A stretch of 64,000 bases of DNA, taken from a virus. Within the stretch, counting starts at the first letter, position 1; every line of letters starts with the position of its first letter. The stretch is from the IMG/VR virus record IMGVR_UViG_3300017971_000033; one strand, given 5' to 3'. A program made the position numbers and the translations under genes. Below, piece after piece: positions 1-64,000 of this stretch. The notes below the pieces were generated by a model. That model was not told where the DNA came from, did not search any database, and worked only from the letters and a program-made list of their open reading frames with translations.

Positions 1-611
1 CGGCAGCGACCGATCAGCGGGTAAGCGTTGCCGGTACCTCAACGACTGGCAGCTATTGGCAATTGCAGAAGGTATACACCATCAGCAGCGCCGTCTTTAC
101 CCGCACGATCACGAAGCCGGTAAGCGGTACCGTCAGCGTGGCTGTAAACGGTCACAGTTACCGCGCAGCTAATGTCAGCACAAATACCTTGACCGGCGTT
201 CTTCATATGACCGGCACGAATTTCACCATCACCTCTACATCGCAGTCAAACCCGTGTCATATCGACTCGCCGGGAGCGAGTGCGGCGTTTGATTTAGGGA
301 TGGGGTCGCTTTACATAACAAACGTCAGCGGAATGGTTGAGCTTAACGGCGGACGTTATGAAATTCTTAGCGCAGGTGAAGGCGGTGTTTATATCGATGT
401 AGACTCGACGCTATACACGGCTTATGTCGCCGACGGCAATGCCCGTGAATATGTTGGTTCAGCCGAATATGCAAGTGTGGCCGTCAGCGTTACGGCTGGC
501 TATGAGTTCGATCTGCAAGCGCGGTTTGACTCGGATGTATTCGATGCGACTCATGAAGGCTTCGACATGCAAAGCATGAACATCATGATCACTGAAATCC
601 GGGAGACATAA
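1..611 (+). CDS. distal tail protein, DUF2460 / RcGTA g12-like; 5' end lies left of window
   Basis: Frame 3 is open from nt 3 to the stop at 609-611, so the listed TTG at 63 is probably internal. C-terminus 'GYEFDLQARFDSDVFDATHEGF...ITEIRE' resembles the DUF2460 C-terminal block. It is followed by g13/g14/g15-like genes in RcGTA order. Confidence 0.6.
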   Translation, partial: AATDQRVSVAGTSTTGSYWQLQKVYTISSAVFTRTITKPVSGTVSVAVNGHSYRAANVSTNTLTGVLHMTGTNFTITSTSQSNPCHIDSPGASAAFDLGMGSLYITNVSGMVELNGGRYEILSAGEGGVYIDVDSTLYTAYVADGNAREYVGSAEYASVAVSVTAGYEFDLQARFDSDVFDATHEGFDMQSMNIMITEIRET

Positions 612-612
612 A

Positions 613-1674
613 ATGCCGCGCTCACTCACCGCAGCCGTATCAACAGCGGCGCAGCAGGAAACAACTCACTTCGTAACTTGCTGGCGTGTTGAGCTGGTCA
701 ACGGCACAACGTACGGATTCACCTCTCACGTTAAGAACGTCACCGTGTCATCGCAGGTTTATGAAGCTAACTCCGGCTACACGCCATCGACCGTCGAATC
801 AAGCAATCGCTGGAACGTGGACAACCTTGAGGTTGAAGGTGTCGTTACCGGCACCGGCATTACTGTTGAGGATATCGAGGCAGGAAACTTCGACGGTGCG
901 ACTGTCACCATGTTCGAGTGCGATTATACGCAGCCTGATGCCGGTCAGATCATCATGCGCACCGGCACCATCGGGCAGATCACGCGGCGGGATAATGATT
1001 TCACCGCAGAAGTCCGTGGATTGCTGCAACGGTTACAGCAAACAACCGTCGAGGTTTTTTCTCCGGCATGCCGCGCGACGTTCGGCGACACTCAATGCAA
1101 GGTTCCGGTAAGCGCGACCTTTTGGACAAGCGCAATGACCGTCAGCGCTTATGTGTCGGGCGATGCAGGTGCGGGTACCAATTCGCACATTAGATCGGCA
1201 ACGCTTACAAGCCGAATCTTCAAGGCGACGACTGGCGGCACGACTGGAACAAGTGAACCGTCATTCACCTCAACGGTTGGCGGCACAACAGCGGATGGCA
1301 GTGTTGTTTGGGAAACCATGTACGCTTGGAGGCGTAGCGCAGTGGTGTCCAGCGTTACCGACACGCGGAACTTTACGCTTGCTGATTGCGACGAACCGGT
1401 TGATCACTGGAAGCTCGGCACCGTTGAATTCAAGGACGGCAACAATGCCGGACGCAGCATGGAGGTCAAGCAAAACATTAGCTCAGGCCGCATTGAGTTA
1501 TATCTGCCGATGCCTGCTGTAGTCAGTGCCGGGAATACCGTTGTCGTGACTGCTGGATGTCAGCGGCGCGTCACTACGGATTGTCGAGATCGATTTAATA
1601 ACATCTTCAACTTCCGGGGTGAACCGTATATGCCGGGACGGGATGCGATCATAGGCGGCGAGAAAACGAGATGA
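613..1674 (+). CDS. DUF2163 + phage BR0599 domain tail/baseplate protein (RcGTA g13-like)
   Basis: 353 aa. 'ETTHFVTCWRVELVNGTTYGFTSH' is DUF2163-like at the N-terminus. Cys-containing 'GCQRRVTTDCRDRFNNIFNFRGEPYMPG' is BR0599-like at the C-terminus. ATG lies 1 nt after the upstream stop. Confidence 0.75.
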   Translation: MPRSLTAAVSTAAQQETTHFVTCWRVELVNGTTYGFTSHVKNVTVSSQVYEANSGYTPSTVESSNRWNVDNLEVEGVVTGTGITVEDIEAGNFDGATVTMFECDYTQPDAGQIIMRTGTIGQITRRDNDFTAEVRGLLQRLQQTTVEVFSPACRATFGDTQCKVPVSATFWTSAMTVSAYVSGDAGAGTNSHIRSATLTSRIFKATTGGTTGTSEPSFTSTVGGTTADGSVVWETMYAWRRSAVVSSVTDTRNFTLADCDEPVDHWKLGTVEFKDGNNAGRSMEVKQNISSGRIELYLPMPAVVSAGNTVVVTAGCQRRVTTDCRDRFNNIFNFRGEPYMPGRDAIIGGEKTR

Positions 1675-2093
1675 CCACGCCGCAAGAATACATTGATGAA
1701 TCTCGCAAGTGGGTCGGGACTCCGTTCAAGCATCGCGGTCGTATTTGTGGTGGCGGGGTCGATTGCATTGGTGTGGTGTATGAGGCGGCTCGTGCTGTTT
1801 CATTGTTGCCGTCAAACATTGTGCCGGTAGATTATAGCCGTGATCCTGATGGCGTTGAACTTACCGCAGGGCTGAAAAAACATCTCGTGCAGATTCGTGA
1901 CAAGCGCAAGATCAAGCCGGGAGATGTATTGCTATTCCGCTTTCTGCGTTATCCGCAGCATGTCGGCGTCTATACCGGTCGGAACGTTATTCACTCGTAT
2001 TCCAAGATGGGGAAATGTGTTGAGCACAATCTCGATGATCGCTGGCGCAAGCGACTGGTCGGTGTGTTCCGCTTCAAGGAGTTTATGACATGA
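1671..2093 (+). CDS. NlpC/P60 cell-wall peptidase (RcGTA g14-like)
   Basis: 'GGVDCIGVVYEAA' (catalytic Cys) and 'PQHVGVYTGRNVIHS' (His). ATGA overlap with the upstream gene. Confidence 0.8.
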   Translation: MTTPQEYIDESRKWVGTPFKHRGRICGGGVDCIGVVYEAARAVSLLPSNIVPVDYSRDPDGVELTAGLKKHLVQIRDKRKIKPGDVLLFRFLRYPQHVGVYTGRNVIHSYSKMGKCVEHNLDDRWRKRLVGVFRFKEFMT

Positions 2094-5000
2094 GCGCGAA
2101 TACAACTGCTTCACTCGCCTTCGGCGCGGTTGGCGCGTTCTTCCTTGGCCCTGCTGGCTTTACTCTCGGCGCAACATTAGGTGGCGCGTTATTCCCGCCG
2201 CAGCTACCGGACTCAAGAGCAAAGAAGCTGGCCCCGCTCAATATCACCAATGCCAGCTACGGCGCACCTATCCCGATTGTTTACGGCACCGTAAGAACGG
2301 CGACCACGCTGATGTGGTGGAGTGGCCGCAAAACAACGAAACACAAAGAGGAGTCGGGCGGTAAAGGTGGCCCGTCGCAAACTACCACGTATTACACCTA
2401 TTCGCTTGATGGTGCTTTCGCCATATGCGAAGGGCCGATAACAGGGCTGCGCCGTATATGGATCAATGGCCGCTTGATGTATGACACGAACAGCGCAGAG
2501 AACCAGTTGAACATCCAAGGCAGCAATAAGCTGGCCGATGCGGTGAATATCTACTACGGCGACGAAGATCAGGAGCCGTCATCGCTGCAAGAAAGTTACA
2601 AAGGCTCGGGGAATGTTCCTGCTTACCGAGGAATTGCATACATCGAGTTTGAGGATTTACAGCTTGAACAATTCGGCAATGGCTTGGTGAATGTCGAAGT
2701 TGAGATAACACGGGCAGGCGCACTCGATGACGGGCCGAATGTTATCCATACGTCAACTGAGAATTGGGGTGGCAAAACAGTTCTCAATATCGGCGGAGTT
2801 GTTGGGGTACTGGACGAAGGAACTTTTCTGTCAACATCAAATGTCTATGTCTACCCGAACGATGACGATGCTGACTACACGATAACCCGGTGCGATTTGC
2901 GTTGGAACATTATTGAGCAGACAACGTATCCGGTACGGATGCCTAATGTAACGTCCGGCGTTATTTATGGCTTATGTCAGAATGATCCATATTTCTTCTG
3001 GATTGCTCGCAACCAAGAAGGCGGTGGTGGCACTGATGGCAACTTGTATTGGTTCCGCTATAAAGCTGGTGCGCTTGGGTCATACCTTATTTCACGAGTC
3101 ACTTACCCGGTCGATGCTGGTTATGGCCCGTATGGAACCGATGATCATTCGCTCTTTGGGTCTGGTACAGATAGATACAAGACAATCAGGCTTGGTGATG
3201 ACAGCTACATAACTGTTACTGAAAAATCATCCGGTAAAAATGTATTGCTTCGCTATGCGGTTGATCCGTTGTATTTGTCGCCGACAGTTATCAATACAGG
3301 CGGCATAGATTTTCTAGAAAGTCTGGATTGGAATCCTAATGAAAGCACGTTATGCACAGCGCATATCCACCGAGACATGGCTGACCCGGATAACCAGTTC
3401 TTTCTCATTGTCACTTATAGCGCCGCTTATGATCATGACCGCTACCTTTGCTTGATGGATAAAGATTTCAATATCCTGAACTCATGGACTAATGCGTCTA
3501 CCGGAGACAGGGCGGGTGGAATCCCGAGCGGTCAAGGGCTGTGGTCGTCTGACGGTTATGTAATGTATAAGCCGAATTCTACCTCAAACACAATCCGGCT
3601 TATTACTTTTGACGCAACCGTGCAAAACTCAGAGTGGGTTATTGCTGGCAACACCAGCGTAGACAATTCATCATCTTATCCCGGCATCATCCCAATCACA
3701 AACAATTGGGCAATGGCACGGATGGAGTTGCTTACCGTCGAGGCTGTTGTTTCAACGTCAAACGTAACGGTGGCCGAGATTGTTGAACACCAGTCTCTAC
3801 GCGCCGGACTTTCAAGTGCTCAGGTTGATACAACCGATCTTAGCAAGTCGGTCGATGGTTATATTGTCGATGACGTAACCAGTGCGCGGAACGTAATTGA
3901 AACTATAACTCCTGTCGGCTTTTTCGATGTTGCGGAAGTCGGTGACAAACTTATTTGCACCGAGCGCGGCGGTGCCATATCAAAGACAATTCCGCAAGCC
4001 GATCTTGCTGCCGGGATTGAATCGCCGGAAGATAACGATATTGAGATTGTCCGCAAGGGCGAGCTTGAGTTACCAAAGCGGATGTCTATCTCATACCTCA
4101 ATAGCGAGGATCAGTATGAGGTGAACACGCAAATGGCTGAACGGTTGACGGTGCAAGGCGAAGGCATCTCACACGCGCAGATTCCAGCCGTGCTGACTGA
4201 CACCAATGCAATGAACATTGCCGACGCCATGTTATACGCCTTCTACTCTGAACGGGATACCGCATCATTCAGCATATCCACAAAGCACATTGATGTTGTG
4301 CCTAACGATGTCATTAGCGTTGGCGATCGCGGCTACCGTATTCGCGTCAGCGATGTTCAGACCAGCTTAATCGGCCCGATTAAAGTCACCGGTATTGTCG
4401 AATCAATAGATGCCGTATATAGCACGGTCAGGGATGCGGTCTTTGTCACATCAAGCAGCACAGTAGATACTTTTGTCGGCCCGACGATCTTTTCTCTTAT
4501 CGATATTCCAATGCTTCGGTCTAACGATGATGTGTTCGGGTATTACGTTGTTGCTTACGGCGTGTTCGATTCGTGGAATGGTGCCAGCCTATATCACTCG
4601 AACGACAACACAACGTATTCCGAGGTGAATGTATTTACGCTTGAGGCTGATTTCGGTTATGTATCGACGACGATGGCAACGACCACGTTCAACGGGACAT
4701 GGGATAGCAGTCTTGAACTTGAAGTTCGCATGCCGGCAGGTGTTGTGCTGCAATCAGATACAGACGCAAACGTTCTTGCTGGAAGTAATGCGGCACTTAT
4801 AGGAACGCAAGGCGGCGTCTGGGAACTGATCCAATACGCTTCTGCTTCGGCGACTGGCGACGACACATATAAACTTAGCCGCATCCTGCGCGGGCGGCGC
4901 GGTACAGAATGGGCCATGAATAATCATGATCCATTGTCACGGTTTATCCCGGTTGATAACTCAGGGACAGTTAAGTTTGTCCAAGACGATACTGAGCACC

Positions 5001-5410
5001 TTGACACGCCTGTTTATTACAAGGGAGTGTCGCTCGGTAACTACGTGCAGAACTCTAATCCGATAGCGTTTACAAATACCGGCAGGAACCTTATGCCGCG
5101 AGCGCCGTGCGTTGTGCGCGGAACTATCGACAGCAACAACACCAAGTCCTTCACATGGATGCCGGTATCGCGGTATGAATACGATGCCAATATTGCTTAC
5201 GTCAGTTCGGACGACAACAACTTTGAGATAGACTTTTATGACAGCGCAAGCACGTTACTAAGAACGGCGAGCGCAACAGAAACCAGCGTTGCTTATACCT
5301 CAGCAGATCGAGTCGCCGATGGCGCAAGTGCCAATGAGCTGATTATTTGCAATATCTTCCAAATATCGGATACTGTCGGGCGAGGTTTCCCCGGTATTGG
5401 GCAAATATAG
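2090..5410 (+). CDS. host-specificity / central tail fibre protein (RcGTA g15 / lambda J-like)
   Basis: 1106 aa. Gly/Ala-rich hydrophobic N-terminus, then 'SYGAPIPIVYGTVR...LMWW'. Position is directly after the g12-g14 homologues. ATGA overlap. Confidence 0.7.
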   Translation: MSANTTASLAFGAVGAFFLGPAGFTLGATLGGALFPPQLPDSRAKKLAPLNITNASYGAPIPIVYGTVRTATTLMWWSGRKTTKHKEESGGKGGPSQTTTYYTYSLDGAFAICEGPITGLRRIWINGRLMYDTNSAENQLNIQGSNKLADAVNIYYGDEDQEPSSLQESYKGSGNVPAYRGIAYIEFEDLQLEQFGNGLVNVEVEITRAGALDDGPNVIHTSTENWGGKTVLNIGGVVGVLDEGTFLSTSNVYVYPNDDDADYTITRCDLRWNIIEQTTYPVRMPNVTSGVIYGLCQNDPYFFWIARNQEGGGGTDGNLYWFRYKAGALGSYLISRVTYPVDAGYGPYGTDDHSLFGSGTDRYKTIRLGDDSYITVTEKSSGKNVLLRYAVDPLYLSPTVINTGGIDFLESLDWNPNESTLCTAHIHRDMADPDNQFFLIVTYSAAYDHDRYLCLMDKDFNILNSWTNASTGDRAGGIPSGQGLWSSDGYVMYKPNSTSNTIRLITFDATVQNSEWVIAGNTSVDNSSSYPGIIPITNNWAMARMELLTVEAVVSTSNVTVAEIVEHQSLRAGLSSAQVDTTDLSKSVDGYIVDDVTSARNVIETITPVGFFDVAEVGDKLICTERGGAISKTIPQADLAAGIESPEDNDIEIVRKGELELPKRMSISYLNSEDQYEVNTQMAERLTVQGEGISHAQIPAVLTDTNAMNIADAMLYAFYSERDTASFSISTKHIDVVPNDVISVGDRGYRIRVSDVQTSLIGPIKVTGIVESIDAVYSTVRDAVFVTSSSTVDTFVGPTIFSLIDIPMLRSNDDVFGYYVVAYGVFDSWNGASLYHSNDNTTYSEVNVFTLEADFGYVSTTMATTTFNGTWDSSLELEVRMPAGVVLQSDTDANVLAGSNAALIGTQGGVWELIQYASASATGDDTYKLSRILRGRRGTEWAMNNHDPLSRFIPVDNSGTVKFVQDDTEHLDTPVYYKGVSLGNYVQNSNPIAFTNTGRNLMPRAPCVVRGTIDSNNTKSFTWMPVSRYEYDANIAYVSSDDNNFEIDFYDSASTLLRTASATETSVAYTSADRVADGASANELIICNIFQISDTVGRGFPGIGQI

Positions 5411-5419
5411 GAAATTGAC

Positions 5420-6184
5420 ATGGCTACTACTACAAACCTTCAAGCGGAAAAATGGACGGCATTGCAGTTGCAGCCAGAGGTGACTGTCAACGAAACCTTC
5501 GATGTATTCGATGCCGCAATTACCGGAACGCTCACGCATAACGTGTCAAGCGATGCGGATTATTCTCTCAGCAATTCCGGAGACAAGCCGTATGAATGGA
5601 TGTATGACAAGGTAAGAATCACTGACTCATCGGCGCACCTTACCACGCAGCGCAGCATCTTTGTTCCAACCAACGAAAAGCACTACGTTGCTCAGAACGA
5701 CACGCTGCAAGACCTGTTGTTCACGACAAGCACAGGCGCGGGGTATTTGGTTGAAGCCGGTCGAACTCAGCGATTGCGCTGCGACGGCACCGATGTAATC
5801 AGCGACGAGAGTTTTGTTCACAGTCAATCTGAATTCCGCGCTTATACCGAAACCATCGTTGGCCCTGTCTCCGCTACTGGTTCGCAGACTTTATCCTGCG
5901 CCAGCGCAAATGTGTTTGACGTTGTGTTGGTCGGGAATACCAGCGTTGTGTTCAGCGATGTCCCTAGCACTGGCGGGACTTTATTCACCGCTACCATCTT
6001 TGTCACGCAAGACGCTGGCGGCTCGAATTCAATGGTCATTGATGCGCCAACCAGCGTTATCTACGCAAGCGGAGAAGCCAGCACCGTGTCACAAGGCGCA
6101 GGCAACCGGGATATCTGGATTTATACAACGCGAGATGGCGGCAACACTTGGTATGGCATGGCTGGCGGGTTGACATTCCGATGA
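5420..6184 (+). CDS. hypothetical tail-associated protein
   Basis: 254-aa ORF between the host-specificity gene and the LamG fibre; its stop overlaps the next start (ATGA). No motif recognised. Confidence 0.55.
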   Translation: MATTTNLQAEKWTALQLQPEVTVNETFDVFDAAITGTLTHNVSSDADYSLSNSGDKPYEWMYDKVRITDSSAHLTTQRSIFVPTNEKHYVAQNDTLQDLLFTTSTGAGYLVEAGRTQRLRCDGTDVISDESFVHSQSEFRAYTETIVGPVSATGSQTLSCASANVFDVVLVGNTSVVFSDVPSTGGTLFTATIFVTQDAGGSNSMVIDAPTSVIYASGEASTVSQGAGNRDIWIYTTRDGGNTWYGMAGGLTFR

Positions 6185-8493
6185 GCAAACGTCTAAAGAC
6201 AATGTTTGGCTCGCAGGTGTTCGGCTTTGTCGGCACTGGTGGCGGGATGGGCGCTGCTTATTTCCACAACTCCCCCGGAAGCGCGGGGTTTTCATCGCCA
6301 GTATCTTCGTTCGCCAGCTACGTTGCCTTACTTGAGCCGTCCTTTTGGTGGAAGATGAATGACGCTAGCGCAGCCGTTTATGCGTCTGAGACAATGAACG
6401 CAGCCCATGCTTCTATTGTCGCGCAAGCGAGTGCCGGTTATTCAACGATGGTTGACTCCACGGGTGACTCAAGCTGGAACTTTGACGGCGTTAATGACGC
6501 GCTTGTTGTCCGTGAGGGACAGATCGGCAGGGTGCTGAATGGTGCGGCAGCGATTACCATTGTTCAGTTCCTTGAGATGGATGTCTGGAACGCCAATGAC
6601 GCATCCTTCGTGACCTATGTTGGCGATGATGGCACGACGCGCTTCGGTTTGAATGTTGACTGCACGACCAACAACGTCATCCGGTTTGGCGCACGTAGCC
6701 AAGAATCAGACGGCCTGCAAACGCTTACGCATACCGTGTCCGCTGGCGAGCGCAATAGACCGCTCATGTTTACCGGCATCGCCAACTTCGGTACAGACAC
6801 AATGGCGATGTTCCTCGATGATGTGAAAGTTGTCGCATCGACCGCCAAAACCTTCGGCAGTACGGTTTACGGTTACAACTCTGCCGGTATAACCTTTGAC
6901 GATCACATCGGTGCCATCCCTGATTCCTCTCGCTGGGGTAATTTGCGCGTTGGTCATACCATGCTATTCAATCGCGCCCTGAGCAGCACGGAAGTTGTGC
7001 AGCTATATAACCGCGGCAAGGGCTTTCCGAAATACCATGAAGAAATTCTTAATGGAAATCCTGTTGCTTATTTCCCGATGGCATTTTCTACCACAACAGG
7101 AGTCATCGATAACGAAGTTAGCGCATATGCAACAACAACGCATCAGGCTTCAATTGAAGGCACGATGGTATTTGGCGCATCAAGCCTGCTTGCTGATGAC
7201 GGTACTGAGTACACTAACGCGGGCATAAGGTACGGCGCAGGTAATGCAAGAGCGCGTTTTGACGATACCTTACATAGAAACCTTAGCTCACTATTGAATG
7301 GCAGCAACAGGGCGACTGTTGAGATGTGGGTTGAAGCCAGTGCGCTTGCTGCGAATCAGGCGATGTTTACCACTTACCTCGGCAACACCACCGGCTTTTA
7401 CTTGCAGGGCAATAGCGGCAGCATAATTCGGGTCGCATCGAGGAGCCAGCAGTCTGATTCGGCGAATGAGCATTTTTTCAGCGCAACGAGTCACAAGACA
7501 TACCACATCATGTGCTGCGCTGATTACAAGAACGGCACCATGAAGATTCATGTCAATGGCTCAACCGTTGTATCGTCACAAGGGGCGAGCGTTGTTTATG
7601 GTTCGGTTGCGTATTCATATAACTCGGGCGGGCAGGTCAGTGATGATGGCATAGGATTTAGCCATAGTGCGGGCAGGTATTGGGACGGAATCATCGGGCA
7701 TGTTGCGCTGTATAACAAATGCTTTACCGAGAATGACGCGGAACGGCATTACAGGATCGGCAACGGTGAAACAAAAACGGTGCCTGCAAAAAGCACTATC
7801 ACGAGTTCATATTACAGCGCAGTCATATCGGCATCGCCGGGAGCGTTTTGGACGCTTGACGGTGTAAGTGCAGGAGCGAGCGTTCCGGAAGTCATTGCTA
7901 ACGATGACGGTGCCTTCACCAGTACGACGACACGCACAAGAAGCATGTGCAGTCAGGTATTTGATACGCTAACCGAAAAGCATTATTCCTATGAATTCCC
8001 GGCGTCCGGCGTTTTTGTTTCAACGCCATACATTGGACCGCAAGGGTCTGATGCAAGAACCATTGAGGTTGTATTCAGCACAACCACAAGCGTTACAAGT
8101 CAGGGCTTGCTTGTGCATTACGGCGGGACGACTTCGCCGCGCAGGTATCTCATGGCAGTTAATGACTCGGGCAAGATGCGGCTTGAGACTGGTGCTGGTC
8201 GTGGAGTGATCTTTGCCGGTGTTGTGAATGATGGCGCAGCCCATCATGTTTGTTTCAGCAATGAATCAGGTGGAACCGTTCACGGAACTCGATGCTTCAT
8301 TGACGGCGTATCTGCGGCGGTATCCACAACGCTATCAACTGATCAAACATTAAACACGAGCAACACGTACAAGGTGCATTTTGGTTGGGAAACCAATTGG
8401 CACCTGCGGAATACATGGTTGGATAGTGTTGCCGTTTATACAACAGCATTGTCATCCGCGACGATGGCTAAACATGCAAATTTGGTGACGTAA
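6181..8493 (+). CDS. tail fibre with three LamG/concanavalin-like lectin domains
   Basis: ATG 6181 overlaps the upstream stop. Three successive units end in LamG-type blocks: 'GHTMLFNRALSSTEVVQLYNRGKG', 'GHVALYNKCFTENDAERHYRIGNG', 'WLDSVAVYTTALSSATMAKH'. The first unit starts 'WNFDGVNDALVV'. Confidence 0.7.
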   Translation: MSKRLKTMFGSQVFGFVGTGGGMGAAYFHNSPGSAGFSSPVSSFASYVALLEPSFWWKMNDASAAVYASETMNAAHASIVAQASAGYSTMVDSTGDSSWNFDGVNDALVVREGQIGRVLNGAAAITIVQFLEMDVWNANDASFVTYVGDDGTTRFGLNVDCTTNNVIRFGARSQESDGLQTLTHTVSAGERNRPLMFTGIANFGTDTMAMFLDDVKVVASTAKTFGSTVYGYNSAGITFDDHIGAIPDSSRWGNLRVGHTMLFNRALSSTEVVQLYNRGKGFPKYHEEILNGNPVAYFPMAFSTTTGVIDNEVSAYATTTHQASIEGTMVFGASSLLADDGTEYTNAGIRYGAGNARARFDDTLHRNLSSLLNGSNRATVEMWVEASALAANQAMFTTYLGNTTGFYLQGNSGSIIRVASRSQQSDSANEHFFSATSHKTYHIMCCADYKNGTMKIHVNGSTVVSSQGASVVYGSVAYSYNSGGQVSDDGIGFSHSAGRYWDGIIGHVALYNKCFTENDAERHYRIGNGETKTVPAKSTITSSYYSAVISASPGAFWTLDGVSAGASVPEVIANDDGAFTSTTTRTRSMCSQVFDTLTEKHYSYEFPASGVFVSTPYIGPQGSDARTIEVVFSTTTSVTSQGLLVHYGGTTSPRRYLMAVNDSGKMRLETGAGRGVIFAGVVNDGAAHHVCFSNESGGTVHGTRCFIDGVSAAVSTTLSTDQTLNTSNTYKVHFGWETNWHLRNTWLDSVAVYTTALSSATMAKHANLVT

Positions 8494-8762
8494 TGGAAAG
8501 CGAACGACTAGCGAAGCTCGAACAATGGAAGGTTGATCACATCCACCACACTGATCAGCGGTTTGACCGTGTGCTAAATCAAAACAAAGAAATCCTGCGA
8601 GCGGTCAAGGATAACCAATCAAGATTAAACAAACTTGAGACCGACATCCTAATGTATACGAGAATAGTTCTATGGACTGGCGTGTCCATCGGCGCCATAG
8701 GCGGCTTAATAATCCGCTATTGGGAGAACATCCACCATCTACTACACAAGGCTTTCCCATGA
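8493..8762 (+). CDS. membrane protein, holin candidate
   Basis: 89 aa. Coiled-coil N-terminus and a single C-terminal TM 'IVLWTGVSIGAIGGLIIRYW'. ATGA-coupled to the endolysin gene. Confidence 0.45.
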   Translation: MESERLAKLEQWKVDHIHHTDQRFDRVLNQNKEILRAVKDNQSRLNKLETDILMYTRIVLWTGVSIGAIGGLIIRYWENIHHLLHKAFP

Positions 8763-9277
8763 CACAAACAACTTTTATGAAGGCGCTACGCTTTACCAGT
8801 AAATGGGAAGGCGGTTATGTCAACGACAGGTATGACGCAGGCGGGGAAACAAAATACGGGATTAGTAAACGCGCTTATCCGGATCTCGATATTGAAAACC
8901 TGACGCGAGAAGAAGCCGACGCGATTTATGAGCGCGACTACTGGCGCAAGCCTAAATTCCACAAGCTACCGGCCAAAGTGGCGATCGCCGCTTTTGACTT
9001 TGGTGTAAACAGCGGACATAAGCGAGCCGTGAAATACTTGCAGCGGATTGTCGGCGCACACGATGACGGCATGCTCGGGCCAAAGACGCTGGCAAAGGTC
9101 GATAGCTTCAAGGAGTTGATTACTAATTGGGAGGCCGAGCTGGTATTGATGTACTTGGAGGAGCGCAAGAAATTTGTAAAGCGGATTGTAGAAAACAACC
9201 CGAGTCAAAAGCGGTTCTTGAAGGGGTGGCTGAACAGGATTAATGCGCTTAAAGATTTACTTACCGAGGAGAGTTGA
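8759..9277 (+). CDS. endolysin, glycoside hydrolase family 108 with C-terminal peptidoglycan-binding region
   Basis: In-frame ATG at 8759 overlaps the upstream stop. 'KWEGGYVNDRYDAGGETKYGISKRAYP' is the GH108 signature. Confidence 0.85.
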   Translation: MTQTTFMKALRFTSKWEGGYVNDRYDAGGETKYGISKRAYPDLDIENLTREEADAIYERDYWRKPKFHKLPAKVAIAAFDFGVNSGHKRAVKYLQRIVGAHDDGMLGPKTLAKVDSFKELITNWEAELVLMYLEERKKFVKRIVENNPSQKRFLKGWLNRINALKDLLTEES

Positions 9278-9278
9278 A

Positions 9279-9524
9279 ATGAAATACCTTAGACTACTTT
9301 TTTTTATTATTGTCGGAAGCCTTGCGCTTGGTGCCAATGGCGGATGTGCGCTTGTGGATCCTGTCCGTGGAGAACTCTACGAGCAGAGTATGAAGGTCTT
9401 TGACGAGGTGGATTATCGCTATCACCGCAAAGGCAATGTCATTCACCGCGAGCTCATGGCGACAGGATCAGAGAAGCTACCGTATGAGTCCAATACGCTA
9501 GACCTCCCGGGCCTTGCTCAGTGA
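9279..9524 (+). CDS. secreted / lipoprotein-like small protein (spanin candidate)
   Basis: ATG 9279 lies 2 nt after the endolysin stop. Signal peptide 'MKYLRLLFFIIVGSLALGANGGC' ends in Cys; the lipobox is non-canonical. No C-terminal TM. Confidence 0.45.
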   Translation: MKYLRLLFFIIVGSLALGANGGCALVDPVRGELYEQSMKVFDEVDYRYHRKGNVIHRELMATGSEKLPYESNTLDLPGLAQ

Positions 9525-9572
9525 GCGATGGAAAATGTCCGCATTGTGGTGTGAGAAAAATGACTTGGCCCA

Positions 9573-10103
9573 ATGAGCGATACATCTCTCAAGAGGAAGG
9601 AAGAAGGCGAAATCCTCAGAAGCCACGAGCGTTGGTTGCAGCAAGTAGTTCGGTCGGCGGTGAGTATATTCCCGCAGACAGTGGTGACAAACAAGATCGA
9701 GGATGCGATGCAGGAAGCGCGGAGCGAATTCTTGCGGTCTTATCGGAGATTTACGACTGAGGGCTGGCTTAATTCCTCGTTGAAGGGATTTTGTTACAAG
9801 CGAGTGCGCGGGGCGGCGATTGATTACATGCGCGGAAGAAGATCACAGCATGGATACCACTCCGTGGAATACGACGAGTCTTATGATTCTGTCAACTCCA
9901 TTGGAAGGTTTGAGGAAAGAATCGATCTCTCCCGCTTGCTTGCAATACTAGACGACCGTTCGCGGTCTGTGATATTTATGCACGACCTCGCAGGTATAAC
10001 CCTTGCCGACATAGGGAAGCATTTTGGTGTGACAGAAGGTAGAATATGTCAAATCAGATTAGCGGCTTTCGATCGGTTAAGGGAATTATCTAAACGTGAG
10101 TAA
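9573..10103 (+). CDS. sigma-70 family RNA polymerase sigma factor (regions 2 and 4 only)
   Basis: 176 aa. Region-2-like 'FLRSYRRF...GAAIDYMRGRR'. Region-4.2 HTH 'LDDRSRSVIFMHDLAGITLADIGKHFGVTEGRICQIRLAAFDRLRE'. Confidence 0.7.
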   Translation: MSDTSLKRKEEGEILRSHERWLQQVVRSAVSIFPQTVVTNKIEDAMQEARSEFLRSYRRFTTEGWLNSSLKGFCYKRVRGAAIDYMRGRRSQHGYHSVEYDESYDSVNSIGRFEERIDLSRLLAILDDRSRSVIFMHDLAGITLADIGKHFGVTEGRICQIRLAAFDRLRELSKRE

Positions 10104-10199
10104 TTGCATGTTCTATTTCATGGTTGCAGCGGGGTTGTTGTTGTGGGTCTTGTGTCTGTTATGCAAGACTGTTTCTTCACTTAAACAGGAGCAATGATA

Positions 10200-10391
10200 A
10201 TGGAAACCCTGAAAGGCTGGAAAACAGTTGTGACTAATGGCTTGCTGGTTGTTGCCGGTACGCTGGCGCAGTTTGGTGTTGTCCTCCCGGAAACCTTCGC
10301 TGATGATGTTACTGGTGCGACGGTTGCCGTGGTCGGTCTTATCAACATTTTCCTGCGCGCAATTACCACTTCACCAATCGGCAAGAAATAA
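10200..10391 (+). CDS. small two-TM membrane protein (holin-like)
   Basis: SD AGGAG lies 8 nt upstream of ATG 10200. Two hydrophobic helices ('VVTNGLLVVAGTLAQFGVV', 'GATVAVVGLINIFLRAI'). Confidence 0.5.
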   Translation: METLKGWKTVVTNGLLVVAGTLAQFGVVLPETFADDVTGATVAVVGLINIFLRAITTSPIGKK

Positions 10392-10834
10392 TGTCCGAAG
10401 AATACGGGCTCTTTTCCGGGCCGTTAATCCTCGAGGATATAGACAAGATCTTGTGGCGTGTGCACAAGGGTTTTGATTACACATGCGCTGATGGTTTTGT
10501 CGTTACCATACCGGAAGGCTTTGAATGTGATCTTGCCAGTATCCCCCGATTCTTTCAGGGGTTACTGAGCAAGGTGCATTTTAGTTATAACCAACCGGCA
10601 GTCGTCCATGATTACCTCTACTATCTAAGCCGCGAAGGGGGTGAGATTTGCACGCGCAAGCGGGCTGATGAAATCTTCCGGGAAGGAATACTGGCAAAGG
10701 AAGCCGAGGCAGGCGTGGAGTTTAGTGTAGCTGATGCGATGTATCATGCAGTCCGCATAGGCGGTTGGGGAGGCTGGGGAAGCCGGTCTCACGACAAGCC
10801 AAAAGCGGATCCTTATGCGTGGCCGGTTGAATAA
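10391..10834 (+). CDS. DUF1353 family protein
   Basis: 'GFECDLASIPRFF' and 'VVHDYLYY' match the DUF1353 D-x-ASIP / HD-x-LY pattern. The start overlaps the upstream stop. Confidence 0.6.
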   Translation: MSEEYGLFSGPLILEDIDKILWRVHKGFDYTCADGFVVTIPEGFECDLASIPRFFQGLLSKVHFSYNQPAVVHDYLYYLSREGGEICTRKRADEIFREGILAKEAEAGVEFSVADAMYHAVRIGGWGGWGSRSHDKPKADPYAWPVE

Positions 10835-10852
10835 GCATTGGTGGTATGAGTT

Positions 10853-10888
10853 GGGCGTTAAAATCGCCCTTCTCATTCTTTTGATTTT
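10853..10888 (+). terminator. intrinsic terminator ending the tail-lysis transcription unit
   Basis: GGGCG (10853-57) / CGCCC (10865-69) stem with a 7-nt loop, followed by the T-rich tract TTCTCATTCTTTTGATTTT. Confidence 0.6.
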
Positions 10889-10939
10889 CGTTGCCATAGC
10901 CAAGCTGTCTAGACTCGGTTAGCGGCAAGAAGATGGGAT

Positions 10940-11110
10940 ATGAAATTTCATATAGAGAACAGGGTCACAAGATTATTTGTTGAAGCGGTGCTAGAGGTCT
11001 TGGTAGCATTGCTATTGATTTATATTTTGTTGATTAGCGGATCATGTTTATGGCACAAGATCCATGACACTTGCCCATTCAAGCAGAAGGTCATCAACAT
11101 GCTTGAGTAG
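10940..11110 (+). CDS. possible 56-aa membrane peptide
   Basis: ATG...TAG ORF below the track cutoff with the hydrophobic core 'VLEVLVALLLIYILLISGS'. No convincing SD. A promoter-like TTGGTA-17-TATTTT lies inside it. Confidence 0.25.
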   Translation: MKFHIENRVTRLFVEAVLEVLVALLLIYILLISGSCLWHKIHDTCPFKQKVINMLE

Positions 11111-11157
11111 GGTTTCAGCTACGGTAGAGGGCTGTAGCTTAAAACGAAGGAGTGGTT

Positions 11158-12468
11158 ATGAAGTATGATGAAGAAGAGATCCTGCGACGGGATCAGGAAT
11201 ATATACAGATTTGCCGTGAGTCGAATTCCGCAGCGGAGGCGATGAAAAAACTCGGGCTAAAGGATACCCGGAATTTCCGCAGGCGTCGGCAGCGATTGGA
11301 ACATAAATACGGGATAGAACTCCCGCGCTGGACTGGCAACGAAGGCCGCCCCGGATACGAGCCGGCAGAAAAGCCCGAACAATCAGCAGAAGTAGAAAAA
11401 GAAAGCCTTTCACTAACCACAACACTCAAGCAGAGAATTAACCAGCAGTCGGCTGAAATTCAGCTACTCCGTGAGCAAGCCGCAAATACCGCCGAACTAA
11501 AGAAACTTATTCACGGATGCCTTGAGCGTGACAAAGACATCCCTGATTGGGTTTATACCAAGCCGAAAAGCCGCGCAATGTCGCACGGTGTTCCGACGCT
11601 ATTCCTTTCAGACTTGCATTGGGATGAGATCGTCACGCCGTCACAGATCAACTTTGTCAACGAGTTTAACCGGGACATTGCCATCCAGCGGTTGAAGCGG
11701 ACGGTTGACACAACCGTATTCTTGTCGAAAGAAGTCTTGTCACAATCGCCATACGAGGGCATTGTGCTTGCGCTTGGTGGTGATATGTTTTCGGGGTATA
11801 TCCATGACGAGCTACGTGAGAACAAATCCGGGCCGATTTACGAGGGGCTTATAAACCAGCTCGACAACTTAACCGCGGCCATCAATGTGCTTGCTGATGA
11901 ATTCGGTCAAGTCTTTGTTCCTTGCGTGACTGGTAATCATGGGCGCATCGACAGGAAGCCGCGCGCGAAGTATGCAGTTCAAGACAATATCGACTGGCTT
12001 CTTTATCAACTTTTAAAGCGGGAGTTTTCAGACAGGAAGGAAGTGCAGTTCTTGATTCCTGATGCCAGCGACGCGTATTACAGAATCTTTCACGTACGCT
12101 ACATGCTGACGCATGGCAATCAGTTCAGAGGCGGGACGGGAATTGCGGGACCTGCTACGCCGTGGGCGTTAGGCGACCACAAGAAGCGCAAGCGGCAGGA
12201 CGCGATCAACCAACCATATGACACATTGATCTTCGGTCATTGGCATACGCTTGCGTGGGGCATCAATAATGCGTATGTCTGCAACGGCAGCTTGAAGGGT
12301 TATGATGAATACGCTTACATCAACAATTATCCCTACGAGCCGCCGAAGCAAGCATTATGGTTCACACATCCGGAATACGGAATAACGCATCAAATGGCTG
12401 TCTATACAGACAAGCCAAAGGAATTCTCTGCGACAAGCTGGGTGTCGGTCATGGAGAATCCCGCATAG
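11158..12468 (+). CDS. metallophosphoesterase (calcineurin-like) with N-terminal HTH and coiled-coil
   Basis: SD AAGGAG lies 6 nt before ATG 11158. Motifs appear in order: 'LSDLHWD', 'GGDMFSG', 'TGNHGR', 'THGNQ', 'GHWH'. Confidence 0.7.
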   Translation: MKYDEEEILRRDQEYIQICRESNSAAEAMKKLGLKDTRNFRRRRQRLEHKYGIELPRWTGNEGRPGYEPAEKPEQSAEVEKESLSLTTTLKQRINQQSAEIQLLREQAANTAELKKLIHGCLERDKDIPDWVYTKPKSRAMSHGVPTLFLSDLHWDEIVTPSQINFVNEFNRDIAIQRLKRTVDTTVFLSKEVLSQSPYEGIVLALGGDMFSGYIHDELRENKSGPIYEGLINQLDNLTAAINVLADEFGQVFVPCVTGNHGRIDRKPRAKYAVQDNIDWLLYQLLKREFSDRKEVQFLIPDASDAYYRIFHVRYMLTHGNQFRGGTGIAGPATPWALGDHKKRKRQDAINQPYDTLIFGHWHTLAWGINNAYVCNGSLKGYDEYAYINNYPYEPPKQALWFTHPEYGITHQMAVYTDKPKEFSATSWVSVMENPA

Positions 12469-12958
12469 CGTCATAGCGGTTGCGCTGTTCGCGCACAGCA
12501 CCAGTGTCATGCGTTTGATCTCCGAGGTGCCGTGACTTTCTTTTGCCGCGATATTTTGAATTGACTGTTATGGTTTTGAGAATGGGGTAATGCTCGCCCT
12601 TCTCGATGACCAAGCACATCCCTTGCCATCGGTATTTATCCGGGCCAACCTTATCCCTATTCTTTAAGGCTTCCGAGGTCATCCGTGCGAGCCACGTAGC
12701 AAGACCTTCATCCTCCATCATGGTTCTATGCCATATCCTGATAGCGCGGATAGAGGCGCGGTCAATAGCGTGGCGCGTAACCTCGACATCAGGGAGCTTC
12801 TCGCAGCCTCTACGGATCAATTCGGCTTTAGCATACTCGTTCATAGGTGCGCCGTTATTCACCATCCAGCGGAGATAAGAAAGCGGCAGGCGCGTAAACA
12901 GTTCGCCAGCGTGCTTGCCGTAATTAATCTTTACGTGGTGAGTATTGATCTCGTCCAT
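12449..12958 (-). CDS. DUF3820-like protein
   Basis: 'YGKHAGELFTRLPLSYLRWMV' matches the GKxxGxxxxxxPxxYLxW block of DUF3820. Last gene of the leftward operon. Confidence 0.55.
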   Translation of the reverse strand: MDEINTHHVKINYGKHAGELFTRLPLSYLRWMVNNGAPMNEYAKAELIRRGCEKLPDVEVTRHAIDRASIRAIRIWHRTMMEDEGLATWLARMTSEALKNRDKVGPDKYRWQGMCLVIEKGEHYPILKTITVNSKYRGKRKSRHLGDQTHDTGAVREQRNRYDAMRDSP

Positions 12959-12959
12959 A

Positions 12960-13310
12960 TCAAATGTCCTTTAGGTAAAAGGAATTCGATGCGCGCGGAA
13001 GGATCATTGCGGATCCGTTTGTATAGACACGCAGGTGCGTTCCGATATGGCCGTCCTTTACTAATGAAACTTCGACGCCGGCCCTTTGTCCGAGTTGCCA
13101 TTTAATGCTGCACCTCTCGGGAAGGTGGATAGGATCCACGGTAAAGCTGTCAAGCATAGTAATCGGGGATTCTTTATGCTCGCCTTCAAGCACCTGTATA
13201 CTTTCCTGCAATTCCTTAACATGAGCGACGAGCCCCATTATCTGCTCTTGCGCCCAAACCGGGAGTTTTGTGTGGCGGTCATTCAGTTGTGTGTAGTCTA
13301 TCATTTTCAT
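12960..13310 (-). CDS. hypothetical protein
   Basis: 116-aa ORF with SD AAGAGGAA before the ATG; the stop lies 1 nt from the next start. Confidence 0.55.
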   Translation of the reverse strand: MKMIDYTQLNDRHTKLPVWAQEQIMGLVAHVKELQESIQVLEGEHKESPITMLDSFTVDPIHLPERCSIKWQLGQRAGVEVSLVKDGHIGTHLRVYTNGSAMILPRASNSFYLKDI

Positions 13311-13330
13311 ATTCCTCTTGATGGCTAAAT

Positions 13331-13353
13331 CAATAAAGCCGCCCGAAGGCGGC
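13331..13353 (-). terminator. intrinsic terminator inside leftward operon
   Basis: Minus strand reads GCCGCC-TTCG-GGCGGC followed by TTTATTG (13338-13353 stem-loop, 13331-13337 T tract). Confidence 0.55.
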
Positions 13354-13369
13354 TCGCTTGATTTATAGG

Positions 13370-13510
13370 TTAATCGGTTGGAGGATTTCTCGGCTTTTTG
13401 CGGTTTGCGCGGATCTCAGCAAGCCTCAAGCGTTGCTTTAGCAATTCGATTTTCATTTTGAGGCGAGTGATCTCATCATTCTTTCTGACGCAATGCGGAC
13501 AATAAGCCAT
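13370..13510 (-). CDS. 46-aa CxxC + basic coiled-coil peptide
   Basis: Below the track cutoff. 'MAYCPHCVRKNDEITRLKMKIELLKQRLRLAEIRANRKKPRNPPTD'. Followed by the terminator at 13331-13353. Confidence 0.4.
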   Translation of the reverse strand: MAYCPHCVRKNDEITRLKMKIELLKQRLRLAEIRANRKKPRNPPTD

Positions 13511-13559
13511 GACATTCTCCCGGAACAAAAAACAATTCCGTGTATTTTACAGTCGAAGG

Positions 13560-13940
13560 CTATTCAGATTTGTGTTGGTAATCGCAATCTTTACGGATGG
13601 CTTGCTCCAAAAGCGCGTCAACCAGTTTCCTGTCGCGCGCTGCTTGGATCTTGTTAATTGCCTCGGGTGACAGCCCCGGAGCAATCAGCGTAGAGATAAG
13701 GTCAAACAGCTTTAAACACTCCCGCCCGTAGAATTCCTTTTCAGCAGAATTCCTGACGGCGATAAACTGCCACTGCAAATCCTCCTCACCCCATTCCTCT
13801 ATGCCAACCTTGTAGAGTTTCCCGAAGAACTTAACCATTTGCTCCTCGTCATATTCGGCAAAGATCTCAGCCAACTGCTCCGGGGTGATTTGCCTTGCTA
13901 GTGCGGCAATGCTTACGGTGACATTTACGTTTAATGACAT
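13560..13940 (-). CDS. hypothetical protein
   Basis: 126-aa ORF with SD GAGGA upstream of the ATG. No family recognised. Confidence 0.55.
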   Translation of the reverse strand: MSLNVNVTVSIAALARQITPEQLAEIFAEYDEEQMVKFFGKLYKVGIEEWGEEDLQWQFIAVRNSAEKEFYGRECLKLFDLISTLIAPGLSPEAINKIQAARDRKLVDALLEQAIRKDCDYQHKSE

Positions 13941-13949
13941 GGCGCATCC

Positions 13950-14126
13950 TCAATGTAATTGTTGCTCGGACAATACCGCTTCTTCCGGGTGGCCGAAAAC
14001 AACAGAACCTTTGAATCCGTTGGCGAGCTGGATAGCCTCAACGGCGTTAAAGCACTTCTGCGCATCCTCTTCATTTTCGCAAATGATAACGGCGACAAAG
14101 CGCGGCGGTATGGTTTCATCGGTCAA
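13950..14126 (-). CDS. 58-aa hypothetical protein (TTG start), preferred over track ORF 13931..14119
   Basis: GGAGGA lies 8 nt before TTG 14126. Translation 'TDETIPPRFVAVIICENEEDAQKCFNAVEAIQLANGFKGSVVFGHPEEAVLSEQQLH' is protein-like. The overlapping listed frame is Arg/Ser/Pro-rich. Confidence 0.45.
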   Translation of the reverse strand: MTDETIPPRFVAVIICENEEDAQKCFNAVEAIQLANGFKGSVVFGHPEEAVLSEQQLH

Positions 14127-14469
14127 TGCTGTAGTCCTCCATCAGTTTGTCTAAGCCAGTACGGAAGTCCTCGATCGCCTCGTATTCCCGGAGCTTGCGC
14201 TTCATGCGGCGATAGCTTGCGCGGAGTTGCTGGATAACCTTGGCTCGGTGACTGCTTACCGAAACGACAGAATCCATTTGCGCCATATATTCAACGCATG
14301 TTTGCTCGTAGTCCTCGACTACATCTTGGAAGGCCTCTATGACGCCTTGCGCGTGTTTTACGATTGTCACACGCGGAAGATCGACATTGGCGCGGTAGAC
14401 ATTGCTATACCAAGCATCGAGCGCTTGGTTGAGTGCCTGTTCGGCATCGGTTTGCTGATCAGTAGACAT
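14116..14469 (-). CDS. hypothetical protein
   Basis: GGAG lies before ATG 14469 ('MSTDQQTDAEQ'). Overlaps the upstream stop. Confidence 0.55.
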   Translation of the reverse strand: MSTDQQTDAEQALNQALDAWYSNVYRANVDLPRVTIVKHAQGVIEAFQDVVEDYEQTCVEYMAQMDSVVSVSSHRAKVIQQLRASYRRMKRKLREYEAIEDFRTGLDKLMEDYSIDR

Positions 14470-14731
14470 TGCGTTTGCTCCAATCACACGTCATGCCGAC
14501 GCTGGAAAAATCCCAATTAGACGTTGCAAGGCATGGCATACCGTCGATGGTGAATTCATACATCCTCACCTTCTTCGGCATGATGTTGGTTTTGGCCAAC
14601 CCCTCACTGATCAAGTTAATTGGCACTTTGGCATGAACGTTTTCCGCGAATGTAAAGCAAATGATTGCCACGAGTCCAAACAACACAGCAGCAAGGATGC
14701 CGACGAGTAACAGTTCAGCTAATCGCTTCAT
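14459..14731 (-). CDS. signal-anchored / secreted small protein
   Basis: Internal ATG 14731. 'MKRLAELLLVGILAAVLFGLVAIICFTFA' is a hydrophobic N-terminus. The longer listed form overlaps the upstream gene. Confidence 0.5.
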   Translation of the reverse strand: MKRLAELLLVGILAAVLFGLVAIICFTFAENVHAKVPINLISEGLAKTNIMPKKVRMYEFTIDGMPCLATSNWDFSSVGMTCDWSKRNVY

Positions 14732-14966
14732 TGATTTCTTCCTCTGTGAGATCACTATCGACGGGGATGACGCCGCGCGGGAAGTGCTCCATGTTCGGCG
14801 GCTTGTTGTAATACTCAAAACAGAACTTTGTCCCGAATACCTCGAAGGCACGGCTGCGCCCTTCTCCTGCATTAGGCGCTCGCAGGACGGCAACGCAGTC
14901 CTTGTCAAAGGTCTTTCCGTTTACTGAGTGGACATGCTCTTGTCCAAAGGTGACAAATGTAAACAT
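14715..14966 (-). CDS. hypothetical protein
   Basis: 83-aa ORF in the operon. No family recognised. Confidence 0.55.
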   Translation of the reverse strand: MFTFVTFGQEHVHSVNGKTFDKDCVAVLRAPNAGEGRSRAFEVFGTKFCFEYYNKPPNMEHFPRGVIPVDSDLTEEEINEAIS

Positions 14967-14971
14967 AGCTA

Positions 14972-15175
14972 TTACTCCCTCGTTATGGTCGGTCGGCTTG
15001 GATCTCTATATGCCATCTCCATCCAGCCGCGTTTTGTCTTAGACACCTTTAACACAAGCACACAGTTAAAGAGGTCATGGTAGTTGCCGTTGTAAGGCTT
15101 GACGGCAAGAACTTCTGTCTCTTGGCAACCGGCTTCACTCCACCACACCGGCACAAGGTCTCCCGGTTTTATCAT
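14972..15175 (-). CDS. hypothetical protein
   Basis: 67-aa ORF; its start overlaps the upstream stop. Confidence 0.5.
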   Translation of the reverse strand: MIKPGDLVPVWWSEAGCQETEVLAVKPYNGNYHDLFNCVLVLKVSKTKRGWMEMAYRDPSRPTITRE

Positions 15176-15714
15176 TGTTTACCTCCTTCGTTAATGAGGC
15201 CCATTACCTCTCTTGCTTCTTTGCATAGGTACCTAACCCACAACAACTCACCAGTCCCGGGATAGGTATCAAGCCGACTTTCAATGTCTCCGCTACCGTG
15301 CCCGTTCATGTAAGCGGTCTTGAGCGATTGCGCCAGCATGGCATGATTAAACTTGCGAAGCCGCTCCTCGTGCATGGCGATTACCTTCTGTTGTTTGTTG
15401 CGGTAATCCTCAACCTCTTTAAGCCTGCAAGTCAGGTAATCAATCTCACTCATTAGTGCATCGGTTCTTGGTACCCGCTGGCCTCGACCGCAACAGTTTG
15501 TATATTCAAATATACTATTCAGACTCAAGAAATATTCATGAACAAACTCAGGGGCGGGCTTGCGGAAAAATCGCTTGATTATAATTTCGATGTACAAGGA
15601 TGCCTTGTCATTTTCTACACGTATTTTCCAGCGACCTGTCAAGTCGGCTGGATCTACTTCCTTCCAGACTATCACGTCATCGTTTGTATCTGCGTTCCTC
15701 ATCAGTTTCCACAT
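15172..15714 (-). CDS. hypothetical protein
   Basis: AAAGAGGAA lies 6 nt before ATG 15714 ('MWKLMRNADT'). The listed GTG at 15750 is less likely. Confidence 0.55.
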   Translation of the reverse strand: MWKLMRNADTNDDVIVWKEVDPADLTGRWKIRVENDKASLYIEIIIKRFFRKPAPEFVHEYFLSLNSIFEYTNCCGRGQRVPRTDALMSEIDYLTCRLKEVEDYRNKQQKVIAMHEERLRKFNHAMLAQSLKTAYMNGHGSGDIESRLDTYPGTGELLWVRYLCKEAREVMGLINEGGKQ

Positions 15715-15818
15715 AAGATCTTCCTCTTTAAAGAAGGCCGCGACAGGCACCGACAGGTAGGGAGGGAACCTGTCAGTGATCGTACGCCAATACGTCTACC
15801 CTGCCGCAGCCAAACCGG

Positions 15819-15974
15819 TTAAGCGCAAAGGTCTTTGAGAACCTCGTGAATTGTATCGAAGCAATCCAAGATCGCTTCATTTTGCTGCGGTGAACATTGC
15901 GCCCACCGATGCGCCTCAGATATATGCTCGGACAACTCATTGAGCAGATCTGCAAGTTCCGTTGTGCTGCTCAT
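15819..15974 (-). CDS. hypothetical 51-aa protein
   Basis: ATG 15974 immediately follows the upstream stop at 15976. Confidence 0.45.
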   Translation of the reverse strand: MSSTTELADLLNELSEHISEAHRWAQCSPQQNEAILDCFDTIHEVLKDLCA

Positions 15975-15975
15975 A

Positions 15976-16191
15976 TCAACCTCCTGCCAGCTTGCCACCA
16001 TACGGTTGCTGATCGTCATCGACGTATGCGTCTACACATTCCCATGCAATCTTCAACATATTTACATCAGCCAGTGGCTCATGATGCAAGGCAAGTGCTA
16101 TAGCATTGTCCCTGTTGCTTGAGTGTCGGTAAGCGAAGTTCATGACTACCGATATTACTTCCCATTCTCTTTCATCGAATTCCATATTCAT
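15976..16191 (-). CDS. hypothetical protein
   Basis: Preceded by conserved initiation-motif copy C. The second ATG (16185) has better SD spacing. Confidence 0.5.
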   Translation of the reverse strand: MNMEFDEREWEVISVVMNFAYRHSSNRDNAIALALHHEPLADVNMLKIAWECVDAYVDDDQQPYGGKLAGG

Positions 16192-16203
16192 CTCTCCAAA
16201 TAG
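16183..16203 (-). repeat. conserved translation-initiation motif, copy C (CTATTTGGAGAGATGAATATG)
   Basis: Read on the minus strand. Shares CTATTTGGAGAGATGA with copy B. It is non-coding here. Confidence 0.8.
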
Positions 16204-16223
16204 GATACTATTTCTCTATCTCC

Positions 16224-16511
16224 TCAGCCGTCGCCGTAGCCGTAGCCGTCACCGTACCCGGAGCCGTTGTTAAAGACGGAGTCGTACCCGTATCCGTACC
16301 CGGAGCCGTAGCCGCCACCGTAGCCGTAGCCGTAGCCGGAGCCGTCGCCGTAGCCGTAGCCGTAGGTGTAGCCGTCGCCGTAGCCGGAGCCGTAGGTGTA
16401 GCCGTACCCGTACCCGTATCCGTACCCGGAGCCGTTGTTAAAGACGGAGTCGTAGCCGTTGCCGAAGCTGGAGCCGTAGCCGTAGCCGGAGCCGGAGCCG
16501 TCGCTATTCAT
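16224..16511 (-). CDS. 95-aa Gly/Tyr-repeat low-complexity protein
   Basis: ATG 16511 overlaps the upstream stop (ATGAATAG). 38 Gly + 24 Tyr of 95 residues and only 9 residue types. Two copies of '[12 protein letters not shown]'. Confidence 0.6.
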
Positions 16512-16830
16512 CCCAATCCCCAAGAGGATAAAAAAACATTGGGGTCTCAAGAACAACTTCTCCAATACTGTCTATGCGATCGTCACCTACCGGGCCATTC
16601 TTTGCGAACTCAGGCAAGCCCCCTTCACGCTTTGACCAATACCGCAGGTTGCTGGCATCCTTCAGAAATAGATAGCCGCCTTGTTGCCATAACAGGCCGA
16701 AGTGGATAAATCCATGCGGCATGATGGCCAATACCCGCCTGCCGTGGTATGGATGGCGATTACTATCAGTAGATGTATTGCTTGATTCCTGACACAACAA
16801 TTCCCGTAGATCATTCATTGATAATTCCAT
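16504..16830 (-). CDS. hypothetical protein, coupled to the Gly/Tyr-repeat gene
   Basis: 108-aa ORF starting at motif copy A. No family recognised. Confidence 0.55.
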
Positions 16831-16847
16831 ATCATCTCTCCAAATTT
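16828..16847 (-). repeat. conserved translation-initiation motif, copy A (AAATTTGGAGAGATGATATG)
   Basis: 18 of 20 nt are identical to copy B. It contains the upstream stop TGA and the next ATG. Confidence 0.8.
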
Positions 16848-16979
16848 AGTTGTCCAATACGCTCAATTAGCCGTTCATTCTCCTGCTCCAGTTCGGCGAT
16901 GCGCTTTTGCAGATCAACAAACAACATAGATGCGCTTTTGCAGATCAACCAACAACATACCAGCTGACTGTGTACTCAT
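16832..16979 (-). pseudogene. small coiled-coil ORF disrupted by a 31-nt tandem duplication
   Basis: ATG 16979 gives 'MSTQSAGMLLVDLQKRIYVVC*'. Removing one 31-nt unit restores a 38-aa ORF ending 'ELEQENERLIERIGQLNLER'. An internal ATG at 16927 could still express 31 aa. Confidence 0.5.
16898..16959. repeat. 31-nt perfect-tandem duplication (1 mismatch)
   Basis: 16898-16928 GATGCGCTTTTGCAGATCAACAAACAACATA; 16929-16959 is identical except for A>C. Confidence 0.95.
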
Positions 16980-16996
16980 ATCATCTCTCCAAATAG
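16977..16996 (-). repeat. conserved translation-initiation motif, copy B (CTATTTGGAGAGATGATATG)
   Basis: Contains the stop of the Rmf-like gene (…LER*) and the ATG of the disrupted small ORF. Confidence 0.8.
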
Positions 16997-17181
16997 GGCC
17001 TTCGAGGTTTCTCCGCGTATTTTCCATCATGCCATCCGGTTACCCACACGCGGTATTTACGCAGCGCAGACAAGGGCCACTGCCTGTACGGGCAGGGAGC
17101 CATTGGCAAGCCCGCCGCTTCACGCCTGCCTGCCGTAAATCCTCTACGGTAAACAATCGGATACGTTCTCATATCATTCAC
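16981..17181 (-). CDS. Rmf/CrpP-fold small protein (ribosome modulation factor-like)
   Basis: 'RRGFTAGRREAAGLPMAPCPYRQ...WVTGWHDG' parallels E. coli RMF 'QRGYQAGIAGRSKEMCPYQ...WLGGWREA' (recalled from memory). Confidence 0.6.
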   Translation of the reverse strand: MNDMRTYPIVYRRGFTAGRREAAGLPMAPCPYRQWPLSALRKYRVWVTGWHDGKYAEKPRRPYLER

Positions 17182-17441
17182 TCCTGTAAGGCTTTCTTAA
17201 AGTGTGTCACCCATTGATTTGTGGTTTGACAATCAAGGTACTCCTGAATAGCTTTTTGTAGCTTCTTGTTTTTCTGTTCCAATATCGTACAGTCTTGTGC
17301 AACTGCATCATATGATGCTTCAAGTTCGACGATGCGCTCTTGCTGTTTTACAATTAGTCGCTGAGTGTGCAGCTTTCTATCCCAACAATTACACTTTGGG
17401 AAAGTACAATCCGCTTCATTGCATGGTGTCGCTATCGCCAT
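17178..17441 (-). CDS. Cys-rich N-terminus + coiled-coil protein
   Basis: 87 aa; 'CNEADCTFPKCNC'. Overlaps the next start. Confidence 0.5.
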   Translation of the reverse strand: MAIATPCNEADCTFPKCNCWDRKLHTQRLIVKQQERIVELEASYDAVAQDCTILEQKNKKLQKAIQEYLDCQTTNQWVTHFKKALQE

Positions 17442-17445
17442 TTAA

Positions 17446-17775
17446 TTAACCTCCATTCGCTATTTGCGAATTGCGAAACTCCCGCGCCGTCATATAAGCC
17501 TGCTTCGGATGGCACTGCCTCATGCGGCGAGCGCACTCCTGATTGCCAATATGCGGCTTGTATTTGTTATTGCTAAGCGCAGGCCAGTAGAAGAACCAGC
17601 GGTGAGCGCCGGGATCAATCCGGCTTGGCCCGTATTTGAGCGCCTTGTGGATGGCTGGCATCGGCGCAGTCCCGGAGAGATCTCCGATATTCCACGGATT
17701 CAGCCGCCGTAGAGCGCCTGTAAAGGCCGAAAGGCCCGAGCGCCTGTTAAGCCCCATGCTTCCTTTGTGTGTCAT
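17446..17775 (-). CDS. hypothetical basic protein
   Basis: 109-aa ORF with AGAGGA before the ATG. No family recognised. Confidence 0.5.
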   Translation of the reverse strand: MTHKGSMGLNRRSGLSAFTGALRRLNPWNIGDLSGTAPMPAIHKALKYGPSRIDPGAHRWFFYWPALSNNKYKPHIGNQECARRMRQCHPKQAYMTAREFRNSQIANGG

Positions 17776-17871
17776 TTAGGTGTCCTCTGGTTGGTTGAGA
17801 GGCAACCTGCCGACTAGCGAGTTTACGGTCGCACCGCAGAGGCTCTGATCTAGCCGACAGATTGCCATTAC

Positions 17872-18546
17872 TCAGTTGTGCGGATTGTCATTCCCGCTGT
17901 TTGGTGAATTGTCACGGCCCTTGCCGCGTCCGGGGTTGGTGCCGTCGCCTAATCCCGAGTGACTATTCGGATTACCGCCACTATCACTACCGCCGTCACC
18001 ACCGCCATCGCCACCGTCGCCGTCGCCTCCATCATCGCCTGAGTCGCCGCCTCCGTTGCCGTTGTCACCGCCTCCGTCCGTGCGGTCATTATCTCCCGAG
18101 TTGTTTCGTCCATTGTCATCTCCATCATCGTTAAACCGCGCGCCTGCAAACAGGTACGAGGTGTCCTTGTTTGCGCCATACGTTACGGCGCCGGCTTCCC
18201 AATCATTGTCATAGTCAGCACGGATACCGGCATAAGGCACAAGGTCTTTGTGGTGAGAGGAAAAAGCCATACCAGCGGACGGGACAACCGAAGTGAACGC
18301 GGTTAGCCCGAGACCGATCTGATAGTTCTTGTTTCCATCGATTCCGGCCCTTGCCTCGGTATTGTCACGGCGCACGATAACCTGCGCACCAACTGAGTCA
18401 AAGGTAAGCGGAACTGTAATGTGCAAGCCGACATATCTGTCATCGTCATCGGCCATTGCGGCGTTAGATCCGAAAATCATAAAGCCAAGCGCAATGCCAA
18501 TCACAAGCCAAACAAAGTCTCTTGCTATCTGTTTTTCTAACTTCAT
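17872..18546 (-). CDS. outer-membrane 8-strand-sized beta-barrel protein with Gly/Asp/Asn-rich C-terminal extension
   Basis: AAAGGAG lies before ATG 18546. Signal peptide '...IFGSNAAMA|DDDD'. Alternating-hydrophobic strands end in '...SYLFAGARF', followed by ~90 aa of G/D/N/S low complexity. Confidence 0.6.
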   Translation of the reverse strand: MKLEKQIARDFVWLVIGIALGFMIFGSNAAMADDDDRYVGLHITVPLTFDSVGAQVIVRRDNTEARAGIDGNKNYQIGLGLTAFTSVVPSAGMAFSSHHKDLVPYAGIRADYDNDWEAGAVTYGANKDTSYLFAGARFNDDGDDNGRNNSGDNDRTDGGGDNGNGGGDSGDDGGDGDGGDGGGDGGSDSGGNPNSHSGLGDGTNPGRGKGRDNSPNSGNDNPHN

Positions 18547-18634
18547 GGTATTACTCCTTTCGTTTGTCGGTAAAATCTCCTCCGACAAAAGCTATTTATT
18601 ATTCTTGTTGTTTTGTTTTTATTATTGCTTGCCT

Positions 18635-18889
18635 TTACTCCTCGTCAGGCCAAGTGTATTCGCCAACAGCGTTGCGTACCCGTTCGATCGGATAAACCTT
18701 ATCAGTCTGATCAAGGCGCATGACGCAATACTGTTGAAAGTTAGGTGTAACCTTTGCATCCCGGTAGCCGTATTGCAGGCACTCGTTTTCGGCCGTAGCG
18801 GTCAGGACGGTCAAGATCATCCCGTAAATAACAAGCGCAGCAAGTGAGCCAAGCCCCGAGAACACCATGATCGGATACAAGATACGCAT
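18635..18889 (-). CDS. N-terminally membrane-anchored small protein
   Basis: ATG 18889; 'MRILYPIMVFSGLGSLAALVIYGMILTVLTA'. Confidence 0.5.
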   Translation of the reverse strand: MRILYPIMVFSGLGSLAALVIYGMILTVLTATAENECLQYGYRDAKVTPNFQQYCVMRLDQTDKVYPIERVRNAVGEYTWPDEE

Positions 18890-18890
18890 G

Positions 18891-19133
18891 TCATTCCTCC
18901 GGGGTGCTTTTGTATTTGTATTCGGCGGCAAACTCGGTGAACTCCCTCAGAGAGTTTTCGAGCATCGTCCGATAGCGGGATGCCTTCTCAAGATTGCGCG
19001 ACTGGATAAAGGCGTCAATCGTGTCCTTGATATCCATGAGGTCTTGATGCTTTAGAGCATCGAGCCGGCTGTCGAACTCCGAGCCATCCTCGGTGACAAA
19101 GACCGGCTTTTGTTTCTGCGTTATGCTTCCCAT
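18891..19133 (-). CDS. hypothetical protein
   Basis: 80-aa ORF; its ATG directly follows the upstream TAA. Confidence 0.5.
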   Translation of the reverse strand: MGSITQKQKPVFVTEDGSEFDSRLDALKHQDLMDIKDTIDAFIQSRNLEKASRYRTMLENSLREFTEFAAEYKYKSTPEE

Positions 19134-19292
19134 TTAAAGCTCCTCTGTTGTGGTGAATACGGCCATCCAGAACTCAAGGATGACATCGGCTAAATGAACA
19201 ACCCAAGGCACCATGACGACACTAACCACGATAAAGAAGCCAAGGGATATCATTAAATCAAGCAAGTCAAATTTCCTCCAACGCTTTAGCAT
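19134..19292 (-). CDS. 52-aa membrane peptide
   Basis: Below the track cutoff. 'MLKRWRKFDLLDLMISLGFFIVVSVVMVPWVV...'. Starts 2 nt after the kdsB-like stop. Confidence 0.45.
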   Translation of the reverse strand: MLKRWRKFDLLDLMISLGFFIVVSVVMVPWVVHLADVILEFWMAVFTTTEEL

Positions 19293-19293
19293 T

Positions 19294-20028
19294 TTATGTT
19301 TCCTCCTCCTTGGTGTAGCGAGTCACCGCATTATCAAAATCCTGCGGCGTGTTTATTGCCCTTCCTGACGTTTTGCAAGATGTCAGCCGCGGACAATATG
19401 CGGTCATCCCGTTTTCAAGCACTCGCATTTGCTCCAAGCCTTCTTGCTTCTCCAGCTCCCTGTTTGTCAACATGGTGTAAGCATCGAGGAAGGTTGGATA
19501 GTAGGCATAGATCCCGCAATGGCGTTTGGCCGCTGGTAAACCAACGCGGGTAAAATAAAGCGCCCTGTCATCCTTGCTGGTTATTACCTTGACTATTCCG
19601 GGATCATCGATCTCCGAGGATGATTGAAATTCCTCGTGCATGCAGAACAATGTTCGGTGCCGGTTATGGACTAGACATTCTTTTGCATACTGGTAGATCT
19701 CATCTATCGCCAGCGGATCCACCTCGAACTTGTCGCCTTGGACATTGATGATGACTTCGCTTAGCGGCAGGTCTAACCGCTTAACAAGATCGGCAACCCG
19801 CTCAGTCCCGTTAGCAAGGTTCGCGTATGTCATAGCGGTCTCTGCGCCGAACTGCCGGCAGACCTCCTCGACCTCCGGGGCATCGGTAGCAATCACAATA
19901 CGGTTAGCCGAAGCGGCTTGAGCGGCTCGCTCATAGGTATGTTGAATGATTGGCTTGCCGCCGATAATCCGCAGCGGTTTGTTCGGTAGGCGGTAGGATG
20001 CCGCCCTTGCAGGAATTACTATGATCAT
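19294..20028 (-). CDS. kdsB: 3-deoxy-manno-octulosonate cytidylyltransferase (CMP-Kdo synthetase) homologue
   Basis: 'IIVIPARAASYRLPNKPL..IGGKPIIQHTYERA', 'RIVIATD', 'GTERVADLV', 'INVQGD', 'ALYFTR', 'GIYAYY' and 'LEQMRVLENG' align along E. coli KdsB as I remember it. Confidence 0.85.
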   Translation of the reverse strand: MIIVIPARAASYRLPNKPLRIIGGKPIIQHTYERAAQAASANRIVIATDAPEVEEVCRQFGAETAMTYANLANGTERVADLVKRLDLPLSEVIINVQGDKFEVDPLAIDEIYQYAKECLVHNRHRTLFCMHEEFQSSSEIDDPGIVKVITSKDDRALYFTRVGLPAAKRHCGIYAYYPTFLDAYTMLTNRELEKQEGLEQMRVLENGMTAYCPRLTSCKTSGRAINTPQDFDNAVTRYTKEEET

Positions 20029-20061
20029 TTTCCTCTCCGGGCCTTCTGTGGTGACGTATGA

Positions 20062-20122
20062 GCCGCGAAAGGGGTTGAGGCCTTGTGGTTATACTACCGA
20101 GCCTCAGATCCCCTTTCGCGGC
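20062..20122. other. long imperfect hairpin upstream of kdsB-like gene
   Basis: 20062-20074 pairs with 20110-20122 (13 bp). 20076-20081 pairs with 20101-20106 (6 bp). The apical loop is 19 nt. Confidence 0.7.
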
Positions 20123-20136
20123 CGCTTATGAGGCCG

Positions 20137-20376
20137 TTATTCGGCCTCCTCCTCGCTTTCCCCCGAGCCATAAACGTTCTCGGTCGGCTTGATGTCCTCA
20201 GGCGGCTCGCCGTTGTCCCTGCGTTCTCGCCATTCGGCCATTAGCGATTTGACCTCGCCGTGACCTAAGCCATACTCCATGACGATTATGGCCCGAGCGG
20301 AATCAAGGTTGTCAGAGACCTCCAACTCATCAAGCAATCGGAAAATCTCGCGGCGGTTACTTTTGAATGTACTCAT
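20137..20376 (-). CDS. hypothetical acidic protein
   Basis: GGAGGAAAGCCC lies before ATG 20376 ('MSTFKSNRREIF'). Confidence 0.55.
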   Translation of the reverse strand: MSTFKSNRREIFRLLDELEVSDNLDSARAIIVMEYGLGHGEVKSLMAEWRERRDNGEPPEDIKPTENVYGSGESEEEAE

Positions 20377-20605
20377 GGGCTTTCCTCCGGTTTTGTTCAA
20401 TCAGGCGGTTTTCAACGGTTGGCCGCATCAGTTGAACGTTAGAGATCATCAAATCCATAAAGACTCGCTGCTGTTCGTCGCAGCCTTCCTTCATGGCACC
20501 TTTCAACAAGGCCTTGAACATATCGAGAGAGGTATCGAATCCTGACATAAAAACCCCTGACAACATATCCGCAAGTCCCTGCTGGTCCGTGTTTACTTCA
20601 ATCAT
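20357..20605 (-). CDS. hypothetical protein
   Basis: ATG 20605 ('MIEVNTDQQ') overlaps the nuclease stop. The long listed form (to 20905) runs antisense-free but inside the nuclease gene. Confidence 0.5.
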   Translation of the reverse strand: MIEVNTDQQGLADMLSGVFMSGFDTSLDMFKALLKGAMKEGCDEQQRVFMDLMISNVQLMRPTVENRLIEQNRRKAHEYIQK

Positions 20606-21539
20606 CAGCAGCCTCCTTGGTTGCTTCTTCCTTCGCCTTGCGATCTGCCGTTTCTTGTTTGAACTGGTGGCAGAAGTCTTTAACGTCACAATAACTATTG
20701 CAACGCTTATTCTCACCGAGAACAAGCTCAATAGAATATCCCTTCTTGAGACTACCATCCTCGACAAAGCCCTTCTGCTTGCAGTAGGCTTCCGCTTCCT
20801 CGATTGTCGGCAGGTTGCGGATGGATGACTTGCGCCCTTCTTTGCGGATCTTGTAGGTGTCACCGCTATACCACTTCTCATCCTTCGCGCAAGGTGGCAA
20901 TTCATGGTCGGGGTATTCCTTCGCCATAACGTGGAGAGAGAGGCGCTCGTTAATATAGCGCTCTATTTCCTCGTCAGACTTCGGCTCAATGACAATGCGC
21001 TGAACAGCCGCATCAGGCATGTTGGGATCTTCGCGGTGCCTGCGGTTAAAGTCGCGCAGGAAGGCAACAATCTCGATGCTGTCAACCTGATAGCCGGAGT
21101 GTCGAGCGAGATAGGCGTAGAGATTTAACTGGTCTGACCAGCGCTTGACTGTCTCGTCGCTGTTCATCGCATAAATACTCGTATCCTTGTAATCAACAAG
21201 AGCGGTCTCATCTTCGCTTGTCAGCAGGTCAAACTTGCCGGTCAGGATACCTTGCTCAAACTCCTTGCGCACTCTGTCCTCAACGATTCCTGTCTTGTTG
21301 GCGCGTTCCAGTGCGCCGTGCATTGATTTACCGCGAGCCGCAAAGATCATTTGATCTACGTCAACGATAATGTCATTCCAATGGCGACGGCGCAGTTGTA
21401 CTTGCTGCGGCGGTGACATCAAGGCGGTCACGCTTATGACGAACTTCTCTCCGGGTTTCGGTACATGGTAATCGTAATCATCGAGCATAATCAGATTAAC
21501 CAGTGCCTCCGGGAAATTCTGGCGGTTTGTGTATTTCAT
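20598..21539 (-). CDS. PD-(D/E)XK exonuclease, Cas4/RecB-like with C-terminal Cys cluster
   Basis: 'ALVDYKDTS' (D-x-K), 'DQLNLYAYLA' (Q..Y), N-proximal Cys plus 'CNSYCDVKDFC' (C-x3-C-x5-C). Confidence 0.7.
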   Translation of the reverse strand: MKYTNRQNFPEALVNLIMLDDYDYHVPKPGEKFVISVTALMSPPQQVQLRRRHWNDIIVDVDQMIFAARGKSMHGALERANKTGIVEDRVRKEFEQGILTGKFDLLTSEDETALVDYKDTSIYAMNSDETVKRWSDQLNLYAYLARHSGYQVDSIEIVAFLRDFNRRHREDPNMPDAAVQRIVIEPKSDEEIERYINERLSLHVMAKEYPDHELPPCAKDEKWYSGDTYKIRKEGRKSSIRNLPTIEEAEAYCKQKGFVEDGSLKKGYSIELVLGENKRCNSYCDVKDFCHQFKQETADRKAKEEATKEAADD

Positions 21540-21772
21540 CGGCGCACCCCTTTCTTTGGCTTGAACTCGCCACAGAAATCACCGTCTGTCGTAATTGGAC
21601 GGACAAAGGAGCAGGCGTTCTCGGTAGCGGCGCAGAAATCCTCTGGCATGTTGCCGACATAAACCGGATCAAGGAGCGGCGGGTACCGGTAGCAGAATCC
21701 CGTTAGATTATTCTCAATGTTGCTTTGCCACGTATCCCGCCAATAAAAGCAATTGATGCATTTTTCTTTCAT
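21536..21772 (-). CDS. small Cys-rich phage protein
   Basis: 'CINCFYWRD...GFCYRYPP...DFCGEF' pattern, common in phage early regions. Confidence 0.5.
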   Translation of the reverse strand: MKEKCINCFYWRDTWQSNIENNLTGFCYRYPPLLDPVYVGNMPEDFCAATENACSFVRPITTDGDFCGEFKPKKGVRR

Positions 21773-21836
21773 TGCAATTCCTCTTTTTAGAAAGGCAACG
21801 CACGGGGTGAACCGTGCGCGCCTTGGTTGGGGTTAC

Positions 21837-22514
21837 TTAAAAAGGGATGTCGTCATCGAAGTCGTCATCAACATGCGGCGACGGTGCCGATGCGTTGGCT
21901 TGCGTTACGCTCTGATCAGTCGGCTCATCGTTACCGTATAACGCACGATATTGCTTGGAATCCTTGATCATGCGCTGATAGCCTTGACCTAACTTCTCAA
22001 AGGTCTCTTTGTCGAATTCAGACAAATCAAACTTGAGAAGCGGCGTTAAGCGCTTCGGAACATCAACCCCTGTCGGTGGAGACATGACAACGGTAACTTG
22101 CTCGCGGATGTCGCCGTTTTTCTTCTTGGCGTGGATTACACCAATCAGGCCGGGACGACCGAGCAAGCCATTGGGATTCCCTTCCGGGTCCCACTTATCA
22201 ACAATGTCATAGTTCTCCGCTTCCTCGTCATTGTCAAAGGCACGACCAAGCCAGCTTTCCACTCGCTTACGCAAGTTGGCTTTCTCGTTCATTGACAGAG
22301 TTAGAAACTCGGTAACTTGGAAGGGGTATTGTTTCCCCTCGTCGTTTGGTTCCTTGAGGCAAGTGGTTAGCTCATAAACAAAGCAGACTTTGTGGACATC
22401 CTTCGAGTACATCTCATTGAATGTCGTGCCAAGGTCAATGATCTTTGTCAGATATCCGGGATGGTTTCCGGGTGGCGCCTTCGGGAAGTCAACGGCGTTA
22501 GCAGGTGCTTTCAT
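21837..22514 (-). CDS. ssDNA-binding-type protein (DUF669-like) with canonical SSB C-terminal tip
   Basis: AAGGAG lies before ATG 22514. The C-terminus 'DDDFDDDIPF' is the bacterial SSB partner-binding tip. Confidence 0.55.
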   Translation of the reverse strand: MKAPANAVDFPKAPPGNHPGYLTKIIDLGTTFNEMYSKDVHKVCFVYELTTCLKEPNDEGKQYPFQVTEFLTLSMNEKANLRKRVESWLGRAFDNDEEAENYDIVDKWDPEGNPNGLLGRPGLIGVIHAKKKNGDIREQVTVVMSPPTGVDVPKRLTPLLKFDLSEFDKETFEKLGQGYQRMIKDSKQYRALYGNDEPTDQSVTQANASAPSPHVDDDFDDDIPF

Positions 22515-22628
22515 AACTTTACTCCTTTCACGGTTTCGTGGATTCACCTCGATTCGGCTTATGCCTTTGAGGTGTCAATTAAGCTACCATGACGACCGCC
22601 TATTTGACAGCCGTCATGGCGAACTTTT

Positions 22629-23690
22629 TTAGGCGGCTTCTGCTATCCGCTGCCACTCCGAATTCCCGAGAGTAAGGATCTTCCCGCCTAACTGGTGGAG
22701 ATCTTCGGCTCGGTCGGCGCCGGTCTTGTTGGCCTGCGCCGTAACCGCGTTCAGAACGCCCCAGCGGCTGTAATCCTGCGCCTTGATTAAATCCTCAAGG
22801 ATTCCTTCGGATTCCATCGAGGGGAGCGCATATGCCTTCTGAAGCACCTCTACGGCCTTGATTGGATTCTCCACCTTGGTTCCCTGCGTGGCTGCACGCA
22901 TCTCTTCCATCAGCCGGAAGAACAAATTGGGATCTGAGAGGTTGTGGATGGCATCCCGGATCTGCAAGAGCATTGCCTTATCCAAGGCTTCTTGCGTGTC
23001 GGCACGGTAGACAACATTGTCATCATTGCCAACCTTCGGCCCGAGGTGCGTCTTGCGGACTCGACCGCTGTTGATTTCCTTCGGGACGATCATCCCGTTA
23101 GAGCAAACCAGTCTGTAGATAAGCGGCGAAATATCCAAGGCACCAAGCCCGACTTCCGAGTTCCGGATCCGCAGACCCCACTGGACGGGATCACCAACGG
23201 CCACATCCCCGATGATCTTTGGCATGCGGACATTGATATACAAGTTGCGGTCAGTCACATCGGAACTGACAACCTCGTATGAACCGAGCTCCTTATCCAT
23301 CATCGCCTGCAAGGAAGTCATGGCAACCGGGAGGTTGTCAATTCGCTTGTAATGATCTGACAGGAAGGCGCGGGCTTCTCCGTCAAGCGTGCGAACCATG
23401 CGCCGCTTCGGTTCCTTGTTGAACCAGAAGTTCACATTATCCGCAAGCAGTTCCGGGTTAGCAGACCGCAGGCGGTCATAGTACCGCGTCGGGATCTTGG
23501 TGTGAGTGGCGATCTGCTGATGCGCCAAGTCGTTGGCGGGCATCCCCTCGTCATTGGTAATGCCTTCGAGGAGTAACGTGGTGTCCGGCGTCATCTCTAA
23601 ATCGCGGGAATCAATCACAAAATCCTCTTTGACAATTTCACGGCGCTGCAATTCATGCAGTAACTCTTCGACAGTTTTACCTTGATACAT
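22629..23690 (-). CDS. DUF932-like protein
   Basis: AAGAGGAA lies 7 nt before ATG 23690. 'WGLRIRNSEVGLGALDISPLIYRLVCSNGMIVP' resembles the DUF932 core. Confidence 0.5.
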   Translation of the reverse strand: MYQGKTVEELLHELQRREIVKEDFVIDSRDLEMTPDTTLLLEGITNDEGMPANDLAHQQIATHTKIPTRYYDRLRSANPELLADNVNFWFNKEPKRRMVRTLDGEARAFLSDHYKRIDNLPVAMTSLQAMMDKELGSYEVVSSDVTDRNLYINVRMPKIIGDVAVGDPVQWGLRIRNSEVGLGALDISPLIYRLVCSNGMIVPKEINSGRVRKTHLGPKVGNDDNVVYRADTQEALDKAMLLQIRDAIHNLSDPNLFFRLMEEMRAATQGTKVENPIKAVEVLQKAYALPSMESEGILEDLIKAQDYSRWGVLNAVTAQANKTGADRAEDLHQLGGKILTLGNSEWQRIAEAA

Positions 23691-23733
23691 TTTAAGATTC
23701 CTCTTTAAGGTTAAGTGCGTCAAAAAATACTCG

Positions 23734-23762
23734 TTGACTGAAAAATCGGAAGTGGCTAGTAT
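23734..23762 (+). promoter_or_regulatory. sigma-70-type promoter on the plus strand (TTGACT-17-TAGTAT)
   Basis: -35 at 23734-23739, 17-nt spacer, -10 at 23757-23762. It points away from any plus-strand ORF. Confidence 0.4.
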
Positions 23763-23768
23763 TCCGCT

Positions 23769-23842
23769 TGATCACTCCTTCGTTGATCTCGGAAGAACCT
23801 CACTTCCAACATTTGCCCCGTCATAACTGGCGGGGCTTTTTT
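23769..23842 (+). ncRNA. candidate ~75-nt sRNA, antisense to the leftward intergenic leader
   Basis: Bounded by the promoter above and a strong terminator. Internal hairpins GATCA...TGATC and GGAAG-AACCTCA-CTTCC. Confidence 0.35.
23815..23842 (+). terminator. intrinsic terminator, plus-strand orientation
   Basis: GCCCCGTCA-TAAC-TGGCGGGGC (one G-U) followed by TTTTTT. On the minus strand the 3' flank is AAATGTTGG. Confidence 0.55.
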
Positions 23843-24152
23843 AATGCTCCTCGTATGAATCAATAATCAACTGCGCAATCTCGGGCCAGTTGACCTTTGA
23901 AAATCCAACGCTGAGCAAGTCGTAAAGCAAGCCGGGTCCTTTCACCTCCTTGTCTAACATTGATTGATAGTAGGCTTCCATTTGAACGCCGATAAAAATC
24001 TCAAGCGGCGAACCAAGTGAAGCGGGGCTTTGTAACTTGACCAACTGCGCGGCAAGGTCAAGCCATCGGTTGAACTGCGTATCATCAGCGAATAGCCATG
24101 ACGCAGCCAACCAAGTTTCGTGATTGGAAACCTGATGCGGTGCTATATTCAT
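23841..24152 (-). CDS. hypothetical protein
   Basis: 103-aa ORF. No family recognised. Confidence 0.5.
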   Translation of the reverse strand: MNIAPHQVSNHETWLAASWLFADDTQFNRWLDLAAQLVKLQSPASLGSPLEIFIGVQMEAYYQSMLDKEVKGPGLLYDLLSVGFSKVNWPEIAQLIIDSYEEH

Positions 24153-24340
24153 TCTCCATCCTCCTCGATCATGTAGGTGAAATAGCGGCTATTAATGGTT
24201 CGATATCCACCGGAAGCGTAAACTCTGACCTTCTTGATACGCTCACGGACCTGAGCCCCGCGCTCAGCCAACCGCTTGCGGGCGGTTGACTTTGCGCAGC
24301 CTTGCTCCTTGGCATATTCCTCAGCGGTAACTTCCCGCAT
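24149..24340 (-). CDS. small HTH-like DNA-binding protein
   Basis: 'AKEQGCAKSTARKRLAERG' is helix-turn-helix-like. Overlaps the next start. Confidence 0.4.
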   Translation of the reverse strand: MREVTAEEYAKEQGCAKSTARKRLAERGAQVRERIKKVRVYASGGYRTINSRYFTYMIEEDGE

Positions 24341-24342
24341 GG

Positions 24343-24657
24343 TTATACCTCAAACGCGGACGGGATGACAGCAACAAGCCGCGCATCCTTTTGACAAAAA
24401 CCGACATCAAACACAGCGTTTGTCGGATCAATCAAGCCAGCATTTTCCAGTGCGTCAAAAGCACCGGCATAGATGCCGTTAAGCCGGACAAAGGTAAACC
24501 CCGGAGAGATATCTATGTCAATGAGGTTGACAGTCGGCACAAGGATTGGCGAGCCATCTTCCGCGTCAACCAACTCGATGGCGGGTCTGCCGTTCGGATA
24601 ACTCCGCAAAAAGGCCTTGCATGTGTAGTCTTGGAATTTAAGTGTCGGTGCCTTCAT
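24343..24657 (-). CDS. hypothetical protein (possibly DUF4313-like)
   Basis: 104-aa ORF. 'YPNGRPAIELVDAEDGSPILVPTVNL' gives only a weak family impression. Confidence 0.45.
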   Translation of the reverse strand: MKAPTLKFQDYTCKAFLRSYPNGRPAIELVDAEDGSPILVPTVNLIDIDISPGFTFVRLNGIYAGAFDALENAGLIDPTNAVFDVGFCQKDARLVAVIPSAFEV

Positions 24658-24658
24658 A

Positions 24659-24955
24659 TCATTCTCCCGTTTTAAAAGTATCCATGTAATGCGACCAAGC
24701 GATGTCTGACAGAAGCTCAGCCGTCTTTACGCACTCGTAAAGGTAAGCGGCTTTGTCATAGTCGCGGCATATCAATGATCCCTTCGCTTGTTCACGCAAA
24801 AGCGTGACAATCCCGGAGAGCCGGTTAGAGATCATGTTCCACTCGACTGCGGTGGCATCATGTCCTGCGCCGCCCCACGTTATGTAGAGGGCGCTTTCCT
24901 CGTCGGTTAGCCGCGCAAGCGGCAGTTCATTTTCAGCCGGTATGACAAACATCAT
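24659..24955 (-). CDS. hypothetical protein
   Basis: 98-aa ORF; the stop lies 1 nt from the next start. Confidence 0.5.
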   Translation of the reverse strand: MMFVIPAENELPLARLTDEESALYITWGGAGHDATAVEWNMISNRLSGIVTLLREQAKGSLICRDYDKAAYLYECVKTAELLSDIAWSHYMDTFKTGE

Positions 24956-25266
24956 TCAATGTCCGGCAGCATGGTGTAGAGGTCATACTGCGCCGACTCA
25001 AAATCCTCTTGGTATTTGAGCAGCGTTTTGATTTGGTGCTCCAAGTGCTTTAGATCAATTTCCTCATCAGCAATCTTGGATCCAGTCGGATACTCGACGC
25101 CATACACGGAAAAGGTAAGGTCATCATAATCGCAATCAAATGCGAGCATGTGAGCCTTTCCGCTTGTCGGGAAGCCGGCCAGCATCAACCAAGAATAAAA
25201 CGCATCAGACGGCGTATATTCATCTTTGGCGTAGTAGTTCAATCCTATTACGGCGTATGCAGTCAT
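24952..25266 (-). CDS. hypothetical protein
   Basis: GAGGTG lies before ATG 25266 ('MTAYAVIGLNYY'). Confidence 0.5.
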   Translation of the reverse strand: MTAYAVIGLNYYAKDEYTPSDAFYSWLMLAGFPTSGKAHMLAFDCDYDDLTFSVYGVEYPTGSKIADEEIDLKHLEHQIKTLLKYQEDFESAQYDLYTMLPDIE

Positions 25267-25274
25267 AAGGCACC

Positions 25275-25823
25275 TCAAACGTTGTTGTTGCGGATTATGC
25301 GGGATGCACCTTGCAGCGTGGCGATGGCTTCCTCGATATAGACATCGACCTCCCGGAGCGCGTCATAACGCTCGTTAGATTCCTCTGCGGCCTCGATCAT
25401 CATCTCAAGGCGCTGACGGTCAAGATCCTGCTCCACGATGATATCAATCAGTGGAGCGTTTTCCTCCATCGCTTCTAGATACTCGCAAAGCTCGGAGTCG
25501 GTATATTCGCTATTGCCATCGAGGTAGTCATAGACTCCATCGTATTCTTCCACCATCGTGCGAGCGGCAGAGGAAATATCGAGATCGTCAAGCGTGTCAA
25601 TGCCAACCTCCTTCGCCTTGTCAACAAACTCCTGCGAGGAGTCATGGAGCTGCAAGGCATTAATGACATACTCAGAGGAAAGGCCGCGGGTGTTGATATA
25701 AGCGATGGTGTCACCATGCTTTGCCAACTGGTCGGAAGCGTAGCGCTTCTCTTGTCGGATATATCCGGCAATCAGATCAAAGATGTCCCGGATAGTAATC
25801 TGTTTCTGTGTTGGTGCGTTCAT
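25275..25823 (-). CDS. highly acidic hypothetical protein
   Basis: 182 aa with long D/E-rich stretches ('LDDLDISS..MVEEYDGVYDYLDGNSEYTDSELCEYLEAMEEN'). Confidence 0.55.
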   Translation of the reverse strand: MNAPTQKQITIRDIFDLIAGYIRQEKRYASDQLAKHGDTIAYINTRGLSSEYVINALQLHDSSQEFVDKAKEVGIDTLDDLDISSAARTMVEEYDGVYDYLDGNSEYTDSELCEYLEAMEENAPLIDIIVEQDLDRQRLEMMIEAAEESNERYDALREVDVYIEEAIATLQGASRIIRNNNV

Positions 25824-25933
25824 TCTAAACTCCTTTCAGGATTCACCTGTCTCAGTTTGTGGTCTCGTCATCAGTATGCGGCGACCATCCCGCATAGACC
25901 GCATGTAGGGATGTCATGCGGTTTCTGTTGGTG

Positions 25934-26056
25934 TTACTCCTCCGAGTCGTGGGAATTAATTCTGTCGAAATCGGTAAAGAATTCGGCAAGCCCGATTATT
26001 ATTAAAATAATGGCAATAATTACCACGGACACTGCAAGCGCTTTTATTAAGCTCAT
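25934..26056 (-). CDS. 40-aa single-TM peptide
   Basis: Below the track cutoff. GGAGGTGGAG lies before ATG 26056, which overlaps the upstream stop. 'MSLIKALAVSVVIIAIILIIIGLAEFF...'. Confidence 0.45.
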   Translation of the reverse strand: MSLIKALAVSVVIIAIILIIIGLAEFFTDFDRINSHDSEE

Positions 26057-26601
26057 CACTCCACCTCCTCCTTTTTCCACTCGTCACCATAAATGAGCAA
26101 GTCGTGGTTTGTAATGCACCTTTCGGCTTCCTCCTTCCAACGCGGTCGCTGAGCAATCACAAACTCGGTAAACCGCGACTTTTGTCTTGCCATCTCTTCA
26201 TCGCTTTCAAACGGGAAACTACCAAAGTCAAGCGCCTCTGCTTCGTGGACTGGAATCCGCAAGTGATCGGCTAGAACCTTGTTGTTGCGGCCAGCCCACT
26301 TTGTACCGCCGTAGTGATACCAGCCGTTGTCAATGGAGTGCATTGGTTCGCCGTTGATATCGGACGAGTGCAGAGCGGCCATGTCCTTTAGATCCGGGAA
26401 CTGCTCCGTGATAAAGGCATGATCAGCGCCGCCGCCGATATCCTTTCCTTCGCGGTTGTAGATATCGCACGTTAAGGAAAAATAGGGAAGTGAATTTCCC
26501 TTGATGTAATGCAGGCCACCGACAACTCTTAGGTAGCAATTCGTGTAACAACTTAAACTGTCAGTGATGAACTTCCTTGCTTTTAGGATTGGTGCTTTCA
26601 T
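26056..26601 (-). CDS. hypothetical protein
   Basis: 181-aa ORF. No family named. Confidence 0.55.
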   Translation of the reverse strand: MKAPILKARKFITDSLSCYTNCYLRVVGGLHYIKGNSLPYFSLTCDIYNREGKDIGGGADHAFITEQFPDLKDMAALHSSDINGEPMHSIDNGWYHYGGTKWAGRNNKVLADHLRIPVHEAEALDFGSFPFESDEEMARQKSRFTEFVIAQRPRWKEEAERCITNHDLLIYGDEWKKEEVE

Positions 26602-26604
26602 ATC

Positions 26605-26856
26605 TCACCTCTTGAAAGAATGGCTTTCGCGGTTTAAAAGGTCATCCACCCGAGCGGAATATACCCGAGGGCTTTGTGCAGAATCCTCTGCATGCGCACA
26701 AGCGGCATCGAAGTCGTCATAATGCTCTTCTTCAAAGTTTCCGTTTGTGAATTCGATGACGACCAAAAAGGACATTTGCGCCCGTTCGTCTTTATAGTCA
26801 TCGGCAAAGGAGTCGCCGGATTTTGCTTTAAGCCAGATTGAGGATGCAATACTCAT
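26605..26856 (-). CDS. hypothetical acidic protein
   Basis: 83-aa ORF in the operon. Confidence 0.5.
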   Translation of the reverse strand: MSIASSIWLKAKSGDSFADDYKDERAQMSFLVVIEFTNGNFEEEHYDDFDAACAHAEDSAQSPRVYSARVDDLLNRESHSFKR

Positions 26857-27176
26857 GGATTGCCTCCTCCGTAATGCTTGCGCTCTTCGTATTCAAAAGA
26901 CTGCTCGCACAGGTCGGCTTCGTAGTCGTCAACAACGCAAAGCGCAGAGCGCACTTCGTCATCATTCATGCGGCTAATAAGCCAGCGGAAGTTCTCCGGG
27001 GTGTCGGTATAATCCACTGAACTCTCCCTTCCTTTGACAGAGAACAGCATTGACATCATGCGGCCACTGCAAGAAGCGTGGTCACAAGCCATGCGGAAAA
27101 GTTCTTCCCGGTCGGCGGTATCAACAAAGCGCATATCACGCTTGAACTTGCTCGTTTGTCTATGTTTGGATTTCAT
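26853..27176 (-). CDS. hypothetical protein
   Basis: 107-aa ORF; overlaps the next start. Confidence 0.5.
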   Translation of the reverse strand: MKSKHRQTSKFKRDMRFVDTADREELFRMACDHASCSGRMMSMLFSVKGRESSVDYTDTPENFRWLISRMNDDEVRSALCVVDDYEADLCEQSFEYEERKHYGGGNP

Positions 27177-27186
27177 AGTCCTCTCC

Positions 27187-27399
27187 CTAAATGGTGTTGA
27201 TCAGAGTCTGCGCACGGTCATACGTGCGACGGTCGCAGCGGTAGACAATCACGCGGTCACCAATAGTTGTGAAGTTGCGCCACATGATTATGTAGAAGGA
27301 TCCTGCGGGACCTTTGACGGCATCCCACGTTGAAACGGACTCGGAGTTAAAACCAAGATCCGACAGGAACTCAAGAATTTTAGCGTTTGTTTCGTGCAT
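27187..27399 (-). CDS. hypothetical protein
   Basis: 70-aa ORF. Confidence 0.5.
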   Translation of the reverse strand: MHETNAKILEFLSDLGFNSESVSTWDAVKGPAGSFYIIMWRNFTTIGDRVIVYRCDRRTYDRAQTLINTI

Positions 27400-27414
27400 A
27401 ACTATTTCCTCTAA

Positions 27415-27624
27415 TCAATTAACCGGATGATCCATTGAAACAATATCGGTATCAAGGTTCAGCCATCCGTGAAGATGGCGCGCAGGATTGTAGACATAAA
27501 GCCACCGTACGCCGTCATAAATAAAAGGCCGCTCGTCGCCGCCGCAAGCGGAAACCCAGCGGTCAGCCTTTTCAGCAACAGCGATTTCATACTCGCCGCC
27601 GTAGTTGTAGGTAAACTCGCTCAT
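27415..27624 (-). CDS. hypothetical protein
   Basis: 69-aa ORF. Confidence 0.5.
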   Translation of the reverse strand: MSEFTYNYGGEYEIAVAEKADRWVSACGGDERPFIYDGVRWLYVYNPARHLHGWLNLDTDIVSMDHPVN

Positions 27625-27869
27625 TTGACCGTCCTCTCAATTGGCTCGTGGATACGCAGAGAATTATGGTTGCCGAACTCTCTGACCTTCAAGCCGACAT
27701 TCCTTGCGTAGTCGGCCATTGCGTTTAATTGTTTGCTATCGGTGCAGACAACATCAAGAACCCGCTTCCCGGTTGTACGGTTGCGGAATTCATCAACTTG
27801 CTCCGCTTCGTGTTTCGTCCACACGTAGAGGTAAGCGAAACCGGCTAACTGTTGGGTATACATTTTCAT
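27621..27869 (-). CDS. hypothetical protein
   Basis: ATG 27869 ('MKMYTQQ') overlaps the upstream stop. Confidence 0.5.
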   Translation of the reverse strand: MKMYTQQLAGFAYLYVWTKHEAEQVDEFRNRTTGKRVLDVVCTDSKQLNAMADYARNVGLKVREFGNHNSLRIHEPIERTVK

Positions 27870-28174
27870 TTGCCGCCCCTCGTAAGACCGCCCGCAAGCG
27901 GATGCCACTCATAAGCGCCGTTGTCATATTGATCCATGACTGCATCGCGCACGGCCATGACATCGCTCATGACAACCTCAATTGTTCCGAGCGGGTCGGA
28001 GTCGAAGTTAGGATCATCAAATACGATGTTGTGTTTTACCTTTCCGTAAACGCACCGCGAATGATCATTGAAAACCAAATCGCCTTCATCAGTGAAGCCG
28101 CAAGTAATGACTTGACCTTCTGCGGAGTATTGGCGACCGGTATTAAAAGTGAATTGTGCGACGATCTCAGACAT
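27866..28174 (-). CDS. hypothetical protein, paralogue B of tandem pair
   Basis: ATG 28174 overlaps the upstream stop (TGATG). Shares 'F(T)xxN...(D/E)G.(L/V)(L/V)F(K/N)DHS....GKV' and a C-terminal 'W..(A/L)AGGL' with the gene upstream. Confidence 0.55.
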   Translation of the reverse strand: MSEIVAQFTFNTGRQYSAEGQVITCGFTDEGDLVFNDHSRCVYGKVKHNIVFDDPNFDSDPLGTIEVVMSDVMAVRDAVMDQYDNGAYEWHPLAGGLTRGGK

Positions 28175-28419
28175 CAGACTTCCCTCCATACTGGTTTCAG
28201 TCCGGCAGCGACTGCGTTCCAATCAAAGAAGCCGACAGAGCGTGAAGAGTCAACAATGTCTTGCACGGTTTCCTGCGGCGTGTCGGTATTAAGAAGGCAG
28301 AAGGCGACCTTGCCGCACTGCTGCGTTGAATGGTCTTTGAATAAAACCGCACCGTCATCCAATACGGCGACGGTGACGGCTTTTGATTCGTCATTGGTGT
28401 AGGTGAATTTAAGTTTCAT
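28174..28419 (-). CDS. hypothetical protein, paralogue A of tandem pair
   Basis: AGGGAG lies 7 nt before ATG 28419 ('MKLKFTYTND'). Confidence 0.55.
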   Translation of the reverse strand: MKLKFTYTNDESKAVTVAVLDDGAVLFKDHSTQQCGKVAFCLLNTDTPQETVQDIVDSSRSVGFFDWNAVAAGLKPVWREV

Positions 28420-28467
28420 AATCATTCTCCCTTTAAGTAAGAAGTCTAAAACCAGTTGGCGCAGGTT

Positions 28468-28539
28468 TTAGTGAGTGGCGTGGATGTAGTAAAGCGTTGC
28501 GGACAAAACAACAACGATCAAAAGAGCAAAAGTAGTCAT
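28468..28539 (-). CDS. 23-codon hydrophobic peptide ORF at head of leftward operon
   Basis: GAGGAA lies 6 nt before ATG 28539. 'MTTFALLIVVVLSATLYYIHATH'. It sits directly downstream of the terminator-like hairpin at 28561-28586. Confidence 0.35.
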   Translation of the reverse strand: MTTFALLIVVVLSATLYYIHATH

Positions 28540-28560
28540 GGTGATTTCCTCGATATGCGG

Positions 28561-28586
28561 TTGATAAAGACACCGTAAGCGGTGCC
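28561..28586 (-). terminator. terminator-like hairpin valid only as minus-strand RNA
   Basis: The minus strand reads GGCACCG-CUUA-CGGUGUC followed by UUUAUCAA. The stem contains a G-U that would be A-C on the plus strand. Confidence 0.45.
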
Positions 28587-28617
28587 TTTATTGCCGCACA
28601 CCTTTCGGCGTGCAGTC

Positions 28618-28630
28618 CTTCCGGGAAGTT
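28618..28630. repeat. 13-nt near-palindrome CTTCCGGGAAGTT, copy 1
   Basis: Exact repeat of 28947-28959. Confidence 0.9.
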
Positions 28631-28946
28631 GGCAGACAATCCGTGACACTGCGATGCGTTTTAGCGGTCGCGCCATGTCATTCTGTTGTCGGCGATCTTC
28701 CGTTCCGGTTGGGTTTGGTCCTTTTCGGTTTCCCCTAACAAGGCGGCTCGTGGTTGTTCTCAACTCAGCCTTGTCGCCGCTATCCGTGCGGCGGGGGTTT
28801 TCTTTTGGTCTTGGTGGAAGGTGGCGGGGAGGGTTTTAAAAATCTTGACTAAAGATCTTTTAGGTTTCCGCTTTTAGTTTGCCGCTCGCTCTTTTAACCT
28901 TGAATCGGCTTGCGCCTCGGTCCGCTCGTCTTAGGGAGGTTGGATT

Positions 28947-28959
28947 CTTCCGGGAAGTT
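28947..28959. repeat. 13-nt near-palindrome CTTCCGGGAAGTT, copy 2
   Basis: Exact repeat of 28618-28630, 329 bp away. Confidence 0.9.
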
Positions 28960-29507
28960 TCCGTGGGGGCTTGCTGCGTTCCAGTTGGACGGTCTTGGCA
29001 ATTCCATTCAACCCTGTCTCGAGTCGGATGCGGTTTGGCAATCATCTTGCTATTCCACTTTGACTCAGCCGCGCTTTAGCGTTTCCTGATCCTCTTCGGA
29101 TCCCCGATCACCTCGGTCCCCTTTCGCGCTGTTGACAGGTGAGATGGTTTCCCGACTTACTCCCTGCAATAAATCCGCTAATCAGTTTGGCGTTTCTTCC
29201 GCGGCTTACTGCTCTTGAAGGCGTCCTTGCCTTCCCTTCTAATCCCGCGGTGGCTGGCTTGGTCTCAAGCCCTTGCCCCGTTCGGGATGACGTCATGCCT
29301 GACGCCAGATTTAATATTGCCTTGCCTATTTCCATATGTACATAGTTATGGTAGCTTATCTATCGGCTCGGGAACTGGATGCCTTAATTCATCCTAACTC
29401 CTTGATCCGTAAAGCGAAAAACAGCCGAAAATACAGAGACCTCTGAACTGGCTGACTCCTGCTTTTGCTCATAATACTAATTAATTCAGCAACTTAGGAG
29501 TGATATC

Positions 29508-29708
29508 ATGCTAGAAGCCCGTAGCCTTAAAATCGTAATAAAGCAAGCCGGCGGTCCTTCCGCAGTTTCCCGGAGAACCGGATTCTCACGGCAAGCTATC
29601 CATTCATGGATTAACCGCGGAGACATCCCACGCGCCACAAGGCGCAAGTTAGAAGCCGCTGGTATTTCAACAACAACGCTGCTGCCGTTTGGCACTGACT
29701 GGAAATAG
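29508..29708 (+). CDS. Cro/YdaS-like HTH regulator
   Basis: AGGAG lies before the ATG. 'AGGPSAVSRRTGFSRQAIHSWINRGDIP' is a Cro/YdaS-type HTH. First gene of the rightward operon. Confidence 0.65.
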   Translation: MLEARSLKIVIKQAGGPSAVSRRTGFSRQAIHSWINRGDIPRATRRKLEAAGISTTTLLPFGTDWK

Positions 29709-29710
29709 TG

Positions 29711-29734
29711 AATTGTATATTTGAATATACAATT
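29711..29734. promoter_or_regulatory. 24-bp AT-rich palindrome (operator or hairpin)
   Basis: AATTGTATATT (29711-21) and AATATACAATT (29724-34) are exact reverse complements separated by 2 nt. Confidence 0.6.
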
Positions 29735-30050
29735 GCTTGACACTCCAAACAGTTCGCTTCCCGGTTTACTGTCACAGCTTGGCTGTGTCGTTTGCCTTCG
29801 CTTAGGTTATGGCGAAACGCCCGCAGAGATTCACCACTTGCGCAGCGGCGCAGGTATCGCGCAGCGAAGCGACAACAGCCGTGCCATTCCCCTATGCCAC
29901 CTTCACCATCGCAATGGCGGTTATGGTGTTGCGTTCCACGCAGGGCCAAGGGAGTTTGAACGGCTGTTCGGCACTGAGGAGGAGTTGTTGGAATACACGC
30001 ACAACTTACTCGAAACCAAAATCAAACGAGGTGAGATATGTACGAAGTAA
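29721..30050 (+). CDS. Ref-like RecA-dependent nuclease (HNH-type); start codon uncertain
   Basis: 'CVVC...EIHHLRSGAG...IPLCHLHHRNGG...FH' matches the P1 Ref-family pattern. Only TTG starts (29721, 29733) are available. Confidence 0.6.
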   Translation: MNIQLLDTPNSSLPGLLSQLGCVVCLRLGYGETPAEIHHLRSGAGIAQRSDNSRAIPLCHLHHRNGGYGVAFHAGPREFERLFGTEEELLEYTHNLLETKIKRGEICTK

Positions 30051-30367
30051 ACTCTGAAACAATCGATATCTTTGAGCGCGTCCCGTATTACCTTTGGGAC
30101 GATAACAATCTGACGCGCTCCGCGCTCGCAGTATTCGCTTACATCATGGACAACCGCAGTGATGACGGTCTTTGTCATAAATCAAACCCGGAAATAGCAA
30201 AGGCGTTAGGCTACAAACACGCGAGGAGCGTTCAGTATCCGCTCAAGGCACTGGAAGCCGCAGGTTATACAACCCGCGACCACCGAGGCCCTTATCGTTG
30301 GATCCAGTTAACCGAGAAGGCGCTTGATGTTATTGAACGCAGCAACGACGAGAGGCAAATCGCATGA
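30038..30367 (+). CDS. winged-helix DNA-binding protein
   Basis: GAGGTG lies before the ATG. 'NPEIAKALGYKHARSVQYPLKALEAAGY' is wHTH-like. Confidence 0.5.
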   Translation: MYEVNSETIDIFERVPYYLWDDNNLTRSALAVFAYIMDNRSDDGLCHKSNPEIAKALGYKHARSVQYPLKALEAAGYTTRDHRGPYRWIQLTEKALDVIERSNDERQIA

Positions 30368-31173
30368 ATGACGAGCGTTATGGTTTCAAGGGCGTCTTTA
30401 TCCCGGCCGCAGTGTGGAAGGATCATCGGCTAAACGCACTGGAGATGGTGTTACTGACAGAAATCTTCTATCTGTCAAACGGGAAAACACCTTGCATTGC
30501 GTCAAACCAGTATTTGGCGACATTCATCAAGCGGGATAAGCGGACTGCTAAACGGATAGTTAGCAAGTTAGAGGAGTGCGGTTATATTCGCACCGAGGTT
30601 GACCGGGACGATCAGAGAGTAGTTACGCAAAGACGTATATTTGTGGATGCCGCTTTGTATCATGGAGTTGATACCCCTAGTGACAAAAATGTCCCCACCC
30701 CTCGTGACAAAAATGTCCCTACCCCTAGTGACAAAAATGTCCCCTATAGTAATAAAAGACCTTTTAGTAATAATAAAACCATATTGTGCGAAAACAACAA
30801 AAAGGAATCAGTGGAACGGTTTGAGGAATTCTGGCAGGCTTACCCCTCGGGATACCGAAAGGGAGGGAAAAAGAAAGCCCGAGATATTTGGAAACGTAAA
30901 AACCTCGATAAGATCGCTGACGCACTTATTGCTGATGTCGGTCTCCGGGCTGCAAAAGACCGGTCATGGCTTGACGGCTATATTCCGATGACGACAACAT
31001 ACCTGAACCAAGAGAGGTGGCAAGACGATATACAAACCGCAGGACCGAAACAAAAGGAAACCGCAGAAGATCGGCGACAAGCCCGACGCAAGCGGATTGA
31101 GGAAAGAGAAAACAAAATCAACGGCAAAATCATCGAGGGGGAATACCATGCAGAAATTAATAAACTTGTCTGA
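30364..31173 (+). CDS. replication initiator (lambda O-like architecture)
   Basis: N-terminal wHTH ('NQYLATFIKRDKRTAKRIVSKLEECGYI'). The central linker is encoded by the iterons. The C-terminal domain is followed by a P-like gene. Confidence 0.6.
   Translation: MNDERYGFKGVFIPAAVWKDHRLNALEMVLLTEIFYLSNGKTPCIASNQYLATFIKRDKRTAKRIVSKLEECGYIRTEVDRDDQRVVTQRRIFVDAALYHGVDTPSDKNVPTPRDKNVPTPSDKNVPYSNKRPFSNNKTILCENNKKESVERFEEFWQAYPSGYRKGGKKKARDIWKRKNLDKIADALIADVGLRAAKDRSWLDGYIPMTTTYLNQERWQDDIQTAGPKQKETAEDRRQARRKRIEERENKINGKIIEGEYHAEINKLV
30673..30805. promoter_or_regulatory. putative origin of replication: 3 x 24-bp iterons + AT-rich tract
   Basis: 30673-30696, 30697-30720 and 30721-30744 = ACCCCT(A/C)GTGACAAAAATGTCCC(C/T). 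Next comes TATAGTAATAAAAGACCTTTTAGTAATAATAAAACC... (30745-30805). Confidence 0.6.
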
Positions 31174-31732
31174 CGACATCCAGCAACAAGCCTATGACCG
31201 ATTTTGGGTTGCAATGGGCGAGATCTATGGCGAACAGTTTTTTACTGAATTCGGCCCGGAGATGCCAGACCAGTGGCGCATGGCTGTTGGCTCGCTGAAC
31301 CTTGAGCAAATCAAGCGCGGCATCGATCTTTGTCGTGATTCAGGCGACAGCTATATTCCGCGGCTTCCGCAATTCATGGGAAGGGCCCGCACAGCTCCTC
31401 AGCGGTCACCAGAGGCGCAAAAGCGGATAACCAGTGGCAAAGCATCCACCGAGGTGCAGGAGCGGCTACACGCCTTCGTGGAACGGCACCGTGAGGATCC
31501 GTCCCGAGGTGTTCGGTCGGTATTGCATGGTGGCGAGTCGATGGTGGATTACAAAGCCGCACTCTCCAAGGCCCGCCGCAATGGCAAAACCACGTTTGAA
31601 TTCAAGTGGGAGCGCCTTAACGCCAATGGCTGGACGATGGAAGATGAAAAGCGATTCTACGATGCGGCCAAGGTGTGCGGGATTTCCCTTTACAACGGCA
31701 CTACCAACTTGCTGAGGGATTGCAATGAATAA
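31148..31732 (+). CDS. replication protein P-like (helicase loader candidate)
   Basis: ATG 31148. 'WRMAVGSLNLEQIKRGIDLCRDSGDSYIPRLPQFMGRAR' parallels lambda P 'NGITTMEQVNAGMRVARRQNRPFLPSPGQFVAWC' (recalled from memory). Confidence 0.45.
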   Translation: MQKLINLSDDIQQQAYDRFWVAMGEIYGEQFFTEFGPEMPDQWRMAVGSLNLEQIKRGIDLCRDSGDSYIPRLPQFMGRARTAPQRSPEAQKRITSGKASTEVQERLHAFVERHREDPSRGVRSVLHGGESMVDYKAALSKARRNGKTTFEFKWERLNANGWTMEDEKRFYDAAKVCGISLYNGTTNLLRDCNE

Positions 31733-32108
31733 TCCAGTTTGCTTAAAGCGGATCTACTTGACTGGCTACCAGTTGAAGCAGGCGCTCGAAGTCCTTGGCT
31801 ACGATTTTGATTTGTCTGCGTTCCCGCAATGCGATGTGCTTGAAACGCATGCTTGTCTGTCTCGGTACGATGACGGCGCATTGACAGTCCATTATGCCGA
31901 ATACCCCGAAGAAGGCGCGCAGGAACTGGTTGACCCGGAGGAACTGGTTGAGAAGTATGACCAGCCATACGGCATCCGTGCTGACGAATTCACGGAAGCG
32001 ATGAACGAACACATAGTGCAGGAAAGGGAGCTAATCTTCCACATGAAAAAAATCACTGCGATTAACAAGATCATCGCGCAGCCGTTTTATGACGGCCCGG
32101 AGGTGTAG
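31725..32108 (+). CDS. hypothetical protein
   Basis: 127-aa ORF overlapping the upstream stop. Confidence 0.5.
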   Translation: MNNPVCLKRIYLTGYQLKQALEVLGYDFDLSAFPQCDVLETHACLSRYDDGALTVHYAEYPEEGAQELVDPEELVEKYDQPYGIRADEFTEAMNEHIVQERELIFHMKKITAINKIIAQPFYDGPEV

Positions 32109-32169
32109 TCATGGGAGTGCCAATTTACCAAACCGAAAATAACCTAAGTATTGAGAGAGAGGTAGCAAC

Positions 32170-32745
32170 ATGGATCTAGCGATATACAGCAAAGTAGCGT
32201 TCACGGAGTTTGCCATCTACCCCGAGGCCGGCGACGATATTGTTTACCCGTTACTCGGGCTTGTTGGTGAAGTCTCCGAGGTCAATGACAAGCTGCTATC
32301 CTACAACGGCTGTTCGGCCTTTGACCCGGAGGCGCAGCCATTACTCCGGGAACTTGGCGATGTCTTGTGGTATTGCAATGCGTTCATCAGATCAATCGAG
32401 CTTGATTTTGTGAAGATGGTGCCGCGGTCAGAAGGCTGGGACAACTTCCCCGGAGACAATCTGGTTCAGCGCATGAACTCTGGCGGGAATTTCCTCGTGC
32501 ACGCCGCTGGACATATTGCCGAACAGGTCAAGAAGATGATCCGCGGCCGGGAGCCATTCGGCGGGGAGCGCGGGCAGGATTGCGCCAACCACTTGTCGGC
32601 CATCCTTGGTTGCATAGCAGTCATGGCTGAGATGCTGGATTCATCGCTTGAGGAAATAGCCGAGATGAATTACACCAAGTTGTCTGAGCGCAAGCAGAAA
32701 GACATGATCCACGGCGACGGTGACAACCGCGAAAGGATAAACTGA
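32170..32745 (+). CDS. mazG: MazG-like nucleoside triphosphate pyrophosphohydrolase
   Basis: 'LLGLVGEVSEVNDKL', 'ELGDVLWYCNAF' and 'EIAEMNYTKLSERKQKDMIHGDGDNRE'. Confidence 0.75.
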   Translation: MDLAIYSKVAFTEFAIYPEAGDDIVYPLLGLVGEVSEVNDKLLSYNGCSAFDPEAQPLLRELGDVLWYCNAFIRSIELDFVKMVPRSEGWDNFPGDNLVQRMNSGGNFLVHAAGHIAEQVKKMIRGREPFGGERGQDCANHLSAILGCIAVMAEMLDSSLEEIAEMNYTKLSERKQKDMIHGDGDNRERIN

Positions 32746-32757
32746 CGGAGGGAAGGT

Positions 32758-32997
32758 ATGAGCGGGCTGACAACAGAGGAGGCCTTGCGTATGTTTGAAC
32801 GCGGTGAAAGGCCGGAGCGCCGTGAATATTTCGAGCTACTGCAAGCAGAACACCCGGATCTTCTAGCGATAGTGATCGAGGCCAAGGAGGTTTTTGGCCG
32901 TGTCTCGATGCCAAGGCTACTAAGAAACCCGCCCGACTATGGGCGTCCATTGTTCCACGTGGAACACAAACCAAGAGAAGGAGCAGAAACCGCATGA
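32758..32997 (+). CDS. hypothetical protein
   Basis: 79-aa ORF. Confidence 0.45.
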   Translation: MSGLTTEEALRMFERGERPERREYFELLQAEHPDLLAIVIEAKEVFGRVSMPRLLRNPPDYGRPLFHVEHKPREGAETA

Positions 32998-33497
32998 CTA
33001 AATCGCTCACAACGATTGAAGGCGTACAAGCCACCCCGACCGCGTTGCTGATTAGCCGGCAAATGGATTTTGGCGAATGGGAGCAAGTAGGGAAGGATCT
33101 CGGACGCATTAACCAAGGCCTCCTTTGGTGGATAGGGGATTGGCTGAACTACGGCGAGCGGGCTTATGGGGAGTCCTACGCGCAAGCGATGGAAGTAACC
33201 GGAAAGGCTTATGCCACCGTAAAGCAAGCAGCCTACATCGCAAAGAAGTTCCCGCCCGAGGTTCGGCGTGAAGGCGTGACATTCAGCCATTACGGCGTAA
33301 TTGCCGGATTGCCGGATGACATCGGAGACCGGCTGATCAAACTGGCAGAAGGCAACCAGTGGTCGGTGACCGAGCTCAAGGAGCAACGCGCAAAGGTGGA
33401 AAACAAAGAAGAGCCAAAGCGCGAGAAGGATCCGGAAACAATAATCTGCCCGCACTGCAACAAGGAATTCTTGCTTTCAGAGGCCGGTAGCTTGTGA
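32994..33497 (+). CDS. conserved phage protein with 'WWIGDWLNYGE' motif and C-terminal CxxC
   Basis: 167 aa. I have seen the motif in phage/plasmid DNA-binding proteins but cannot name the family. Confidence 0.5.
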   Translation: MTKSLTTIEGVQATPTALLISRQMDFGEWEQVGKDLGRINQGLLWWIGDWLNYGERAYGESYAQAMEVTGKAYATVKQAAYIAKKFPPEVRREGVTFSHYGVIAGLPDDIGDRLIKLAEGNQWSVTELKEQRAKVENKEEPKREKDPETIICPHCNKEFLLSEAGSL

Positions 33498-33874
33498 GTT
33501 CCCGCGTATCAAGGCGTGCGGCCAAGGTCGATGCGAATCAACCCGGAATTGTGGATGCTCTCCGGGAGATTCCCGGGATGTCTGTCGAGGTAGACCATGA
33601 CGATATTTTGGTCGGCTATAAAGGCCGCACGTATTGGTACGAAATAAAAGCAGAGTGTCATCGCAACAAGATGACCAAGGCTTGCAATTACGGCGCGCTC
33701 AAGGATAAGCAGAAAGATCTTTTGCGCGACTGGAAAGGCCACTACAAGATTGTCTTTACCGTTGACGAAATCCTCAAGGACATTGGAATCACGCAGGAGG
33801 ACTTGCGGCGCATGGAGCTGCTCAAGCCTTGGGGCTATGTTGACGGGGAAATACCGGATAAAATCGAGGAATGA
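33494..33874 (+). CDS. PD-(D/E)XK / VRR-NUC-like nuclease (resolvase candidate)
   Basis: 'KVDANQPGIVDALREIPGMSV' then 'DDILVGYKGRTYWYEIK' (D...E-x-K). Confidence 0.45.
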   Translation: MSSRVSRRAAKVDANQPGIVDALREIPGMSVEVDHDDILVGYKGRTYWYEIKAECHRNKMTKACNYGALKDKQKDLLRDWKGHYKIVFTVDEILKDIGITQEDLRRMELLKPWGYVDGEIPDKIEE

Positions 33875-34311
33875 TATCCACGAAGGAATTGAATGAATTA
33901 CGTGACAAGCGCGGGCTGTCAGAAATTCCTGACGGCGACGAAGCTACCATGCTATTCAGAACGGCGCAGCTAAGCGGCTATCTATTCTTGTGGGAGCGAA
34001 TTCCATCAGACCATACCAGTGACAACGGCGCACTCTATGGCCGAATCTCGCGGGCTATGGAGGAGCACTTTGGTGTTTCACCGAAAGGCTACAAGGGGGA
34101 GAGTGATCTCGACAAACTCAGAGAGGCAGGAGTTTTGTCCGGCTACTTTATGGCGAGCGAGGATTATTGGAGTATTCTCGGAGAAGATGTCTTCACACAT
34201 CGTTGCGGTTATATCAGCTCAAGATACTGGAATGACGCGGCCTTCTACCTAACCAAGAGCAAAAGTGGATTTGTCATATGGCCAAGCGCGTCAGCAAGTC
34301 GAAATCAATAA
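33871..34311 (+). CDS. hypothetical protein
   Basis: 146-aa ORF. Confidence 0.5.
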   Translation: MISTKELNELRDKRGLSEIPDGDEATMLFRTAQLSGYLFLWERIPSDHTSDNGALYGRISRAMEEHFGVSPKGYKGESDLDKLREAGVLSGYFMASEDYWSILGEDVFTHRCGYISSRYWNDAAFYLTKSKSGFVIWPSASASRNQ

Positions 34312-34634
34312 AGCAAATTGTCTGCGTCTGTTGGGAGGATATCCACTTCCATCAGAACTGGAACGAGCATGACCCGCAAGCCCTGCTCAACACGGATTTG
34401 CCAATATTCCGCAGCATTGGTATTTTAATCCGCAAAAGTAATCCGGTAACGATTGCCGCAACCGTTACACCCGACGAGGACGGCAAGCCGGTGTACTCGG
34501 ATATAACACGCTTCCCGAAAGGCTGCATACAAAGCATTGACACTATCGGGGAGCTGGATATATCACCATGCGAACGAGGGAACTATGGATCACAAAACGC
34601 AAAACAACGTTGTCAACGCAATCGTCGCCGTTAG
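34278..34634 (+). CDS. hypothetical protein
   Basis: 118-aa ORF. Confidence 0.45.
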   Translation: MAKRVSKSKSIKQIVCVCWEDIHFHQNWNEHDPQALLNTDLPIFRSIGILIRKSNPVTIAATVTPDEDGKPVYSDITRFPKGCIQSIDTIGELDISPCERGNYGSQNAKQRCQRNRRR

Positions 34635-34824
34635 AAAGGCAAAGGCGAAAACGCAGGAAGAAATCAGAAAGGCTGTAGCTTTGGCCGCATCGCAGTTTGA
34701 GGAAGAGACCGGCCTTTCAATCACTGCCGTCGATATCCGGATTAATGAATACCACGCGCACGGCTACAAGCCACAATTCACCGTGGCTGAATGTCATATC
34801 AACACAACCTTCGAGCACTACTAA
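34585..34824 (+). CDS. hypothetical protein
   Basis: GAGGGA lies before ATG 34585 ('MDHKTQNNVV'). Confidence 0.45.
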   Translation: MDHKTQNNVVNAIVAVRKAKAKTQEEIRKAVALAASQFEEETGLSITAVDIRINEYHAHGYKPQFTVAECHINTTFEHY

Positions 34825-34839
34825 CCAAGGAGTAAAGCA

Positions 34840-35343
34840 ATGAGCGATTGGAAAAACCGTATTGTAGGCAGCGGAGAAGAGAACCCCGAGCAGTTACTTG
34901 CCAACCCGAAGAACTGGCGAGTACATCCGCAATTCCAGCAGGATTCACTGGAAGCGGTTTTAGACTCGGTTGGTTTCGTCGCTCCTGTGCGCGTCAACAA
35001 GAACACGGGGCATATCGTGGATGGCCACCTGCGTGTGCAGATCGCCATGCGCAAAGGTCAGCCGACAGTCCCGGTCGACTACCTTGACCTTACCCCGGAA
35101 GAGGAGGATCTTGTTCTTGCGACCTTTGACCCAATCGCCGCGTTAGCCGTGTCAGACAATGAGAAGATTGAAGAACTCATGGCCGACATCGAGGTCGATG
35201 ACGAAAGGCTGCAAGACTTGTTGAGCACGCTGGACATCAACAAGGCAATCAAGGATCTCAAGAACAAGTCGAAAGAACTGGATCCGAACGACTACAACGA
35301 TTTCGAGCACAAGTGTCCAAAATGCGGATTTGAATATGATTAA
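34840..35343 (+). CDS. ParB-like nuclease-domain protein with C-terminal zinc ribbon
   Basis: 'NPKNWRVHPQFQQDSLEAVLDSVGFVAPVRVN..GHIVDGHLR' is ParB N-terminal-domain-like. The C-terminus carries 'HKCPKCG'. Confidence 0.65.
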   Translation: MSDWKNRIVGSGEENPEQLLANPKNWRVHPQFQQDSLEAVLDSVGFVAPVRVNKNTGHIVDGHLRVQIAMRKGQPTVPVDYLDLTPEEEDLVLATFDPIAALAVSDNEKIEELMADIEVDDERLQDLLSTLDINKAIKDLKNKSKELDPNDYNDFEHKCPKCGFEYD

Positions 35344-36355
35344 ACCATGCAAGCATAGCTGGTACCTTAAGGATCTTGAGAAGGTGCCGAAAAACGGCAA
35401 GACCGTTTTCTCAGCTTTCCATTGCGGTGGCGGCTCTAGCATGGGCTATAAGCTCGCAGGATATAACGTGCTCGGCGGGGTCGAGATCGACAAAGACATG
35501 ATGACGATCTACCGCAAGAACTTCAATCCAGTCCGCTCGTACCTCATGGGCGTGCAGGATTTCAACAAGATCCCGAACGATGAACTGCCGAAGGAATTAT
35601 TCAACCTCGACATCCTTGACGGCTCGCCACCATGCAGCAACTTCTCCCTCTCCGGGAACCGTGAAAAGGATTGGGGCAAAGAAAAGTATTTCCGGGAAGG
35701 CCAAGCCAAGCAGGTTCTTGATGACCTGTTTTTCCACTTCATCGACATGGCCGACAAGCTACAGCCAAAAGTTATCGTTGCGGAGAATGTCAAAGGCCTG
35801 CTAATCGGCGCCGCAAAGGGCTATGTCAAGATGATCCTCCAGCAGTTCAAGGAAATCGGCTATGAGGTTCAAATGTTCCTGCTGAATTCGGCCTTCATGG
35901 AAGTGCCGCAACGCAGGGAGCGCGTATTCTTCATCGCGCACAAGACCGGCAAGAGGCTCCAGCTTGATTTCAACTACAAGCCAATCCCGTGCAAGGATGT
36001 CGTATTACACGACCGATCGGGCAAGGATTTATCCAAGGCCGCGGCATATACAACGTGGAAGCGCGTAAAGCCCGGACAGTCACTAAGCCACGGACACCCC
36101 AAGGGATCTTATTTCAACTGGTACCGCATCGACGGCAACCAGCCTTTCCCGACACTGGCCTCGGGTAGCTGGGGTTGTCAAATGTATTGGGACGAGCCAT
36201 ATGGATTTGCCCCGATGGATTTCACGCGGATCCAGTCATTCCCCGATGACTATGACTACGGCAAGGAGGAGGCCGGCTATGTTTGCGGGATGTCGGTACC
36301 GCCGAAAATGATGATGCACATCGCCAAAGAGATCGAAATTCAATTACTAAGCTAG
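35330..36355 (+). CDS. DNA (cytosine-5)-methyltransferase
   Basis: Motif I 'FSAFHCGGGSSMG', motif IV 'GSPPCSNFS', motif VI 'AENVKGL', motif VIII 'QRRERVF'. Confidence 0.85.
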   Translation: MNMIKPCKHSWYLKDLEKVPKNGKTVFSAFHCGGGSSMGYKLAGYNVLGGVEIDKDMMTIYRKNFNPVRSYLMGVQDFNKIPNDELPKELFNLDILDGSPPCSNFSLSGNREKDWGKEKYFREGQAKQVLDDLFFHFIDMADKLQPKVIVAENVKGLLIGAAKGYVKMILQQFKEIGYEVQMFLLNSAFMEVPQRRERVFFIAHKTGKRLQLDFNYKPIPCKDVVLHDRSGKDLSKAAAYTTWKRVKPGQSLSHGHPKGSYFNWYRIDGNQPFPTLASGSWGCQMYWDEPYGFAPMDFTRIQSFPDDYDYGKEEAGYVCGMSVPPKMMMHIAKEIEIQLLS

Positions 36356-36367
36356 AGGACGCCCCTT

Positions 36368-36706
36368 ATGGATATCAAAACCGCGCTTGACTTTATCAAG
36401 AAATACGCCCCGGAGGATTTACGGGAAGCCTACCGTGAAATCGCTGAAGAGCATAGCTTACGAACACAAGCCGAATTAGCAATAATCCGGGATGCCGCGA
36501 GCCAAGAGATAAACCATAAAGCCGTGTCATACTGGATGGACATGGCAATAGAAGCGCAAAGGCAAACCGCGCGAAGCTACAAGATCGGGGTAACTGCCGG
36601 ACGCATGGAGAGTATGCTTTACCTCGAAAACCGAATGGAGACCTATAGCAGCAACCTGTTACGAGACAAGTTCTTCCCGCAGGAGCAGACCAATGGCCGG
36701 GGATAA
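36368..36706 (+). CDS. hypothetical protein
   Basis: 112-aa ORF preceding terS. Confidence 0.5.
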   Translation: MDIKTALDFIKKYAPEDLREAYREIAEEHSLRTQAELAIIRDAASQEINHKAVSYWMDMAIEAQRQTARSYKIGVTAGRMESMLYLENRMETYSSNLLRDKFFPQEQTNGRG

Positions 36707-37190
36707 GCGCGGAAGGAATTACAAGCTGAACCCGAAGATGGTTGAGCAGATCGTTGAACTCATAAGGGCCGGAAACTATGCAAGGACCGCATGCGAGGCT
36801 GTTGGAATATCCGAGCAGACATATTACACGTATCTCAACCGTGGAAAGCGAGAAGCAACCCGGAGACAACGACTTACCGATCTCGGTCATCCAGTGGACG
36901 ACAATGGCGAGGGGATCTTTCTAGAATTCCTTGAGGCTGTCAAAAGAGCCGAAGCCGAATCGGAGTCTGTTGCGGTCATGCACGTACGCCGTGCGATGTC
37001 GGATTCATGGCAGGCTGCAATGACTTACCTTGAACGCAAACACCCCGATCGCTGGGGCAGGCGGGACAAGAACATCAATGTCAACGTGGATGCCAGCAAG
37101 CAACTAGACCTCACCAAGCTCGATGACGACCAGCTAGAGAAGCTGGAGGAGTTGCTTATGGAAGCGGCCCCGGACGAGGATGATGGCTGA
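36693..37190 (+). CDS. terS: terminase small subunit
   Basis: 'KRGRNYKLNPKMVEQIVELIRAGNYARTACEAVGISEQTYYTYLNRG' is an HTH typical of TerS. Lies upstream of terL. Confidence 0.7.
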   Translation: MAGDKRGRNYKLNPKMVEQIVELIRAGNYARTACEAVGISEQTYYTYLNRGKREATRRQRLTDLGHPVDDNGEGIFLEFLEAVKRAEAESESVAVMHVRRAMSDSWQAAMTYLERKHPDRWGRRDKNINVNVDASKQLDLTKLDDDQLEKLEELLMEAAPDEDDG

Positions 37191-37365
37191 AATTATAGAC
37201 ATGGAAAGGATGCGCAAGAAAAAACGCCATGACGTTGTATGGCAATGCGGTTGCGGCAATCAGACCTTTTTCCTTGTCAAAGGCGGTACCGTCCAGTGCG
37301 CTCGGTGTGATTCGGTATCCAAGACAAAGCGCTGGTATGACGAAACGCCGCAAGAAGCCGGATGA
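37180..37365 (+). CDS. small zinc-ribbon protein
   Basis: 'WQCGCGNQTFFLVKGGTVQCARCD'. Confidence 0.45.
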   Translation: MMAEIIDMERMRKKKRHDVVWQCGCGNQTFFLVKGGTVQCARCDSVSKTKRWYDETPQEAG

Positions 37366-38799
37366 ATGGAGCAGGGGTATTTAACAACCGTCCAAGCCGA
37401 ACGGGCGCGACGGGACCTGACACGCTTTCTCCAAGAATCATGGAAGGTTGTTGAGCCGCATACCCCGTATCAGCATAACTGGCATGTAGACCTTATCTCC
37501 GAATACCTGATGGCGGTTACGCTTGGGGAAATCAAGCGGCTGATCATCAACATTTGCCCGCGTATCGGTAAGTCCCGACATATCACGACCGCATGGCCCG
37601 TTTGGGAATGGATTGAGAACCCGCAATACCGCTACCTGTTTTCCTCGTATTCCAAAGACCTTGCACGCGACCACTCACGCGAGCGCAGGCTGATCATTGA
37701 AAGCGATTGGTACCAAGAGCGTTGGGGCAGTCGGTTTGTTCTCCAAGGCGATCAGAACGTTGTCACCTACTTCGCCAACAACATGGGCGGCAGGATGCAG
37801 GCGCGCGGCACAAGCGGCGCAGGTACCGGCAAGGGCGGCTCACGGGTCATTGTCGATGATCCGCATAACGTCAAGCAGGCTGAATCCGCAGTCCAGCGAG
37901 AACAGGCCTTGCATGATTTCGACAAGAACCTGTCTACCCGCCTCGATGATCCGACTAAGGGCGCCATAGTCCTTGTCATGCAGCGATTACATTACAACGA
38001 TCTGACGGGACACATCCTTTCCCGTATGCAAGGCTGGACGCATGTTGTCATCCCGACAATTCAGCCGAAGGATCAGGTTTACATAATGCCGCGCTCCGGG
38101 AAAGAGATTGAGCGGAAGAAGGATCAGGTGCTAATGCCGTCGCGGCAAGACGATGCTTTTATCCAAGAGCAGAAGATGGCGCTTGGCTCTAATGGTTTTG
38201 CTGCGCAGCACCAGCAGGATCCGGCACCGGAAGGCGGCAACCGTATCAAGCTCGACTGGTTCCCGCGTTACAAATACAACCCCGGAGACAACTACAAAAA
38301 CGTCATCATCTCTTGGGATACCGGCCTCAAGCCGAAGGATACCTCTGCGCCGTCTGTCGGCCTTGTATTTGGCGAATTCAAGGAACGCTGGCGGCTTATT
38401 GATATTTACCGCGATCAGGTTGGCTACCCCGAGCTACGCCGACAGGTGATCAAGAAGTTCAATAAATACTTGCCTACCGCGGTATTGATAGAGGATAAGG
38501 CGAGCGGCATCAGCCTTATTCAAGAACTGAAAGCCGACTATGCCCGCATCCCGGTTATTGCTATCGAGCCGGAAGCGGACAAGGTAACGCGCATGGAAAC
38601 ACAGTCGCCGCACGTTGAAGCCGGACAGATCGAATTGCCGGAAGAGAACAGCGTGTCATGGCTTGCGGACTTCCAGCAAGAGATTATGTTCTTCCCGGAT
38701 CCTCCCTTCTGGGACCAGATCGATGCGCTAAGCCAGTTCTTGAAGTACCAGTACGGCCGCAAGCGTGAAATCATACAAACCAAGCTGACAGGATTGTAG
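37366..38799 (+). CDS. terL: terminase large subunit
   Basis: Walker A-like 'NICPRIGKS', 'VIVDDPH', and C-terminal nuclease block 'FFPDPPFWDQIDALSQ'. Confidence 0.8.
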   Translation: MEQGYLTTVQAERARRDLTRFLQESWKVVEPHTPYQHNWHVDLISEYLMAVTLGEIKRLIINICPRIGKSRHITTAWPVWEWIENPQYRYLFSSYSKDLARDHSRERRLIIESDWYQERWGSRFVLQGDQNVVTYFANNMGGRMQARGTSGAGTGKGGSRVIVDDPHNVKQAESAVQREQALHDFDKNLSTRLDDPTKGAIVLVMQRLHYNDLTGHILSRMQGWTHVVIPTIQPKDQVYIMPRSGKEIERKKDQVLMPSRQDDAFIQEQKMALGSNGFAAQHQQDPAPEGGNRIKLDWFPRYKYNPGDNYKNVIISWDTGLKPKDTSAPSVGLVFGEFKERWRLIDIYRDQVGYPELRRQVIKKFNKYLPTAVLIEDKASGISLIQELKADYARIPVIAIEPEADKVTRMETQSPHVEAGQIELPEENSVSWLADFQQEIMFFPDPPFWDQIDALSQFLKYQYGRKREIIQTKLTGL

Positions 38800-38877
38800 C
38801 CATAGCAGTTTTTTGTTAAGGTCGCAACATACCGAGTGGCGGGGCCGCTCTTTCTGAACAACAGAAGGGGGCAGGTT

Positions 38878-40365
38878 ATGCCGGTCAACTCAGAACATCC
38901 GCAATACAAAATCCGCAAAGACCAGTGGCGCAAGTGCCGCCATACCATCGCCGGATCTGACACGATCAAAAAGCACACCACGGAATATCTGCCGCCGCTG
39001 GCAGAGCAGACCGATGGTGAATACCACGCCTACCTGTCACGCGCGTTGTTCTATGGCGCTTCCAGCCGTACCGTACAAGCCTTGATGGGCGCGATATTCC
39101 GCAAGCCCTACAACGTCAAATACCCCGAAGAACTCGAATACCAGCTAGAGAACATTACCAAGGACGGCAAAGACCTTGATACCTTTGTCCGCGATGTTGT
39201 TTACGAGATCATATCCGCAGGCCGCGTTGCCATTCTCCCGGATGCGTTAAAGCTAAAGGAAAACGAAACGGCAACGACATCGAACGCAAGACCTTATCTC
39301 GCGGTATATACCACGGAAGCGCTTATCAACTGGCGAACCATGCTGCTGGAAGGCGAAGAGCAAGTCATTATGGCCGTGCTGGAGGAGTCCTACACGGAGC
39401 AGAAGCAGAATGATGAATATGAGCTGGAGGTCAAGACGCAATACCGCGTGCTGCGTATCGGCATGGAAGGCAGAGGCCAAGGCGCGCGGTATCAGCAAGA
39501 CGTTTATCGCAAAGTCCGTGACAAGTGGGTTGTCGTCCCGGAACTGCATGCGGCCCCTGTGCGTATTGGTACGCCGCTGACGAATATCCCGCTGGAAATC
39601 ATAAACACCTACGATCTGACAACCGATGCAGACAAGCCGCCGCTGCTGGATCTTATTGAAGTCAACCTGTCTCACTTCCGCACCTCTGCTGATCTTGAGC
39701 ATGGTGCACATTACACCGCGTTGCCTACCGCTTGGGTTGCCGGATTCCCGAAGGGTAGCAAGTTGCGTATCGGCTCAAGTTCCGCATGGATGACAGAAGA
39801 GACTGATGCCAAGGCCGGCTTCTTGGAATACACCGGCAAGGGATTAAGCACCCTGCAAGAAATCAAGCGCGACAAGGAACAGTTGATGGCTATCCTTGGC
39901 GCTCGGTTACTGGAGGAAAACAAGAAAGCCGCCGAAGCCGCTGACACGCTCAAGATCCGCGCAGCAAGCGAGACAGGTTCACTGACCGCGATGGCAAAGA
40001 ATATTTCTTCCGGGATTACCGAGGCGCTCAAGACGCTGGCGTGGTGGAGCGGTGCGAGTGACCAGCAGATTGAAGAGATTGCCTTTGAGCTGAATACCGA
40101 CTTCATCGACACCAAGCTGTCACCGCAGGAGATGCAGGCGCTTATGCAGCTATACCAAGGCGGCAGTATTTCGCAGGATACTTTCCTCTATAACCTCAAG
40201 CGCGGCGAAGTTCTCCCGGATGATGTCACTATCGATGACGAAAAGGATCTCATTGAGATGGACGAGGAGCAGGAGCCGGATATGACTAACGTAACGCCGT
40301 TCAAGCGCAGCTTCTCTGTCGAGCGTGACGAGCAAGGCCAGCTTGTCGGCGTCAACGAGGAATAA
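38878..40365 (+). CDS. portal protein (DUF4055-type)
   Basis: GGGGGCAGG lies before ATG 38878. 'YLPPLAEQTDGEYHAYLSRALFYGASSRTVQALMGAIFRKP' is DUF4055-like. Follows terL. Confidence 0.7.
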   Translation: MPVNSEHPQYKIRKDQWRKCRHTIAGSDTIKKHTTEYLPPLAEQTDGEYHAYLSRALFYGASSRTVQALMGAIFRKPYNVKYPEELEYQLENITKDGKDLDTFVRDVVYEIISAGRVAILPDALKLKENETATTSNARPYLAVYTTEALINWRTMLLEGEEQVIMAVLEESYTEQKQNDEYELEVKTQYRVLRIGMEGRGQGARYQQDVYRKVRDKWVVVPELHAAPVRIGTPLTNIPLEIINTYDLTTDADKPPLLDLIEVNLSHFRTSADLEHGAHYTALPTAWVAGFPKGSKLRIGSSSAWMTEETDAKAGFLEYTGKGLSTLQEIKRDKEQLMAILGARLLEENKKAAEAADTLKIRAASETGSLTAMAKNISSGITEALKTLAWWSGASDQQIEEIAFELNTDFIDTKLSPQEMQALMQLYQGGSISQDTFLYNLKRGEVLPDDVTIDDEKDLIEMDEEQEPDMTNVTPFKRSFSVERDEQGQLVGVNEE

Positions 40366-40368
40366 ACT

Positions 40369-40716
40369 ATGGCAAGCATGACACCCTACGGACGGAAGGC
40401 TTTTCAAAATGCGATCTTGTCAGTGCCGCATAAAGTCCACCTCTACGTTGAGTCCGGCGAGCTCACGGGTTTTGGTTATTCGCCCAAACGACTTGTCGCC
40501 GCCGAATTCGATGATAACGGCCTTTATCCTGAGCAGATTTGGGTTTTCAATTCAGAAGCAGAAGCAGCTATGGTTCTCGGCTTATATGTCACAGACGCTG
40601 ATGGACAAGTGCTCTACTCTGACCAGTTCCCCGAGCCGTATAAAATCCAGAACCAAGGGGACCGCATCGGGGTCTCGGTGAATATGTCTTTCCTCGGTGC
40701 GTTGGGTAGCGAGTAA
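40369..40716 (+). CDS. hypothetical virion-module protein
   Basis: 115-aa ORF. Confidence 0.5.
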   Translation: MASMTPYGRKAFQNAILSVPHKVHLYVESGELTGFGYSPKRLVAAEFDDNGLYPEQIWVFNSEAEAAMVLGLYVTDADGQVLYSDQFPEPYKIQNQGDRIGVSVNMSFLGALGSE

Positions 40717-40880
40717 TGCCAGTTCAGCCATGCAGGGTAGATGGAAAGCCGGGATATAAGTGGGGGCAGTCCGGGAAGTGTTATCCGTACACGAAGGGAA
40801 ACAAACAAAGCGAAGCCAATGCAATGGCTAAAGCCCAACTGCAAGGCCGAGCGGTTGAAGCTAACAAGGGAACACGATGA
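40716..40880 (+). CDS. 54-aa conserved-looking small phage protein
   Basis: Below the track cutoff. TAATG overlap upstream and ATGA overlap downstream. 'GKPGYKWGQSGKCYPYTKGNKQSEANAMAKAQLQG'. Confidence 0.45.
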   Translation: MPVQPCRVDGKPGYKWGQSGKCYPYTKGNKQSEANAMAKAQLQGRAVEANKGTR

Positions 40881-41065
40881 CAAACCAAGACGGGGATATT
40901 ATTTACTCAGGGGATGAACTGGAACTCAGAGCGGCCGTTACAGAAAGCGGCCGCATTGGTATCGAGCTTGATTCTTGCATGGCAACGACGCCGCACGAAC
41001 CCGAGGAGGTTCAGGCGTTACGCAACTTGCTAAGCAATTTCCTGATTGAGAACGGTTACGAATAA
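40877..41065 (+). CDS. hypothetical acidic protein
   Basis: 62-aa ORF. Confidence 0.45.
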   Translation: MTNQDGDIIYSGDELELRAAVTESGRIGIELDSCMATTPHEPEEVQALRNLLSNFLIENGYE

Positions 41066-43069
41066 ATGGCAGCAAGAACCCAATTAGCAAACAGTGCAAG
41101 CGTGGTGGTCACTTCGGCCACCGCGTCAACTATTGCTGGTTCGGGTTTGGGCGCATGGCTCGGTTATCATATGGCGATCGCTAGCTCCTCTAGCACGAGT
41201 CCCTCACCGTGGGGACAGCCGCGGTATATGTATGCAAGCGCAGGACCAGCCGATACGCTCCGGGTCTCCCCGGAGTTTGACGTTATACCGTCTATCGGCG
41301 ATGACCTGATTGTTGCATGGAATCAGGACGACTATGACGGCGGTTGGGGTAATGATTTCAAGCTGGTGCTAAAGGCCGCGGCTGAATGGGATGTCGGTGC
41401 ATCGCCTGCAACAATCGGCGACGGCACGGATATGTATGTAGGCGGCATCTACAACCAAGCCTTCTCGCAGGATGAATATTGGGACATCCTTGCCGGTAGC
41501 GTATTTGTAGTCGGCTCGCTTAGCGCAGACGAGTCACTCGGTGGATGGTATTGGAACTCCAACAACGCAAACTCAACGCTCGGCTTCCAGTATATCCGCG
41601 TACAAGCCAGCGCCATCCTTGCGGTCTATAACACCAACTGCGGCACCGTATTCCCGCATGCGATTATTTGCCATCCCGGAAGTTTCAATTATTTCTATGA
41701 CGCTTCCTTCACCAATCTCATGTATAACGGCTCGCGGCTAAAGGGAAACACCTATGGCCGCAACCTGAAATTCCAAGGAACAGCGAGCGCGGTTGACTAC
41801 GTTGTTGTCGCTTCCGGGATTGAGAATTTCTACGGCCCGCTGATCCTGTCTGACAGTTACGGCATAAGGTCATCAGTGACAGCCGAATTCCTGCGCATCA
41901 ATCGCTTTGTCGGCGTCAACAATACCTATGACGTTGAGGCTAACAACTCGACAAGCTGGACGTTTGCTAACCCGACATGGGACGCTAACTTCTTGTGGAC
42001 GCAGACAGACGGCTCTTCGGATATCACCGAGCTCTTTACCGTCAGCGCAAACGTGGCGCAAACCGATGGCGCGGTAATCGCAAGCGCGGTATTCCATATC
42101 ACGACAGACATCCTTGAGAACGGATCCAGCACGTTGAGGCAGCGCCATATATTCGCTACGGCAGGAGTGAGCGGCCTTGTCTCGCAGGATGTCACGCGCC
42201 GCTATTGGGCAAGCTCAACGGCCTCGACGCTGTATTACAATCACATTACCCGCGCATGGAAGTACGGCTATCAACCGTATGAAGCGGCAGGTGATTACAC
42301 CAGCGAGTCCGTATTCACCATCGCCATGTCGCCAGATAGCGAGATCACCACATCGACACCGGCCAGTGCCTTGCTGCATGAGGCCAGCTTCTCGAATCAT
42401 GCGACTGACTACGACGGCATTTGGCGCGTGCAGGTCAGCATCACCACGACGGCAACGGTGAGCGCACTGGTGAGCACGGGCGGTTCCTACGAAGGCGTTA
42501 TCCAAGAGATTTACCAAGCAGGTGACGGTCTGACTGCCGAATGGATTCTTGCCAAGACGTCATCGACGACCGGGCAACCGGCTTCGACGGCAACCGCGTG
42601 GCAAGAGTTTGGCATCACGTATGGCACCAATGTTGCCGGTGAAGGCCACAAGTTCTCGTGGCACATCGATGCGCAGAACGAGGCATTGTGGGAAGCCTAT
42701 GACAAGCAGCAGGCGTATTTCGCCGACGCAAGCACGACGACCGCATGGGTCAGCACCGTGAGGACTCAGCGCACCGAGTTGATAGAAAAGACCGGCACCA
42801 ATTACGTGACCGAGGCGTATTACTCGGCTGGTTGTTTCGTTACCAACCGAGGAACCGGCACGGTTAACTACATGACTGCCGATGACGGTTGGACGTTCAC
42901 GCCGCCAACGCAGTACACGTTCACGTTGACGGGCGTTAAAGCCGGAACCGAAGTACGTTTGTTTCATGCCAGCACAAGGGATGAGATTACAGGCGTCGAG
43001 GAGTTATATGCCAACAGTTATGTTGACGATAGCGGCTTCGATACGCCGGGGAGCTGGGTGACGGTATGA
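41066..43069 (+). CDS. large fibre/spike-like structural protein
   Basis: 667 aa, Ser/Thr/Ala/Gly/Asn-rich with beta-rich composition. No named motif. Confidence 0.55.
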   Translation: MAARTQLANSASVVVTSATASTIAGSGLGAWLGYHMAIASSSSTSPSPWGQPRYMYASAGPADTLRVSPEFDVIPSIGDDLIVAWNQDDYDGGWGNDFKLVLKAAAEWDVGASPATIGDGTDMYVGGIYNQAFSQDEYWDILAGSVFVVGSLSADESLGGWYWNSNNANSTLGFQYIRVQASAILAVYNTNCGTVFPHAIICHPGSFNYFYDASFTNLMYNGSRLKGNTYGRNLKFQGTASAVDYVVVASGIENFYGPLILSDSYGIRSSVTAEFLRINRFVGVNNTYDVEANNSTSWTFANPTWDANFLWTQTDGSSDITELFTVSANVAQTDGAVIASAVFHITTDILENGSSTLRQRHIFATAGVSGLVSQDVTRRYWASSTASTLYYNHITRAWKYGYQPYEAAGDYTSESVFTIAMSPDSEITTSTPASALLHEASFSNHATDYDGIWRVQVSITTTATVSALVSTGGSYEGVIQEIYQAGDGLTAEWILAKTSSTTGQPASTATAWQEFGITYGTNVAGEGHKFSWHIDAQNEALWEAYDKQQAYFADASTTTAWVSTVRTQRTELIEKTGTNYVTEAYYSAGCFVTNRGTGTVNYMTADDGWTFTPPTQYTFTLTGVKAGTEVRLFHASTRDEITGVEELYANSYVDDSGFDTPGSWVTV

Positions 43070-43581
43070 GCGTAGCAAGTCATGAGTACGTGATCGAGGG
43101 GCCGAATGGCAATCGGAACTATGTGCTGTTCACGCTGACGGCTCACAATAGCGATACGTACCAAATCCGCAAGTTGCTGATAAACACAACCGATCTCGAT
43201 ACGTATGCGCTGACGTTGTATGACCTTGCCGTGGCAAGCTGGGAGCAGTTGGAGCGCGACTATGCGATTGATCGATTAATCCAATACCTCGACCCGGATT
43301 ACGTAACGCAGCACTTGGCGCAAGCTGATTATGACCGCTTCGTGTTGCTTGAACTTATGCAGGAAATCGACCCGCACCGTGTTAATTCAGCAATGACATT
43401 TTGGACGAACGTACAGATACGTAATGGCGCGAACGCATCGCAGCGAGCCGCAAGCCTTGGTGTTGCCTTGGTCGAGTATCAAGAAGTCGAGGACAGGATG
43501 AACGCTTACATTGGCGTGTCATCGTTCCTGACCGCAGACAAAGCGGCGGTGTGGACGTATATACCCGAGGGGTGGGAATAA
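43066..43581 (+). CDS. hypothetical protein
   Basis: 171-aa ORF with overlaps on both sides. Confidence 0.5.
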   Translation: MSVASHEYVIEGPNGNRNYVLFTLTAHNSDTYQIRKLLINTTDLDTYALTLYDLAVASWEQLERDYAIDRLIQYLDPDYVTQHLAQADYDRFVLLELMQEIDPHRVNSAMTFWTNVQIRNGANASQRAASLGVALVEYQEVEDRMNAYIGVSSFLTADKAAVWTYIPEGWE

Positions 43582-44978
43582 TGGCCTTTTTCTACATAAG
43601 GGAAGATGGCACGGCAACGGGCAATGGCGGTCGTTATGTTTCAGCCCTTACCAGCTCATGGGCATCAGCCTTTGCAGCGACAACGGCTTATTATTCCAGC
43701 ATTCAGCATTGTTATGCTGCAACATCAGCACCGATCAAAGGCGACCACCTCATGCTCGCGCACACCGCTTCAACGACTGAGGTGTTTGTTTCAAACCGGG
43801 ATGTGGTAAGCCCCGCATGGCATAGCGTCGATGAAGATGCTGTGAACGAATCCCGTATTGGTGCGCGGGTGATAAATCCATCCAACCTGTTCGGTTTCAG
43901 GATAGAGGGCGAGGCGTTTATTGGCGGCATTTATTTTTCCAATACCGGCAATGGCGATGTGTTTTCAATATACGGCAACAATGCTTTTGCGCGCTGGAAA
44001 GATTGCACGCTTCACCTCGACCATAACGACACAACCGAGTACCTGATCCCCAACATGGGATCGAATACGTATGGCGGCTATAGCATTTTTGAGGGCTGCA
44101 CCTTCGTGTCGAACTCAGCCAATAACAGATTCTTCGGTTTGAATAATCGGAACTATGCTCGCTTTATCGCTTGCAAGTTTGACCAAGGCGGCTTGGACGG
44201 TGGTGGTACGGCCACACTGCTCAATGGTGGGAATGGTCATACCGGAATCTTCGAACATTGCGACATGAAGAACTGCAATATCGCCGGCACGTCATTGCTG
44301 GGCGATAATTTGATTTATTCGCTGGTTGATTGTTTGCTGCCAACAGGATACACCGCTCCGACAACAGCTTTTGGTCAAAACATTTTTTCGATGGTCGGTT
44401 GTGATGATGGAGCTGGCGGGGTATCGCATCGGTTTGAGTTTGTGAGGGTGGGCGGCACGGCACGAAACAACGACTCAACCTATGTGGCTTCGTCGCCATC
44501 GTGGAATGACGGCTCAACACAGTCATCGATTGAGGTGTTTACCACGGCCAGTGCAACGCGCCACTTGCCCTTTGTGTTCGACATGCCGATCATGTACGTG
44601 AACCTGTCGTCCACATCCGAGGATGTATTGACGCTTAACTTTGTCTCATCGGCAACGCTTACCGATGCGGACATCTCGGCATATGTCATCTATGAAGATC
44701 AGACGGTATTCAAGCAAGGCAACGTAGTGCATAGCGTGTCCGCGCTCGGCAGTGCGGTCTTTGGTAATTGCACCGGCACAGGTTCGGCACTTGCATCATC
44801 AACGCTGACGGCAGCGGACTGGACGGGTGAACCCGCAGCAGGAAAGTTCTACCGGATTGATCTTGATACATCGATAGACCGTGGTCGCGCCGCATTTACG
44901 AAGGTGCGCGTTGAGGTCGGCAAGACGAGCCTTGGCTCGGGCAAGCTGTTCATCCATCCGGTGATTGACATTGGCTAA
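43581..44978 (+). CDS. right-handed beta-helix-type protein (tailspike/depolymerase-like)
   Basis: TAATG start. The N-terminus 'FFYIREDGTATGNGG' and repeated short N/G-rich rungs resemble pectate-lyase-fold spikes. Confidence 0.5.
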   Translation: MAFFYIREDGTATGNGGRYVSALTSSWASAFAATTAYYSSIQHCYAATSAPIKGDHLMLAHTASTTEVFVSNRDVVSPAWHSVDEDAVNESRIGARVINPSNLFGFRIEGEAFIGGIYFSNTGNGDVFSIYGNNAFARWKDCTLHLDHNDTTEYLIPNMGSNTYGGYSIFEGCTFVSNSANNRFFGLNNRNYARFIACKFDQGGLDGGGTATLLNGGNGHTGIFEHCDMKNCNIAGTSLLGDNLIYSLVDCLLPTGYTAPTTAFGQNIFSMVGCDDGAGGVSHRFEFVRVGGTARNNDSTYVASSPSWNDGSTQSSIEVFTTASATRHLPFVFDMPIMYVNLSSTSEDVLTLNFVSSATLTDADISAYVIYEDQTVFKQGNVVHSVSALGSAVFGNCTGTGSALASSTLTAADWTGEPAAGKFYRIDLDTSIDRGRAAFTKVRVEVGKTSLGSGKLFIHPVIDIG

Positions 44979-45591
44979 GCTAGGAACAGTAAATGGGCAA
45001 CTCGTTTACGCTGACGTTACCAAGCTGGGGGCAGTTCCCAATGACTCGTCATGGGAAGGCGCAGCCTTACTGTACGCCACTCAGGGCGAAGCAGGTGGCC
45101 CGCCTCAATCCGGCTTGTGGACAATTACCGGAAGCCAAGCATGGGCTGACGGTACAAGCGACTTGCTCTACATGGCTTCGACAACTTCGTTTGTGCCGAC
45201 TAATGCTACAGACTACCGAATGGTGTTCGATATTGTCAGTTATTCAAGCGGCGGTGTTTATCCTGTATTCGGCAGCACGGTTGTTGGTGGCGAGGTTGAT
45301 GGTGTCGGCCATTATGAATTCAATTTCACCGCTTCGGCTGGCACTAGCAGCAAGGTTCACGGATTACAAGCGAGTGCGCTTAATGCGTATATCGATAATT
45401 TCCAGATTTACGATGTTGATGACACGCTCTTCCAGTACACGTATATCTACCAAGGTTCAGACATCCCGGTTTATGCCGTGTTATTCAACCTTGCGTATCG
45501 AGAGCGACGCCTCACGGGGCTTTCATTGTCGAATAACAACCAGTCGATTCCGATTATCCAACGCACAGACCGAGTGTACCGAAATCCATGA
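44965..45591 (+). CDS. fibre-associated protein, tandem paralogue 1; non-ATG start
   Basis: About 60% identical by eye to the next gene over the last ~80 aa. Ends '...SIPIIQRTDRVYRNP'. The alternative listed frame 44993..45610 is not protein-like. Confidence 0.55.
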   Translation: MTLAKLGTVNGQLVYADVTKLGAVPNDSSWEGAALLYATQGEAGGPPQSGLWTITGSQAWADGTSDLLYMASTTSFVPTNATDYRMVFDIVSYSSGGVYPVFGSTVVGGEVDGVGHYEFNFTASAGTSSKVHGLQASALNAYIDNFQIYDVDDTLFQYTYIYQGSDIPVYAVLFNLAYRERRLTGLSLSNNNQSIPIIQRTDRVYRNP

Positions 45592-46070
45592 CATGGACAG
45601 TGACAGGTAGCCAAGCAGAAGCTGTGAACGCTTCGACTACGTTAGCGATGGCGTCAACGGTATCGTTCTTGCCGGTTGAGAGTAATCGATACCGCATCTC
45701 ATTCGCCGTGGCAAGCTATGCTGGCGGTTCGGTGCAACCGGTATTCGGCAGTGCGCTTGTTGGCTCAGAGATAAAGACGTCAGGCGTATTTGAGTTCGAC
45801 GTCACAGCTAACGCCGCGCAGGCATTGAGCAAAGTACATGGAGTGAAGGGCAGCGCATTAACCGCTGATATTGATAACTTCCAGATTTTCAGTTTGGCTG
45901 ATAGCGATTGGACGTACAATTACACGTATCAGGGAAGCGATGTTCCGATTTATGCTGTACTATTCAACCTCAAATTTCAGGAAATAAGGCAAACCGGATT
46001 GGCATTGTCCAATGAAGATCAATCAATACCAGTGCAGCAAGAAACAGATCGGGTTTTTAGTAATCCATAA
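45588..46070 (+). CDS. fibre-associated protein, tandem paralogue 2
   Basis: ATGA overlap. Ends '...SIPVQQETDRVFSNP'. Confidence 0.6.
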   Translation: MTWTVTGSQAEAVNASTTLAMASTVSFLPVESNRYRISFAVASYAGGSVQPVFGSALVGSEIKTSGVFEFDVTANAAQALSKVHGVKGSALTADIDNFQIFSLADSDWTYNYTYQGSDVPIYAVLFNLKFQEIRQTGLALSNEDQSIPVQQETDRVFSNP

Positions 46071-46124
46071 GACTTCTTCACCGAAGTAGGGGATTGTTAA
46101 TGTTAAGCAACAGGAGTAAAGGTC

Positions 46125-48581
46125 ATGGCTATTGTCGTCGATCCTGACAACCTAGACCGCGATCAAGTCATATTCGCAACCAACCCGCAGGAGCTTTCGC
46201 TTTATCCTGTCGGTGCTTTGGTAAGTGCGGCGGCGTCAAGCCAAACCGCATGGACAAGCACGGGAGCTGGCGCGACAACTTTCCATGACAATGGCGCGGA
46301 TTTTGTAACGTGGGGCGTGGCGCAGGGAGATATCCTTGTTCTAAGAAACGGCCCGGACGCAGCACACTTGATTGTGAGCGCAGTGACAAACTCATCTACA
46401 CTGGAGATTTCCACGGATGACGGATTCACTACGTTTAGTAATGCGAGTGCGCTGGTCTATTCCATCAACGAGCCGACTGGTGGATCCATCGCGGACGGCG
46501 TAACGAAGCAGGCGGTATATTCCTTTGCAAAAGAGGAATGGCATACTGACGCCTATGCGACGGTGCTGACTGATGACCTCATCAAGCACGAGTTTCCATA
46601 CGAGGCCATTACGCGCGAGTCAATGGAAATCGGCGGCGGTACCGCTCACGCGGATTGGGTGTACTTTAACGACTACACCCGGAAGAAGATCAGAACGGGC
46701 GGTTGGGCAGACAAGAACGCTGCGGCAACGGCCTCGACTGAATACGCTGGTATCGTAACTCTCGGCTCGCTCGATGCGGATACGCAGGTCTATTACCAGC
46801 AGACTTCTGCGCAGAACACGCCGGTTGACTTTACCTTCCTTGGTGCGGTGAATGAGCCGATCTTGATCTACTCTTCGGCTACGGTTGACTTCCGCACCTT
46901 CCTCAAGCTGTTTGCCCGTAAGAAGGGAAAGACCTATGTCCAGTCTGAAATCGCTGATATCGGTGTTACGCAACTTGAATCCATTGTTAACCGCTTCCCG
47001 CTTGCGCACGCGGATGATGCAGCCATTACGGCTAGCGATGCGCAGATTATCGGAGCTAGCCCGTTCCGTACTGGCGCATCGGTTGTAACCGCATCCACTG
47101 GCGAAGCAAGCGCGGTTTCCAGTGCGGTCGGTATATTCCGAAGCTCTGCTACGGCACCGTTTACCGGATCCGCAGTTGTGGTCGGCGATACGTTGCAGAT
47201 TACCAATGACGAGATCGCTGGTTACTACACTATCCTCTCCGTGCTAAACGCCTCGACGGTTCATGTTGATACGACCGAGTATGCGGTTGTTGACGGTAAT
47301 GGCCCGTGGTCGTCCACTGTCGGCCTCAACTTCGATGTGTTCTCAATCATCAAGTCGGCCAACAAGGCAAGCAATATTGCCTCGGCGCTGGAAGATGGCA
47401 CGACCGCAGCCGGCGCATCGGCCACCGTGGCAAGGTTCTCATCGCTTACTGGCGACTTTGTGAACCGTGGCGTAGTGGCTGGTGACACACTGGCGATTGT
47501 CAGCGGTAACGGAACTCCGGAAGGCGTTTATGTTATTGCCTCGGTAGAGGATGCCAGCAACCTGATTGTCAATTCTTTTGACCATCCTTTCAGCACGACA
47601 TCGGGCAATGATTTCTTTGTCTATGCGGCGGGTATGTTCCTCGAATACAAGCAAGAGGACATTACCGTGACCGGCGTCAGTGCCTTGACCTTCGATGCGA
47701 TTAACCCCGCATACTCCTCCGCGCCGACGATTGCACGCGCTTCCGGGAGCTGGGCGGGTGACGGCGTAACGGAAGGAACGGTATTGGTCTTTGCTTCGAC
47801 AACCAGCAACAATCTGTCATTCACGGTTGCCTCGACGCCGAACGCCTCTACGGTGACCTGTGTCCCGGCTGATTCTACGCGGATGACTGACGAGGCTACC
47901 GTTGTCGGTGCCAGCGTAACGGCCTATGACGCCTTCAAGCGGACGATTAACAACGTTGTGTATTCCTTCCGCTGGAAGTTGCTCGGCAATGCCGGATCCG
48001 CGTTGAACTGCTACCAGTTCATTCAGCACCAGCTACGGCAAAGCACTGATATCGATTGGGGCGCGGCATCGTTCCGCGGGGATGTGACTGACCTGCTGAT
48101 GTCATACGCTACCCCGACCGGTACCACGGCTGATCTGATCATCGACAACATCGATGCTGACGACACCAACAATGTCACCTATGTGGACTCGACCGGCGTC
48201 AGCAGGGCTTTCCCGTTCGTGGCATCGCTTACGTTGAACTTCAACACCAACCTCCAGAATGACGCCAATGCGAAATACTGGATGTATTACACGACCAATC
48301 CTTCCGGGAACTTCTCCAGCAAGGATGCCGTGTTGGTGAATGACTCGAACAACAACCCGATTCAGGGATCTGTTGGCGGGAGTCCATCGGTGCAGTTCAC
48401 GTATGACTATGATGGCAACGCTGATGGTGGCAGGACTCCTGCGACCGATGCGGACTTCACGGTTGTCGCCATTGGTCTTGAGACTGCGCAGTATGTTATC
48501 GCGACAGGCTCGATTACACGCGCGAAAGGCTTGAGCTTCTCGCTTGTGTCGAACCTTGAACGTAACTACAGCAATCCGTAA
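46125..48581 (+). CDS. large structural protein (818 aa)
   Basis: AGGAG lies before the ATG. Ends '...SNLERNYSNP', sharing its terminal motif with the two upstream paralogues. Confidence 0.6.
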   Translation: MAIVVDPDNLDRDQVIFATNPQELSLYPVGALVSAAASSQTAWTSTGAGATTFHDNGADFVTWGVAQGDILVLRNGPDAAHLIVSAVTNSSTLEISTDDGFTTFSNASALVYSINEPTGGSIADGVTKQAVYSFAKEEWHTDAYATVLTDDLIKHEFPYEAITRESMEIGGGTAHADWVYFNDYTRKKIRTGGWADKNAAATASTEYAGIVTLGSLDADTQVYYQQTSAQNTPVDFTFLGAVNEPILIYSSATVDFRTFLKLFARKKGKTYVQSEIADIGVTQLESIVNRFPLAHADDAAITASDAQIIGASPFRTGASVVTASTGEASAVSSAVGIFRSSATAPFTGSAVVVGDTLQITNDEIAGYYTILSVLNASTVHVDTTEYAVVDGNGPWSSTVGLNFDVFSIIKSANKASNIASALEDGTTAAGASATVARFSSLTGDFVNRGVVAGDTLAIVSGNGTPEGVYVIASVEDASNLIVNSFDHPFSTTSGNDFFVYAAGMFLEYKQEDITVTGVSALTFDAINPAYSSAPTIARASGSWAGDGVTEGTVLVFASTTSNNLSFTVASTPNASTVTCVPADSTRMTDEATVVGASVTAYDAFKRTINNVVYSFRWKLLGNAGSALNCYQFIQHQLRQSTDIDWGAASFRGDVTDLLMSYATPTGTTADLIIDNIDADDTNNVTYVDSTGVSRAFPFVASLTLNFNTNLQNDANAKYWMYYTTNPSGNFSSKDAVLVNDSNNNPIQGSVGGSPSVQFTYDYDGNADGGRTPATDADFTVVAIGLETAQYVIATGSITRAKGLSFSLVSNLERNYSNP

Positions 48582-48711
48582 CCGCGAGCCATGACCGCAC
48601 CAAGGCTCAAACAGTTTGCACGGCGTACTTCCTCTGCGCTGGTGAGCTGGTTTTCCGTGGGGTTTCCAGCGTGCAGAAATAACCCCTTATCACTTTTCGA
48701 GGAGGAACATT

Positions 48712-49086
48712 ATGGCTTCTGAACTTACCGATGACGAAGCGCAACACATTATCGAGCTAAAGGAACAAGCAGCAAGAGCTAGTGGGCGGCAACTTCGCCA
48801 TTTAAGGCGGGTTATCCGCAACAGGATTTTCAGGATTCGGCAAGGCCGGGATGGCTTTGATAACGGATTGAAGAAGTTTATTGAAGCGCAGCTTTCTCCG
48901 GACCAGTCGCTTGATACCTTTACATTCAATTGGGATATTGCGCCTAATGATCCGATGAAGGTTGTTTCCCCTTACGAGTGGACTGATTGCGGCGGTACGT
49001 TTGAAACGGTCATGGTCTTATGTCAAGACGGCATAACGAGACCGGAACGGCAATGTGATCCGACTGCGTTCACCAAGCAGGAGTAA
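48712..49086 (+). CDS. hypothetical protein
   Basis: GAGGAGGA lies before the ATG. 124 aa. Confidence 0.55.
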   Translation: MASELTDDEAQHIIELKEQAARASGRQLRHLRRVIRNRIFRIRQGRDGFDNGLKKFIEAQLSPDQSLDTFTFNWDIAPNDPMKVVSPYEWTDCGGTFETVMVLCQDGITRPERQCDPTAFTKQE

Positions 49087-49092
49087 ATCCTG

Positions 49093-50472
49093 ATGGCCGC
49101 AAAGGCTACTTTTGATCTTGATAATTTGCTTATCATATTCGACCAAGTTGCCCCTGATGGCAATGGCAAGGTGTCGATAGATACGCAGGTTGATATCTAT
49201 TCCGACGCAAAGGAAGTATGGAACACCTCTGCGCTATATCCGGGCTTTGAGTTTCCGTTTAACACGATTGGCGGCGAGGATCTCGGTGGAGGTCTTGGCG
49301 CTGGTGACTATTACTTCTTGCGCACAGATCTTGGTTGGAGGATTCGCCCGTATGAAGCCGACCATGAGTTGACCATAACCGGGAACCTTTACCCTGTCGA
49401 TGCTAATGACCCGCTTGTGGTGCCGACATCTTCGGCTTATACCGTGCCGGTTATTTTTGAACGCTCCCAGCTTACGCAGACTGTGACACCAACCACTTCG
49501 GTTGTGGTTTCCGCGGTAGTCTCTGCAACGACCGACAACACGGCCATCGCTTCTGCTGTTTGGGCAAGGAATGTCAGCGCGACTGTCTCAGGGAGTTACG
49601 GCGAAGCCATGCGGACGGTTGTATTCGGCCATGTGATTTACTTCGATGGCGATCTTGGTACGGCAGGAACGGCGTATCCGCTTGGCACAAAGAAATACCC
49701 TGTCAACAACTTTGCTGATGCCGTTGCTATTGCTTCGACTGAGAACGCGCCTATCATCCACATGGAATCAGAAGGCATTGTTCAATCGACGGACAGCATA
49801 GACGGGATGATTGTCGAGGGACATCATCCGCTAAAAGTACAAGTACAGGTATCGGCAGGCGCATCGACCGTTCATACCCAATTCCGCACCTTGTACCTAC
49901 GCAATGCTGCGCTTAATGGATGGGTTGTCTGTCGAGATGCCGTGCTTGAGAACGTGACAGGCTTTCAAGGCGTAGCGCATCAGTGTATGCTCAACCCCGG
50001 AACGATCACGTTGACCGGATCGCAATCATCACACTTCCTTGATTGCTATTCAGGTGTGCCGGGAACATCAACGCCAGTTATTGATGCGGATGGGAAGAAT
50101 GTCGATTTCGCCCTCCGCAATTACAATGGCGGCATAGAGATACAAAACAACACAGCAGCAAATAATATCTCTATTGACATGAACTCCGGGCAGATCATTC
50201 TGGCGTCAACGTGTACGGCAGGAACGATTGTTTGCCGGGGTACAGGCAAGCTGATCGATAACAGCAACGGTGCTACGGTCATTGATGAGATTACAGACAC
50301 AGGCGCATTGTCAGCCGACCAAGATGAACGTCTGCGCGAGCTTCATCAAATCCAAGGCCTTGAGTCAGGAGTACCGCTGGTGACAACGACCAGCACAAGA
50401 ACCGCAGGCGCTTCGGTAACTCAAACCATAGCCGGGGATCCTGCAACTTCAATCACCATAACGAGGACATAG
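49093..50472 (+). CDS. fibre/spike-like structural protein
   Basis: 459 aa. The N-terminal block is 'IDTQVDIYSDAKEVWN...FEFPFNTIGGEDLGGG'. The rest is Thr/Ser/Val-rich. Confidence 0.55.
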   Translation: MAAKATFDLDNLLIIFDQVAPDGNGKVSIDTQVDIYSDAKEVWNTSALYPGFEFPFNTIGGEDLGGGLGAGDYYFLRTDLGWRIRPYEADHELTITGNLYPVDANDPLVVPTSSAYTVPVIFERSQLTQTVTPTTSVVVSAVVSATTDNTAIASAVWARNVSATVSGSYGEAMRTVVFGHVIYFDGDLGTAGTAYPLGTKKYPVNNFADAVAIASTENAPIIHMESEGIVQSTDSIDGMIVEGHHPLKVQVQVSAGASTVHTQFRTLYLRNAALNGWVVCRDAVLENVTGFQGVAHQCMLNPGTITLTGSQSSHFLDCYSGVPGTSTPVIDADGKNVDFALRNYNGGIEIQNNTAANNISIDMNSGQIILASTCTAGTIVCRGTGKLIDNSNGATVIDEITDTGALSADQDERLRELHQIQGLESGVPLVTTTSTRTAGASVTQTIAGDPATSITITRT

Positions 50473-50474
50473 CG

Positions 50475-51161
50475 ATGGGATTACAAGACGCAATAGCAAG
50501 AGAGAAGCAACTCCGTAGTGCGATGGAACACATCGACGGCTTCCGCGCCCGCCACGGATTGCCGCCTTTCGATTTTGAAGTCAAGCGCATTGCTGGCGGC
50601 GACTTCGAGGCTGCACCGATCATCGGCCCCGGACGGTATGACCCGGACGAGGAAACAGCACTTGATTGTTGTCCGTGGGATATGTCAGAAGCCGCAAAGG
50701 AATTAGCGAAGGAAATTGACAAGGATATTCTTGACAGTTTCATGGCCGACAGGGAAAGCGCGGAACTGTTCAATGAGCTGGCATCAGACCTCGAAACCGT
50801 GAACAAGTTAATCGAGGAAGGCGACAGAAGTGTTTATGCTCCGGACTTACTGCGCAAGGCCGCAGATACCATAGCCGACCGAGCGGCTGCAAGAGACTCG
50901 GATAAGGGCGGCAGATCGATGCACAAAGCCGTTGCCACCTTCAATGCCATGACTGGCCACAATCTCAGCATAGAGGATGGATGGCTTTTCATGGTTTACT
51001 TGAAGCACGCGCGGATGCGTGGCGGTCACTTCCACGGTGACGACTACGTTGATGGCGTGGGGTATGAAGCACTCATGGCAGAGGAAGCATACAGATCAAA
51101 GGGGCAGAGCAATGCTGGAGAACATAGCCGCTTATCTCAATCCGTTCGACCCGAAGAATGA
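50475..51161 (+). CDS. hypothetical protein with DUF6378-like C-terminal domain
   Basis: 'MHKAVATFNAMTGHNLSIEDGWLFMVYLKHARMRGG..HGDDYVDGVGYEAL'. The family recollection is tentative. Confidence 0.45.
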   Translation: MGLQDAIAREKQLRSAMEHIDGFRARHGLPPFDFEVKRIAGGDFEAAPIIGPGRYDPDEETALDCCPWDMSEAAKELAKEIDKDILDSFMADRESAELFNELASDLETVNKLIEEGDRSVYAPDLLRKAADTIADRAAARDSDKGGRSMHKAVATFNAMTGHNLSIEDGWLFMVYLKHARMRGGHFHGDDYVDGVGYEALMAEEAYRSKGQSNAGEHSRLSQSVRPEE

Positions 51162-51342
51162 CGCGGTACCTAATGCAGAAGATGTCTGGTATCTAGAGGT
51201 CGAGTTTGTACCGTCAGCGGAATATGAAAGCAAGTCACATATCCTTGCGCTGAAAGGCGACATGACGCGCGCGGAGATTGCGCGTGACATCCGGATCTTC
51301 GCCGATCAGATTGAACGGGACATCCCTGACATAGTTCAATAA
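51112..51342 (+). CDS. hypothetical protein
   Basis: ATG 51112 ('MLENIAAYLNPF'). Confidence 0.4.
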   Translation: MLENIAAYLNPFDPKNDAVPNAEDVWYLEVEFVPSAEYESKSHILALKGDMTRAEIARDIRIFADQIERDIPDIVQ

Positions 51343-52223
51343 TGGCGACCTTCTCTGACAGGGCTTTAACGGTAGCAACGCGCGGCGTCTTATCAGGCGT
51401 CGCGCTTACCATTGCGACCAATGGAATTCTGCAACTCCCGCAGGATGTCCCGGTTGTTGTCGAGCCTACTCCGCAACCGGTTGCCGCGGCGCCAGCGCGT
51501 GTCAGGGGTCCGCTTTCCTTCGAGTATTCCAACCAGTACCGGATCCAGTCAGAGATCAGGCTGGGGCTGGGGCTCGATGTCGAGGCCAGATATCTCCCTG
51601 TCCCTCTGGAAGAATACCGTGACACGGCAAACTTCTTCTGGAGTCTGGACCTCTCCGGGGAGTCTGGTGCAAGTCGGTACCAGTCGAGACAGTCGGACTA
51701 TACATGGGGAATTGACCTCTCCGGGGCTTCCCGAGCCGATTATCAAGGAATCCTGAATCCGGCCCCGCTCAAATGGGCGGTTGACCTCAGTGGGGCCTCA
51801 TACGGCTCACAGGCCACCAGAGGCCTTGTGCTTACCTCAGTTTCCCTCGGAATCTCCCCAGAAGGCCGCTCACGCGGTCTGGCGGCATCTCCGGGCTCGG
51901 TGGAATATCACCATATTGCCTCCCCGTGGGATCTTCGGATCCAGTCCCGGAGCTGGGCCGATTTGCTACAGGTGGAGGAGTACCGGTACCTGTCACACCT
52001 CCCTGTCAAGGCCGGTTTCCAGATAAACACCAGTCACCAGACAGTCGGCGCCAGTCAGGGCCAGTCACAAAAGTTTTACTGGAGAAATCGCCTTGACACG
52101 GGATTGCGCCTTGACACACCTTCATTCCACGAGCCAATCCCTGTAATTCCGCGGACGGATGACGAGGAGGTGTTGTTTGCGGTAATCCAGATCCTGCTCA
52201 GCGAGGATGATGACCTTGCCTGA
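51342..52223 (+). CDS. hypothetical protein with three W-x-(L/I/V)-DLSG-x-S repeats
   Basis: 'FWSLDLSGESGAS', 'TWGIDLSGASRAD', 'KWAVDLSGASYGS'. Confidence 0.55.
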   Translation: MATFSDRALTVATRGVLSGVALTIATNGILQLPQDVPVVVEPTPQPVAAAPARVRGPLSFEYSNQYRIQSEIRLGLGLDVEARYLPVPLEEYRDTANFFWSLDLSGESGASRYQSRQSDYTWGIDLSGASRADYQGILNPAPLKWAVDLSGASYGSQATRGLVLTSVSLGISPEGRSRGLAASPGSVEYHHIASPWDLRIQSRSWADLLQVEEYRYLSHLPVKAGFQINTSHQTVGASQGQSQKFYWRNRLDTGLRLDTPSFHEPIPVIPRTDDEEVLFAVIQILLSEDDDLA

Positions 52224-54468
52224 GAACATGACAACAATAATCAGGGATCTGCTAGTCAACAGCGACATCGATCTGCAACGAGTTGACGCCGCAACGCGTA
52301 AGGAAGTCACGGGGCTTTTGAATTCCTTGTCAAAGGAAATAAAAGACAAGCTGACCAAGTGGGACTTTGACGCAGCCGACACGCAGGTGTTCAATCGCAA
52401 GCTGAATCAGATTGTACGTGTGACCGCGCCGAACATTGAAAGAGCTTACCGCGTCATTGAAGATACCGTAGCGGCAGACCTTTCCGATGTCGCGCAGCTA
52501 TCGCAGGAGCAGGTTACTGATGCGGTCAATAGCGCGACCAACATTGAGCTTGTAAGCAATAAGGTTCACTTGTCAAAGCTAAGGGCGCTCGCGGGAAATT
52601 CCATGATAGAAGGCGCGCCGATCAATGAATGGTGGGGCAGGCAAACCGATGTATTCAAGCAGGAGTTTAAAGACCAAATCAGGCAAGGCATGCTGAATGG
52701 CGAAACTATCCCGGACATGATCCGCAGGGTACAAGGTAGCCGCGCCAACCGCTTTCAAGACGGCATCATTGCCCGCGCCGGTAAACGCGCGCACCGCCTT
52801 GTGAGAACCTCTGTGCTGACCGTTGCCAATCAAGCCCGCATGGAAACCTACAAAACCAATGCCAGAGTGATCAAAGGCGTTCAGTGGCTTTCCACGCTCG
52901 ACTCCCGCACGAGTGATATCTGCATGGGGCTTGACGGACAAGCGTGGACACTGGAAGGAAAGAAGATGACCGGCACAACCGTGTCATGGAGTGGCCCGCC
53001 TCCAGCGCACTGGAATTGCCGCAGCACGCTCATCCCAGTGGTCAAGACTTTCACCGAGCTGGCGAAAGAGAAAGGCATCAACAAGAAATTCACGAAGCTA
53101 GACCGCAAGCTACGGATCCGCGCCAGAGCCGCTATGGACGGCAAGCAGGCGCAGGCTATTACATACGAAGGCTGGCTGCGGAAACAATCGCAGGCGCGTC
53201 AGCAGGAGGTTTTAGGGATAACGAAGTGGCGCTTGTGGAGTGCCGGCAAGATTACCGTCCGGGATCTGATAGACCAATCCGGGAATCCACGCACGGCAAA
53301 GCAACTACTCGATGACTTTGGTGGTGGCACTATTAAGCCGCCGCCGATTATTAAGCCGCCACCGCCGCCACCGCCGCCAGTTATCAAGCCGCCGCCGCCG
53401 CCTAAGCCTAAGCCGAAGCCAAAGAAGGATCCTTCACCAGCGCCTAAGCCGACGCCTAAGCCGAAGCCAGCACCAGCACCTGCGCCAGCACCGACCGCGG
53501 CCAAGGTTGAGAAATACCGTACCAATACCATGACGGGCGAGGAGGTTGATGCGCGGAATTACAACAGGTATGCGGCAGTGGGCCGTCAGAAGATCGATTC
53601 AGCGTTTAAGGGCTTGCTATCGCAAGACGAGCTGAATGATTTGCGGCTTTCCGGCGATGATGTCCGCAAGCACGCTATCGGCAAGCAGATATGGGAGAAC
53701 CGCGTCGATGATGATGCGGCAATCAATATTTCCAAAACAATGTCAAAGAGCGCCGTGCCGCGCGACCTCGAGGATGTGAACTTCACCAATACCGAGTTAC
53801 TTAGCAAGCATCGGCTCAAGATCAAGAAAGCTATGCAGAAAATCCGCAAGGATCTACGCTCGCGCTGGCGTGACGAGGTTAAGTGGAAAAGGAACGGCAA
53901 GATGGTGACGACCACGCTGGAGGAAAAAACAAACGACTTTACCAGCCTCTTCAAGTACGGCGACAAGTCGGCTGTTGACAATGCCGGATCTATTCGCTGG
54001 GCGATTGAGGAAGCCTACACAATGGCTGGCGGGCAGATAGCCCCCGGAGCAATCGTCAAGATTATAGCGACAGGCCGCGCCTATGCTAACAAGTTCAAGC
54101 GTGTGCTGAATGTCGGCAGAAGGAAGAAATCAACCATCTTCCACGAGCTCGGCCACTTTATCGAGTTCAATGCCATTCGCGTCGAGAAGGCTGCGCATGA
54201 ATTCCTCGACTCCCGGAAAGCGATTAACTCGCAACGTGGTCTTGACAAGTTCTTCCCGAAGCACGGCTACCGCAACGACGAGTATGCTTACCCCTCGGAT
54301 GTCCTGCATGCCTACATGGGCAAGACTTACCCTGACGGCGCGACCGAAGTGATCTCTATGGGCTTTGAATCATTTGCCAGTGTGGATGGCATGATCGATC
54401 TGTTCTACAAAGACCGCGACTTGTTTGAGATGATCTTGGGAATACTTTACCGCAAACCCGGAGGATAG
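52207..54468 (+). CDS. MuF / SPP1 gp7-family minor head protein fused to a Pro-rich linker and an HExxH C-terminal domain
   Basis: 'VQWLSTLDSRTSDICMGLDG...PPAHWNCRSTLIPV' is the MuF core. The Pro/Lys linker is encoded at 53335-53497. 'TIFHELGHFIEF' (HELGH at 54142-54156). Confidence 0.8.
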   Translation: MMTLPENMTTIIRDLLVNSDIDLQRVDAATRKEVTGLLNSLSKEIKDKLTKWDFDAADTQVFNRKLNQIVRVTAPNIERAYRVIEDTVAADLSDVAQLSQEQVTDAVNSATNIELVSNKVHLSKLRALAGNSMIEGAPINEWWGRQTDVFKQEFKDQIRQGMLNGETIPDMIRRVQGSRANRFQDGIIARAGKRAHRLVRTSVLTVANQARMETYKTNARVIKGVQWLSTLDSRTSDICMGLDGQAWTLEGKKMTGTTVSWSGPPPAHWNCRSTLIPVVKTFTELAKEKGINKKFTKLDRKLRIRARAAMDGKQAQAITYEGWLRKQSQARQQEVLGITKWRLWSAGKITVRDLIDQSGNPRTAKQLLDDFGGGTIKPPPIIKPPPPPPPPVIKPPPPPKPKPKPKKDPSPAPKPTPKPKPAPAPAPAPTAAKVEKYRTNTMTGEEVDARNYNRYAAVGRQKIDSAFKGLLSQDELNDLRLSGDDVRKHAIGKQIWENRVDDDAAINISKTMSKSAVPRDLEDVNFTNTELLSKHRLKIKKAMQKIRKDLRSRWRDEVKWKRNGKMVTTTLEEKTNDFTSLFKYGDKSAVDNAGSIRWAIEEAYTMAGGQIAPGAIVKIIATGRAYANKFKRVLNVGRRKKSTIFHELGHFIEFNAIRVEKAAHEFLDSRKAINSQRGLDKFFPKHGYRNDEYAYPSDVLHAYMGKTYPDGATEVISMGFESFASVDGMIDLFYKDRDLFEMILGILYRKPGG

Positions 54469-54469
54469 G

Positions 54470-54769
54470 ATGATCGGAATCGAAGTAAGGAAAGGAAGGA
54501 ACCGCGCAATAGTCAGCGTCAACAAGCGATGGAATGACGCAGGAAAAATCCAGTTTGAAGGCGATGACCCTCTTGTCAAGGAACTCCGCGCTAGTGTACC
54601 TTTGCTGCGCGGGGCTTTTGGACATATCCTTGGCCGATACGCAGAGCCTGCTGACGTTTGGCATGCGTTAACAATGCAAGGGCCGTTTTATGGCTGGGAG
54701 CTGACCGTGGTAGAAGGGGCGATCGGGGAAAAACTCACCTATCCCGAAGAGCGCAATTCGGTAACCTAG
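54470..54769 (+). CDS. hypothetical protein (possible cognate/immunity partner of MuF C-terminal domain)
   Basis: 99-aa ORF starting 2 nt after the MuF stop. Confidence 0.5.
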   Translation: MIGIEVRKGRNRAIVSVNKRWNDAGKIQFEGDDPLVKELRASVPLLRGAFGHILGRYAEPADVWHALTMQGPFYGWELTVVEGAIGEKLTYPEERNSVT

Positions 54770-54781
54770 AGGAATACGACT

Positions 54782-55870
54782 ATGATGACAGAGCCAATGA
54801 TGGCGCCAATCCATGTGCGCCATATGTCGCTGATCCACGCGCAGCAATATGAACGCGGCCACACCAATCAGACGACCATGCAAACGGGCGGGCAAAAGAT
54901 TAAGTTTGTCAATCCGAACATCGACAACTACCCCGACAATCTGGATTTCTATGCCAAGCGCGTGGAAGAAGGCACTCCGATCTACAAAGCCGGGATGTTG
55001 CAGCCGAACACAACCGCTTATGTCATTGGATCCGGGCCGTCGCTAAAGGAAGAGGATTCGGTCAAGGAAATCCGCAAGGCTTCCAAGGCTGGCAACAAGG
55101 TGCTGTTTGCGTGCAAGCAAGCCATCAAATTCCTGCATGACCAAGGGATCAAGATGGAGTATGGCGTCAGCATGGATCCCGGGGCACATATTGCAAGACC
55201 GGAAAAGATCTATAAAGCTCCCGGCATGACGCACATCATTGCAAGCTCAAGTGATCCTCTGCTATACAAATACCTAAAGGCCGGGATGCCTTTCGCCGAT
55301 TGGTTAGGTACACTGACCGACCAAGAGGCGCAGCGAGTCCTTGAGGATGACTATGACTCTTGGAAAGCTGGTGAGTACGAACCCCCGGACGCTGGGGAGG
55401 ATGCCGCGGAAGTCATGATATTCCACTCAGCGACCGGTTATAAAAACGAAGTCGAGATGTATAACACCAGATTCCCGACTCATGACTGCATGGGCGGCGG
55501 GTATAACGTAGTCAACCGTGCCCTGTCAGCGGCGATCTTCATGGGGGCTGCTGATGCCGTGCTGGTAGGGACAGACTGCGGATGGCGAGAGGATTCCAGC
55601 TTCTATGTTGACGGGGTTGCGCAGCGCAAAGGCGTTGACATGACCGACAAAGGGCTTGTCGAGGGAACTGACGAGAATGGCAATCCACTGGAAAACACCG
55701 AAGGCGCAGGCGTATGGAATACCCGCCCCGACATGCTGGCGAGCGGAGTTGCGCTTGCAAAGCTGGCAAAAAGGAATCCGGGGAAGATCCACTTCTACGG
55801 CCACACGCTTCCCGCGTTACTGGAAAAGAAATCAATGGAATTTCTAGACAAGTGCGCTGAATTTGGTTAG
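54782..55870 (+). CDS. DUF115 / Maf-like (MptE-fold) putative glycosyltransferase
   Basis: 'AYVIGSGPSLKE', 'VLFACKQAIKFLHDQGIKMEYGVSMD', 'GGGYNVVNRALSAAIFMGAADAVLVGTDCGW'. Confidence 0.5.
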   Translation: MMTEPMMAPIHVRHMSLIHAQQYERGHTNQTTMQTGGQKIKFVNPNIDNYPDNLDFYAKRVEEGTPIYKAGMLQPNTTAYVIGSGPSLKEEDSVKEIRKASKAGNKVLFACKQAIKFLHDQGIKMEYGVSMDPGAHIARPEKIYKAPGMTHIIASSSDPLLYKYLKAGMPFADWLGTLTDQEAQRVLEDDYDSWKAGEYEPPDAGEDAAEVMIFHSATGYKNEVEMYNTRFPTHDCMGGGYNVVNRALSAAIFMGAADAVLVGTDCGWREDSSFYVDGVAQRKGVDMTDKGLVEGTDENGNPLENTEGAGVWNTRPDMLASGVALAKLAKRNPGKIHFYGHTLPALLEKKSMEFLDKCAEFG

Positions 55871-55880
55871 CGTCAAGGTC

Positions 55881-55910
55881 TAGTCATGTAGGGACGTTTG
55901 TATTTATAAT
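55881..55910 (+). promoter_or_regulatory. possible sigma-70 promoter upstream of scaffold gene (TAGTCA-18-TATAAT)
   Basis: Perfect -10 at 55905-55910; weak -35 at 55881-55886. Confidence 0.3.
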
Positions 55911-55936
55911 ACTTCACCACTTGAGGAGTTTGGATT

Positions 55937-56752
55937 ATGGCACTAAAGACAATCATCAAAAACCTGACTGACGTTGCCGAACCGCTACGCGATCTTTACA
56001 CCAAGCAAGGTGATTCTTATGTTCTTGACATCGATGACAAGGACTACAAGGCCAAGCTAGATGAGTTCCGCAACAACAATATCGACCTCCGTAAGAAGGT
56101 GGAGTCACTGACCGAAGCGGAGAAGGAAGCCGCGGCGCTGAAAGAGCAAATGGGGCAGTACAAGGATATTGACCCGGAGCGGGCTCGTGAAGCGATTGAG
56201 AAGATGTCGGCGATCGAGGAACAGAAACTTATTGAGGCCGGCCGCATCGACGAAGTTGTCGAAGAGCGGATTGGCCGCAGGCTTGAGAGGCTCAAGTCTG
56301 ATTACGATGGAAGAATCCACAAGCTGGAATCTGAACTTGAAAACTCGCAGGGGTCCGCTGGCAAATACCGCGAGCGGCTCGAGGATGTGTTAATCAACTC
56401 TTCCCTGCAAAACGCTGTCATGGAAGTGGGCACCCCGAAGAAAGGCGCATTGGTTGATATTATTAACCGCGGCAAATCGGTGTGGACGCTGGACGATGAC
56501 AGCAATCCCTTGCCCAAAGCTGACGGCGAAGTCATCTACGGAAAGGACGGTAAACAGCCTATCACAATGGAGGAGTGGGCTCGTTCTCTCTTGATGGATT
56601 CTCCGTTTTTATTTGAGGGCAGTGCTGGAGGCGGTGCCAACGGCAATCTCGGTGTAGACTCCGAAAGGGGTGTTATCAGCAGAAGCAATCAGGACGCGCT
56701 GAATGACAACATCGAGGCAATCGCCAAAGGTGATTACACCATAGGCGAATAG
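55937..56752 (+). CDS. scaffolding protein
   Basis: 271 aa, charged coiled-coil ('KAKLDEFRNNNIDLRKKVESLTEAEKEAAALKEQ'). Lies directly upstream of the coat gene. Confidence 0.6.
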   Translation: MALKTIIKNLTDVAEPLRDLYTKQGDSYVLDIDDKDYKAKLDEFRNNNIDLRKKVESLTEAEKEAAALKEQMGQYKDIDPERAREAIEKMSAIEEQKLIEAGRIDEVVEERIGRRLERLKSDYDGRIHKLESELENSQGSAGKYRERLEDVLINSSLQNAVMEVGTPKKGALVDIINRGKSVWTLDDDSNPLPKADGEVIYGKDGKQPITMEEWARSLLMDSPFLFEGSAGGGANGNLGVDSERGVISRSNQDALNDNIEAIAKGDYTIGE

Positions 56753-56813
56753 TAGTAAATGTCCCGGGGGGACAAGAGACCTATTTTCTTTTAACGCAAT
56801 TGGAGACTGACCA

Positions 56814-57956
56814 ATGTCGAATACTCTTGACAACATTATGGCCAAAATCCTCGCGCGTGGTCTGCTTGCCCTTCGTGAGCAGGCTTCCATGCCGCGACTG
56901 GTGAATGGTGACTACTCACGCGAAGCTGCCGAAAAGGGTGACACGATTGATGTGCCGATTCCTTCCGGTATTACCGCCTCGGATGTTACTCCTGCGCCTG
57001 TTTATTCCAGCGCTTCTAACTCCACTCCGGGCAAGGTTCAGATTCCTCTGGACAACTGGAAAAAGACCAACTTCTATCTGACCGACAAGGACATGGTAGA
57101 AATCGACCGCAACGAGCACTTCATTCCCATGCAAATGAGCGAGGCCATTCGTGCTCTTGCCAATGCCGTGAATGAGGACATCTTTGCGGAGTATAAGGGC
57201 GTCTACGGCTATACCGGCACCGCTGGTACTACGCCTTTCGCCTCTACCGTTGTGGCAGCTACAAACGCTCGCAAGGTCCTGCACCAGCAGCTTGCCCCGC
57301 GCGACAATCGCCGCGGTGTGCTGAGCTACGATGCGGAAGCCAACGCACTCGCGCTGGCACCGTTCGCTGATGCGGAAAAGACCGGCAGCACCGGCGTCAA
57401 GATCGAAGGTGAGATCGGCCGCAAGTACGGCATTGACTGGTATGCGGATGATGCCGTGCCGGTTCATACCGCTGGTGGCGCGACTGCTTCTGCTATTGTG
57501 GTCGGTAGCGCGGTTGCCGCTGGTACCTCCTCGATCGATATGACTGGTGGCAACAACACAACTTTGCTTCCGGGTGACATCTTCACCATTGCAGGTGATA
57601 CGCAGACTTACGTGGTCAATGCCACTGCCGTCATCGTTTCCACCGGCAATGTCGCTGTCAGCATTACGCCTAACCTCAAGGCTGATGCTTCCAGTGAAGC
57701 CGTAACGGTTGTGGGTGATCATACGGTCAATCTGGCTTTCCACCGTGACGCCTTTGCTTTTGCAAACCGTCCGCTGATGCAGAGCACTGCCGACATGCAG
57801 CTCGGTAGCCGCATCATGGCAATGACTGATCCGCAGACCGGTATCAGCCTGCGCCTTGAGGTGTCCCGCCAGTACAAGCAGGTCACTTGGGAACTGGATA
57901 TCCTGTGGGGTGCCAAGCTGGTCCGTCCGGAACTGGCAACCCGTATTGCAGGTTAA
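56814..57956 (+). CDS. major capsid protein (P22 coat / gp5-like family)
   Basis: N-terminus 'ILARGLLALREQASMPRLVNGDYSREAAEKGDTIDVPIP' is typical of the PF11651-type coat. Preceded by the scaffold gene and followed by a strong terminator. Confidence 0.7.
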   Translation: MSNTLDNIMAKILARGLLALREQASMPRLVNGDYSREAAEKGDTIDVPIPSGITASDVTPAPVYSSASNSTPGKVQIPLDNWKKTNFYLTDKDMVEIDRNEHFIPMQMSEAIRALANAVNEDIFAEYKGVYGYTGTAGTTPFASTVVAATNARKVLHQQLAPRDNRRGVLSYDAEANALALAPFADAEKTGSTGVKIEGEIGRKYGIDWYADDAVPVHTAGGATASAIVVGSAVAAGTSSIDMTGGNNTTLLPGDIFTIAGDTQTYVVNATAVIVSTGNVAVSITPNLKADASSEAVTVVGDHTVNLAFHRDAFAFANRPLMQSTADMQLGSRIMAMTDPQTGISLRLEVSRQYKQVTWELDILWGAKLVRPELATRIAG

Positions 57957-57991
57957 TCTCTAACCGGGTAGGCTCAAACGCGAGCCATTGC

Positions 57992-58028
57992 AGCCCCGCT
58001 CCTTCTCCCGAGGGCGCGGGGTTTTTTT
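57992..58028 (+). terminator. intrinsic terminator after major capsid gene
   Basis: CCCCGC (57994-99) ... GCGGGG (58016-21) followed by TTTTTTT (58022-28). Confidence 0.7.
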
Positions 58029-58048
58029 ATAACTACGAGGAGTAAAGT

Positions 58049-58453
58049 ATGAAACTTTCTACAGTCAAAATCCGCAACAAGAAAACCGGCGCAACGACCG
58101 TGATCAATGAAGTCGATTGGGCGCATGATCTTGGTCGTGGTCAGTGGCGCGGATGGGAACGCTATGGCGAGATGCACACGGGCCTTGTAAAAGACAAGCT
58201 CGTGCTGTCAGACAATATGGATACCGCCGACAAAACGCTGCACAAAGCCGTACTGGATTCGATACCGCAAGGGGTTGACATCGAAGAGCCGTCAGGGCAG
58301 AGTCTCTCCAGCGACGAGAAATCTGCTCAACAAGAGCCTGCGTTCATTATTAATGAACAAGCGGAAACGGTGAACAAACCGCGTGGTGTCACAGCAGACA
58401 GTGACGCAAAGAAACCACGCCGCCGCCGCCGTCGCAAAACCGAGGAAAGCTAA
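58049..58453 (+). CDS. hypothetical protein with poly-Arg C-terminus
   Basis: GAGGAG lies before the ATG. Ends 'KKPRRRRRRKTEES'. Confidence 0.55.
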   Translation: MKLSTVKIRNKKTGATTVINEVDWAHDLGRGQWRGWERYGEMHTGLVKDKLVLSDNMDTADKTLHKAVLDSIPQGVDIEEPSGQSLSSDEKSAQQEPAFIINEQAETVNKPRGVTADSDAKKPRRRRRRKTEES

Positions 58454-58522
58454 CCTATCAGGGGAAGTATCAATACCTATCAATCCTCACCAGATTGATA
58501 GTTCACCATAGAGGAGCACAGC

Positions 58523-59326
58523 ATGATTATTACTTCCTTCTCGCAGAAGGGCTATCATGAATACGGGAAGCGGTTTATAGAAGGCTTCCTAAAGCACTGG
58601 AAGGATCAAACACTCACGGTCTACTATGAGCATGGCATCCCGTCAGCCGCGCCGAAGGATGACCGCATTATCTACAAAGACCTTTACTCATTCGATGATT
58701 TCAAGCAGATCGAGGCTGTGCTGAATAACAGTGATCCGATTTACTCCGGGAAACATATCAACCCGCAGAATCCGCAGCAGCAGGTCTACAACTTCCGATA
58801 TGACGCTAATCGGTTCTACCGAAAAGTGTTCGCTATCTGCGACGCATGCCACTCGCAAAACGGAATCGTTGCGTGGGTTGATGCGGACGTAGTATTCAAG
58901 GCCGATATCCCGCCGAACTTCCTGCAAGGCATATTTGCCGTAAAGGAAGGTGAGCCAGAATTCTATATGGCCGTGCTTGAGCGCAAGTGGCTCTACAGCG
59001 AAAACGGTTTTGTCGGCTTCAATACCAACCATCCCGCAAACAATTTCTTTATGCCGCTTTGGTATAACACCTATGCGGAAGGCGCGTTCAAATACCTCGG
59101 AGAATTCCATGATTGTTACTCAATGGACTTTATCCGCACGGCGATGGCTATCCCGTACAAGAACCTGAATCCGAATGAGCAAAGCAACCATCCCTTTCAG
59201 GAGTCAATACTCGGGGAATACATGGAGCACCTCAAAGGCCCGGAGCGGAAAGCGCAAGGCGGTCTGCTAGACAAGGATCCGGGAGTAGAAAAACCGGAAA
59301 CACAAAGGCCGAAGGTGTTGTCATGA
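58523..59326 (+). CDS. putative nucleotide-sugar glycosyltransferase (DxD type)
   Basis: 'GIVAWVDADVVFKADIP' is a DxD motif in a GT-A-like context. Confidence 0.4.
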   Translation: MIITSFSQKGYHEYGKRFIEGFLKHWKDQTLTVYYEHGIPSAAPKDDRIIYKDLYSFDDFKQIEAVLNNSDPIYSGKHINPQNPQQQVYNFRYDANRFYRKVFAICDACHSQNGIVAWVDADVVFKADIPPNFLQGIFAVKEGEPEFYMAVLERKWLYSENGFVGFNTNHPANNFFMPLWYNTYAEGAFKYLGEFHDCYSMDFIRTAMAIPYKNLNPNEQSNHPFQESILGEYMEHLKGPERKAQGGLLDKDPGVEKPETQRPKVLS

Positions 59327-60357
59327 AAAAGACCGCGCTTGTCACCGGCGCCTCGGGGCAGGATGCCGCTTACCTAATCGAGCTATTACTGCAAAAGGGT
59401 TACGAGGTCTATGCAGGCATGCGCAGGACGGCCAGCATGAACCTCTGGCGGCTCAAGGAGCTTAGTCTTGTCACGGAGTCAGAGTATGAGGAACACAATC
59501 CAGCACAAGGCCTGACCTTCCTTAATTTCGATGTGACATGCTCCGCGCAGGTCAACAATGTGATTGATGAGGGACAATTCGACGAGGTATATAACCTTGC
59601 AGCCATGTCCTTTGTCCCGGAGTCATTCGCTTCGCCGGTTGCCACGTTTCAAATAAACGCCGTTGGCGCGCTGAACATCATGGCCGCGATCAACCAGTTC
59701 TCGCCATCCACGAGACTCTACCAAGCTAGCACCTCGGAGATGTTCGGCCTTGTCAATGTCGAGTCACAGGGAGAGGATACGCCATTCCACCCGCGCAGCC
59801 CCTATGCGGTTGCGAAGGTAGCCGCGCACTATGCCGTGCAGAATTACCGCGAAGCATACGAGAATTTCTTTTGCTCCGGGATTCTGTTTAACCATGAATC
59901 ACCGCTCCGGGGTGAAGAGTTTGTAACGCGGAAAATCACCAAGGCTGTTGCGCGTATCGTTGCCGGCAAGCAGCAGTTCCTTGAACTCGGGAACCTCGAT
60001 GCCTACCGCGATTGGGGCCATGCTCGTGATTATGTTTATGCCATGTACCTCATGCTGCAACAGGACGAGCCGGAGGACTTTGTGATTGCCACGGGCGAAA
60101 AGCATAGGGTTTGGGATGTCGTCCACACGGCCTTCACCTATGTCGGCATCGATGTCTGGGCCGAACACCTGATGAAAAACCCGGATCTGATGCGGCCGTC
60201 AGAAGTTCCGCTGTTACTCGGTAATCCAGCAAAGGCGCAGGACAAACTTGGTTGGAAGCGAGCTTATGATTTCGAGACCATGATTCGTGAGATGGTTGAC
60301 TACGACTTATCGAGAGAGGGCGTGGATCCGATCATATACCACGCGCAACTCGCATGA
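59323..60357 (+). CDS. gmd: GDP-mannose 4,6-dehydratase
   Basis: 'ALVTGASGQDAAYLIELLLQKGYEV', 'YNLAAMSFV', 'YQASTSEMFG', 'PRSPYAVAKVAAHY', 'ILFNHESPLRGEEFVTRKIT', 'LGNLDAYRDWGHARDYV'. Confidence 0.9.
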   Translation: MKKTALVTGASGQDAAYLIELLLQKGYEVYAGMRRTASMNLWRLKELSLVTESEYEEHNPAQGLTFLNFDVTCSAQVNNVIDEGQFDEVYNLAAMSFVPESFASPVATFQINAVGALNIMAAINQFSPSTRLYQASTSEMFGLVNVESQGEDTPFHPRSPYAVAKVAAHYAVQNYREAYENFFCSGILFNHESPLRGEEFVTRKITKAVARIVAGKQQFLELGNLDAYRDWGHARDYVYAMYLMLQQDEPEDFVIATGEKHRVWDVVHTAFTYVGIDVWAEHLMKNPDLMRPSEVPLLLGNPAKAQDKLGWKRAYDFETMIREMVDYDLSREGVDPIIYHAQLA

Positions 60358-60605
60358 ATATAGAACTCGATTTTATAAACAAGATCCTCTACATCAAGGA
60401 AGGTATGCGGCTTGCTGAAATCTTTTTGGAGGTTAAAGACCTTTATGCCGATGACCCGGATGTAGAGTTCCCGTTCAAGACCCTTGAGCAACTTGAGGAC
60501 GGGACCGAAGTCTTTTATCTTCACCCCGACTGGAAGTGTTTACCATTCACCAAGAAAGGAGATCCGCTATATGTTGCCCCAGACCGGAGAAAGACAAGTA
60601 GCTGA
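60354..60605 (+). CDS. hypothetical protein
   Basis: 83-aa ORF, ATGA-coupled to gmd. Confidence 0.45.
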   Translation: MNIELDFINKILYIKEGMRLAEIFLEVKDLYADDPDVEFPFKTLEQLEDGTEVFYLHPDWKCLPFTKKGDPLYVAPDRRKTSS

Positions 60606-61236
60606 AACGCTGGACGGTATCAAGCCGAACCACAAGCATAGATATAACTTCGCTATAAACCAGATCAAGGCATTGTTCGGTGACAACCCCAGCATCAACA
60701 TTGTTGACTGCGCCTGCGGTATTGGATACGGCACCTATATGCTCGCCACCGCTTTCCCGGAAGCGCGTGTAATCGGCATCGATATCCATCAGCCTGCTGT
60801 AGATGCTGCTACCCGTGCTTATGGGGAAGGCAATAATAGATTCCAGCAAGCAGACCTCAGCAAGCGCGAAGAGTTTGAGGCTGCGTTGGTGGATGGCTTT
60901 GACGGGGAAAAGCAGAAGGTTGATGTAATCGTCAGCATAGAAACCATCGAGCATGTCAAGGATGATGAGGCATTAATCCAAATGTACGGCGAACATGCTT
61001 CTGTGCTGGTTGGTTCGGTGCCTAACGAGGAAGTGGTACCGTTCAACCGTGACACGCATCCCTTCCACTTTCGCCATTACACAAAAGACGAGTTCACTGA
61101 ACTCTTGTCAAAGTCTGAATACACGGTCAAGCAATGGGCTACTCAGTACGAGAAGATCCCGGGCCATGTCTATGATGCTGATGACGGCATGGGTTTTGTG
61201 GTAACAGCCATTCAAGGCGAAGCTGTCAACGCATAG
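60571..61236 (+). CDS. class I SAM-dependent methyltransferase
   Basis: AAGGAG lies before ATG 60571. Motif I is 'IVDCACGIGYGTY'; also 'VIVSIETIEHV'. Confidence 0.7.
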   Translation: MLPQTGERQVAETLDGIKPNHKHRYNFAINQIKALFGDNPSINIVDCACGIGYGTYMLATAFPEARVIGIDIHQPAVDAATRAYGEGNNRFQQADLSKREEFEAALVDGFDGEKQKVDVIVSIETIEHVKDDEALIQMYGEHASVLVGSVPNEEVVPFNRDTHPFHFRHYTKDEFTELLSKSEYTVKQWATQYEKIPGHVYDADDGMGFVVTAIQGEAVNA

Positions 61237-61272
61237 CAACTTCTGGAAAACACCACGCAGGAGGAAGCAGCC

Positions 61273-62148
61273 ATGAAGGTAGGAATATTTACTCCGGGGG
61301 ATAACAAGGTTCACCAAAAGGCGCTCAAGGCTTTTGCGGAAGGCGTGGCAAAGGTCAACGAAGATGTCACCATCTACTCGGTTGATAACTACACGCCGGT
61401 CGATGTCGCCATTGTTTTCGGTATCGGCAAGCAGGGAGTCCCGTGTTCCTATGCTCGCGGCAACGTTATACGCCAACAGCGCCTTGCAGGGAAAGATGTC
61501 ATTGTCATCGAGAAGGGCTTTGTCAAGCGCGATGAGTATTACATGGTCGGTCTGAACGGACTGAACAACCATGCTGAATTCCATAACCTTGCGTGTCCGG
61601 CCGATCGGTGGGAACTCCTCGATGTGAACCTGCATCCCCGGAGAACCGAAGGTCAGCACATTATTGTTTGCGGACAGGTCCCGTCAGACGCCAGCGTGCA
61701 AGACATTGACATTATCCAGTGGTGCCAAAAGACCTGCACTGACCTGAGATCCATGACTGACAAGCCGGTTGTATTCCGTGCACATCCGCTTGCCCGCAGC
61801 AGGACACCTGACATGCTAGGGGTAATCAACTCCCGCAATGACACGCTGATGGATGATTTATACGGAGCTTATGCCTGTATTACATATAATTCCAACGCGG
61901 CTGTTGAGGCGGTCATCGCAGGAGTGCCGGCCTTTTCTTTTAACGCGGGGAGTATGGCGCACAACGTTACAAGCCACGATCTGCGAATGATCAACAACCC
62001 CTTCTTCCCGTCAGAGTCGGCCCGTAAGCAATGGGCTTGCGATCTTGCTTATACGCAATGGACTCTTGATGAGATGCGTACCGGTAGACCTTACCTGCGG
62101 CTGATGTCTAGCGGCTTCTCTTTCAGCGAGGTTCAGAATGGAGATTAA
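61273..62148 (+). CDS. Capsule_synth (KpsS/KpsC-type, beta-Kdo transferase-like) protein
   Basis: 'VIVIEKGFVKRDEYY' (E-x-GF-x-R), 'IIVCGQVPSDASV' (Q-x3-D), 'VVFRAHPLA' (HP), 'ITYNSNAAVEAVIAGVPAFSF'. This matches the architecture as I recall it for KpsS/KpsC. Confidence 0.45.
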   Translation: MKVGIFTPGDNKVHQKALKAFAEGVAKVNEDVTIYSVDNYTPVDVAIVFGIGKQGVPCSYARGNVIRQQRLAGKDVIVIEKGFVKRDEYYMVGLNGLNNHAEFHNLACPADRWELLDVNLHPRRTEGQHIIVCGQVPSDASVQDIDIIQWCQKTCTDLRSMTDKPVVFRAHPLARSRTPDMLGVINSRNDTLMDDLYGAYACITYNSNAAVEAVIAGVPAFSFNAGSMAHNVTSHDLRMINNPFFPSESARKQWACDLAYTQWTLDEMRTGRPYLRLMSSGFSFSEVQNGD

Positions 62149-62431
62149 CACCATGCAAGCAGGCATAGCTCTTGTCATAACGATTGTCGGCGGTACCGTA
62201 GCGACAACCAGTTACTTTGTAACAAAGGAAAGCCACGAGAAAGAGATGGTCGTAATGGAACAGCAATCAGGCGACATCTACCGCGGCATCCGTATTGAGC
62301 AGCTTGAGGATAGGGTTTACATCCTCGAAGAAGCAAGGAAGGGACGCGCATTGACTACTGACGAAAAGATCCGGCTAGACGCTGCGCAGGAATCACTGAA
62401 AGAACTCTACAAACAGGAGGAAAGACGATGA
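62138..62431 (+). CDS. membrane-anchored coiled-coil protein
   Basis: N-terminal TM 'AGIALVITIVGGTVATTSYFV'. The start may be ATG 62153. Confidence 0.5.
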   Translation: MEINTMQAGIALVITIVGGTVATTSYFVTKESHEKEMVVMEQQSGDIYRGIRIEQLEDRVYILEEARKGRALTTDEKIRLDAAQESLKELYKQEERR

Positions 62432-62739
62432 GCGAAGAGCAGCAAATGATTATGGCGCATGATATGACGATTGCCCCGAAATTCCAGATTGACACGGGTA
62501 TGCACGTGCTTGCCATGAATACCATCATCAGCCATGTGGCTGTGCCGCCTGATTTCAATGCGGCATCGAAAGACGCGCCCAAGCCGCGCTTTATAAAGCA
62601 GCAGCTTTTTAACCTGACGCTTCCGACAGAGATGGATCCGCGTGAACTGGCAACCGCCTTGCGTAATTACGCCGACAATCTGGACAAGTATGTTGACGAT
62701 AATCCACAAGCTGAGGAGTCCTCCGATGCGGTGGGATAA
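62428..62739 (+). CDS. hypothetical protein
   Basis: 103-aa ORF. Confidence 0.45.
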   Translation: MSEEQQMIMAHDMTIAPKFQIDTGMHVLAMNTIISHVAVPPDFNAASKDAPKPRFIKQQLFNLTLPTEMDPRELATALRNYADNLDKYVDDNPQAEESSDAVG

Positions 62740-63754
62740 TCCGATCTATTGCAAGTGGCTTGAGTTGCCCGATGTGGCATCGCTCTATCCAGAGGAAAAG
62801 CAAAACCGACTTGATGATGACTATGACCCTTGGATCCTCGATGTCGCGGTTACGCGCGGCGATGAGCACTCCTTCATGGAGGAGATCCGGTTTGCTATGC
62901 ACGGCCTCGATGATCCGGCTTTGTTCGACAGGATCCGAAAGCAGTTCCGGGTATATCGCAACAACATGGTCAGACCGCCGCACAGCAACCATGAGATGAT
63001 CTTGACACGGGAGCCGGCCAACTCGGTTTTCCAGTCGATCTATAACAATGGGATCTGGATGGGGCAGGTTGACACAAGCAAGATCAATGTCGGCAAGCTG
63101 GTAGACAAGTGGCTGGCAAAGCCTGATTGGCAACCGCCTCCGGGAACCTATGACCGCGGCGAGATGCTTGGAGCTGAATACATCAAGACGCTACAAGCCG
63201 AACTCACCAAGCGCGGAATACTGGAAGCGGCAAGCGCCTATAAGGGGAAGCCGCTAAAAGTCGCAGGAGCTTATCTGCATATCAGCACGCCGACCGATCA
63301 GCACTACCGGCAATTCGGCGGCTATGACGCACCAGTCAATCCGTGGATCAATACACACATCGACCCCAAGGAGGATTGCATGAAGGCGATCATCTACCTT
63401 GAGGGCATCGAAATTAACAACGGCCCTTTTCACTTCATCGAAGGAAGCCATCGCTTTGTTATACCAGCGCACAAGGAAATACTTGGCAGGGCGTTATGCA
63501 CCGGCAACTACATGCAGACCCCGGAAGAACGCGCGCCGATTCTTGCCATGCCGAAACCGTTGCGGGTCTCGTATAACTTTGGCCGCTTTGTCGAAGAGAA
63601 CTCAGTCTTGAGCCAAGAGATGCTTTTATTCAGACGGACACTTTTGTCCGCAGCAGAGACAAACATCGCAGTGTTCGATGCAGGCGCAGGCATCCATCAA
63701 GGCGGGGTTGTCGAGAAAGGGCGCCGCGTCAACCTGCAAGTGCTAATGAAATAA
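62726..63754 (+). CDS. Fe(II)/2-oxoglutarate dioxygenase, PhyH-like
   Basis: In-frame ATG 62726. 'NTHIDPKED' (H-x-D) and 'NNGPFHFIEGSHRF'. Confidence 0.55.
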   Translation: MRWDNPIYCKWLELPDVASLYPEEKQNRLDDDYDPWILDVAVTRGDEHSFMEEIRFAMHGLDDPALFDRIRKQFRVYRNNMVRPPHSNHEMILTREPANSVFQSIYNNGIWMGQVDTSKINVGKLVDKWLAKPDWQPPPGTYDRGEMLGAEYIKTLQAELTKRGILEAASAYKGKPLKVAGAYLHISTPTDQHYRQFGGYDAPVNPWINTHIDPKEDCMKAIIYLEGIEINNGPFHFIEGSHRFVIPAHKEILGRALCTGNYMQTPEERAPILAMPKPLRVSYNFGRFVEENSVLSQEMLLFRRTLLSAAETNIAVFDAGAGIHQGGVVEKGRRVNLQVLMK

Positions 63755-63791
63755 AACGCCGATAATTTTAATCACACAGAGGAGCATTAAA

Positions 63792-64000
63792 GTGACCTTG
63801 AATCTATCTGACTCCGTATTGCAGCGACGGGTATTCAATCAAAATATCTACAACCTTCACCGGCAGCACTATATGCTCGGGCAAACCGCGAAGTTCATTG
63901 ACAAGAATTCCATTGTTCTCGATATCGGCGCGGCGGTTGGTATGTATACGCACTTCTGGGCCGGTCTTGCCAAGCATGTATATTCCTTCGAGGCTGTGCC
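63792..64000 (+). CDS. FkbM-family methyltransferase, 3' end outside window
   Basis: AGAGGAG lies 7 nt before GTG 63792. The frame is open to the window edge. 'SIVLDIGAAVGMYTHFWAGLAKHVYSFEAV' matches the Methyltransf_21 N-terminal motif. Confidence 0.55.
   Translation, partial: MTLNLSDSVLQRRVFNQNIYNLHRQHYMLGQTAKFIDKNSIVLDIGAAVGMYTHFWAGLAKHVYSFEAV

Follow-up and report, generated by a model that had tools for sequence, protein, structure and literature searches.

A long, adenine-poor non-coding block between the divergent early operons of an uncharacterised phage: a possible leftward, U-poor leader RNA

Introduction

Long untranslated leaders can be subject to Rho-dependent or intrinsic attenuation. 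In early operons, lambda nutL/N and HK022 put act in antitermination, and the put RNA does so in cis, on RNA polymerase. A put-type RNA is located on the transcript shortly after the early promoter and has a conserved fold of two stem-loops, ~70 nt long, that is backed by covariation. In P4 immunity, the CI RNA is processed from the leader of the early-left operon and pairs with seqA and seqC, two segments of that leader to which a short third one, seqB, is complementary.

Here we describe a region between two divergent early operons of an uncharacterised phage, contained in a 64-kb stretch of DNA that was analysed as a whole (the window). The phage is a member of a little-known group whose hosts are probably alphaproteobacteria, and it has no obvious protein repressor. 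A first-pass annotation had proposed the region as a long non-coding RNA or RNA-based control element, with the P4 CI RNA and HK022 put as possible analogies and repeated GTTTCC words as a possible protein-binding hub. The general RNA idea survives the analysis presented here; the two analogies and the hub gain no support from it.

Results

Genome setting

The window was identical to JGI contig Ga0180437_10000512 (sample 3300017963, 74,668 bp) over the 20.2 kb compared. The same genome, circularly permuted in another way, was present in an ENA assembly of 74,686 bp, and the source of the window is therefore probably a complete phage genome of ~74.6 kb. Leftward genes run from 28425 down to ~12450 and rightward genes from 29508 onward, with the region under study between them:

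28426-29507, both strands: region under study, between the two divergent early operons

GTA/phiJL001-type tail genes are present (DUF2460, Phage_BR0599, Rcc01698_C), and the nearest GenBank terminases, at 35-38% identity, are those of Roseobacter and Paracoccus phages. These affinities point to a host that is probably an alphaproteobacterium. A cro-like HTH gene starting at 29508 borders the region, and an ECF-type sigma factor is among the proteins of the phage. Neither an integrase nor a CI-type repressor appeared among the Pfam tags, which were available for most of the window's called genes; the premise that a repressor gene is to be expected at this position is therefore a weak one. The sole Rfam match in the window was a type II hammerhead, 2.5 kb from the region.

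The minimum of the cumulative GC skew falls at this region. A replication origin was considered here and rejected: the region has no iterons beyond a two-copy 14-mer, no DnaA or CtrA boxes and no excess of GANTC. Moreover, rep contains three 24-bp iterons with an AT-rich stretch after them (30673-30800), an arrangement like that of lambda O, which argues against an origin in the region itself.

Coding potential

No gene was called by JGI between 28419 and 29508. Across those parts of the window for which gene calls were available, this seems to be the longest interval left uncalled. The period-3 signal of the region was 1.1, compared to 4.0-12.7 in single-gene coding stretches, although a multi-gene control stretch was as low as the region (0.98). 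Six-frame translations searched against Pfam and PHROGs (hmmscan, E≤1) returned two chance-level rows only, with nothing below E 0.37. The earlier statement that no frame is protein-like is borne out by these results, and the same six-frame search gave no frameshifted remnants of a repressor. On these two criteria a decayed protein gene, for example one encoding a CI repressor, was rejected: neither a period-3 signal nor a Pfam or PHROG match was seen.

One short open reading frame was read from the sequence at the left end of the region:

28468-28539, minus strand: unannotated 23-codon ORF with the hydrophobic product MTTFALLIVVVLSATLYYIHATH

This ORF is absent from the JGI gene calls and its product had no family match. 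A GAGGA Shine-Dalgarno sequence precedes it by 7 nt, and it is the first ORF to follow the tandem hairpins described below. The whole interval 28426-29507 had been called gene-free. The absence of called genes and of a coding signal stands, but because this ORF lies inside the interval, the gene-free part starts at ~28540 (28540-29507).

Adenine-poor composition and the search for relatives

The maximum-scoring T>A segment of the region was delimited as follows:

28655-29368, skew referred to the minus strand: compositionally skewed non-coding core, 714 nt

On the plus strand the core contains 240 T, 192 C, 185 G and only 97 A (13.5% A; AT skew -0.43). A minus-strand RNA of the core would accordingly have much A, little U and 60% purine. 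No other 700-nt stretch of the 64-kb window is as poor in A: the A fraction is 0.13 compared to a mean of 0.25 (sd 0.029), i.e., ~4 sd away. The T>A skew is uniform across 28655-29368 and has discrete edges; the skewed block adjoins an AT-balanced flank at one edge and ends at the tandem hairpins. The local A counts reported previously (4 in 28681-28740 and 5 in 28741-28800, plus strand) were exact. The sense strand of the leftward genes also has A>T, and the skew of the region has the same sign but is four times stronger. The block is real, unusual, orphan non-coding DNA.

Relatives of the region were searched for by several routes. Its DNA gave no blastn match in GenBank phages or PLSDB plasmids, and nhmmer found no match to it in 59 fetched loci. 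IMG/VR pattern scans (with the double palindrome and with the 21-mer at 29283-29303) returned a single match, a chance one in coding DNA. Among the neighbouring genes, Cro had no relative among 5.8 billion proteins, the best relative of Rep was 38% identical and its relatives stood in unrelated contexts, and the 83-aa left-hand protein (28174-28425) and a 181-aa protein had no match in IMG/VR. A concatenated query of seven left-operon proteins had no match either, and none of 36 loci with the RecA-dependent nuclease contained a region like this one. The TerL route led to one phage at 64% identity, for which a 10-kb flank, ending short of the switch region, was compared and the structural module was the only part shared. 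A metagenome scan for TerL returned at least eight loci, with up to 50% identity among the matches listed, which did not include the contig of the window itself. In the Roseobacter phage CRP-901, whose TerL is the nearest in GenBank (38%), the switch is 120 nt long and nothing like this gap is present. To judge from these collections, in which no homologue was found, the region appears to be a single orphan sequence.

Such isolation is what would be expected of non-functional filler, i.e., eroded gene remains or inserted foreign DNA whose skew arose by mutation bias: no homologue means no sign of constraint, the adjoining cro and rep are themselves orphans, and even the phage with the 64%-identical TerL has only the structural module in common. 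We nevertheless regard filler as quite unlikely. Phage genomes are compact, which sits poorly with a gap of this size, and no protein-family remnant was found in any frame. In addition, the skew is uniform and ~4 sd outside the rest of the genome, the excess of structure is strand-specific (see below), and an exact 13-mer is repeated.

RNA folding of the two strands

The minus strand of 28560-29310 had a minimum free energy (MFE) of -254.4 kcal/mol, compared to -224.6±7.2 kcal/mol in 120 shuffles (z -4.15; 0/120 as low). The corresponding z for the plus strand was -2.42. With the same counting in real and shuffled sequences, stems of at least 7 bp numbered 12 on the minus strand (2.1±1.8 expected) and 9 on the plus strand (8.7±3.7 expected). 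More structure than composition predicts was therefore found on the minus strand alone. The excess sits at the two ends of the block, and the centre (28775-29075) has none. The earlier description of the region as hairpin-rich thus applies to the minus strand and to both ends, but not to the plus strand or the centre. In the ensemble, 74% of A residues were unpaired, and single-stranded A was abundant in the middle.

All of the individual hairpins that had been listed were recovered. Those at 29289-29306, 28596-28613 and 28569-28586 each contain one G-U pair as minus-strand RNA, which on the plus strand would be an A-C mismatch, and perfect stems are present at 29256-29271, 29217-29234, 28775-28793 and 28738-28744/28768-28774. 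Three parts of the putative minus-strand RNA were distinguished:

29154-29307, minus strand: proposed 5′ structured domain, with hairpins at 29307-29288, 29271-29256, 29234-29217 and 29175-29154
28793-28870, minus strand: C-rich, G-poor stretch (27 C and 8 G in 78 nt) without excess structure
28564-28615, minus strand: tandem 3′ hairpins, a candidate pause site, terminator or attenuator

The first hairpin of the 5′ domain (29307-29288) reads GGCGUCA-GGCA-UGACGUC as minus-strand RNA. A 206-nt fold of this domain had a z of -3.38, with 0/200 shuffles as low, and sliding windows across it gave z values of -3.4 to -3.7. Rho loads at C-rich, G-poor RNA, and the composition of 28793-28870 would resemble such a Rho-loading (rut) site. 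The tandem hairpins, with 9-bp and 12-bp stems, read CUGCACGCC-GAAA-GGUGUGCGG (the first, 28615-28594) and AUAAAGGCACCG-CUUA-CGGUGUCUUUAU (the second, 28591-28564, followed by CAACC). A strict terminator rule flags the second hairpin on the plus strand but not on the minus strand, a point against the leftward reading. The last hairpin ends only 12 nt before the first Shine-Dalgarno sequence, the GAGGA of the 23-codon ORF. To be expressed, the left operon therefore has to be transcribed through both hairpins.

The minus-specific structure, the G-U hairpins and the sign of the AT skew favour a leftward RNA. They are not decisive, because one of 28 control windows of equal length (mean z -0.36, sd 2.15) folds better, with a z of -6.9, and because 150-nt sliding windows average a z of only -1.0 in the block, barely better than the -0.8 in coding flanks.

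The plus strand also provides counter-evidence to a leftward RNA, in the form of terminator-like hairpins with T-runs and the boxA-like GCTCTTTTAAC. The region could accordingly be read as a long rightward leader of the cro/early-right operon, U-rich and A-poor, in which intrinsic attenuators are overcome by antitermination. Four terminator-like sites with a hairpin and a T-run lie on the plus strand (28571-28584, 28774-28794, 28783-28795 and 29176-29192), and the two strands together have six such sites, compared to 2.2±1.6 in shuffles. The plus strand further contains a boxA-like CGCUCUUUUAAC (28886-28898), and the TTCCGGGAA sites share their orientation with those in the rightward genes. 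However, plus-strand hairpins are at chance level (25 vs 21.7, and 9 vs 8.7 for the longer stems), T-runs are expected after any hairpin on a strand with 32% T, and the boxA-like word occurs at chance frequency and without a boxB. Moreover, sense strands of this phage have A>T whereas the plus strand of the region has T>A, and a plausible P_R with a short leader is available at 29448-29475. We consider a rightward leader very unlikely.

A lambda-type nut site (boxA CGCUCUUA / UGCUCUUUAACAA plus boxB) was rejected for the region: only the boxA-like GCTCTTTTAAC was found, on the plus strand at 28888, with no boxB. With at most one mismatch, GCTCTTTTAAC occurs at two places in the window (0.97 expected), a number reached in 22 of 100 shuffles.

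Right flank and candidate promoters

The DNA between the skewed block and cro differs from the block in composition, and two promoter candidates lie in it:

29310-29507, both strands: AT-balanced right flank, probably the actual divergent switch
29342 to 29313, minus strand: P_L candidate TGTACA-18-AATATT, overlapping the palindrome TATGTACATA
29448-29475, plus strand: P_R candidate CTGGCT-16-CATAAT, a plausible short-leader promoter

The flank also contains the palindrome TATGTACATA itself (29335-29344), an 11-nt direct repeat (29415-29436) and the Shine-Dalgarno sequence of cro. Both promoter candidates match at only 8 of 12 positions, and a stricter promoter scan found none. The A-poor core could hardly hold a TATAAT-like -10 element on either strand, so that 29330-29507 would be the only DNA upstream of the left operon able to carry a promoter, and the only plausible place for the promoter of this operon. 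The P_L candidate, weak as its match is (8/12), predicts a start at the first hairpin, where the 5′ domain (29307-29154) begins.

Repeats, palindromes and GTTTCC words

Short repeated or symmetric sequences were found in the region, among them two copies of an exact 13-mer and the GTTTCC words:

28618-28630, both strands: exact 13-mer CTTCCGGGAAGTT, copy 1, with the palindromic core CTTCC-G-GGAAG
28947-28959, both strands: exact 13-mer CTTCCGGGAAGTT, copy 2, overlapping one GTTTCC site
28728-29152, minus strand: five GTTTCC (GGAAAC on the minus strand), at 28728, 28864, 28957, 29081 and 29147

The two CTTCCGGGAAGTT copies lie 329 bp apart. By a rough estimate made by hand, such a 13-mer pair would be expected ~0.01-0.03 times by chance, and the repeat is probably real. 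The window has six copies of the palindromic core of this repeat, TTCCNGGAA (1.04±0.95 expected), a number reached in 0/100 shuffles. Several perfect 10-bp palindromes are present in the region, among them ATGACGTCAT at 29287-29296, within the 5′ domain. The CTTCCGGGAAG palindromes are candidate DNA-level elements of the region.

These elements could reflect control at the DNA level. The region would then be an operator-bearing spacer (the CTTCCGGGAAGTT pair, ATGACGTCAT, AAAGATCTTT, TATGTACATA and GTTTCC) that loops or insulates the early operons, with the skew incidental. The exact repetition of the 13-mer, the excess of TTCCNGGAA (6 vs 1.04), the 10-bp palindromes and the cro-like HTH neighbour are all in keeping with it, and a protein site at the TTCCNGGAA core is possible. 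Such sites would leave the uniform A depletion over 714 nt unexplained, as well as the hairpins that close better on one strand. Switch operators and promoters normally need 100-200 bp, which 29310-29507 already provides, and the flanks of the GTTTCC words are not conserved. We therefore judge DNA-level control of the whole block to be rather unlikely.

The GTTTCC positions reported earlier were exact, as was the estimate of less than one expected occurrence (0.67; p=0.0005 for that hexamer), and the variant GTTTCT was confirmed at 29192. The enrichment is, however, post hoc and not significant once the choice of hexamer is allowed for, because some hexamer reaches at least five copies in ~31% of dinucleotide shuffles. 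The protein-binding hub proposed at these words thus gains no support from it. At three of the five GGAAAC sites, GUCAA follows 10-16 nt later on the minus strand. An array of ECF-sigma promoters, in which a GGAAC-like -35 element would stand at a constant distance from a conserved -10 element, was rejected: the spacing from GGAAAC to GTCAA is variable (10, 14 and 16 nt), and the generalised motif occurs eight times in the window, with 4.4 expected.

Discussion

A possible leader of the early-left operon

The lack of a coding signal, the composition, the minus-specific hairpins and the layout of the locus are together consistent with a leftward, U-poor untranslated leader or non-coding RNA of ~740 nt that would gate the early-left operon. 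We favour this reading tentatively and place it somewhat short of an even chance; its promoter, its direction of transcription, any involvement of Rho and any regulatory effect are put forward here as parts of a model. Leftward transcription would begin near 29306, from a promoter in the AT-balanced flank beside cro, and would produce a purine-rich, U-poor, untranslated RNA of ~740 nt as the 5′ leader of the early-left operon. At its 5′ end, the leader would fold into the structured domain of four hairpins (29307-29154). Its middle would be largely single-stranded and rich in A+C, with the C-rich, G-poor stretch as a place where Rho could load. At its 3′ end, the two strong tandem hairpins (28615-28564) would stand ahead of the 23-codon ORF and the first long gene. 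Its role would most likely be one in cis: polymerase read-through into the left operon would be gated or delayed, with the untranslated stretch and the terminal hairpins as the sites of attenuation or antitermination. The leader could also stabilise the transcript, because a U-poor RNA has few RNase E sites and no U-tracts. We know of no reason for a leader to be so long or so skewed, and this counts against the leader reading.

The same strand and structure evidence could be explained by a stand-alone, trans-acting non-coding RNA of ~740 nt that ends at the tandem hairpins and serves as a protein sponge or scaffold, or as a large folded RNA that functions in its own right. The discrete edges of the block, its A residues (74% unpaired) and its 3′ hairpins, which resemble the end of a small RNA (a shape match to BSnc120, not significant), would fit such a molecule. 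Hfq binds A-rich ARN repeats and CsrA-like proteins bind GGA, and AAG (33 vs 22.7 expected), GGA (28 vs 18.8) and GGAA (16 vs 8.2) are all in excess. These k-mer excesses are modest, however (z 2.6-3.2, uncorrected for multiple testing), and GGA is no more exposed than the average base (0.44 vs 0.44). The RNA has no Rfam match, an unstructured centre and no complementary target elsewhere in the window. Furthermore, the left operon has no visible downstream promoter, so termination at the hairpins cannot be complete. We consider a stand-alone RNA unlikely. A trans-antisense RNA with its target in the window was rejected, as no complementary target was seen.

A further reading would make the block a previously unseen class of large (~0.75 kb), U-depleted phage RNA with its own function, which either takes the place of a protein repressor or antiterminator in the early switch or titrates a host RNA-binding protein or ribonuclease. 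We think this improbable; if true, it would found a new RNA class.

Should a leftward RNA exist and have a regulatory role, a whole early operon would be under the control of a leader of unusual length and extreme composition. Switches built on RNA would then be known in a form that lies outside the models from enterobacterial phages (lambda N/nut, HK022 put and P4 CI). Such an RNA would also raise the question of why U was purged, with avoidance of termination, of RNase E, of start and stop codons or of U-specific defence nucleases as candidates. One sequence cannot carry a strong claim, and for now the region is better regarded as a lead for transcriptomics than as a finding.

Comparison with known systems

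A covariance-model search of 28426-29507 against Rfam 15 (4227 families, among them GOLLD, ROOL, C4/CI-like antisense RNAs, riboswitches, ribozymes and group I and II introns) gave no match at gathering thresholds. The best match at E≤10 was BSnc120 (19.7 bits, E 0.2), which is not significant given a gathering score of 114. ARAGORN and Rfam found no tRNA, tmRNA, tRNA-like RNA or CI/C4-like RNA in the region.

The likeness to P4 lies in a non-coding leader situated where a protein repressor might sit, in a phage without an obvious CI-type repressor. In contrast to P4, the region has no internal complementary repeats of the seqA/B/C type and P4-like genes are not seen in the phage. The repeat search and self-BLAST gave only the 13-mer direct repeat and inverted matches of 72-80% identity at chance E-values, and the absence of seqA/B/C complementarity and of a tRNA-like RNA speaks against the CI RNA analogy. 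Neither this analogy nor that with HK022 put is supported.

GOLLD and ROOL RNAs are of the same size class (0.6-0.8 kb), phage-borne and equipped with A-rich unpaired regions. The region differs from them in matching no Rfam model of theirs even at E≤10 and in having a centre without excess structure. With CsrB/RsmZ it shares the character of a long non-coding RNA with many GGA (28) and GGAA (16) words and repeated GGAAAC. A CsrB/Rsm sponge was rejected, since the GGA excess is only 1.5-fold (28 vs 18.8, z 2.6) and the unpaired probability of GGA (0.44) equals the RNA-wide mean. Many members of the alphaproteobacterial group to which the host probably belongs are not known to have CsrA.

A further comparison is with attenuated leaders and with nut and put. 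At ~740 nt the region is roughly tenfold longer than put or nut and matches neither in sequence nor in Rfam, and it differs from lambda nut in that its minus strand has no boxA/boxB and no N-like protein was identified. To our knowledge, extreme U depletion is not a feature of nut, put or attenuated leaders. What the region has in common with these systems is its position and its layout: it follows directly on a putative early promoter and precedes the first early-left ORF, and it combines a structured 5′ part, an untranslated C-rich stretch and strong hairpins through which the operon must be read.

A predicted hammerhead ribozyme in the early-left operon

25858-25926, minus strand: type II hammerhead ribozyme (Rfam RF02276)

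The match to RF02276 in Rfam has an E-value of 3e-5 and scored 42.1 bits, where the gathering score is 37. It is located between two genes of the leftward operon, in the gap that separates a small hydrophobic ORF from a 182-aa gene (25823-25275). The polycistronic early-left RNA would be the target of its predicted self-cleavage. Of the 28 control windows folded for comparison, 20000-20750 had the strongest fold: against 18 shuffles, its minus strand gave z = -6.9 and its plus strand z = -3.1. This window falls in leftward coding DNA, comprising a 182-aa gene and a PDDEXK gene, and an RNA structure may be embedded in it.

Elements downstream of cro and within rep

about 29711-29737, directly after the cro stop: inverted repeat AATTGTATATT-TGA-ATATACAATT, arms of ~11 bp
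29721-30050, plus strand: RecA-dependent nuclease homologue (PF16786, phrog_1588), TTG start
30673-30800, within rep: three tandem 24-bp repeats ACCCCTAGTGACAAAAATGTCCCC (TRF score 130)

The inverted repeat is immediately followed by CTTGACA, and its TGTAYA half-sites are similar to TATGTACATA at 29335-29344. These may be Cro operators, or may represent a terminator followed by a promoter. The nuclease gene, which is absent from the JGI annotation, was recognized by PF16786 (E = 6e-11) and phrog_1588 (E = 5e-30). Further to the right, the 24-bp repeats in rep are translated as PSDKNVPT repeats and are followed by an AT-rich stretch. The repeats and this stretch constitute a lambda-O-like origin within the initiator gene.

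A sigma factor and a dispersed palindrome

9573-10103, plus strand: phage-encoded ECF-type sigma factor, 176 aa (Sigma70_r2, Sigma70_r4, TIGR02937)
10676, 28619, 28948, 35690, 48302 and 60754: palindrome TTCCNGGAA, six copies in the window

The sigma factor gene is positioned after the lysis genes, and its product matched TIGR02937 with 66.6 bits (cutoff 42.9). For the palindrome, 1.04 ± 0.95 copies were expected in the window, and a count of six was reached in 0 of 100 shuffles. Five of the six copies read TTCCGGGAA on the plus strand, mostly within CTTCCGGGAAG. The palindrome may be a dispersed site for a regulator or for a methylase.

Small ORFs near the non-coding block

29384-29403, minus strand: two-codon mini-ORF (AUG AAU UAA), perfect AAGGAG 5 nt before
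28468-28539, minus strand: unannotated, hydrophobic 23-codon ORF (MTTFALLIVVVLSATLYYIHATH), GAGGA Shine-Dalgarno

The mini-ORF is located in the switch flank (the AT-balanced DNA beside cro), upstream of the candidate P_L promoter, and may have arisen by chance. The 23-codon ORF comes straight after the tandem hairpins at the proposed 3' end of the leftward RNA, and its peptide matched no family. A small membrane peptide encoded behind a long structured leader is reminiscent of type I toxins.

Follow-up and report, generated by a model that had tools for sequence, protein, structure and literature searches.

Why should a tailed phage carry a set of glycan-biosynthesis enzymes amid its capsid genes, and on which molecule would these enzymes act? 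The locus belongs to an uncultured siphovirus of ~75 kb, of which a stretch of 64,000 nucleotides (the window) was analysed. From our point of view, and with a probability of roughly 0.55, the island represents a phage-encoded, wholly cytoplasmic glycosylation pathway of the head-assembly module in one uncultured siphophage clade, by which a methylated glycan with Kdo and 6-deoxyhexose is attached to virion proteins. The glycan target is inferred and not shown; sequence cannot settle the target molecule.

All genes that an initial annotation had listed for the island were found in their places on the plus strand (Table 1), and the family call was supported for each of them, including the Maf/DUF115-like transferase between MuF and the scaffold gene, the DxD glycosyltransferase-like gene behind the terminator, the GDP-mannose 4,6-dehydratase (GMD), the SAM methyltransferase, the KpsS/KpsC-like protein, the PhyH-like dioxygenase and the FkbM methyltransferase. 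That annotation had let the glycan-system call depend on support for glycosyltransferase or sugar-nucleotide families besides GMD, and HMM and structure searches provided it: four glycosyltransferase-like proteins (Maf-like, GT-A, beta-Kdo-GT-like and GT8) are backed, as are GMD, two methyltransferases, the PhyH dioxygenase, a sulfotransferase-like protein and a distant KdsB. The island indeed leaves the window at its edge; the source contig adds ~2.36-2.4 kb, up to the head-tail adaptor gene (window-equivalent 66346, L003:17024 on the source contig). Six enzymes form its core, namely the Maf/MptE-like protein, the GT-A DxD transferase, GMD, the SAM methyltransferase, the KpsC/WbbB-like protein and GT8, and they flank the scaffold and coat genes in a fixed order. 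The PhyH dioxygenase, the FkbM methyltransferase and the sulfotransferase-like protein are extra tailoring genes of the source phage.

Table 1. Features of the island, its flanks and the distal KdsB gene (positions in the window)
Feature	Position	Strand	Basis or remark
KdsB, CMP-Kdo synthetase (3-deoxy-manno-octulosonate cytidylyltransferase), 244 aa	19294-20028	-	PF02348 CTP_transf_3, 1.1e-38
MuF	52207-54468	+	PF04233
Maf/MptE-like (DUF115) protein, 362 aa	54782-55870	+	PF01973, 59.7 bits, 3.9e-16
Scaffold gene	55937-56752	+	phrog_206
Coat protein	56814-57956	+	phrog_283
Intrinsic terminator after coat gene	57995-58029	+	stem CCCCGC/GCGGGG, then TTTTTTT (T7)
134-aa protein	58049-58453	+	conserved 45-aa N-terminal domain, acidic disordered tail
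GT-A fold DxD glycosyltransferase (retaining-type fold), 267 aa	58523-59326	+	AF2 model and Foldseek
GDP-mannose 4,6-dehydratase (GMD), 344 aa	59323-60357	+	PF16363, 1.8e-113, full length
83-aa ORF, unknown function	60354-60605	+	called on source contig; no family match
Class I SAM-dependent methyltransferase, 221 aa	60571-61236	+	Methyltransf_12/25/23/31/11, 3e-11 to 1e-8
KpsC/KpsS/WbbB-like (beta-Kdo glycosyltransferase-like) protein, 291 aa	61273-62148	+	family profile against PDB
97-aa protein, accessory	62138-62431	+	one N-terminal hydrophobic segment, charged helical tail
103-aa ORF, unknown function, accessory	62428-62739	+	called on source contig; no family match
PhyH-family Fe(II)/2-oxoglutarate dioxygenase, 342 aa, accessory tailoring	62726-63754	+	homologues match PhyH
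FkbM methyltransferase, N-terminus	63792-64000	+	245 aa on source contig, ends at window-equivalent 64529
38-aa TM peptide	past window, first after FkbM		source contig
208-aa sulfotransferase-like protein	past window, after 38-aa peptide		source contig, weak matches only
124-aa Tat-signal protein	past window, after sulfotransferase-like gene		source contig
244-aa GT8 glycosyltransferase	past window, last before head-tail adaptor		source contig, PF01501

The Maf/MptE-like protein, which exceeds the PF01973 cutoff of 34.6 bits, is a candidate initiating protein glycosyltransferase. Its family profile matches Maf (5MU5, 1.4e-5) and MptE (8SD5, 1.3e-3) in the PDB, and its AF2 model (pLDDT 86.6) gave Foldseek matches to Maf 5MU5 (4.7e-8), the MptE HPPK (5e-5) and the sialyltransferase ST6GALNAC2 (7.6e-4). 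The Maf flagellin glycosyltransferases share this sialyltransferase-related fold and O-glycosylate, within the cytoplasm, a protein that later polymerises into a large assembly. One could hence imagine that the Maf-like enzyme glycosylates a non-virion protein in the cytoplasm, either a flagellin- or pilin-type host appendage or a non-structural phage protein, whereby receptors could be blocked against competing phages. That flagellin is the substrate of the characterised Maf, that 5MU5 is the top match in both sequence and structure, and that the enzymes are soluble would be consistent with such a target. However, the phage protein comprises only the central Maf domain at about half the length (362 versus 632-666 aa, the profile match being confined to Maf residues 261-440), neither flagellin or pilin genes nor synthase genes for nonulosonic acids such as pseudaminic or legionaminic acid are found in or near the cassette, late expression would by inference leave little time for appendage renewal, and the position in the head module would be left unexplained, so that we regard this possibility as improbable. 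The phage subfamily was also found solely on phage-like metagenomic contigs: its 69 homologues are metagenomic without exception, none was found in 50,697 GenBank phage records, and the search of 185,579 bacterial and archaeal genomes yielded no homologue and thus no prophage copies.

For the 267-aa GT-A protein no Pfam, NCBIfam or PHROG match was obtained. Its AF2 model (pLDDT 93, pTM 0.90) matches retaining GT-A enzymes in the PDB with Foldseek E values of 4e-7 to 7e-6 (XXYLT1 at 3.9e-7, LARGE1, the GT6 enzymes alpha3GalT/GTA/GTB, and glycogenin), and within the D120-x-D122 motif D122 is invariant in 31/31 sequences and D120 is kept in at least 90%, both being invariant in a smaller set of 16 sequences. 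GMD has 1RPN as its top PDB match (4.3e-101) and reaches 373 bits against TIGR01472, under the equivalog cutoff of 415. The earlier proposal that GMD and the methyltransferases point to methylated 6-deoxyhexoses is plausible but incomplete, as no 4-reductase or epimerase acting on the GMD product is encoded and as a Kdo component was missing from it.

This Kdo component, consisting of KdsB and the KpsC-like transferase, had been overlooked. The only PDB matches of the 291-aa family profile are KpsC (6MGD, 2.4e-3) and WbbB (5FA0/8CSx, 3.7e-3 to 1.2e-2); the invariant residues Q135, D139, H171 and P172 align with the QxxxD and HP motifs of KpsC/WbbB, as does a C-terminal NS..G..A..G motif. Genes for CMP-Kdo supply occur in association with the family, and its paralogues in L201 neighbour KdsA/KdsB/SIS/NeuB genes. 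Unlike KpsC/KpsS (GT107) and WbbB (GT99), the phage protein is a single 291-aa domain without a match to Pfam Capsule_synth, and the kps export genes are absent from the phage; its acceptor is probably neither lyso-phosphatidylglycerol nor an O-chain terminus. The adjoining SAM methyltransferase gene is invariably its neighbour, and the pairing of the two families is also found in other phages and in Planctomycetota genomes. KdsB is encoded ~35 kb from the island in the same phage genome, and its top 13 PDB matches are all KdsB (3DUV/1VH3 7e-42, 3OAM 9e-41), whereas NeuA matched with merely 2.6e-7. We infer that KdsB is a distal part of the system that supplies the donor for the KpsC/WbbB-like transferase. 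Its nearest IMG/VR homologue (41% identity) resides on the 86-kb contig of the closest cassette-bearing relative, and KdsB was not detected on the remaining long cassette-bearing contigs.

Across ~20 distinct contigs, in which the MptE-like proteins share 40-57% identity, the gene order MuF - MptE - scaffold - coat - small gene - GT-A - GMD - MT - KpsC-like - (variable slot) - GT8 - adaptor is kept. In a coat-centred survey, the MptE-like gene and the post-coat cassette occurred together in 15 loci and were both missing from 38, with no discordant case, although this co-occurrence is not statistically independent evidence because it reflects a single acquisition. Placed in one clade of the coat tree are 21/21 cassette-bearing loci, without a single cassette loss among those clade loci with both flanks readable, and in the closest cassette-free relatives just 270-620 bp separate coat from adaptor. 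Some of the module is seen again in an HK97-type siphophage that is unrelated (TerL, portal, S78 protease, PF05065 capsid): its capsid and connector genes enclose a KpsC-like homologue (HMM 1e-63) and a methyltransferase fusion; the MptE-like part of this phage's protein shows only faint similarity (hhalign probability 3%). Furthermore, a podovirus carries, directly ahead of the terminase, GT-A, MT and KpsC-like genes together with one for a TibC-like protein glycosyltransferase, and in a third phage genes for an MptE-like::GT8 fusion, a KpsC-like and a GT-A protein adjoin one another. The hypothesis of virion glycosylation, already raised in the initial annotation, is strengthened by the strict clade-wide retention in the head module, by the recurrence behind an unrelated phage's capsid gene and by the solely soluble enzymes, but it is not proven: genome position is circumstantial, and direct evidence for an acceptor is absent.

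Phage-borne KdsB is rare (7/50,697 phage records). In the large cyanophage S-SCSM2R, KdsB/KdsA have a GT8 homologue (1e-48) at a distance of 1.4 kb; in such 200-kb myoviruses these genes accompany other auxiliary metabolic genes and are usually read as host-surface modifiers (PMC12801897), whereas in the source phage, a 75-kb siphovirus, they form part of the head module. The main rival explanation is likewise directed at the host surface: on the cytoplasmic side of the inner membrane, the enzymes would synthesise or modify a glycolipid or polysaccharide of the host, be it LPS core, O-chain or a KpsC/KpsS-type Kdo capsule linker, which host export would display, with superinfection exclusion or avoided re-adsorption of progeny onto infected cells and debris as the benefit. 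KpsC and WbbB, the sole solved relatives of the 291-aa protein, act on lipid-linked acceptors, and known members of their families use lipid or polysaccharide acceptors and not proteins. GT8 (PF01501) includes LPS-core transferases, KdsB belongs to the LPS pathway, the MT/KpsC-like/GT8 trio is present in Planctomycetota chromosomes too, and the small membrane and Tat-signal proteins of the island point towards the envelope. Such a role is nevertheless difficult to reconcile with genes that follow the coat gene inside the late head operon, away from module boundaries and lysogeny genes, and that are retained clade-wide, unlike typical morons. The search of 185,579 genomes gave no prophage copy, and some of the module is found from capsid to connector in the unrelated HK97-type phage. 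Moreover, no flippase, ABC exporter, polymerase, ligase or Gtr-/Oac-type membrane enzyme was found, and neither any island enzyme nor KdsB, which was read separately, has a membrane segment. We consider envelope remodelling unlikely, albeit a serious possibility.

If virion proteins are the target, KdsB would first raise the pool of CMP-Kdo, which is short-lived, and GMD would convert host GDP-mannose into GDP-4-keto-6-deoxymannose, which would either be used after methylation or undergo reduction, be it through a host enzyme or through GMD itself if it is bifunctional like that of PBCV-1. The Maf-like enzyme may then initiate the glycan at Ser/Thr of a virion protein, modelled on Maf enzymes that transfer CMP-activated ulosonic acids to flagellin in the cytoplasm, followed by putative extension through the KpsC-like, GT-A and GT8 enzymes and decoration by the methyltransferases, the dioxygenase and the sulfotransferase. 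The terminator probably attenuates transcription entering the enzyme genes, and some read-through can be inferred to be needed because connector and tail genes come further downstream on this strand; transcripts of coat and scaffold, which are abundant, would stop there, and the read-through fraction would yield catalytic amounts of enzyme. The likely benefit is an altered particle surface, which could mask the particle, stabilise it or reduce its adhesion to debris and to non-host surfaces. A virion glycan with Kdo and deoxy sugars, if true, would be undescribed for phages of this kind.

The acceptor would most likely be the coat protein or another co-produced head protein. It counts against virion glycosylation that, in comparison to cassette-free relatives, the coat of the cassette clade carries neither an insertion nor an extension, nor any obvious sequon; only four Ser/Thr are clade-specific (T145, S232, T271, S293), which shared ancestry could explain. 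The weak KpsC/WbbB similarity (E ~3e-3), the patchy occurrence of KdsB and the missing 4-reductase/epimerase count against it as well. The 134-aa protein, for which family searches gave no match, is a possible substrate. Nearly every cassette locus carries its gene behind the coat gene (undetected in L019 and L012); the gene aligns loosely with the small post-coat gene of the cassette-free MAR10 and MW202657, and it is probably an ordinary head-module gene and not a cassette enzyme.

Virus-encoded virion glycosylation has precedents. In mycobacteriophages, subunits of the capsid and of the tail tube are glycosylated (Freeman et al., 2023, Cell Host Microbe, as cited in PMC12619734 and PMC11256854), and soluble glycosyltransferases, in some of these phages with methyltransferases, are likewise encoded beside the capsid gene. 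These phages infect Actinobacteria, however, Maf-like, KpsC-like, GMD and KdsB components have not been described for them, and their glycans are C-terminal, whereas the coat C-terminus of the cassette phage is that of its cassette-free relatives. Among chloroviruses, PBCV-1 encodes GMD, cytoplasmic glycosyltransferases and a methyltransferase, by which its major capsid protein receives methylated glycans that contain 6-deoxyhexoses, independently of the host's secretory machinery, and its bifunctional GMD yields GDP-D-rhamnose without a separate reductase (PMC5408694). In contrast to the compact head-operon cassette, the genes of this eukaryotic giant virus are scattered, its glycans are N-linked, and Kdo, Maf-like and KpsC-like components are lacking.

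The accessory dioxygenase touches on a further alternative, namely that the transferases glycosylate modified bases in the phage's DNA, which would thereby escape restriction, comparable to glycosylated 5-hydroxymethylpyrimidines. PF05721 (PhyH) was matched by 27/32 homologues (best 1.4e-9) in a family of 473, whose profile matches 4XC9/4XCB (1.7e-4) and in which H211, D213, H324 and R334 are invariant. Among the GT-A enzymes with which phages modify DNA, some are similar to WaaJ/WaaO-type (GT8-like) transferases (bioRxiv 10.1101/2023.12.21.572611), and a C5 cytosine methylase is encoded at 35330-36355. Yet this methylase is 22 kb away, the PhyH-type dioxygenase is missing from most cassette loci, pathways of this sort reportedly cluster with a TET/JBP-type oxygenase or thymidylate synthase, neither of which was detected, and the genes reside in the head and not in the replication module. 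DNA hypermodification appears highly improbable to us, and we know of no role of Maf-like or KpsC-like enzymes or CMP-Kdo therein.

The coat relatives in GenBank are phages of Vibrio, E. coli, Klebsiella, Rhizobium, Dinoroseobacter and Synechococcus, among others; the Gram-negative host of the initial annotation is an assumption. Among the minor genes, a 99-aa ORF lies in the stretch of the MuF, MptE-like and scaffold genes, and the 83-aa ORF is not kept in relatives. The full FkbM protein (L003:14470-15204) matches PF05050 (1.5e-16) and phrog_8156 (1.8e-26), the sulfotransferase-like protein has HIPKTGG and FVRHP motifs read off the sequence, and 11/11 members of the GT8 family match PF01501 with an invariant D78-C-D80 motif. 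The island also carries two small membrane proteins and one Tat-signal protein; the 97-aa protein reaches a Kyte-Doolittle 19-residue maximum of 1.83 at residues 10-28 and has a weak homologue in L007.

Every long ORF between position 37366 and the end of the window lies on the plus strand, and genes for glycan synthesis are set among those for the head. The initial annotation had read a glycan-biosynthesis island among the capsid genes between 54782 and 64000, with a Maf/DUF115-like gene between MuF and the scaffold, a terminator after the coat gene and a continuation past the window edge, all of which was borne out. The island in fact reaches beyond these limits twice, namely by 2.4 kb past the window edge, as read on the two source contigs, and with a kdsB gene, the only cytidylyltransferase gene in the rest of the window. 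Behind the textbook terminator, tightly packed genes encode proteins of 134, 267, 344, 83, 221, 291, 97, 103 and 342 aa, before the edge cuts through the next one. The remaining genes follow in the order of the table and border on the head-tail adaptor Ad1, beyond which lie Hc1, Neck1, two tail terminators and the tail tube. The 8.4 kb from the coat stop to the adaptor start are thus entirely occupied by the island, of which the MptE-like gene, 5' of the scaffold gene, is the outlier.

Features of the head region, the island and the kdsB gene (window coordinates; L003 is one of the source contigs)
Feature	Coordinates	Strand	Remarks
KdsB, 244 aa	19294-20028	-	PF02348, 1.1e-38; among non-structural genes
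Large terminase	37366-38799	+	
Portal	38836-40365	+	
Block of ORFs, 11 kb	between portal and MuF	+	no family match (one exception, see text)
MuF fusion, 753 aa	52207-54468	+	PF04233
99-aa ORF	between MuF and MptE-like gene	+	
MptE-like/DUF115, 362 aa	54782-55870	+	PF01973, 59.7 bits (curated cutoff 34.6)
Scaffold	55937-56752	+	phrog_206
Coat, P22-type	56814-57956	+	phrog_283
Intrinsic terminator, 3' of coat gene	57995-58029		
FkbM methyltransferase, 245 aa	starts 63792, continues past window edge		PF05050
Hydrophobic peptide, 38 aa	past window edge, after FkbM gene		
Sulfotransferase-like, 208 aa	past window edge		weak sulfotransferase matches
Protein with twin-arginine signal, 124 aa	L003:15932-16306 = window-equivalent 65254-65628		
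GT8 transferase, 244 aa	past window edge, last gene before adaptor		

The GDP-mannose 4,6-dehydratase (GMD, 344 aa) is identical in every residue on the two source contigs (74,668 and 74,686 bp). As the two are circularly permuted versions of one another, the phage genome is probably complete, and since they stem from independent assemblies of one JGI and one ENA sample, the same phage has been sampled twice. The phage is uncultured; a search for near-identical DNA with 54000-64000 found no match in 50,697 GenBank phage records. The 134-aa gene was considered as a further member of the cassette, but its loose alignment with the small gene that follows the coat gene in cassette-free relatives makes it more probably an ordinary gene of the head module. 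The 124-aa protein begins MKRREFFKLFGKAAGAVGLGA, has a weak homologue at the same place in the locus of another relative (L009) and does not fit a purely cytoplasmic pathway.

The family calls of the initial annotation for the island genes held in Pfam, profile and structure searches, the KpsC-like one on weak similarity. Besides GMD, glycosyltransferase families are supported for the Maf-like, GT-A and GT8 proteins, and only weakly (E ~3e-3) for the KpsC-like one. PF01973 was found in 69/69 homologues of the MptE-like protein, all of them metagenomic and many on contigs of 50-88 kb. The best PDB match of the family profile was Maf (5MU5, 1.4e-5), followed by archaeal MptE, and Foldseek ranked an AF2 model (pLDDT 86.6) in the same way (5MU5, 4.7e-8; MptE HPPK, 5e-5), with the human sialyltransferase ST6GALNAC2 next at 7.6e-4. 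As modelled, the protein has the sialyltransferase-like fold of the Maf central domain. The three-domain Maf architecture of ~600 aa is absent, the profile covering Maf residues 261-440 only, and there are no flagellin or NeuB/Pse genes in the window or the island. As far as tblastn against the 50,697 GenBank phage records can tell, the Maf-like gene is absent from cultured phages. A pattern scan for the family across 185,579 genomes of bacteria and archaea likewise returned no relative and no prophage copy, and hence neither a host nor a prophage clue.

For the 291-aa protein, neither Pfam nor NCBIfam gave a match. Its family profile, run against the whole PDB, found only KpsC (2.4e-3) and WbbB (3.7e-3), both weakly. 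Q135, D139, H171 and P172 are invariant in 13 sequences, and the QxxxD, HP and NS..G..A..G motifs align with those of KpsC and WbbB; the definition of beta-Kdo glycosyltransferases by the QxxxD and HP motifs is said to come from work by Ovchinnikova in 2016 and Doyle in 2019. The protein can be counted among the beta-Kdo transferase families (GT99/GT107) only as a probable, distant member. CMP-Kdo, the donor sugar for KpsC, KpsS and WbbB, is made by KdsB, and the KpsC-like gene is associated with such a supply, as KdsB is encoded in the same genome and in the nearest relative. Of the PDB matches of the phage KdsB, the 13 best are all KdsB (down to 7e-42), and NeuA-type enzymes do not get beyond 2.6e-7. 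Few phages have a KdsB (7/50,697 records, two of the seven being bacterial-looking with lpxK-kdsB), and the closest IMG/VR homologue comes from the nearest relative with a cassette, on a contig of 86 kb (L007). Membership in the conserved core is not supported, as KdsB was found, apart from the present phage, only on the contig of this relative. We treat the enzyme as a putative accessory because none was seen on other long cassette contigs, in a pattern-based scan that divergent copies could have escaped.

The calls for the other two transferases rest on different grounds, i.e. structure prediction for the 267-aa protein and Pfam run over all family members for the 244-aa protein. The former matched no profile in any family search, so that no CAZy family can be assigned, but its AF2 model, built from a 31-sequence alignment, has a GT-A fold (pLDDT 93), which Foldseek relates at probability 1.0 to retaining GT8 and GT6 enzymes (TM ~0.4-0.56); in the DxD of the family D122 is invariant and D120 nearly so. 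The latter scores 24.3 bits with PF01501 (GT8), which equals the cutoff; together with ten homologues, 11/11 match (best 9.3e-6), and the D78-C-D80 motif is invariant. PDB profile searches with the two transferases gave nothing useful, and the GT8 protein matched no PDB sequence. GMD is covered over its full length by PF16363 (1.8e-113), and 11/11 best PDB matches are GMD; at 373 bits it stays below the TIGR01472 equivalog cutoff of 415 bits (NCBIfam). By these scores, it is a member of the family whose exact substrate equivalence is not certified. The only PDB match of the 221-aa SAM methyltransferase is a generic rRNA methyltransferase, which does not indicate whether O- or C-methylation is catalyzed. 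The 342-aa protein itself has no PhyH match in Pfam; PF05721 is matched by 27/32 sampled homologues (473 in total), the family profile finds PhyH-type oxygenases in the PDB at 1.7e-4, and H211, D213, H324 and R334, the HxD...H...R iron/2OG ligands, are invariant. The 208-aa protein carries HIPKTGG and FVRHP motifs, which we take to be typical of PAPS-binding sites. PF01973, GT8, PhyH, the GMD family and the GT-A fold are each represented among the island proteins.

In about 20 distinct contigs the genes follow a fixed order of MuF, MptE-like, scaffold, coat, a small gene, GT-A, GMD, methyltransferase, KpsC-like, a variable slot, GT8 and Ad1, except that GMD is missing from one contig and an unassigned 182-aa ORF replaces the methyltransferase in two. 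In other phages the variable slot is taken up by additional O-methyltransferases or by homing endonucleases, and in the phage studied here by the largest set of tailoring genes. A coat-centred survey, restricted to loci with both flanks readable, comprised 53 loci, with the MptE-like gene and the cassette both present in 15, both absent in 38 and never one alone (Fisher 1.6e-13). This co-occurrence cannot serve as independent evidence, as the coat tree places the cassette-bearing phages (21/21) in a single clade, which points to one acquisition that was retained and not to serial independent events. The cassette is a trait of the whole clade, within which coat identity to the present phage drops to 55%; in cassette-free relatives, including Vibrio phage MAR10, the gap between coat and adaptor measures only 270-620 bp. 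The GMD of L007 (L007:14786-16801) has 671 aa with its Pfam match in two pieces and probably carries an intein, its MuF (L007:7850-9361) has Hint_2/intein domains and its cassette is interrupted by inserted HNH genes; GIY-YIG genes occur in the variable slot of relatives.

Members of the KpsC-like family were found in further genomic contexts. One is an unrelated HK97-type siphophage, which has a methyltransferase fusion, faintly MptE-like at its N-terminus, and a KpsC-like gene between its PF05065 capsid and connector genes, i.e. beside a capsid gene as in the present phage, and in a podovirus the KpsC-like gene lies with GT-A, methyltransferase and TibC-like genes directly 5' of the terminase. 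A phage with DnaE and ClpB has it beside an MptE-like::GT8 fusion (hhalign E 6.6e-5) and a GT-A homologue. A 42-kb glycan locus (L201), possibly of a large virus, holds three copies among KdsA, KdsB, SIS, NeuB, sulfotransferase and FkbM genes, the paralogues neighbouring KdsA, KdsB, SIS and Hydrolase_3 genes. Homologues with 38-46% identity and methyltransferase and GT8-like neighbours were found in Pirellulaceae and other Planctomycetota (L192-L199; e.g. L196, chromosome of Pirellulaceae bacterium SH449, CP197409.1 6620298-6637170); these may indicate a donor lineage or the host. The recurrence across these settings implies that the four transferase families travel together, and on gene content they are repeatedly tied to Kdo supply. 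L201 itself (JGI 3300066022 Ga0610007_09071, 41.9 kb) is a dense locus that also holds GT8-like and GT-A-like homologues, Sulfotransfer_2, two CTP_transf_3, GMD-like epimerases and a dCMP deaminase.

Since no enzyme of the island has a membrane segment, the whole chemistry would proceed in the cytoplasm. The Maf-like and the KpsC-like transferase resemble users of CMP-activated ulosonic acids, for which the phage KdsB could provide an own source of CMP-Kdo, and GMD would supply a precursor of a GDP-6-deoxyhexose. A reductase for the GMD product is not encoded; the GMD of PBCV-1 is bifunctional and yields GDP-D-rhamnose alone (PMC5408694). Two or three methyltransferases, the dioxygenase and the sulfotransferase-like protein may then tailor the product.

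We favour a virion protein as the acceptor, with a probability of roughly 55% and a target that has not been shown. This preference is based on the location within the head operon, the retention across the clade, the equal position in an unrelated phage, the fact that neither export nor membrane enzymes are encoded, the failure to find prophage copies in 185,579 genomes and the precedent of Maf enzymes, which glycosylate a self-assembling protein in the cytoplasm. It is weakened by the coat protein, which shows no insertion, extension or Ser/Thr-rich stretch specific to the cassette clade; the only four clade-specific Ser/Thr positions (T145, S232, T271 and S293) are a weak lead. The enzymes might instead act on another, non-virion protein, which we regard as improbable, or modify DNA, which seems barely credible; both would have to be reconciled with the place of the cassette among the head genes. 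It also counts against a virion protein that known KpsC and WbbB and many GT8 enzymes use lipid or polysaccharide acceptors, and that two small membrane proteins and the Tat-signal protein are encoded in the island, features that a remodelling of the host envelope by the cassette enzymes could accommodate. No transporter family, and thus no ABC exporter of a kps or O-antigen locus, is among the Pfam matches of window or island, and we consider such remodelling rather unlikely. The cassette does not meet the defining features of kps capsule loci or of Gtr-type seroconversion modules (GtrABC, O-acetyltransferases). Seroconverting modules consist of integral-membrane enzymes of temperate phages near the attachment site, and the Pfam matches include no integrase.

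Within the preferred reading of virion glycosylation, one could speculate that the phages of this clade attach an O-linked glycan to their own capsid within the cytoplasm of the bacterium, with Kdo starting or extending the glycan. A stripped-down Maf-type enzyme and a KpsC-type enzyme, both CMP-sugar users whose original acceptors would be flagellin and lipid, respectively, would have been re-targeted to head proteins and be fed by the phage KdsB and GMD. We put this forward only tentatively, and the same reserve applies to the associated idea that HK97-type phages captured the methyltransferase and KpsC-like pair independently at the equal genome place.

To our knowledge, the only viruses for which particle glycosylation by their own enzymes has been established are giant viruses of algae and amoebae and, from 2023 on, mycobacteriophages, in which it changes antibody recognition. 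As in mycobacteriophage-type virion glycosylation, the glycosyltransferase genes adjoin the capsid genes; a covalent glycan on virion proteins is predicted. The proposed working is like that of the mycobacteriophage and chlorovirus systems, yet none of their reported distinguishing enzymes is shared, and the defining features of flagellin Maf systems are not met. We found no description of the system in the literature on capsid glycosylation in phages that infect Gram-negative bacteria, on Maf-like proteins of phages or on phage KdsB; a paper on 'RNA and sugars' in Acinetobacter deals with host LOS in a cystovirus envelope and was set aside as not relevant. If the Kdo proposal is true, a virus would for the first time be shown to bear a Kdo glycan linked to protein, and capsid glycosylation would for the first time extend beyond actinobacteriophages and giant viruses. 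Virion glycosylation as such, if the preferred reading is right, would add Maf-like, beta-Kdo-transferase-like and KdsB proteins as families new to virions, and would make capsid self-glycosylation commoner among tailed phages than thought. It would further provide glycobiology with a compact, soluble cytoplasmic system, which may function in E. coli, for decorating a self-assembling protein shell with unusual Kdo and deoxyhexose glycans in methylated or sulfated form. For the annotation of metagenomes, it is a warning not to take every sugar gene of a marine or sediment phage for a modifier of the host cell surface.

Some further features of the genome deserve mention. From portal to MuF (41066-52223, plus strand) lie ORFs of 667, 171, 475, 205, 160, 818, 124, 459, 228 and 293 aa, which matched nothing in Pfam or PHROG except for DUF6378 in the 228-aa ORF (50475-51161); the 818-aa and 459-aa proteins are Ser/Thr/Ala-rich, and in L007 no more than a 73-aa gene takes the place of the block. 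Residues 152-276 of the MuF fusion form the MuF domain, behind which a Pro/Lys-rich linker leads to a C-terminal domain that bears a metalloprotease-like HELGH (HExxH) motif; relatives have MuF fused to far larger extensions, in ORFs of up to ~2,500 aa. Among the non-structural genes near kdsB, the minus strand encodes a 113-aa Gly/Tyr repeat protein (GYGYGY...; 16224-16565) and a 238-aa protein (17872-18588) that combines a single hydrophobic segment with a long tail rich in Gly, Asp and Asn. Directly upstream of the terminase region lies an orphan C5 cytosine DNA methylase (35330-36355; PF00145, 2.7e-42; PPCSNFS and ENV motifs). The Pfam matches of the first 41 kb include a GH108 and PG_binding_3 endolysin, and 63-12468 holds distal tail genes of gene-transfer-agent type (DUF2460, Phage_BR0599, NlpC/P60, Rcc01698_C, Phage-tail_3 and phiJL001 Gp84_N).
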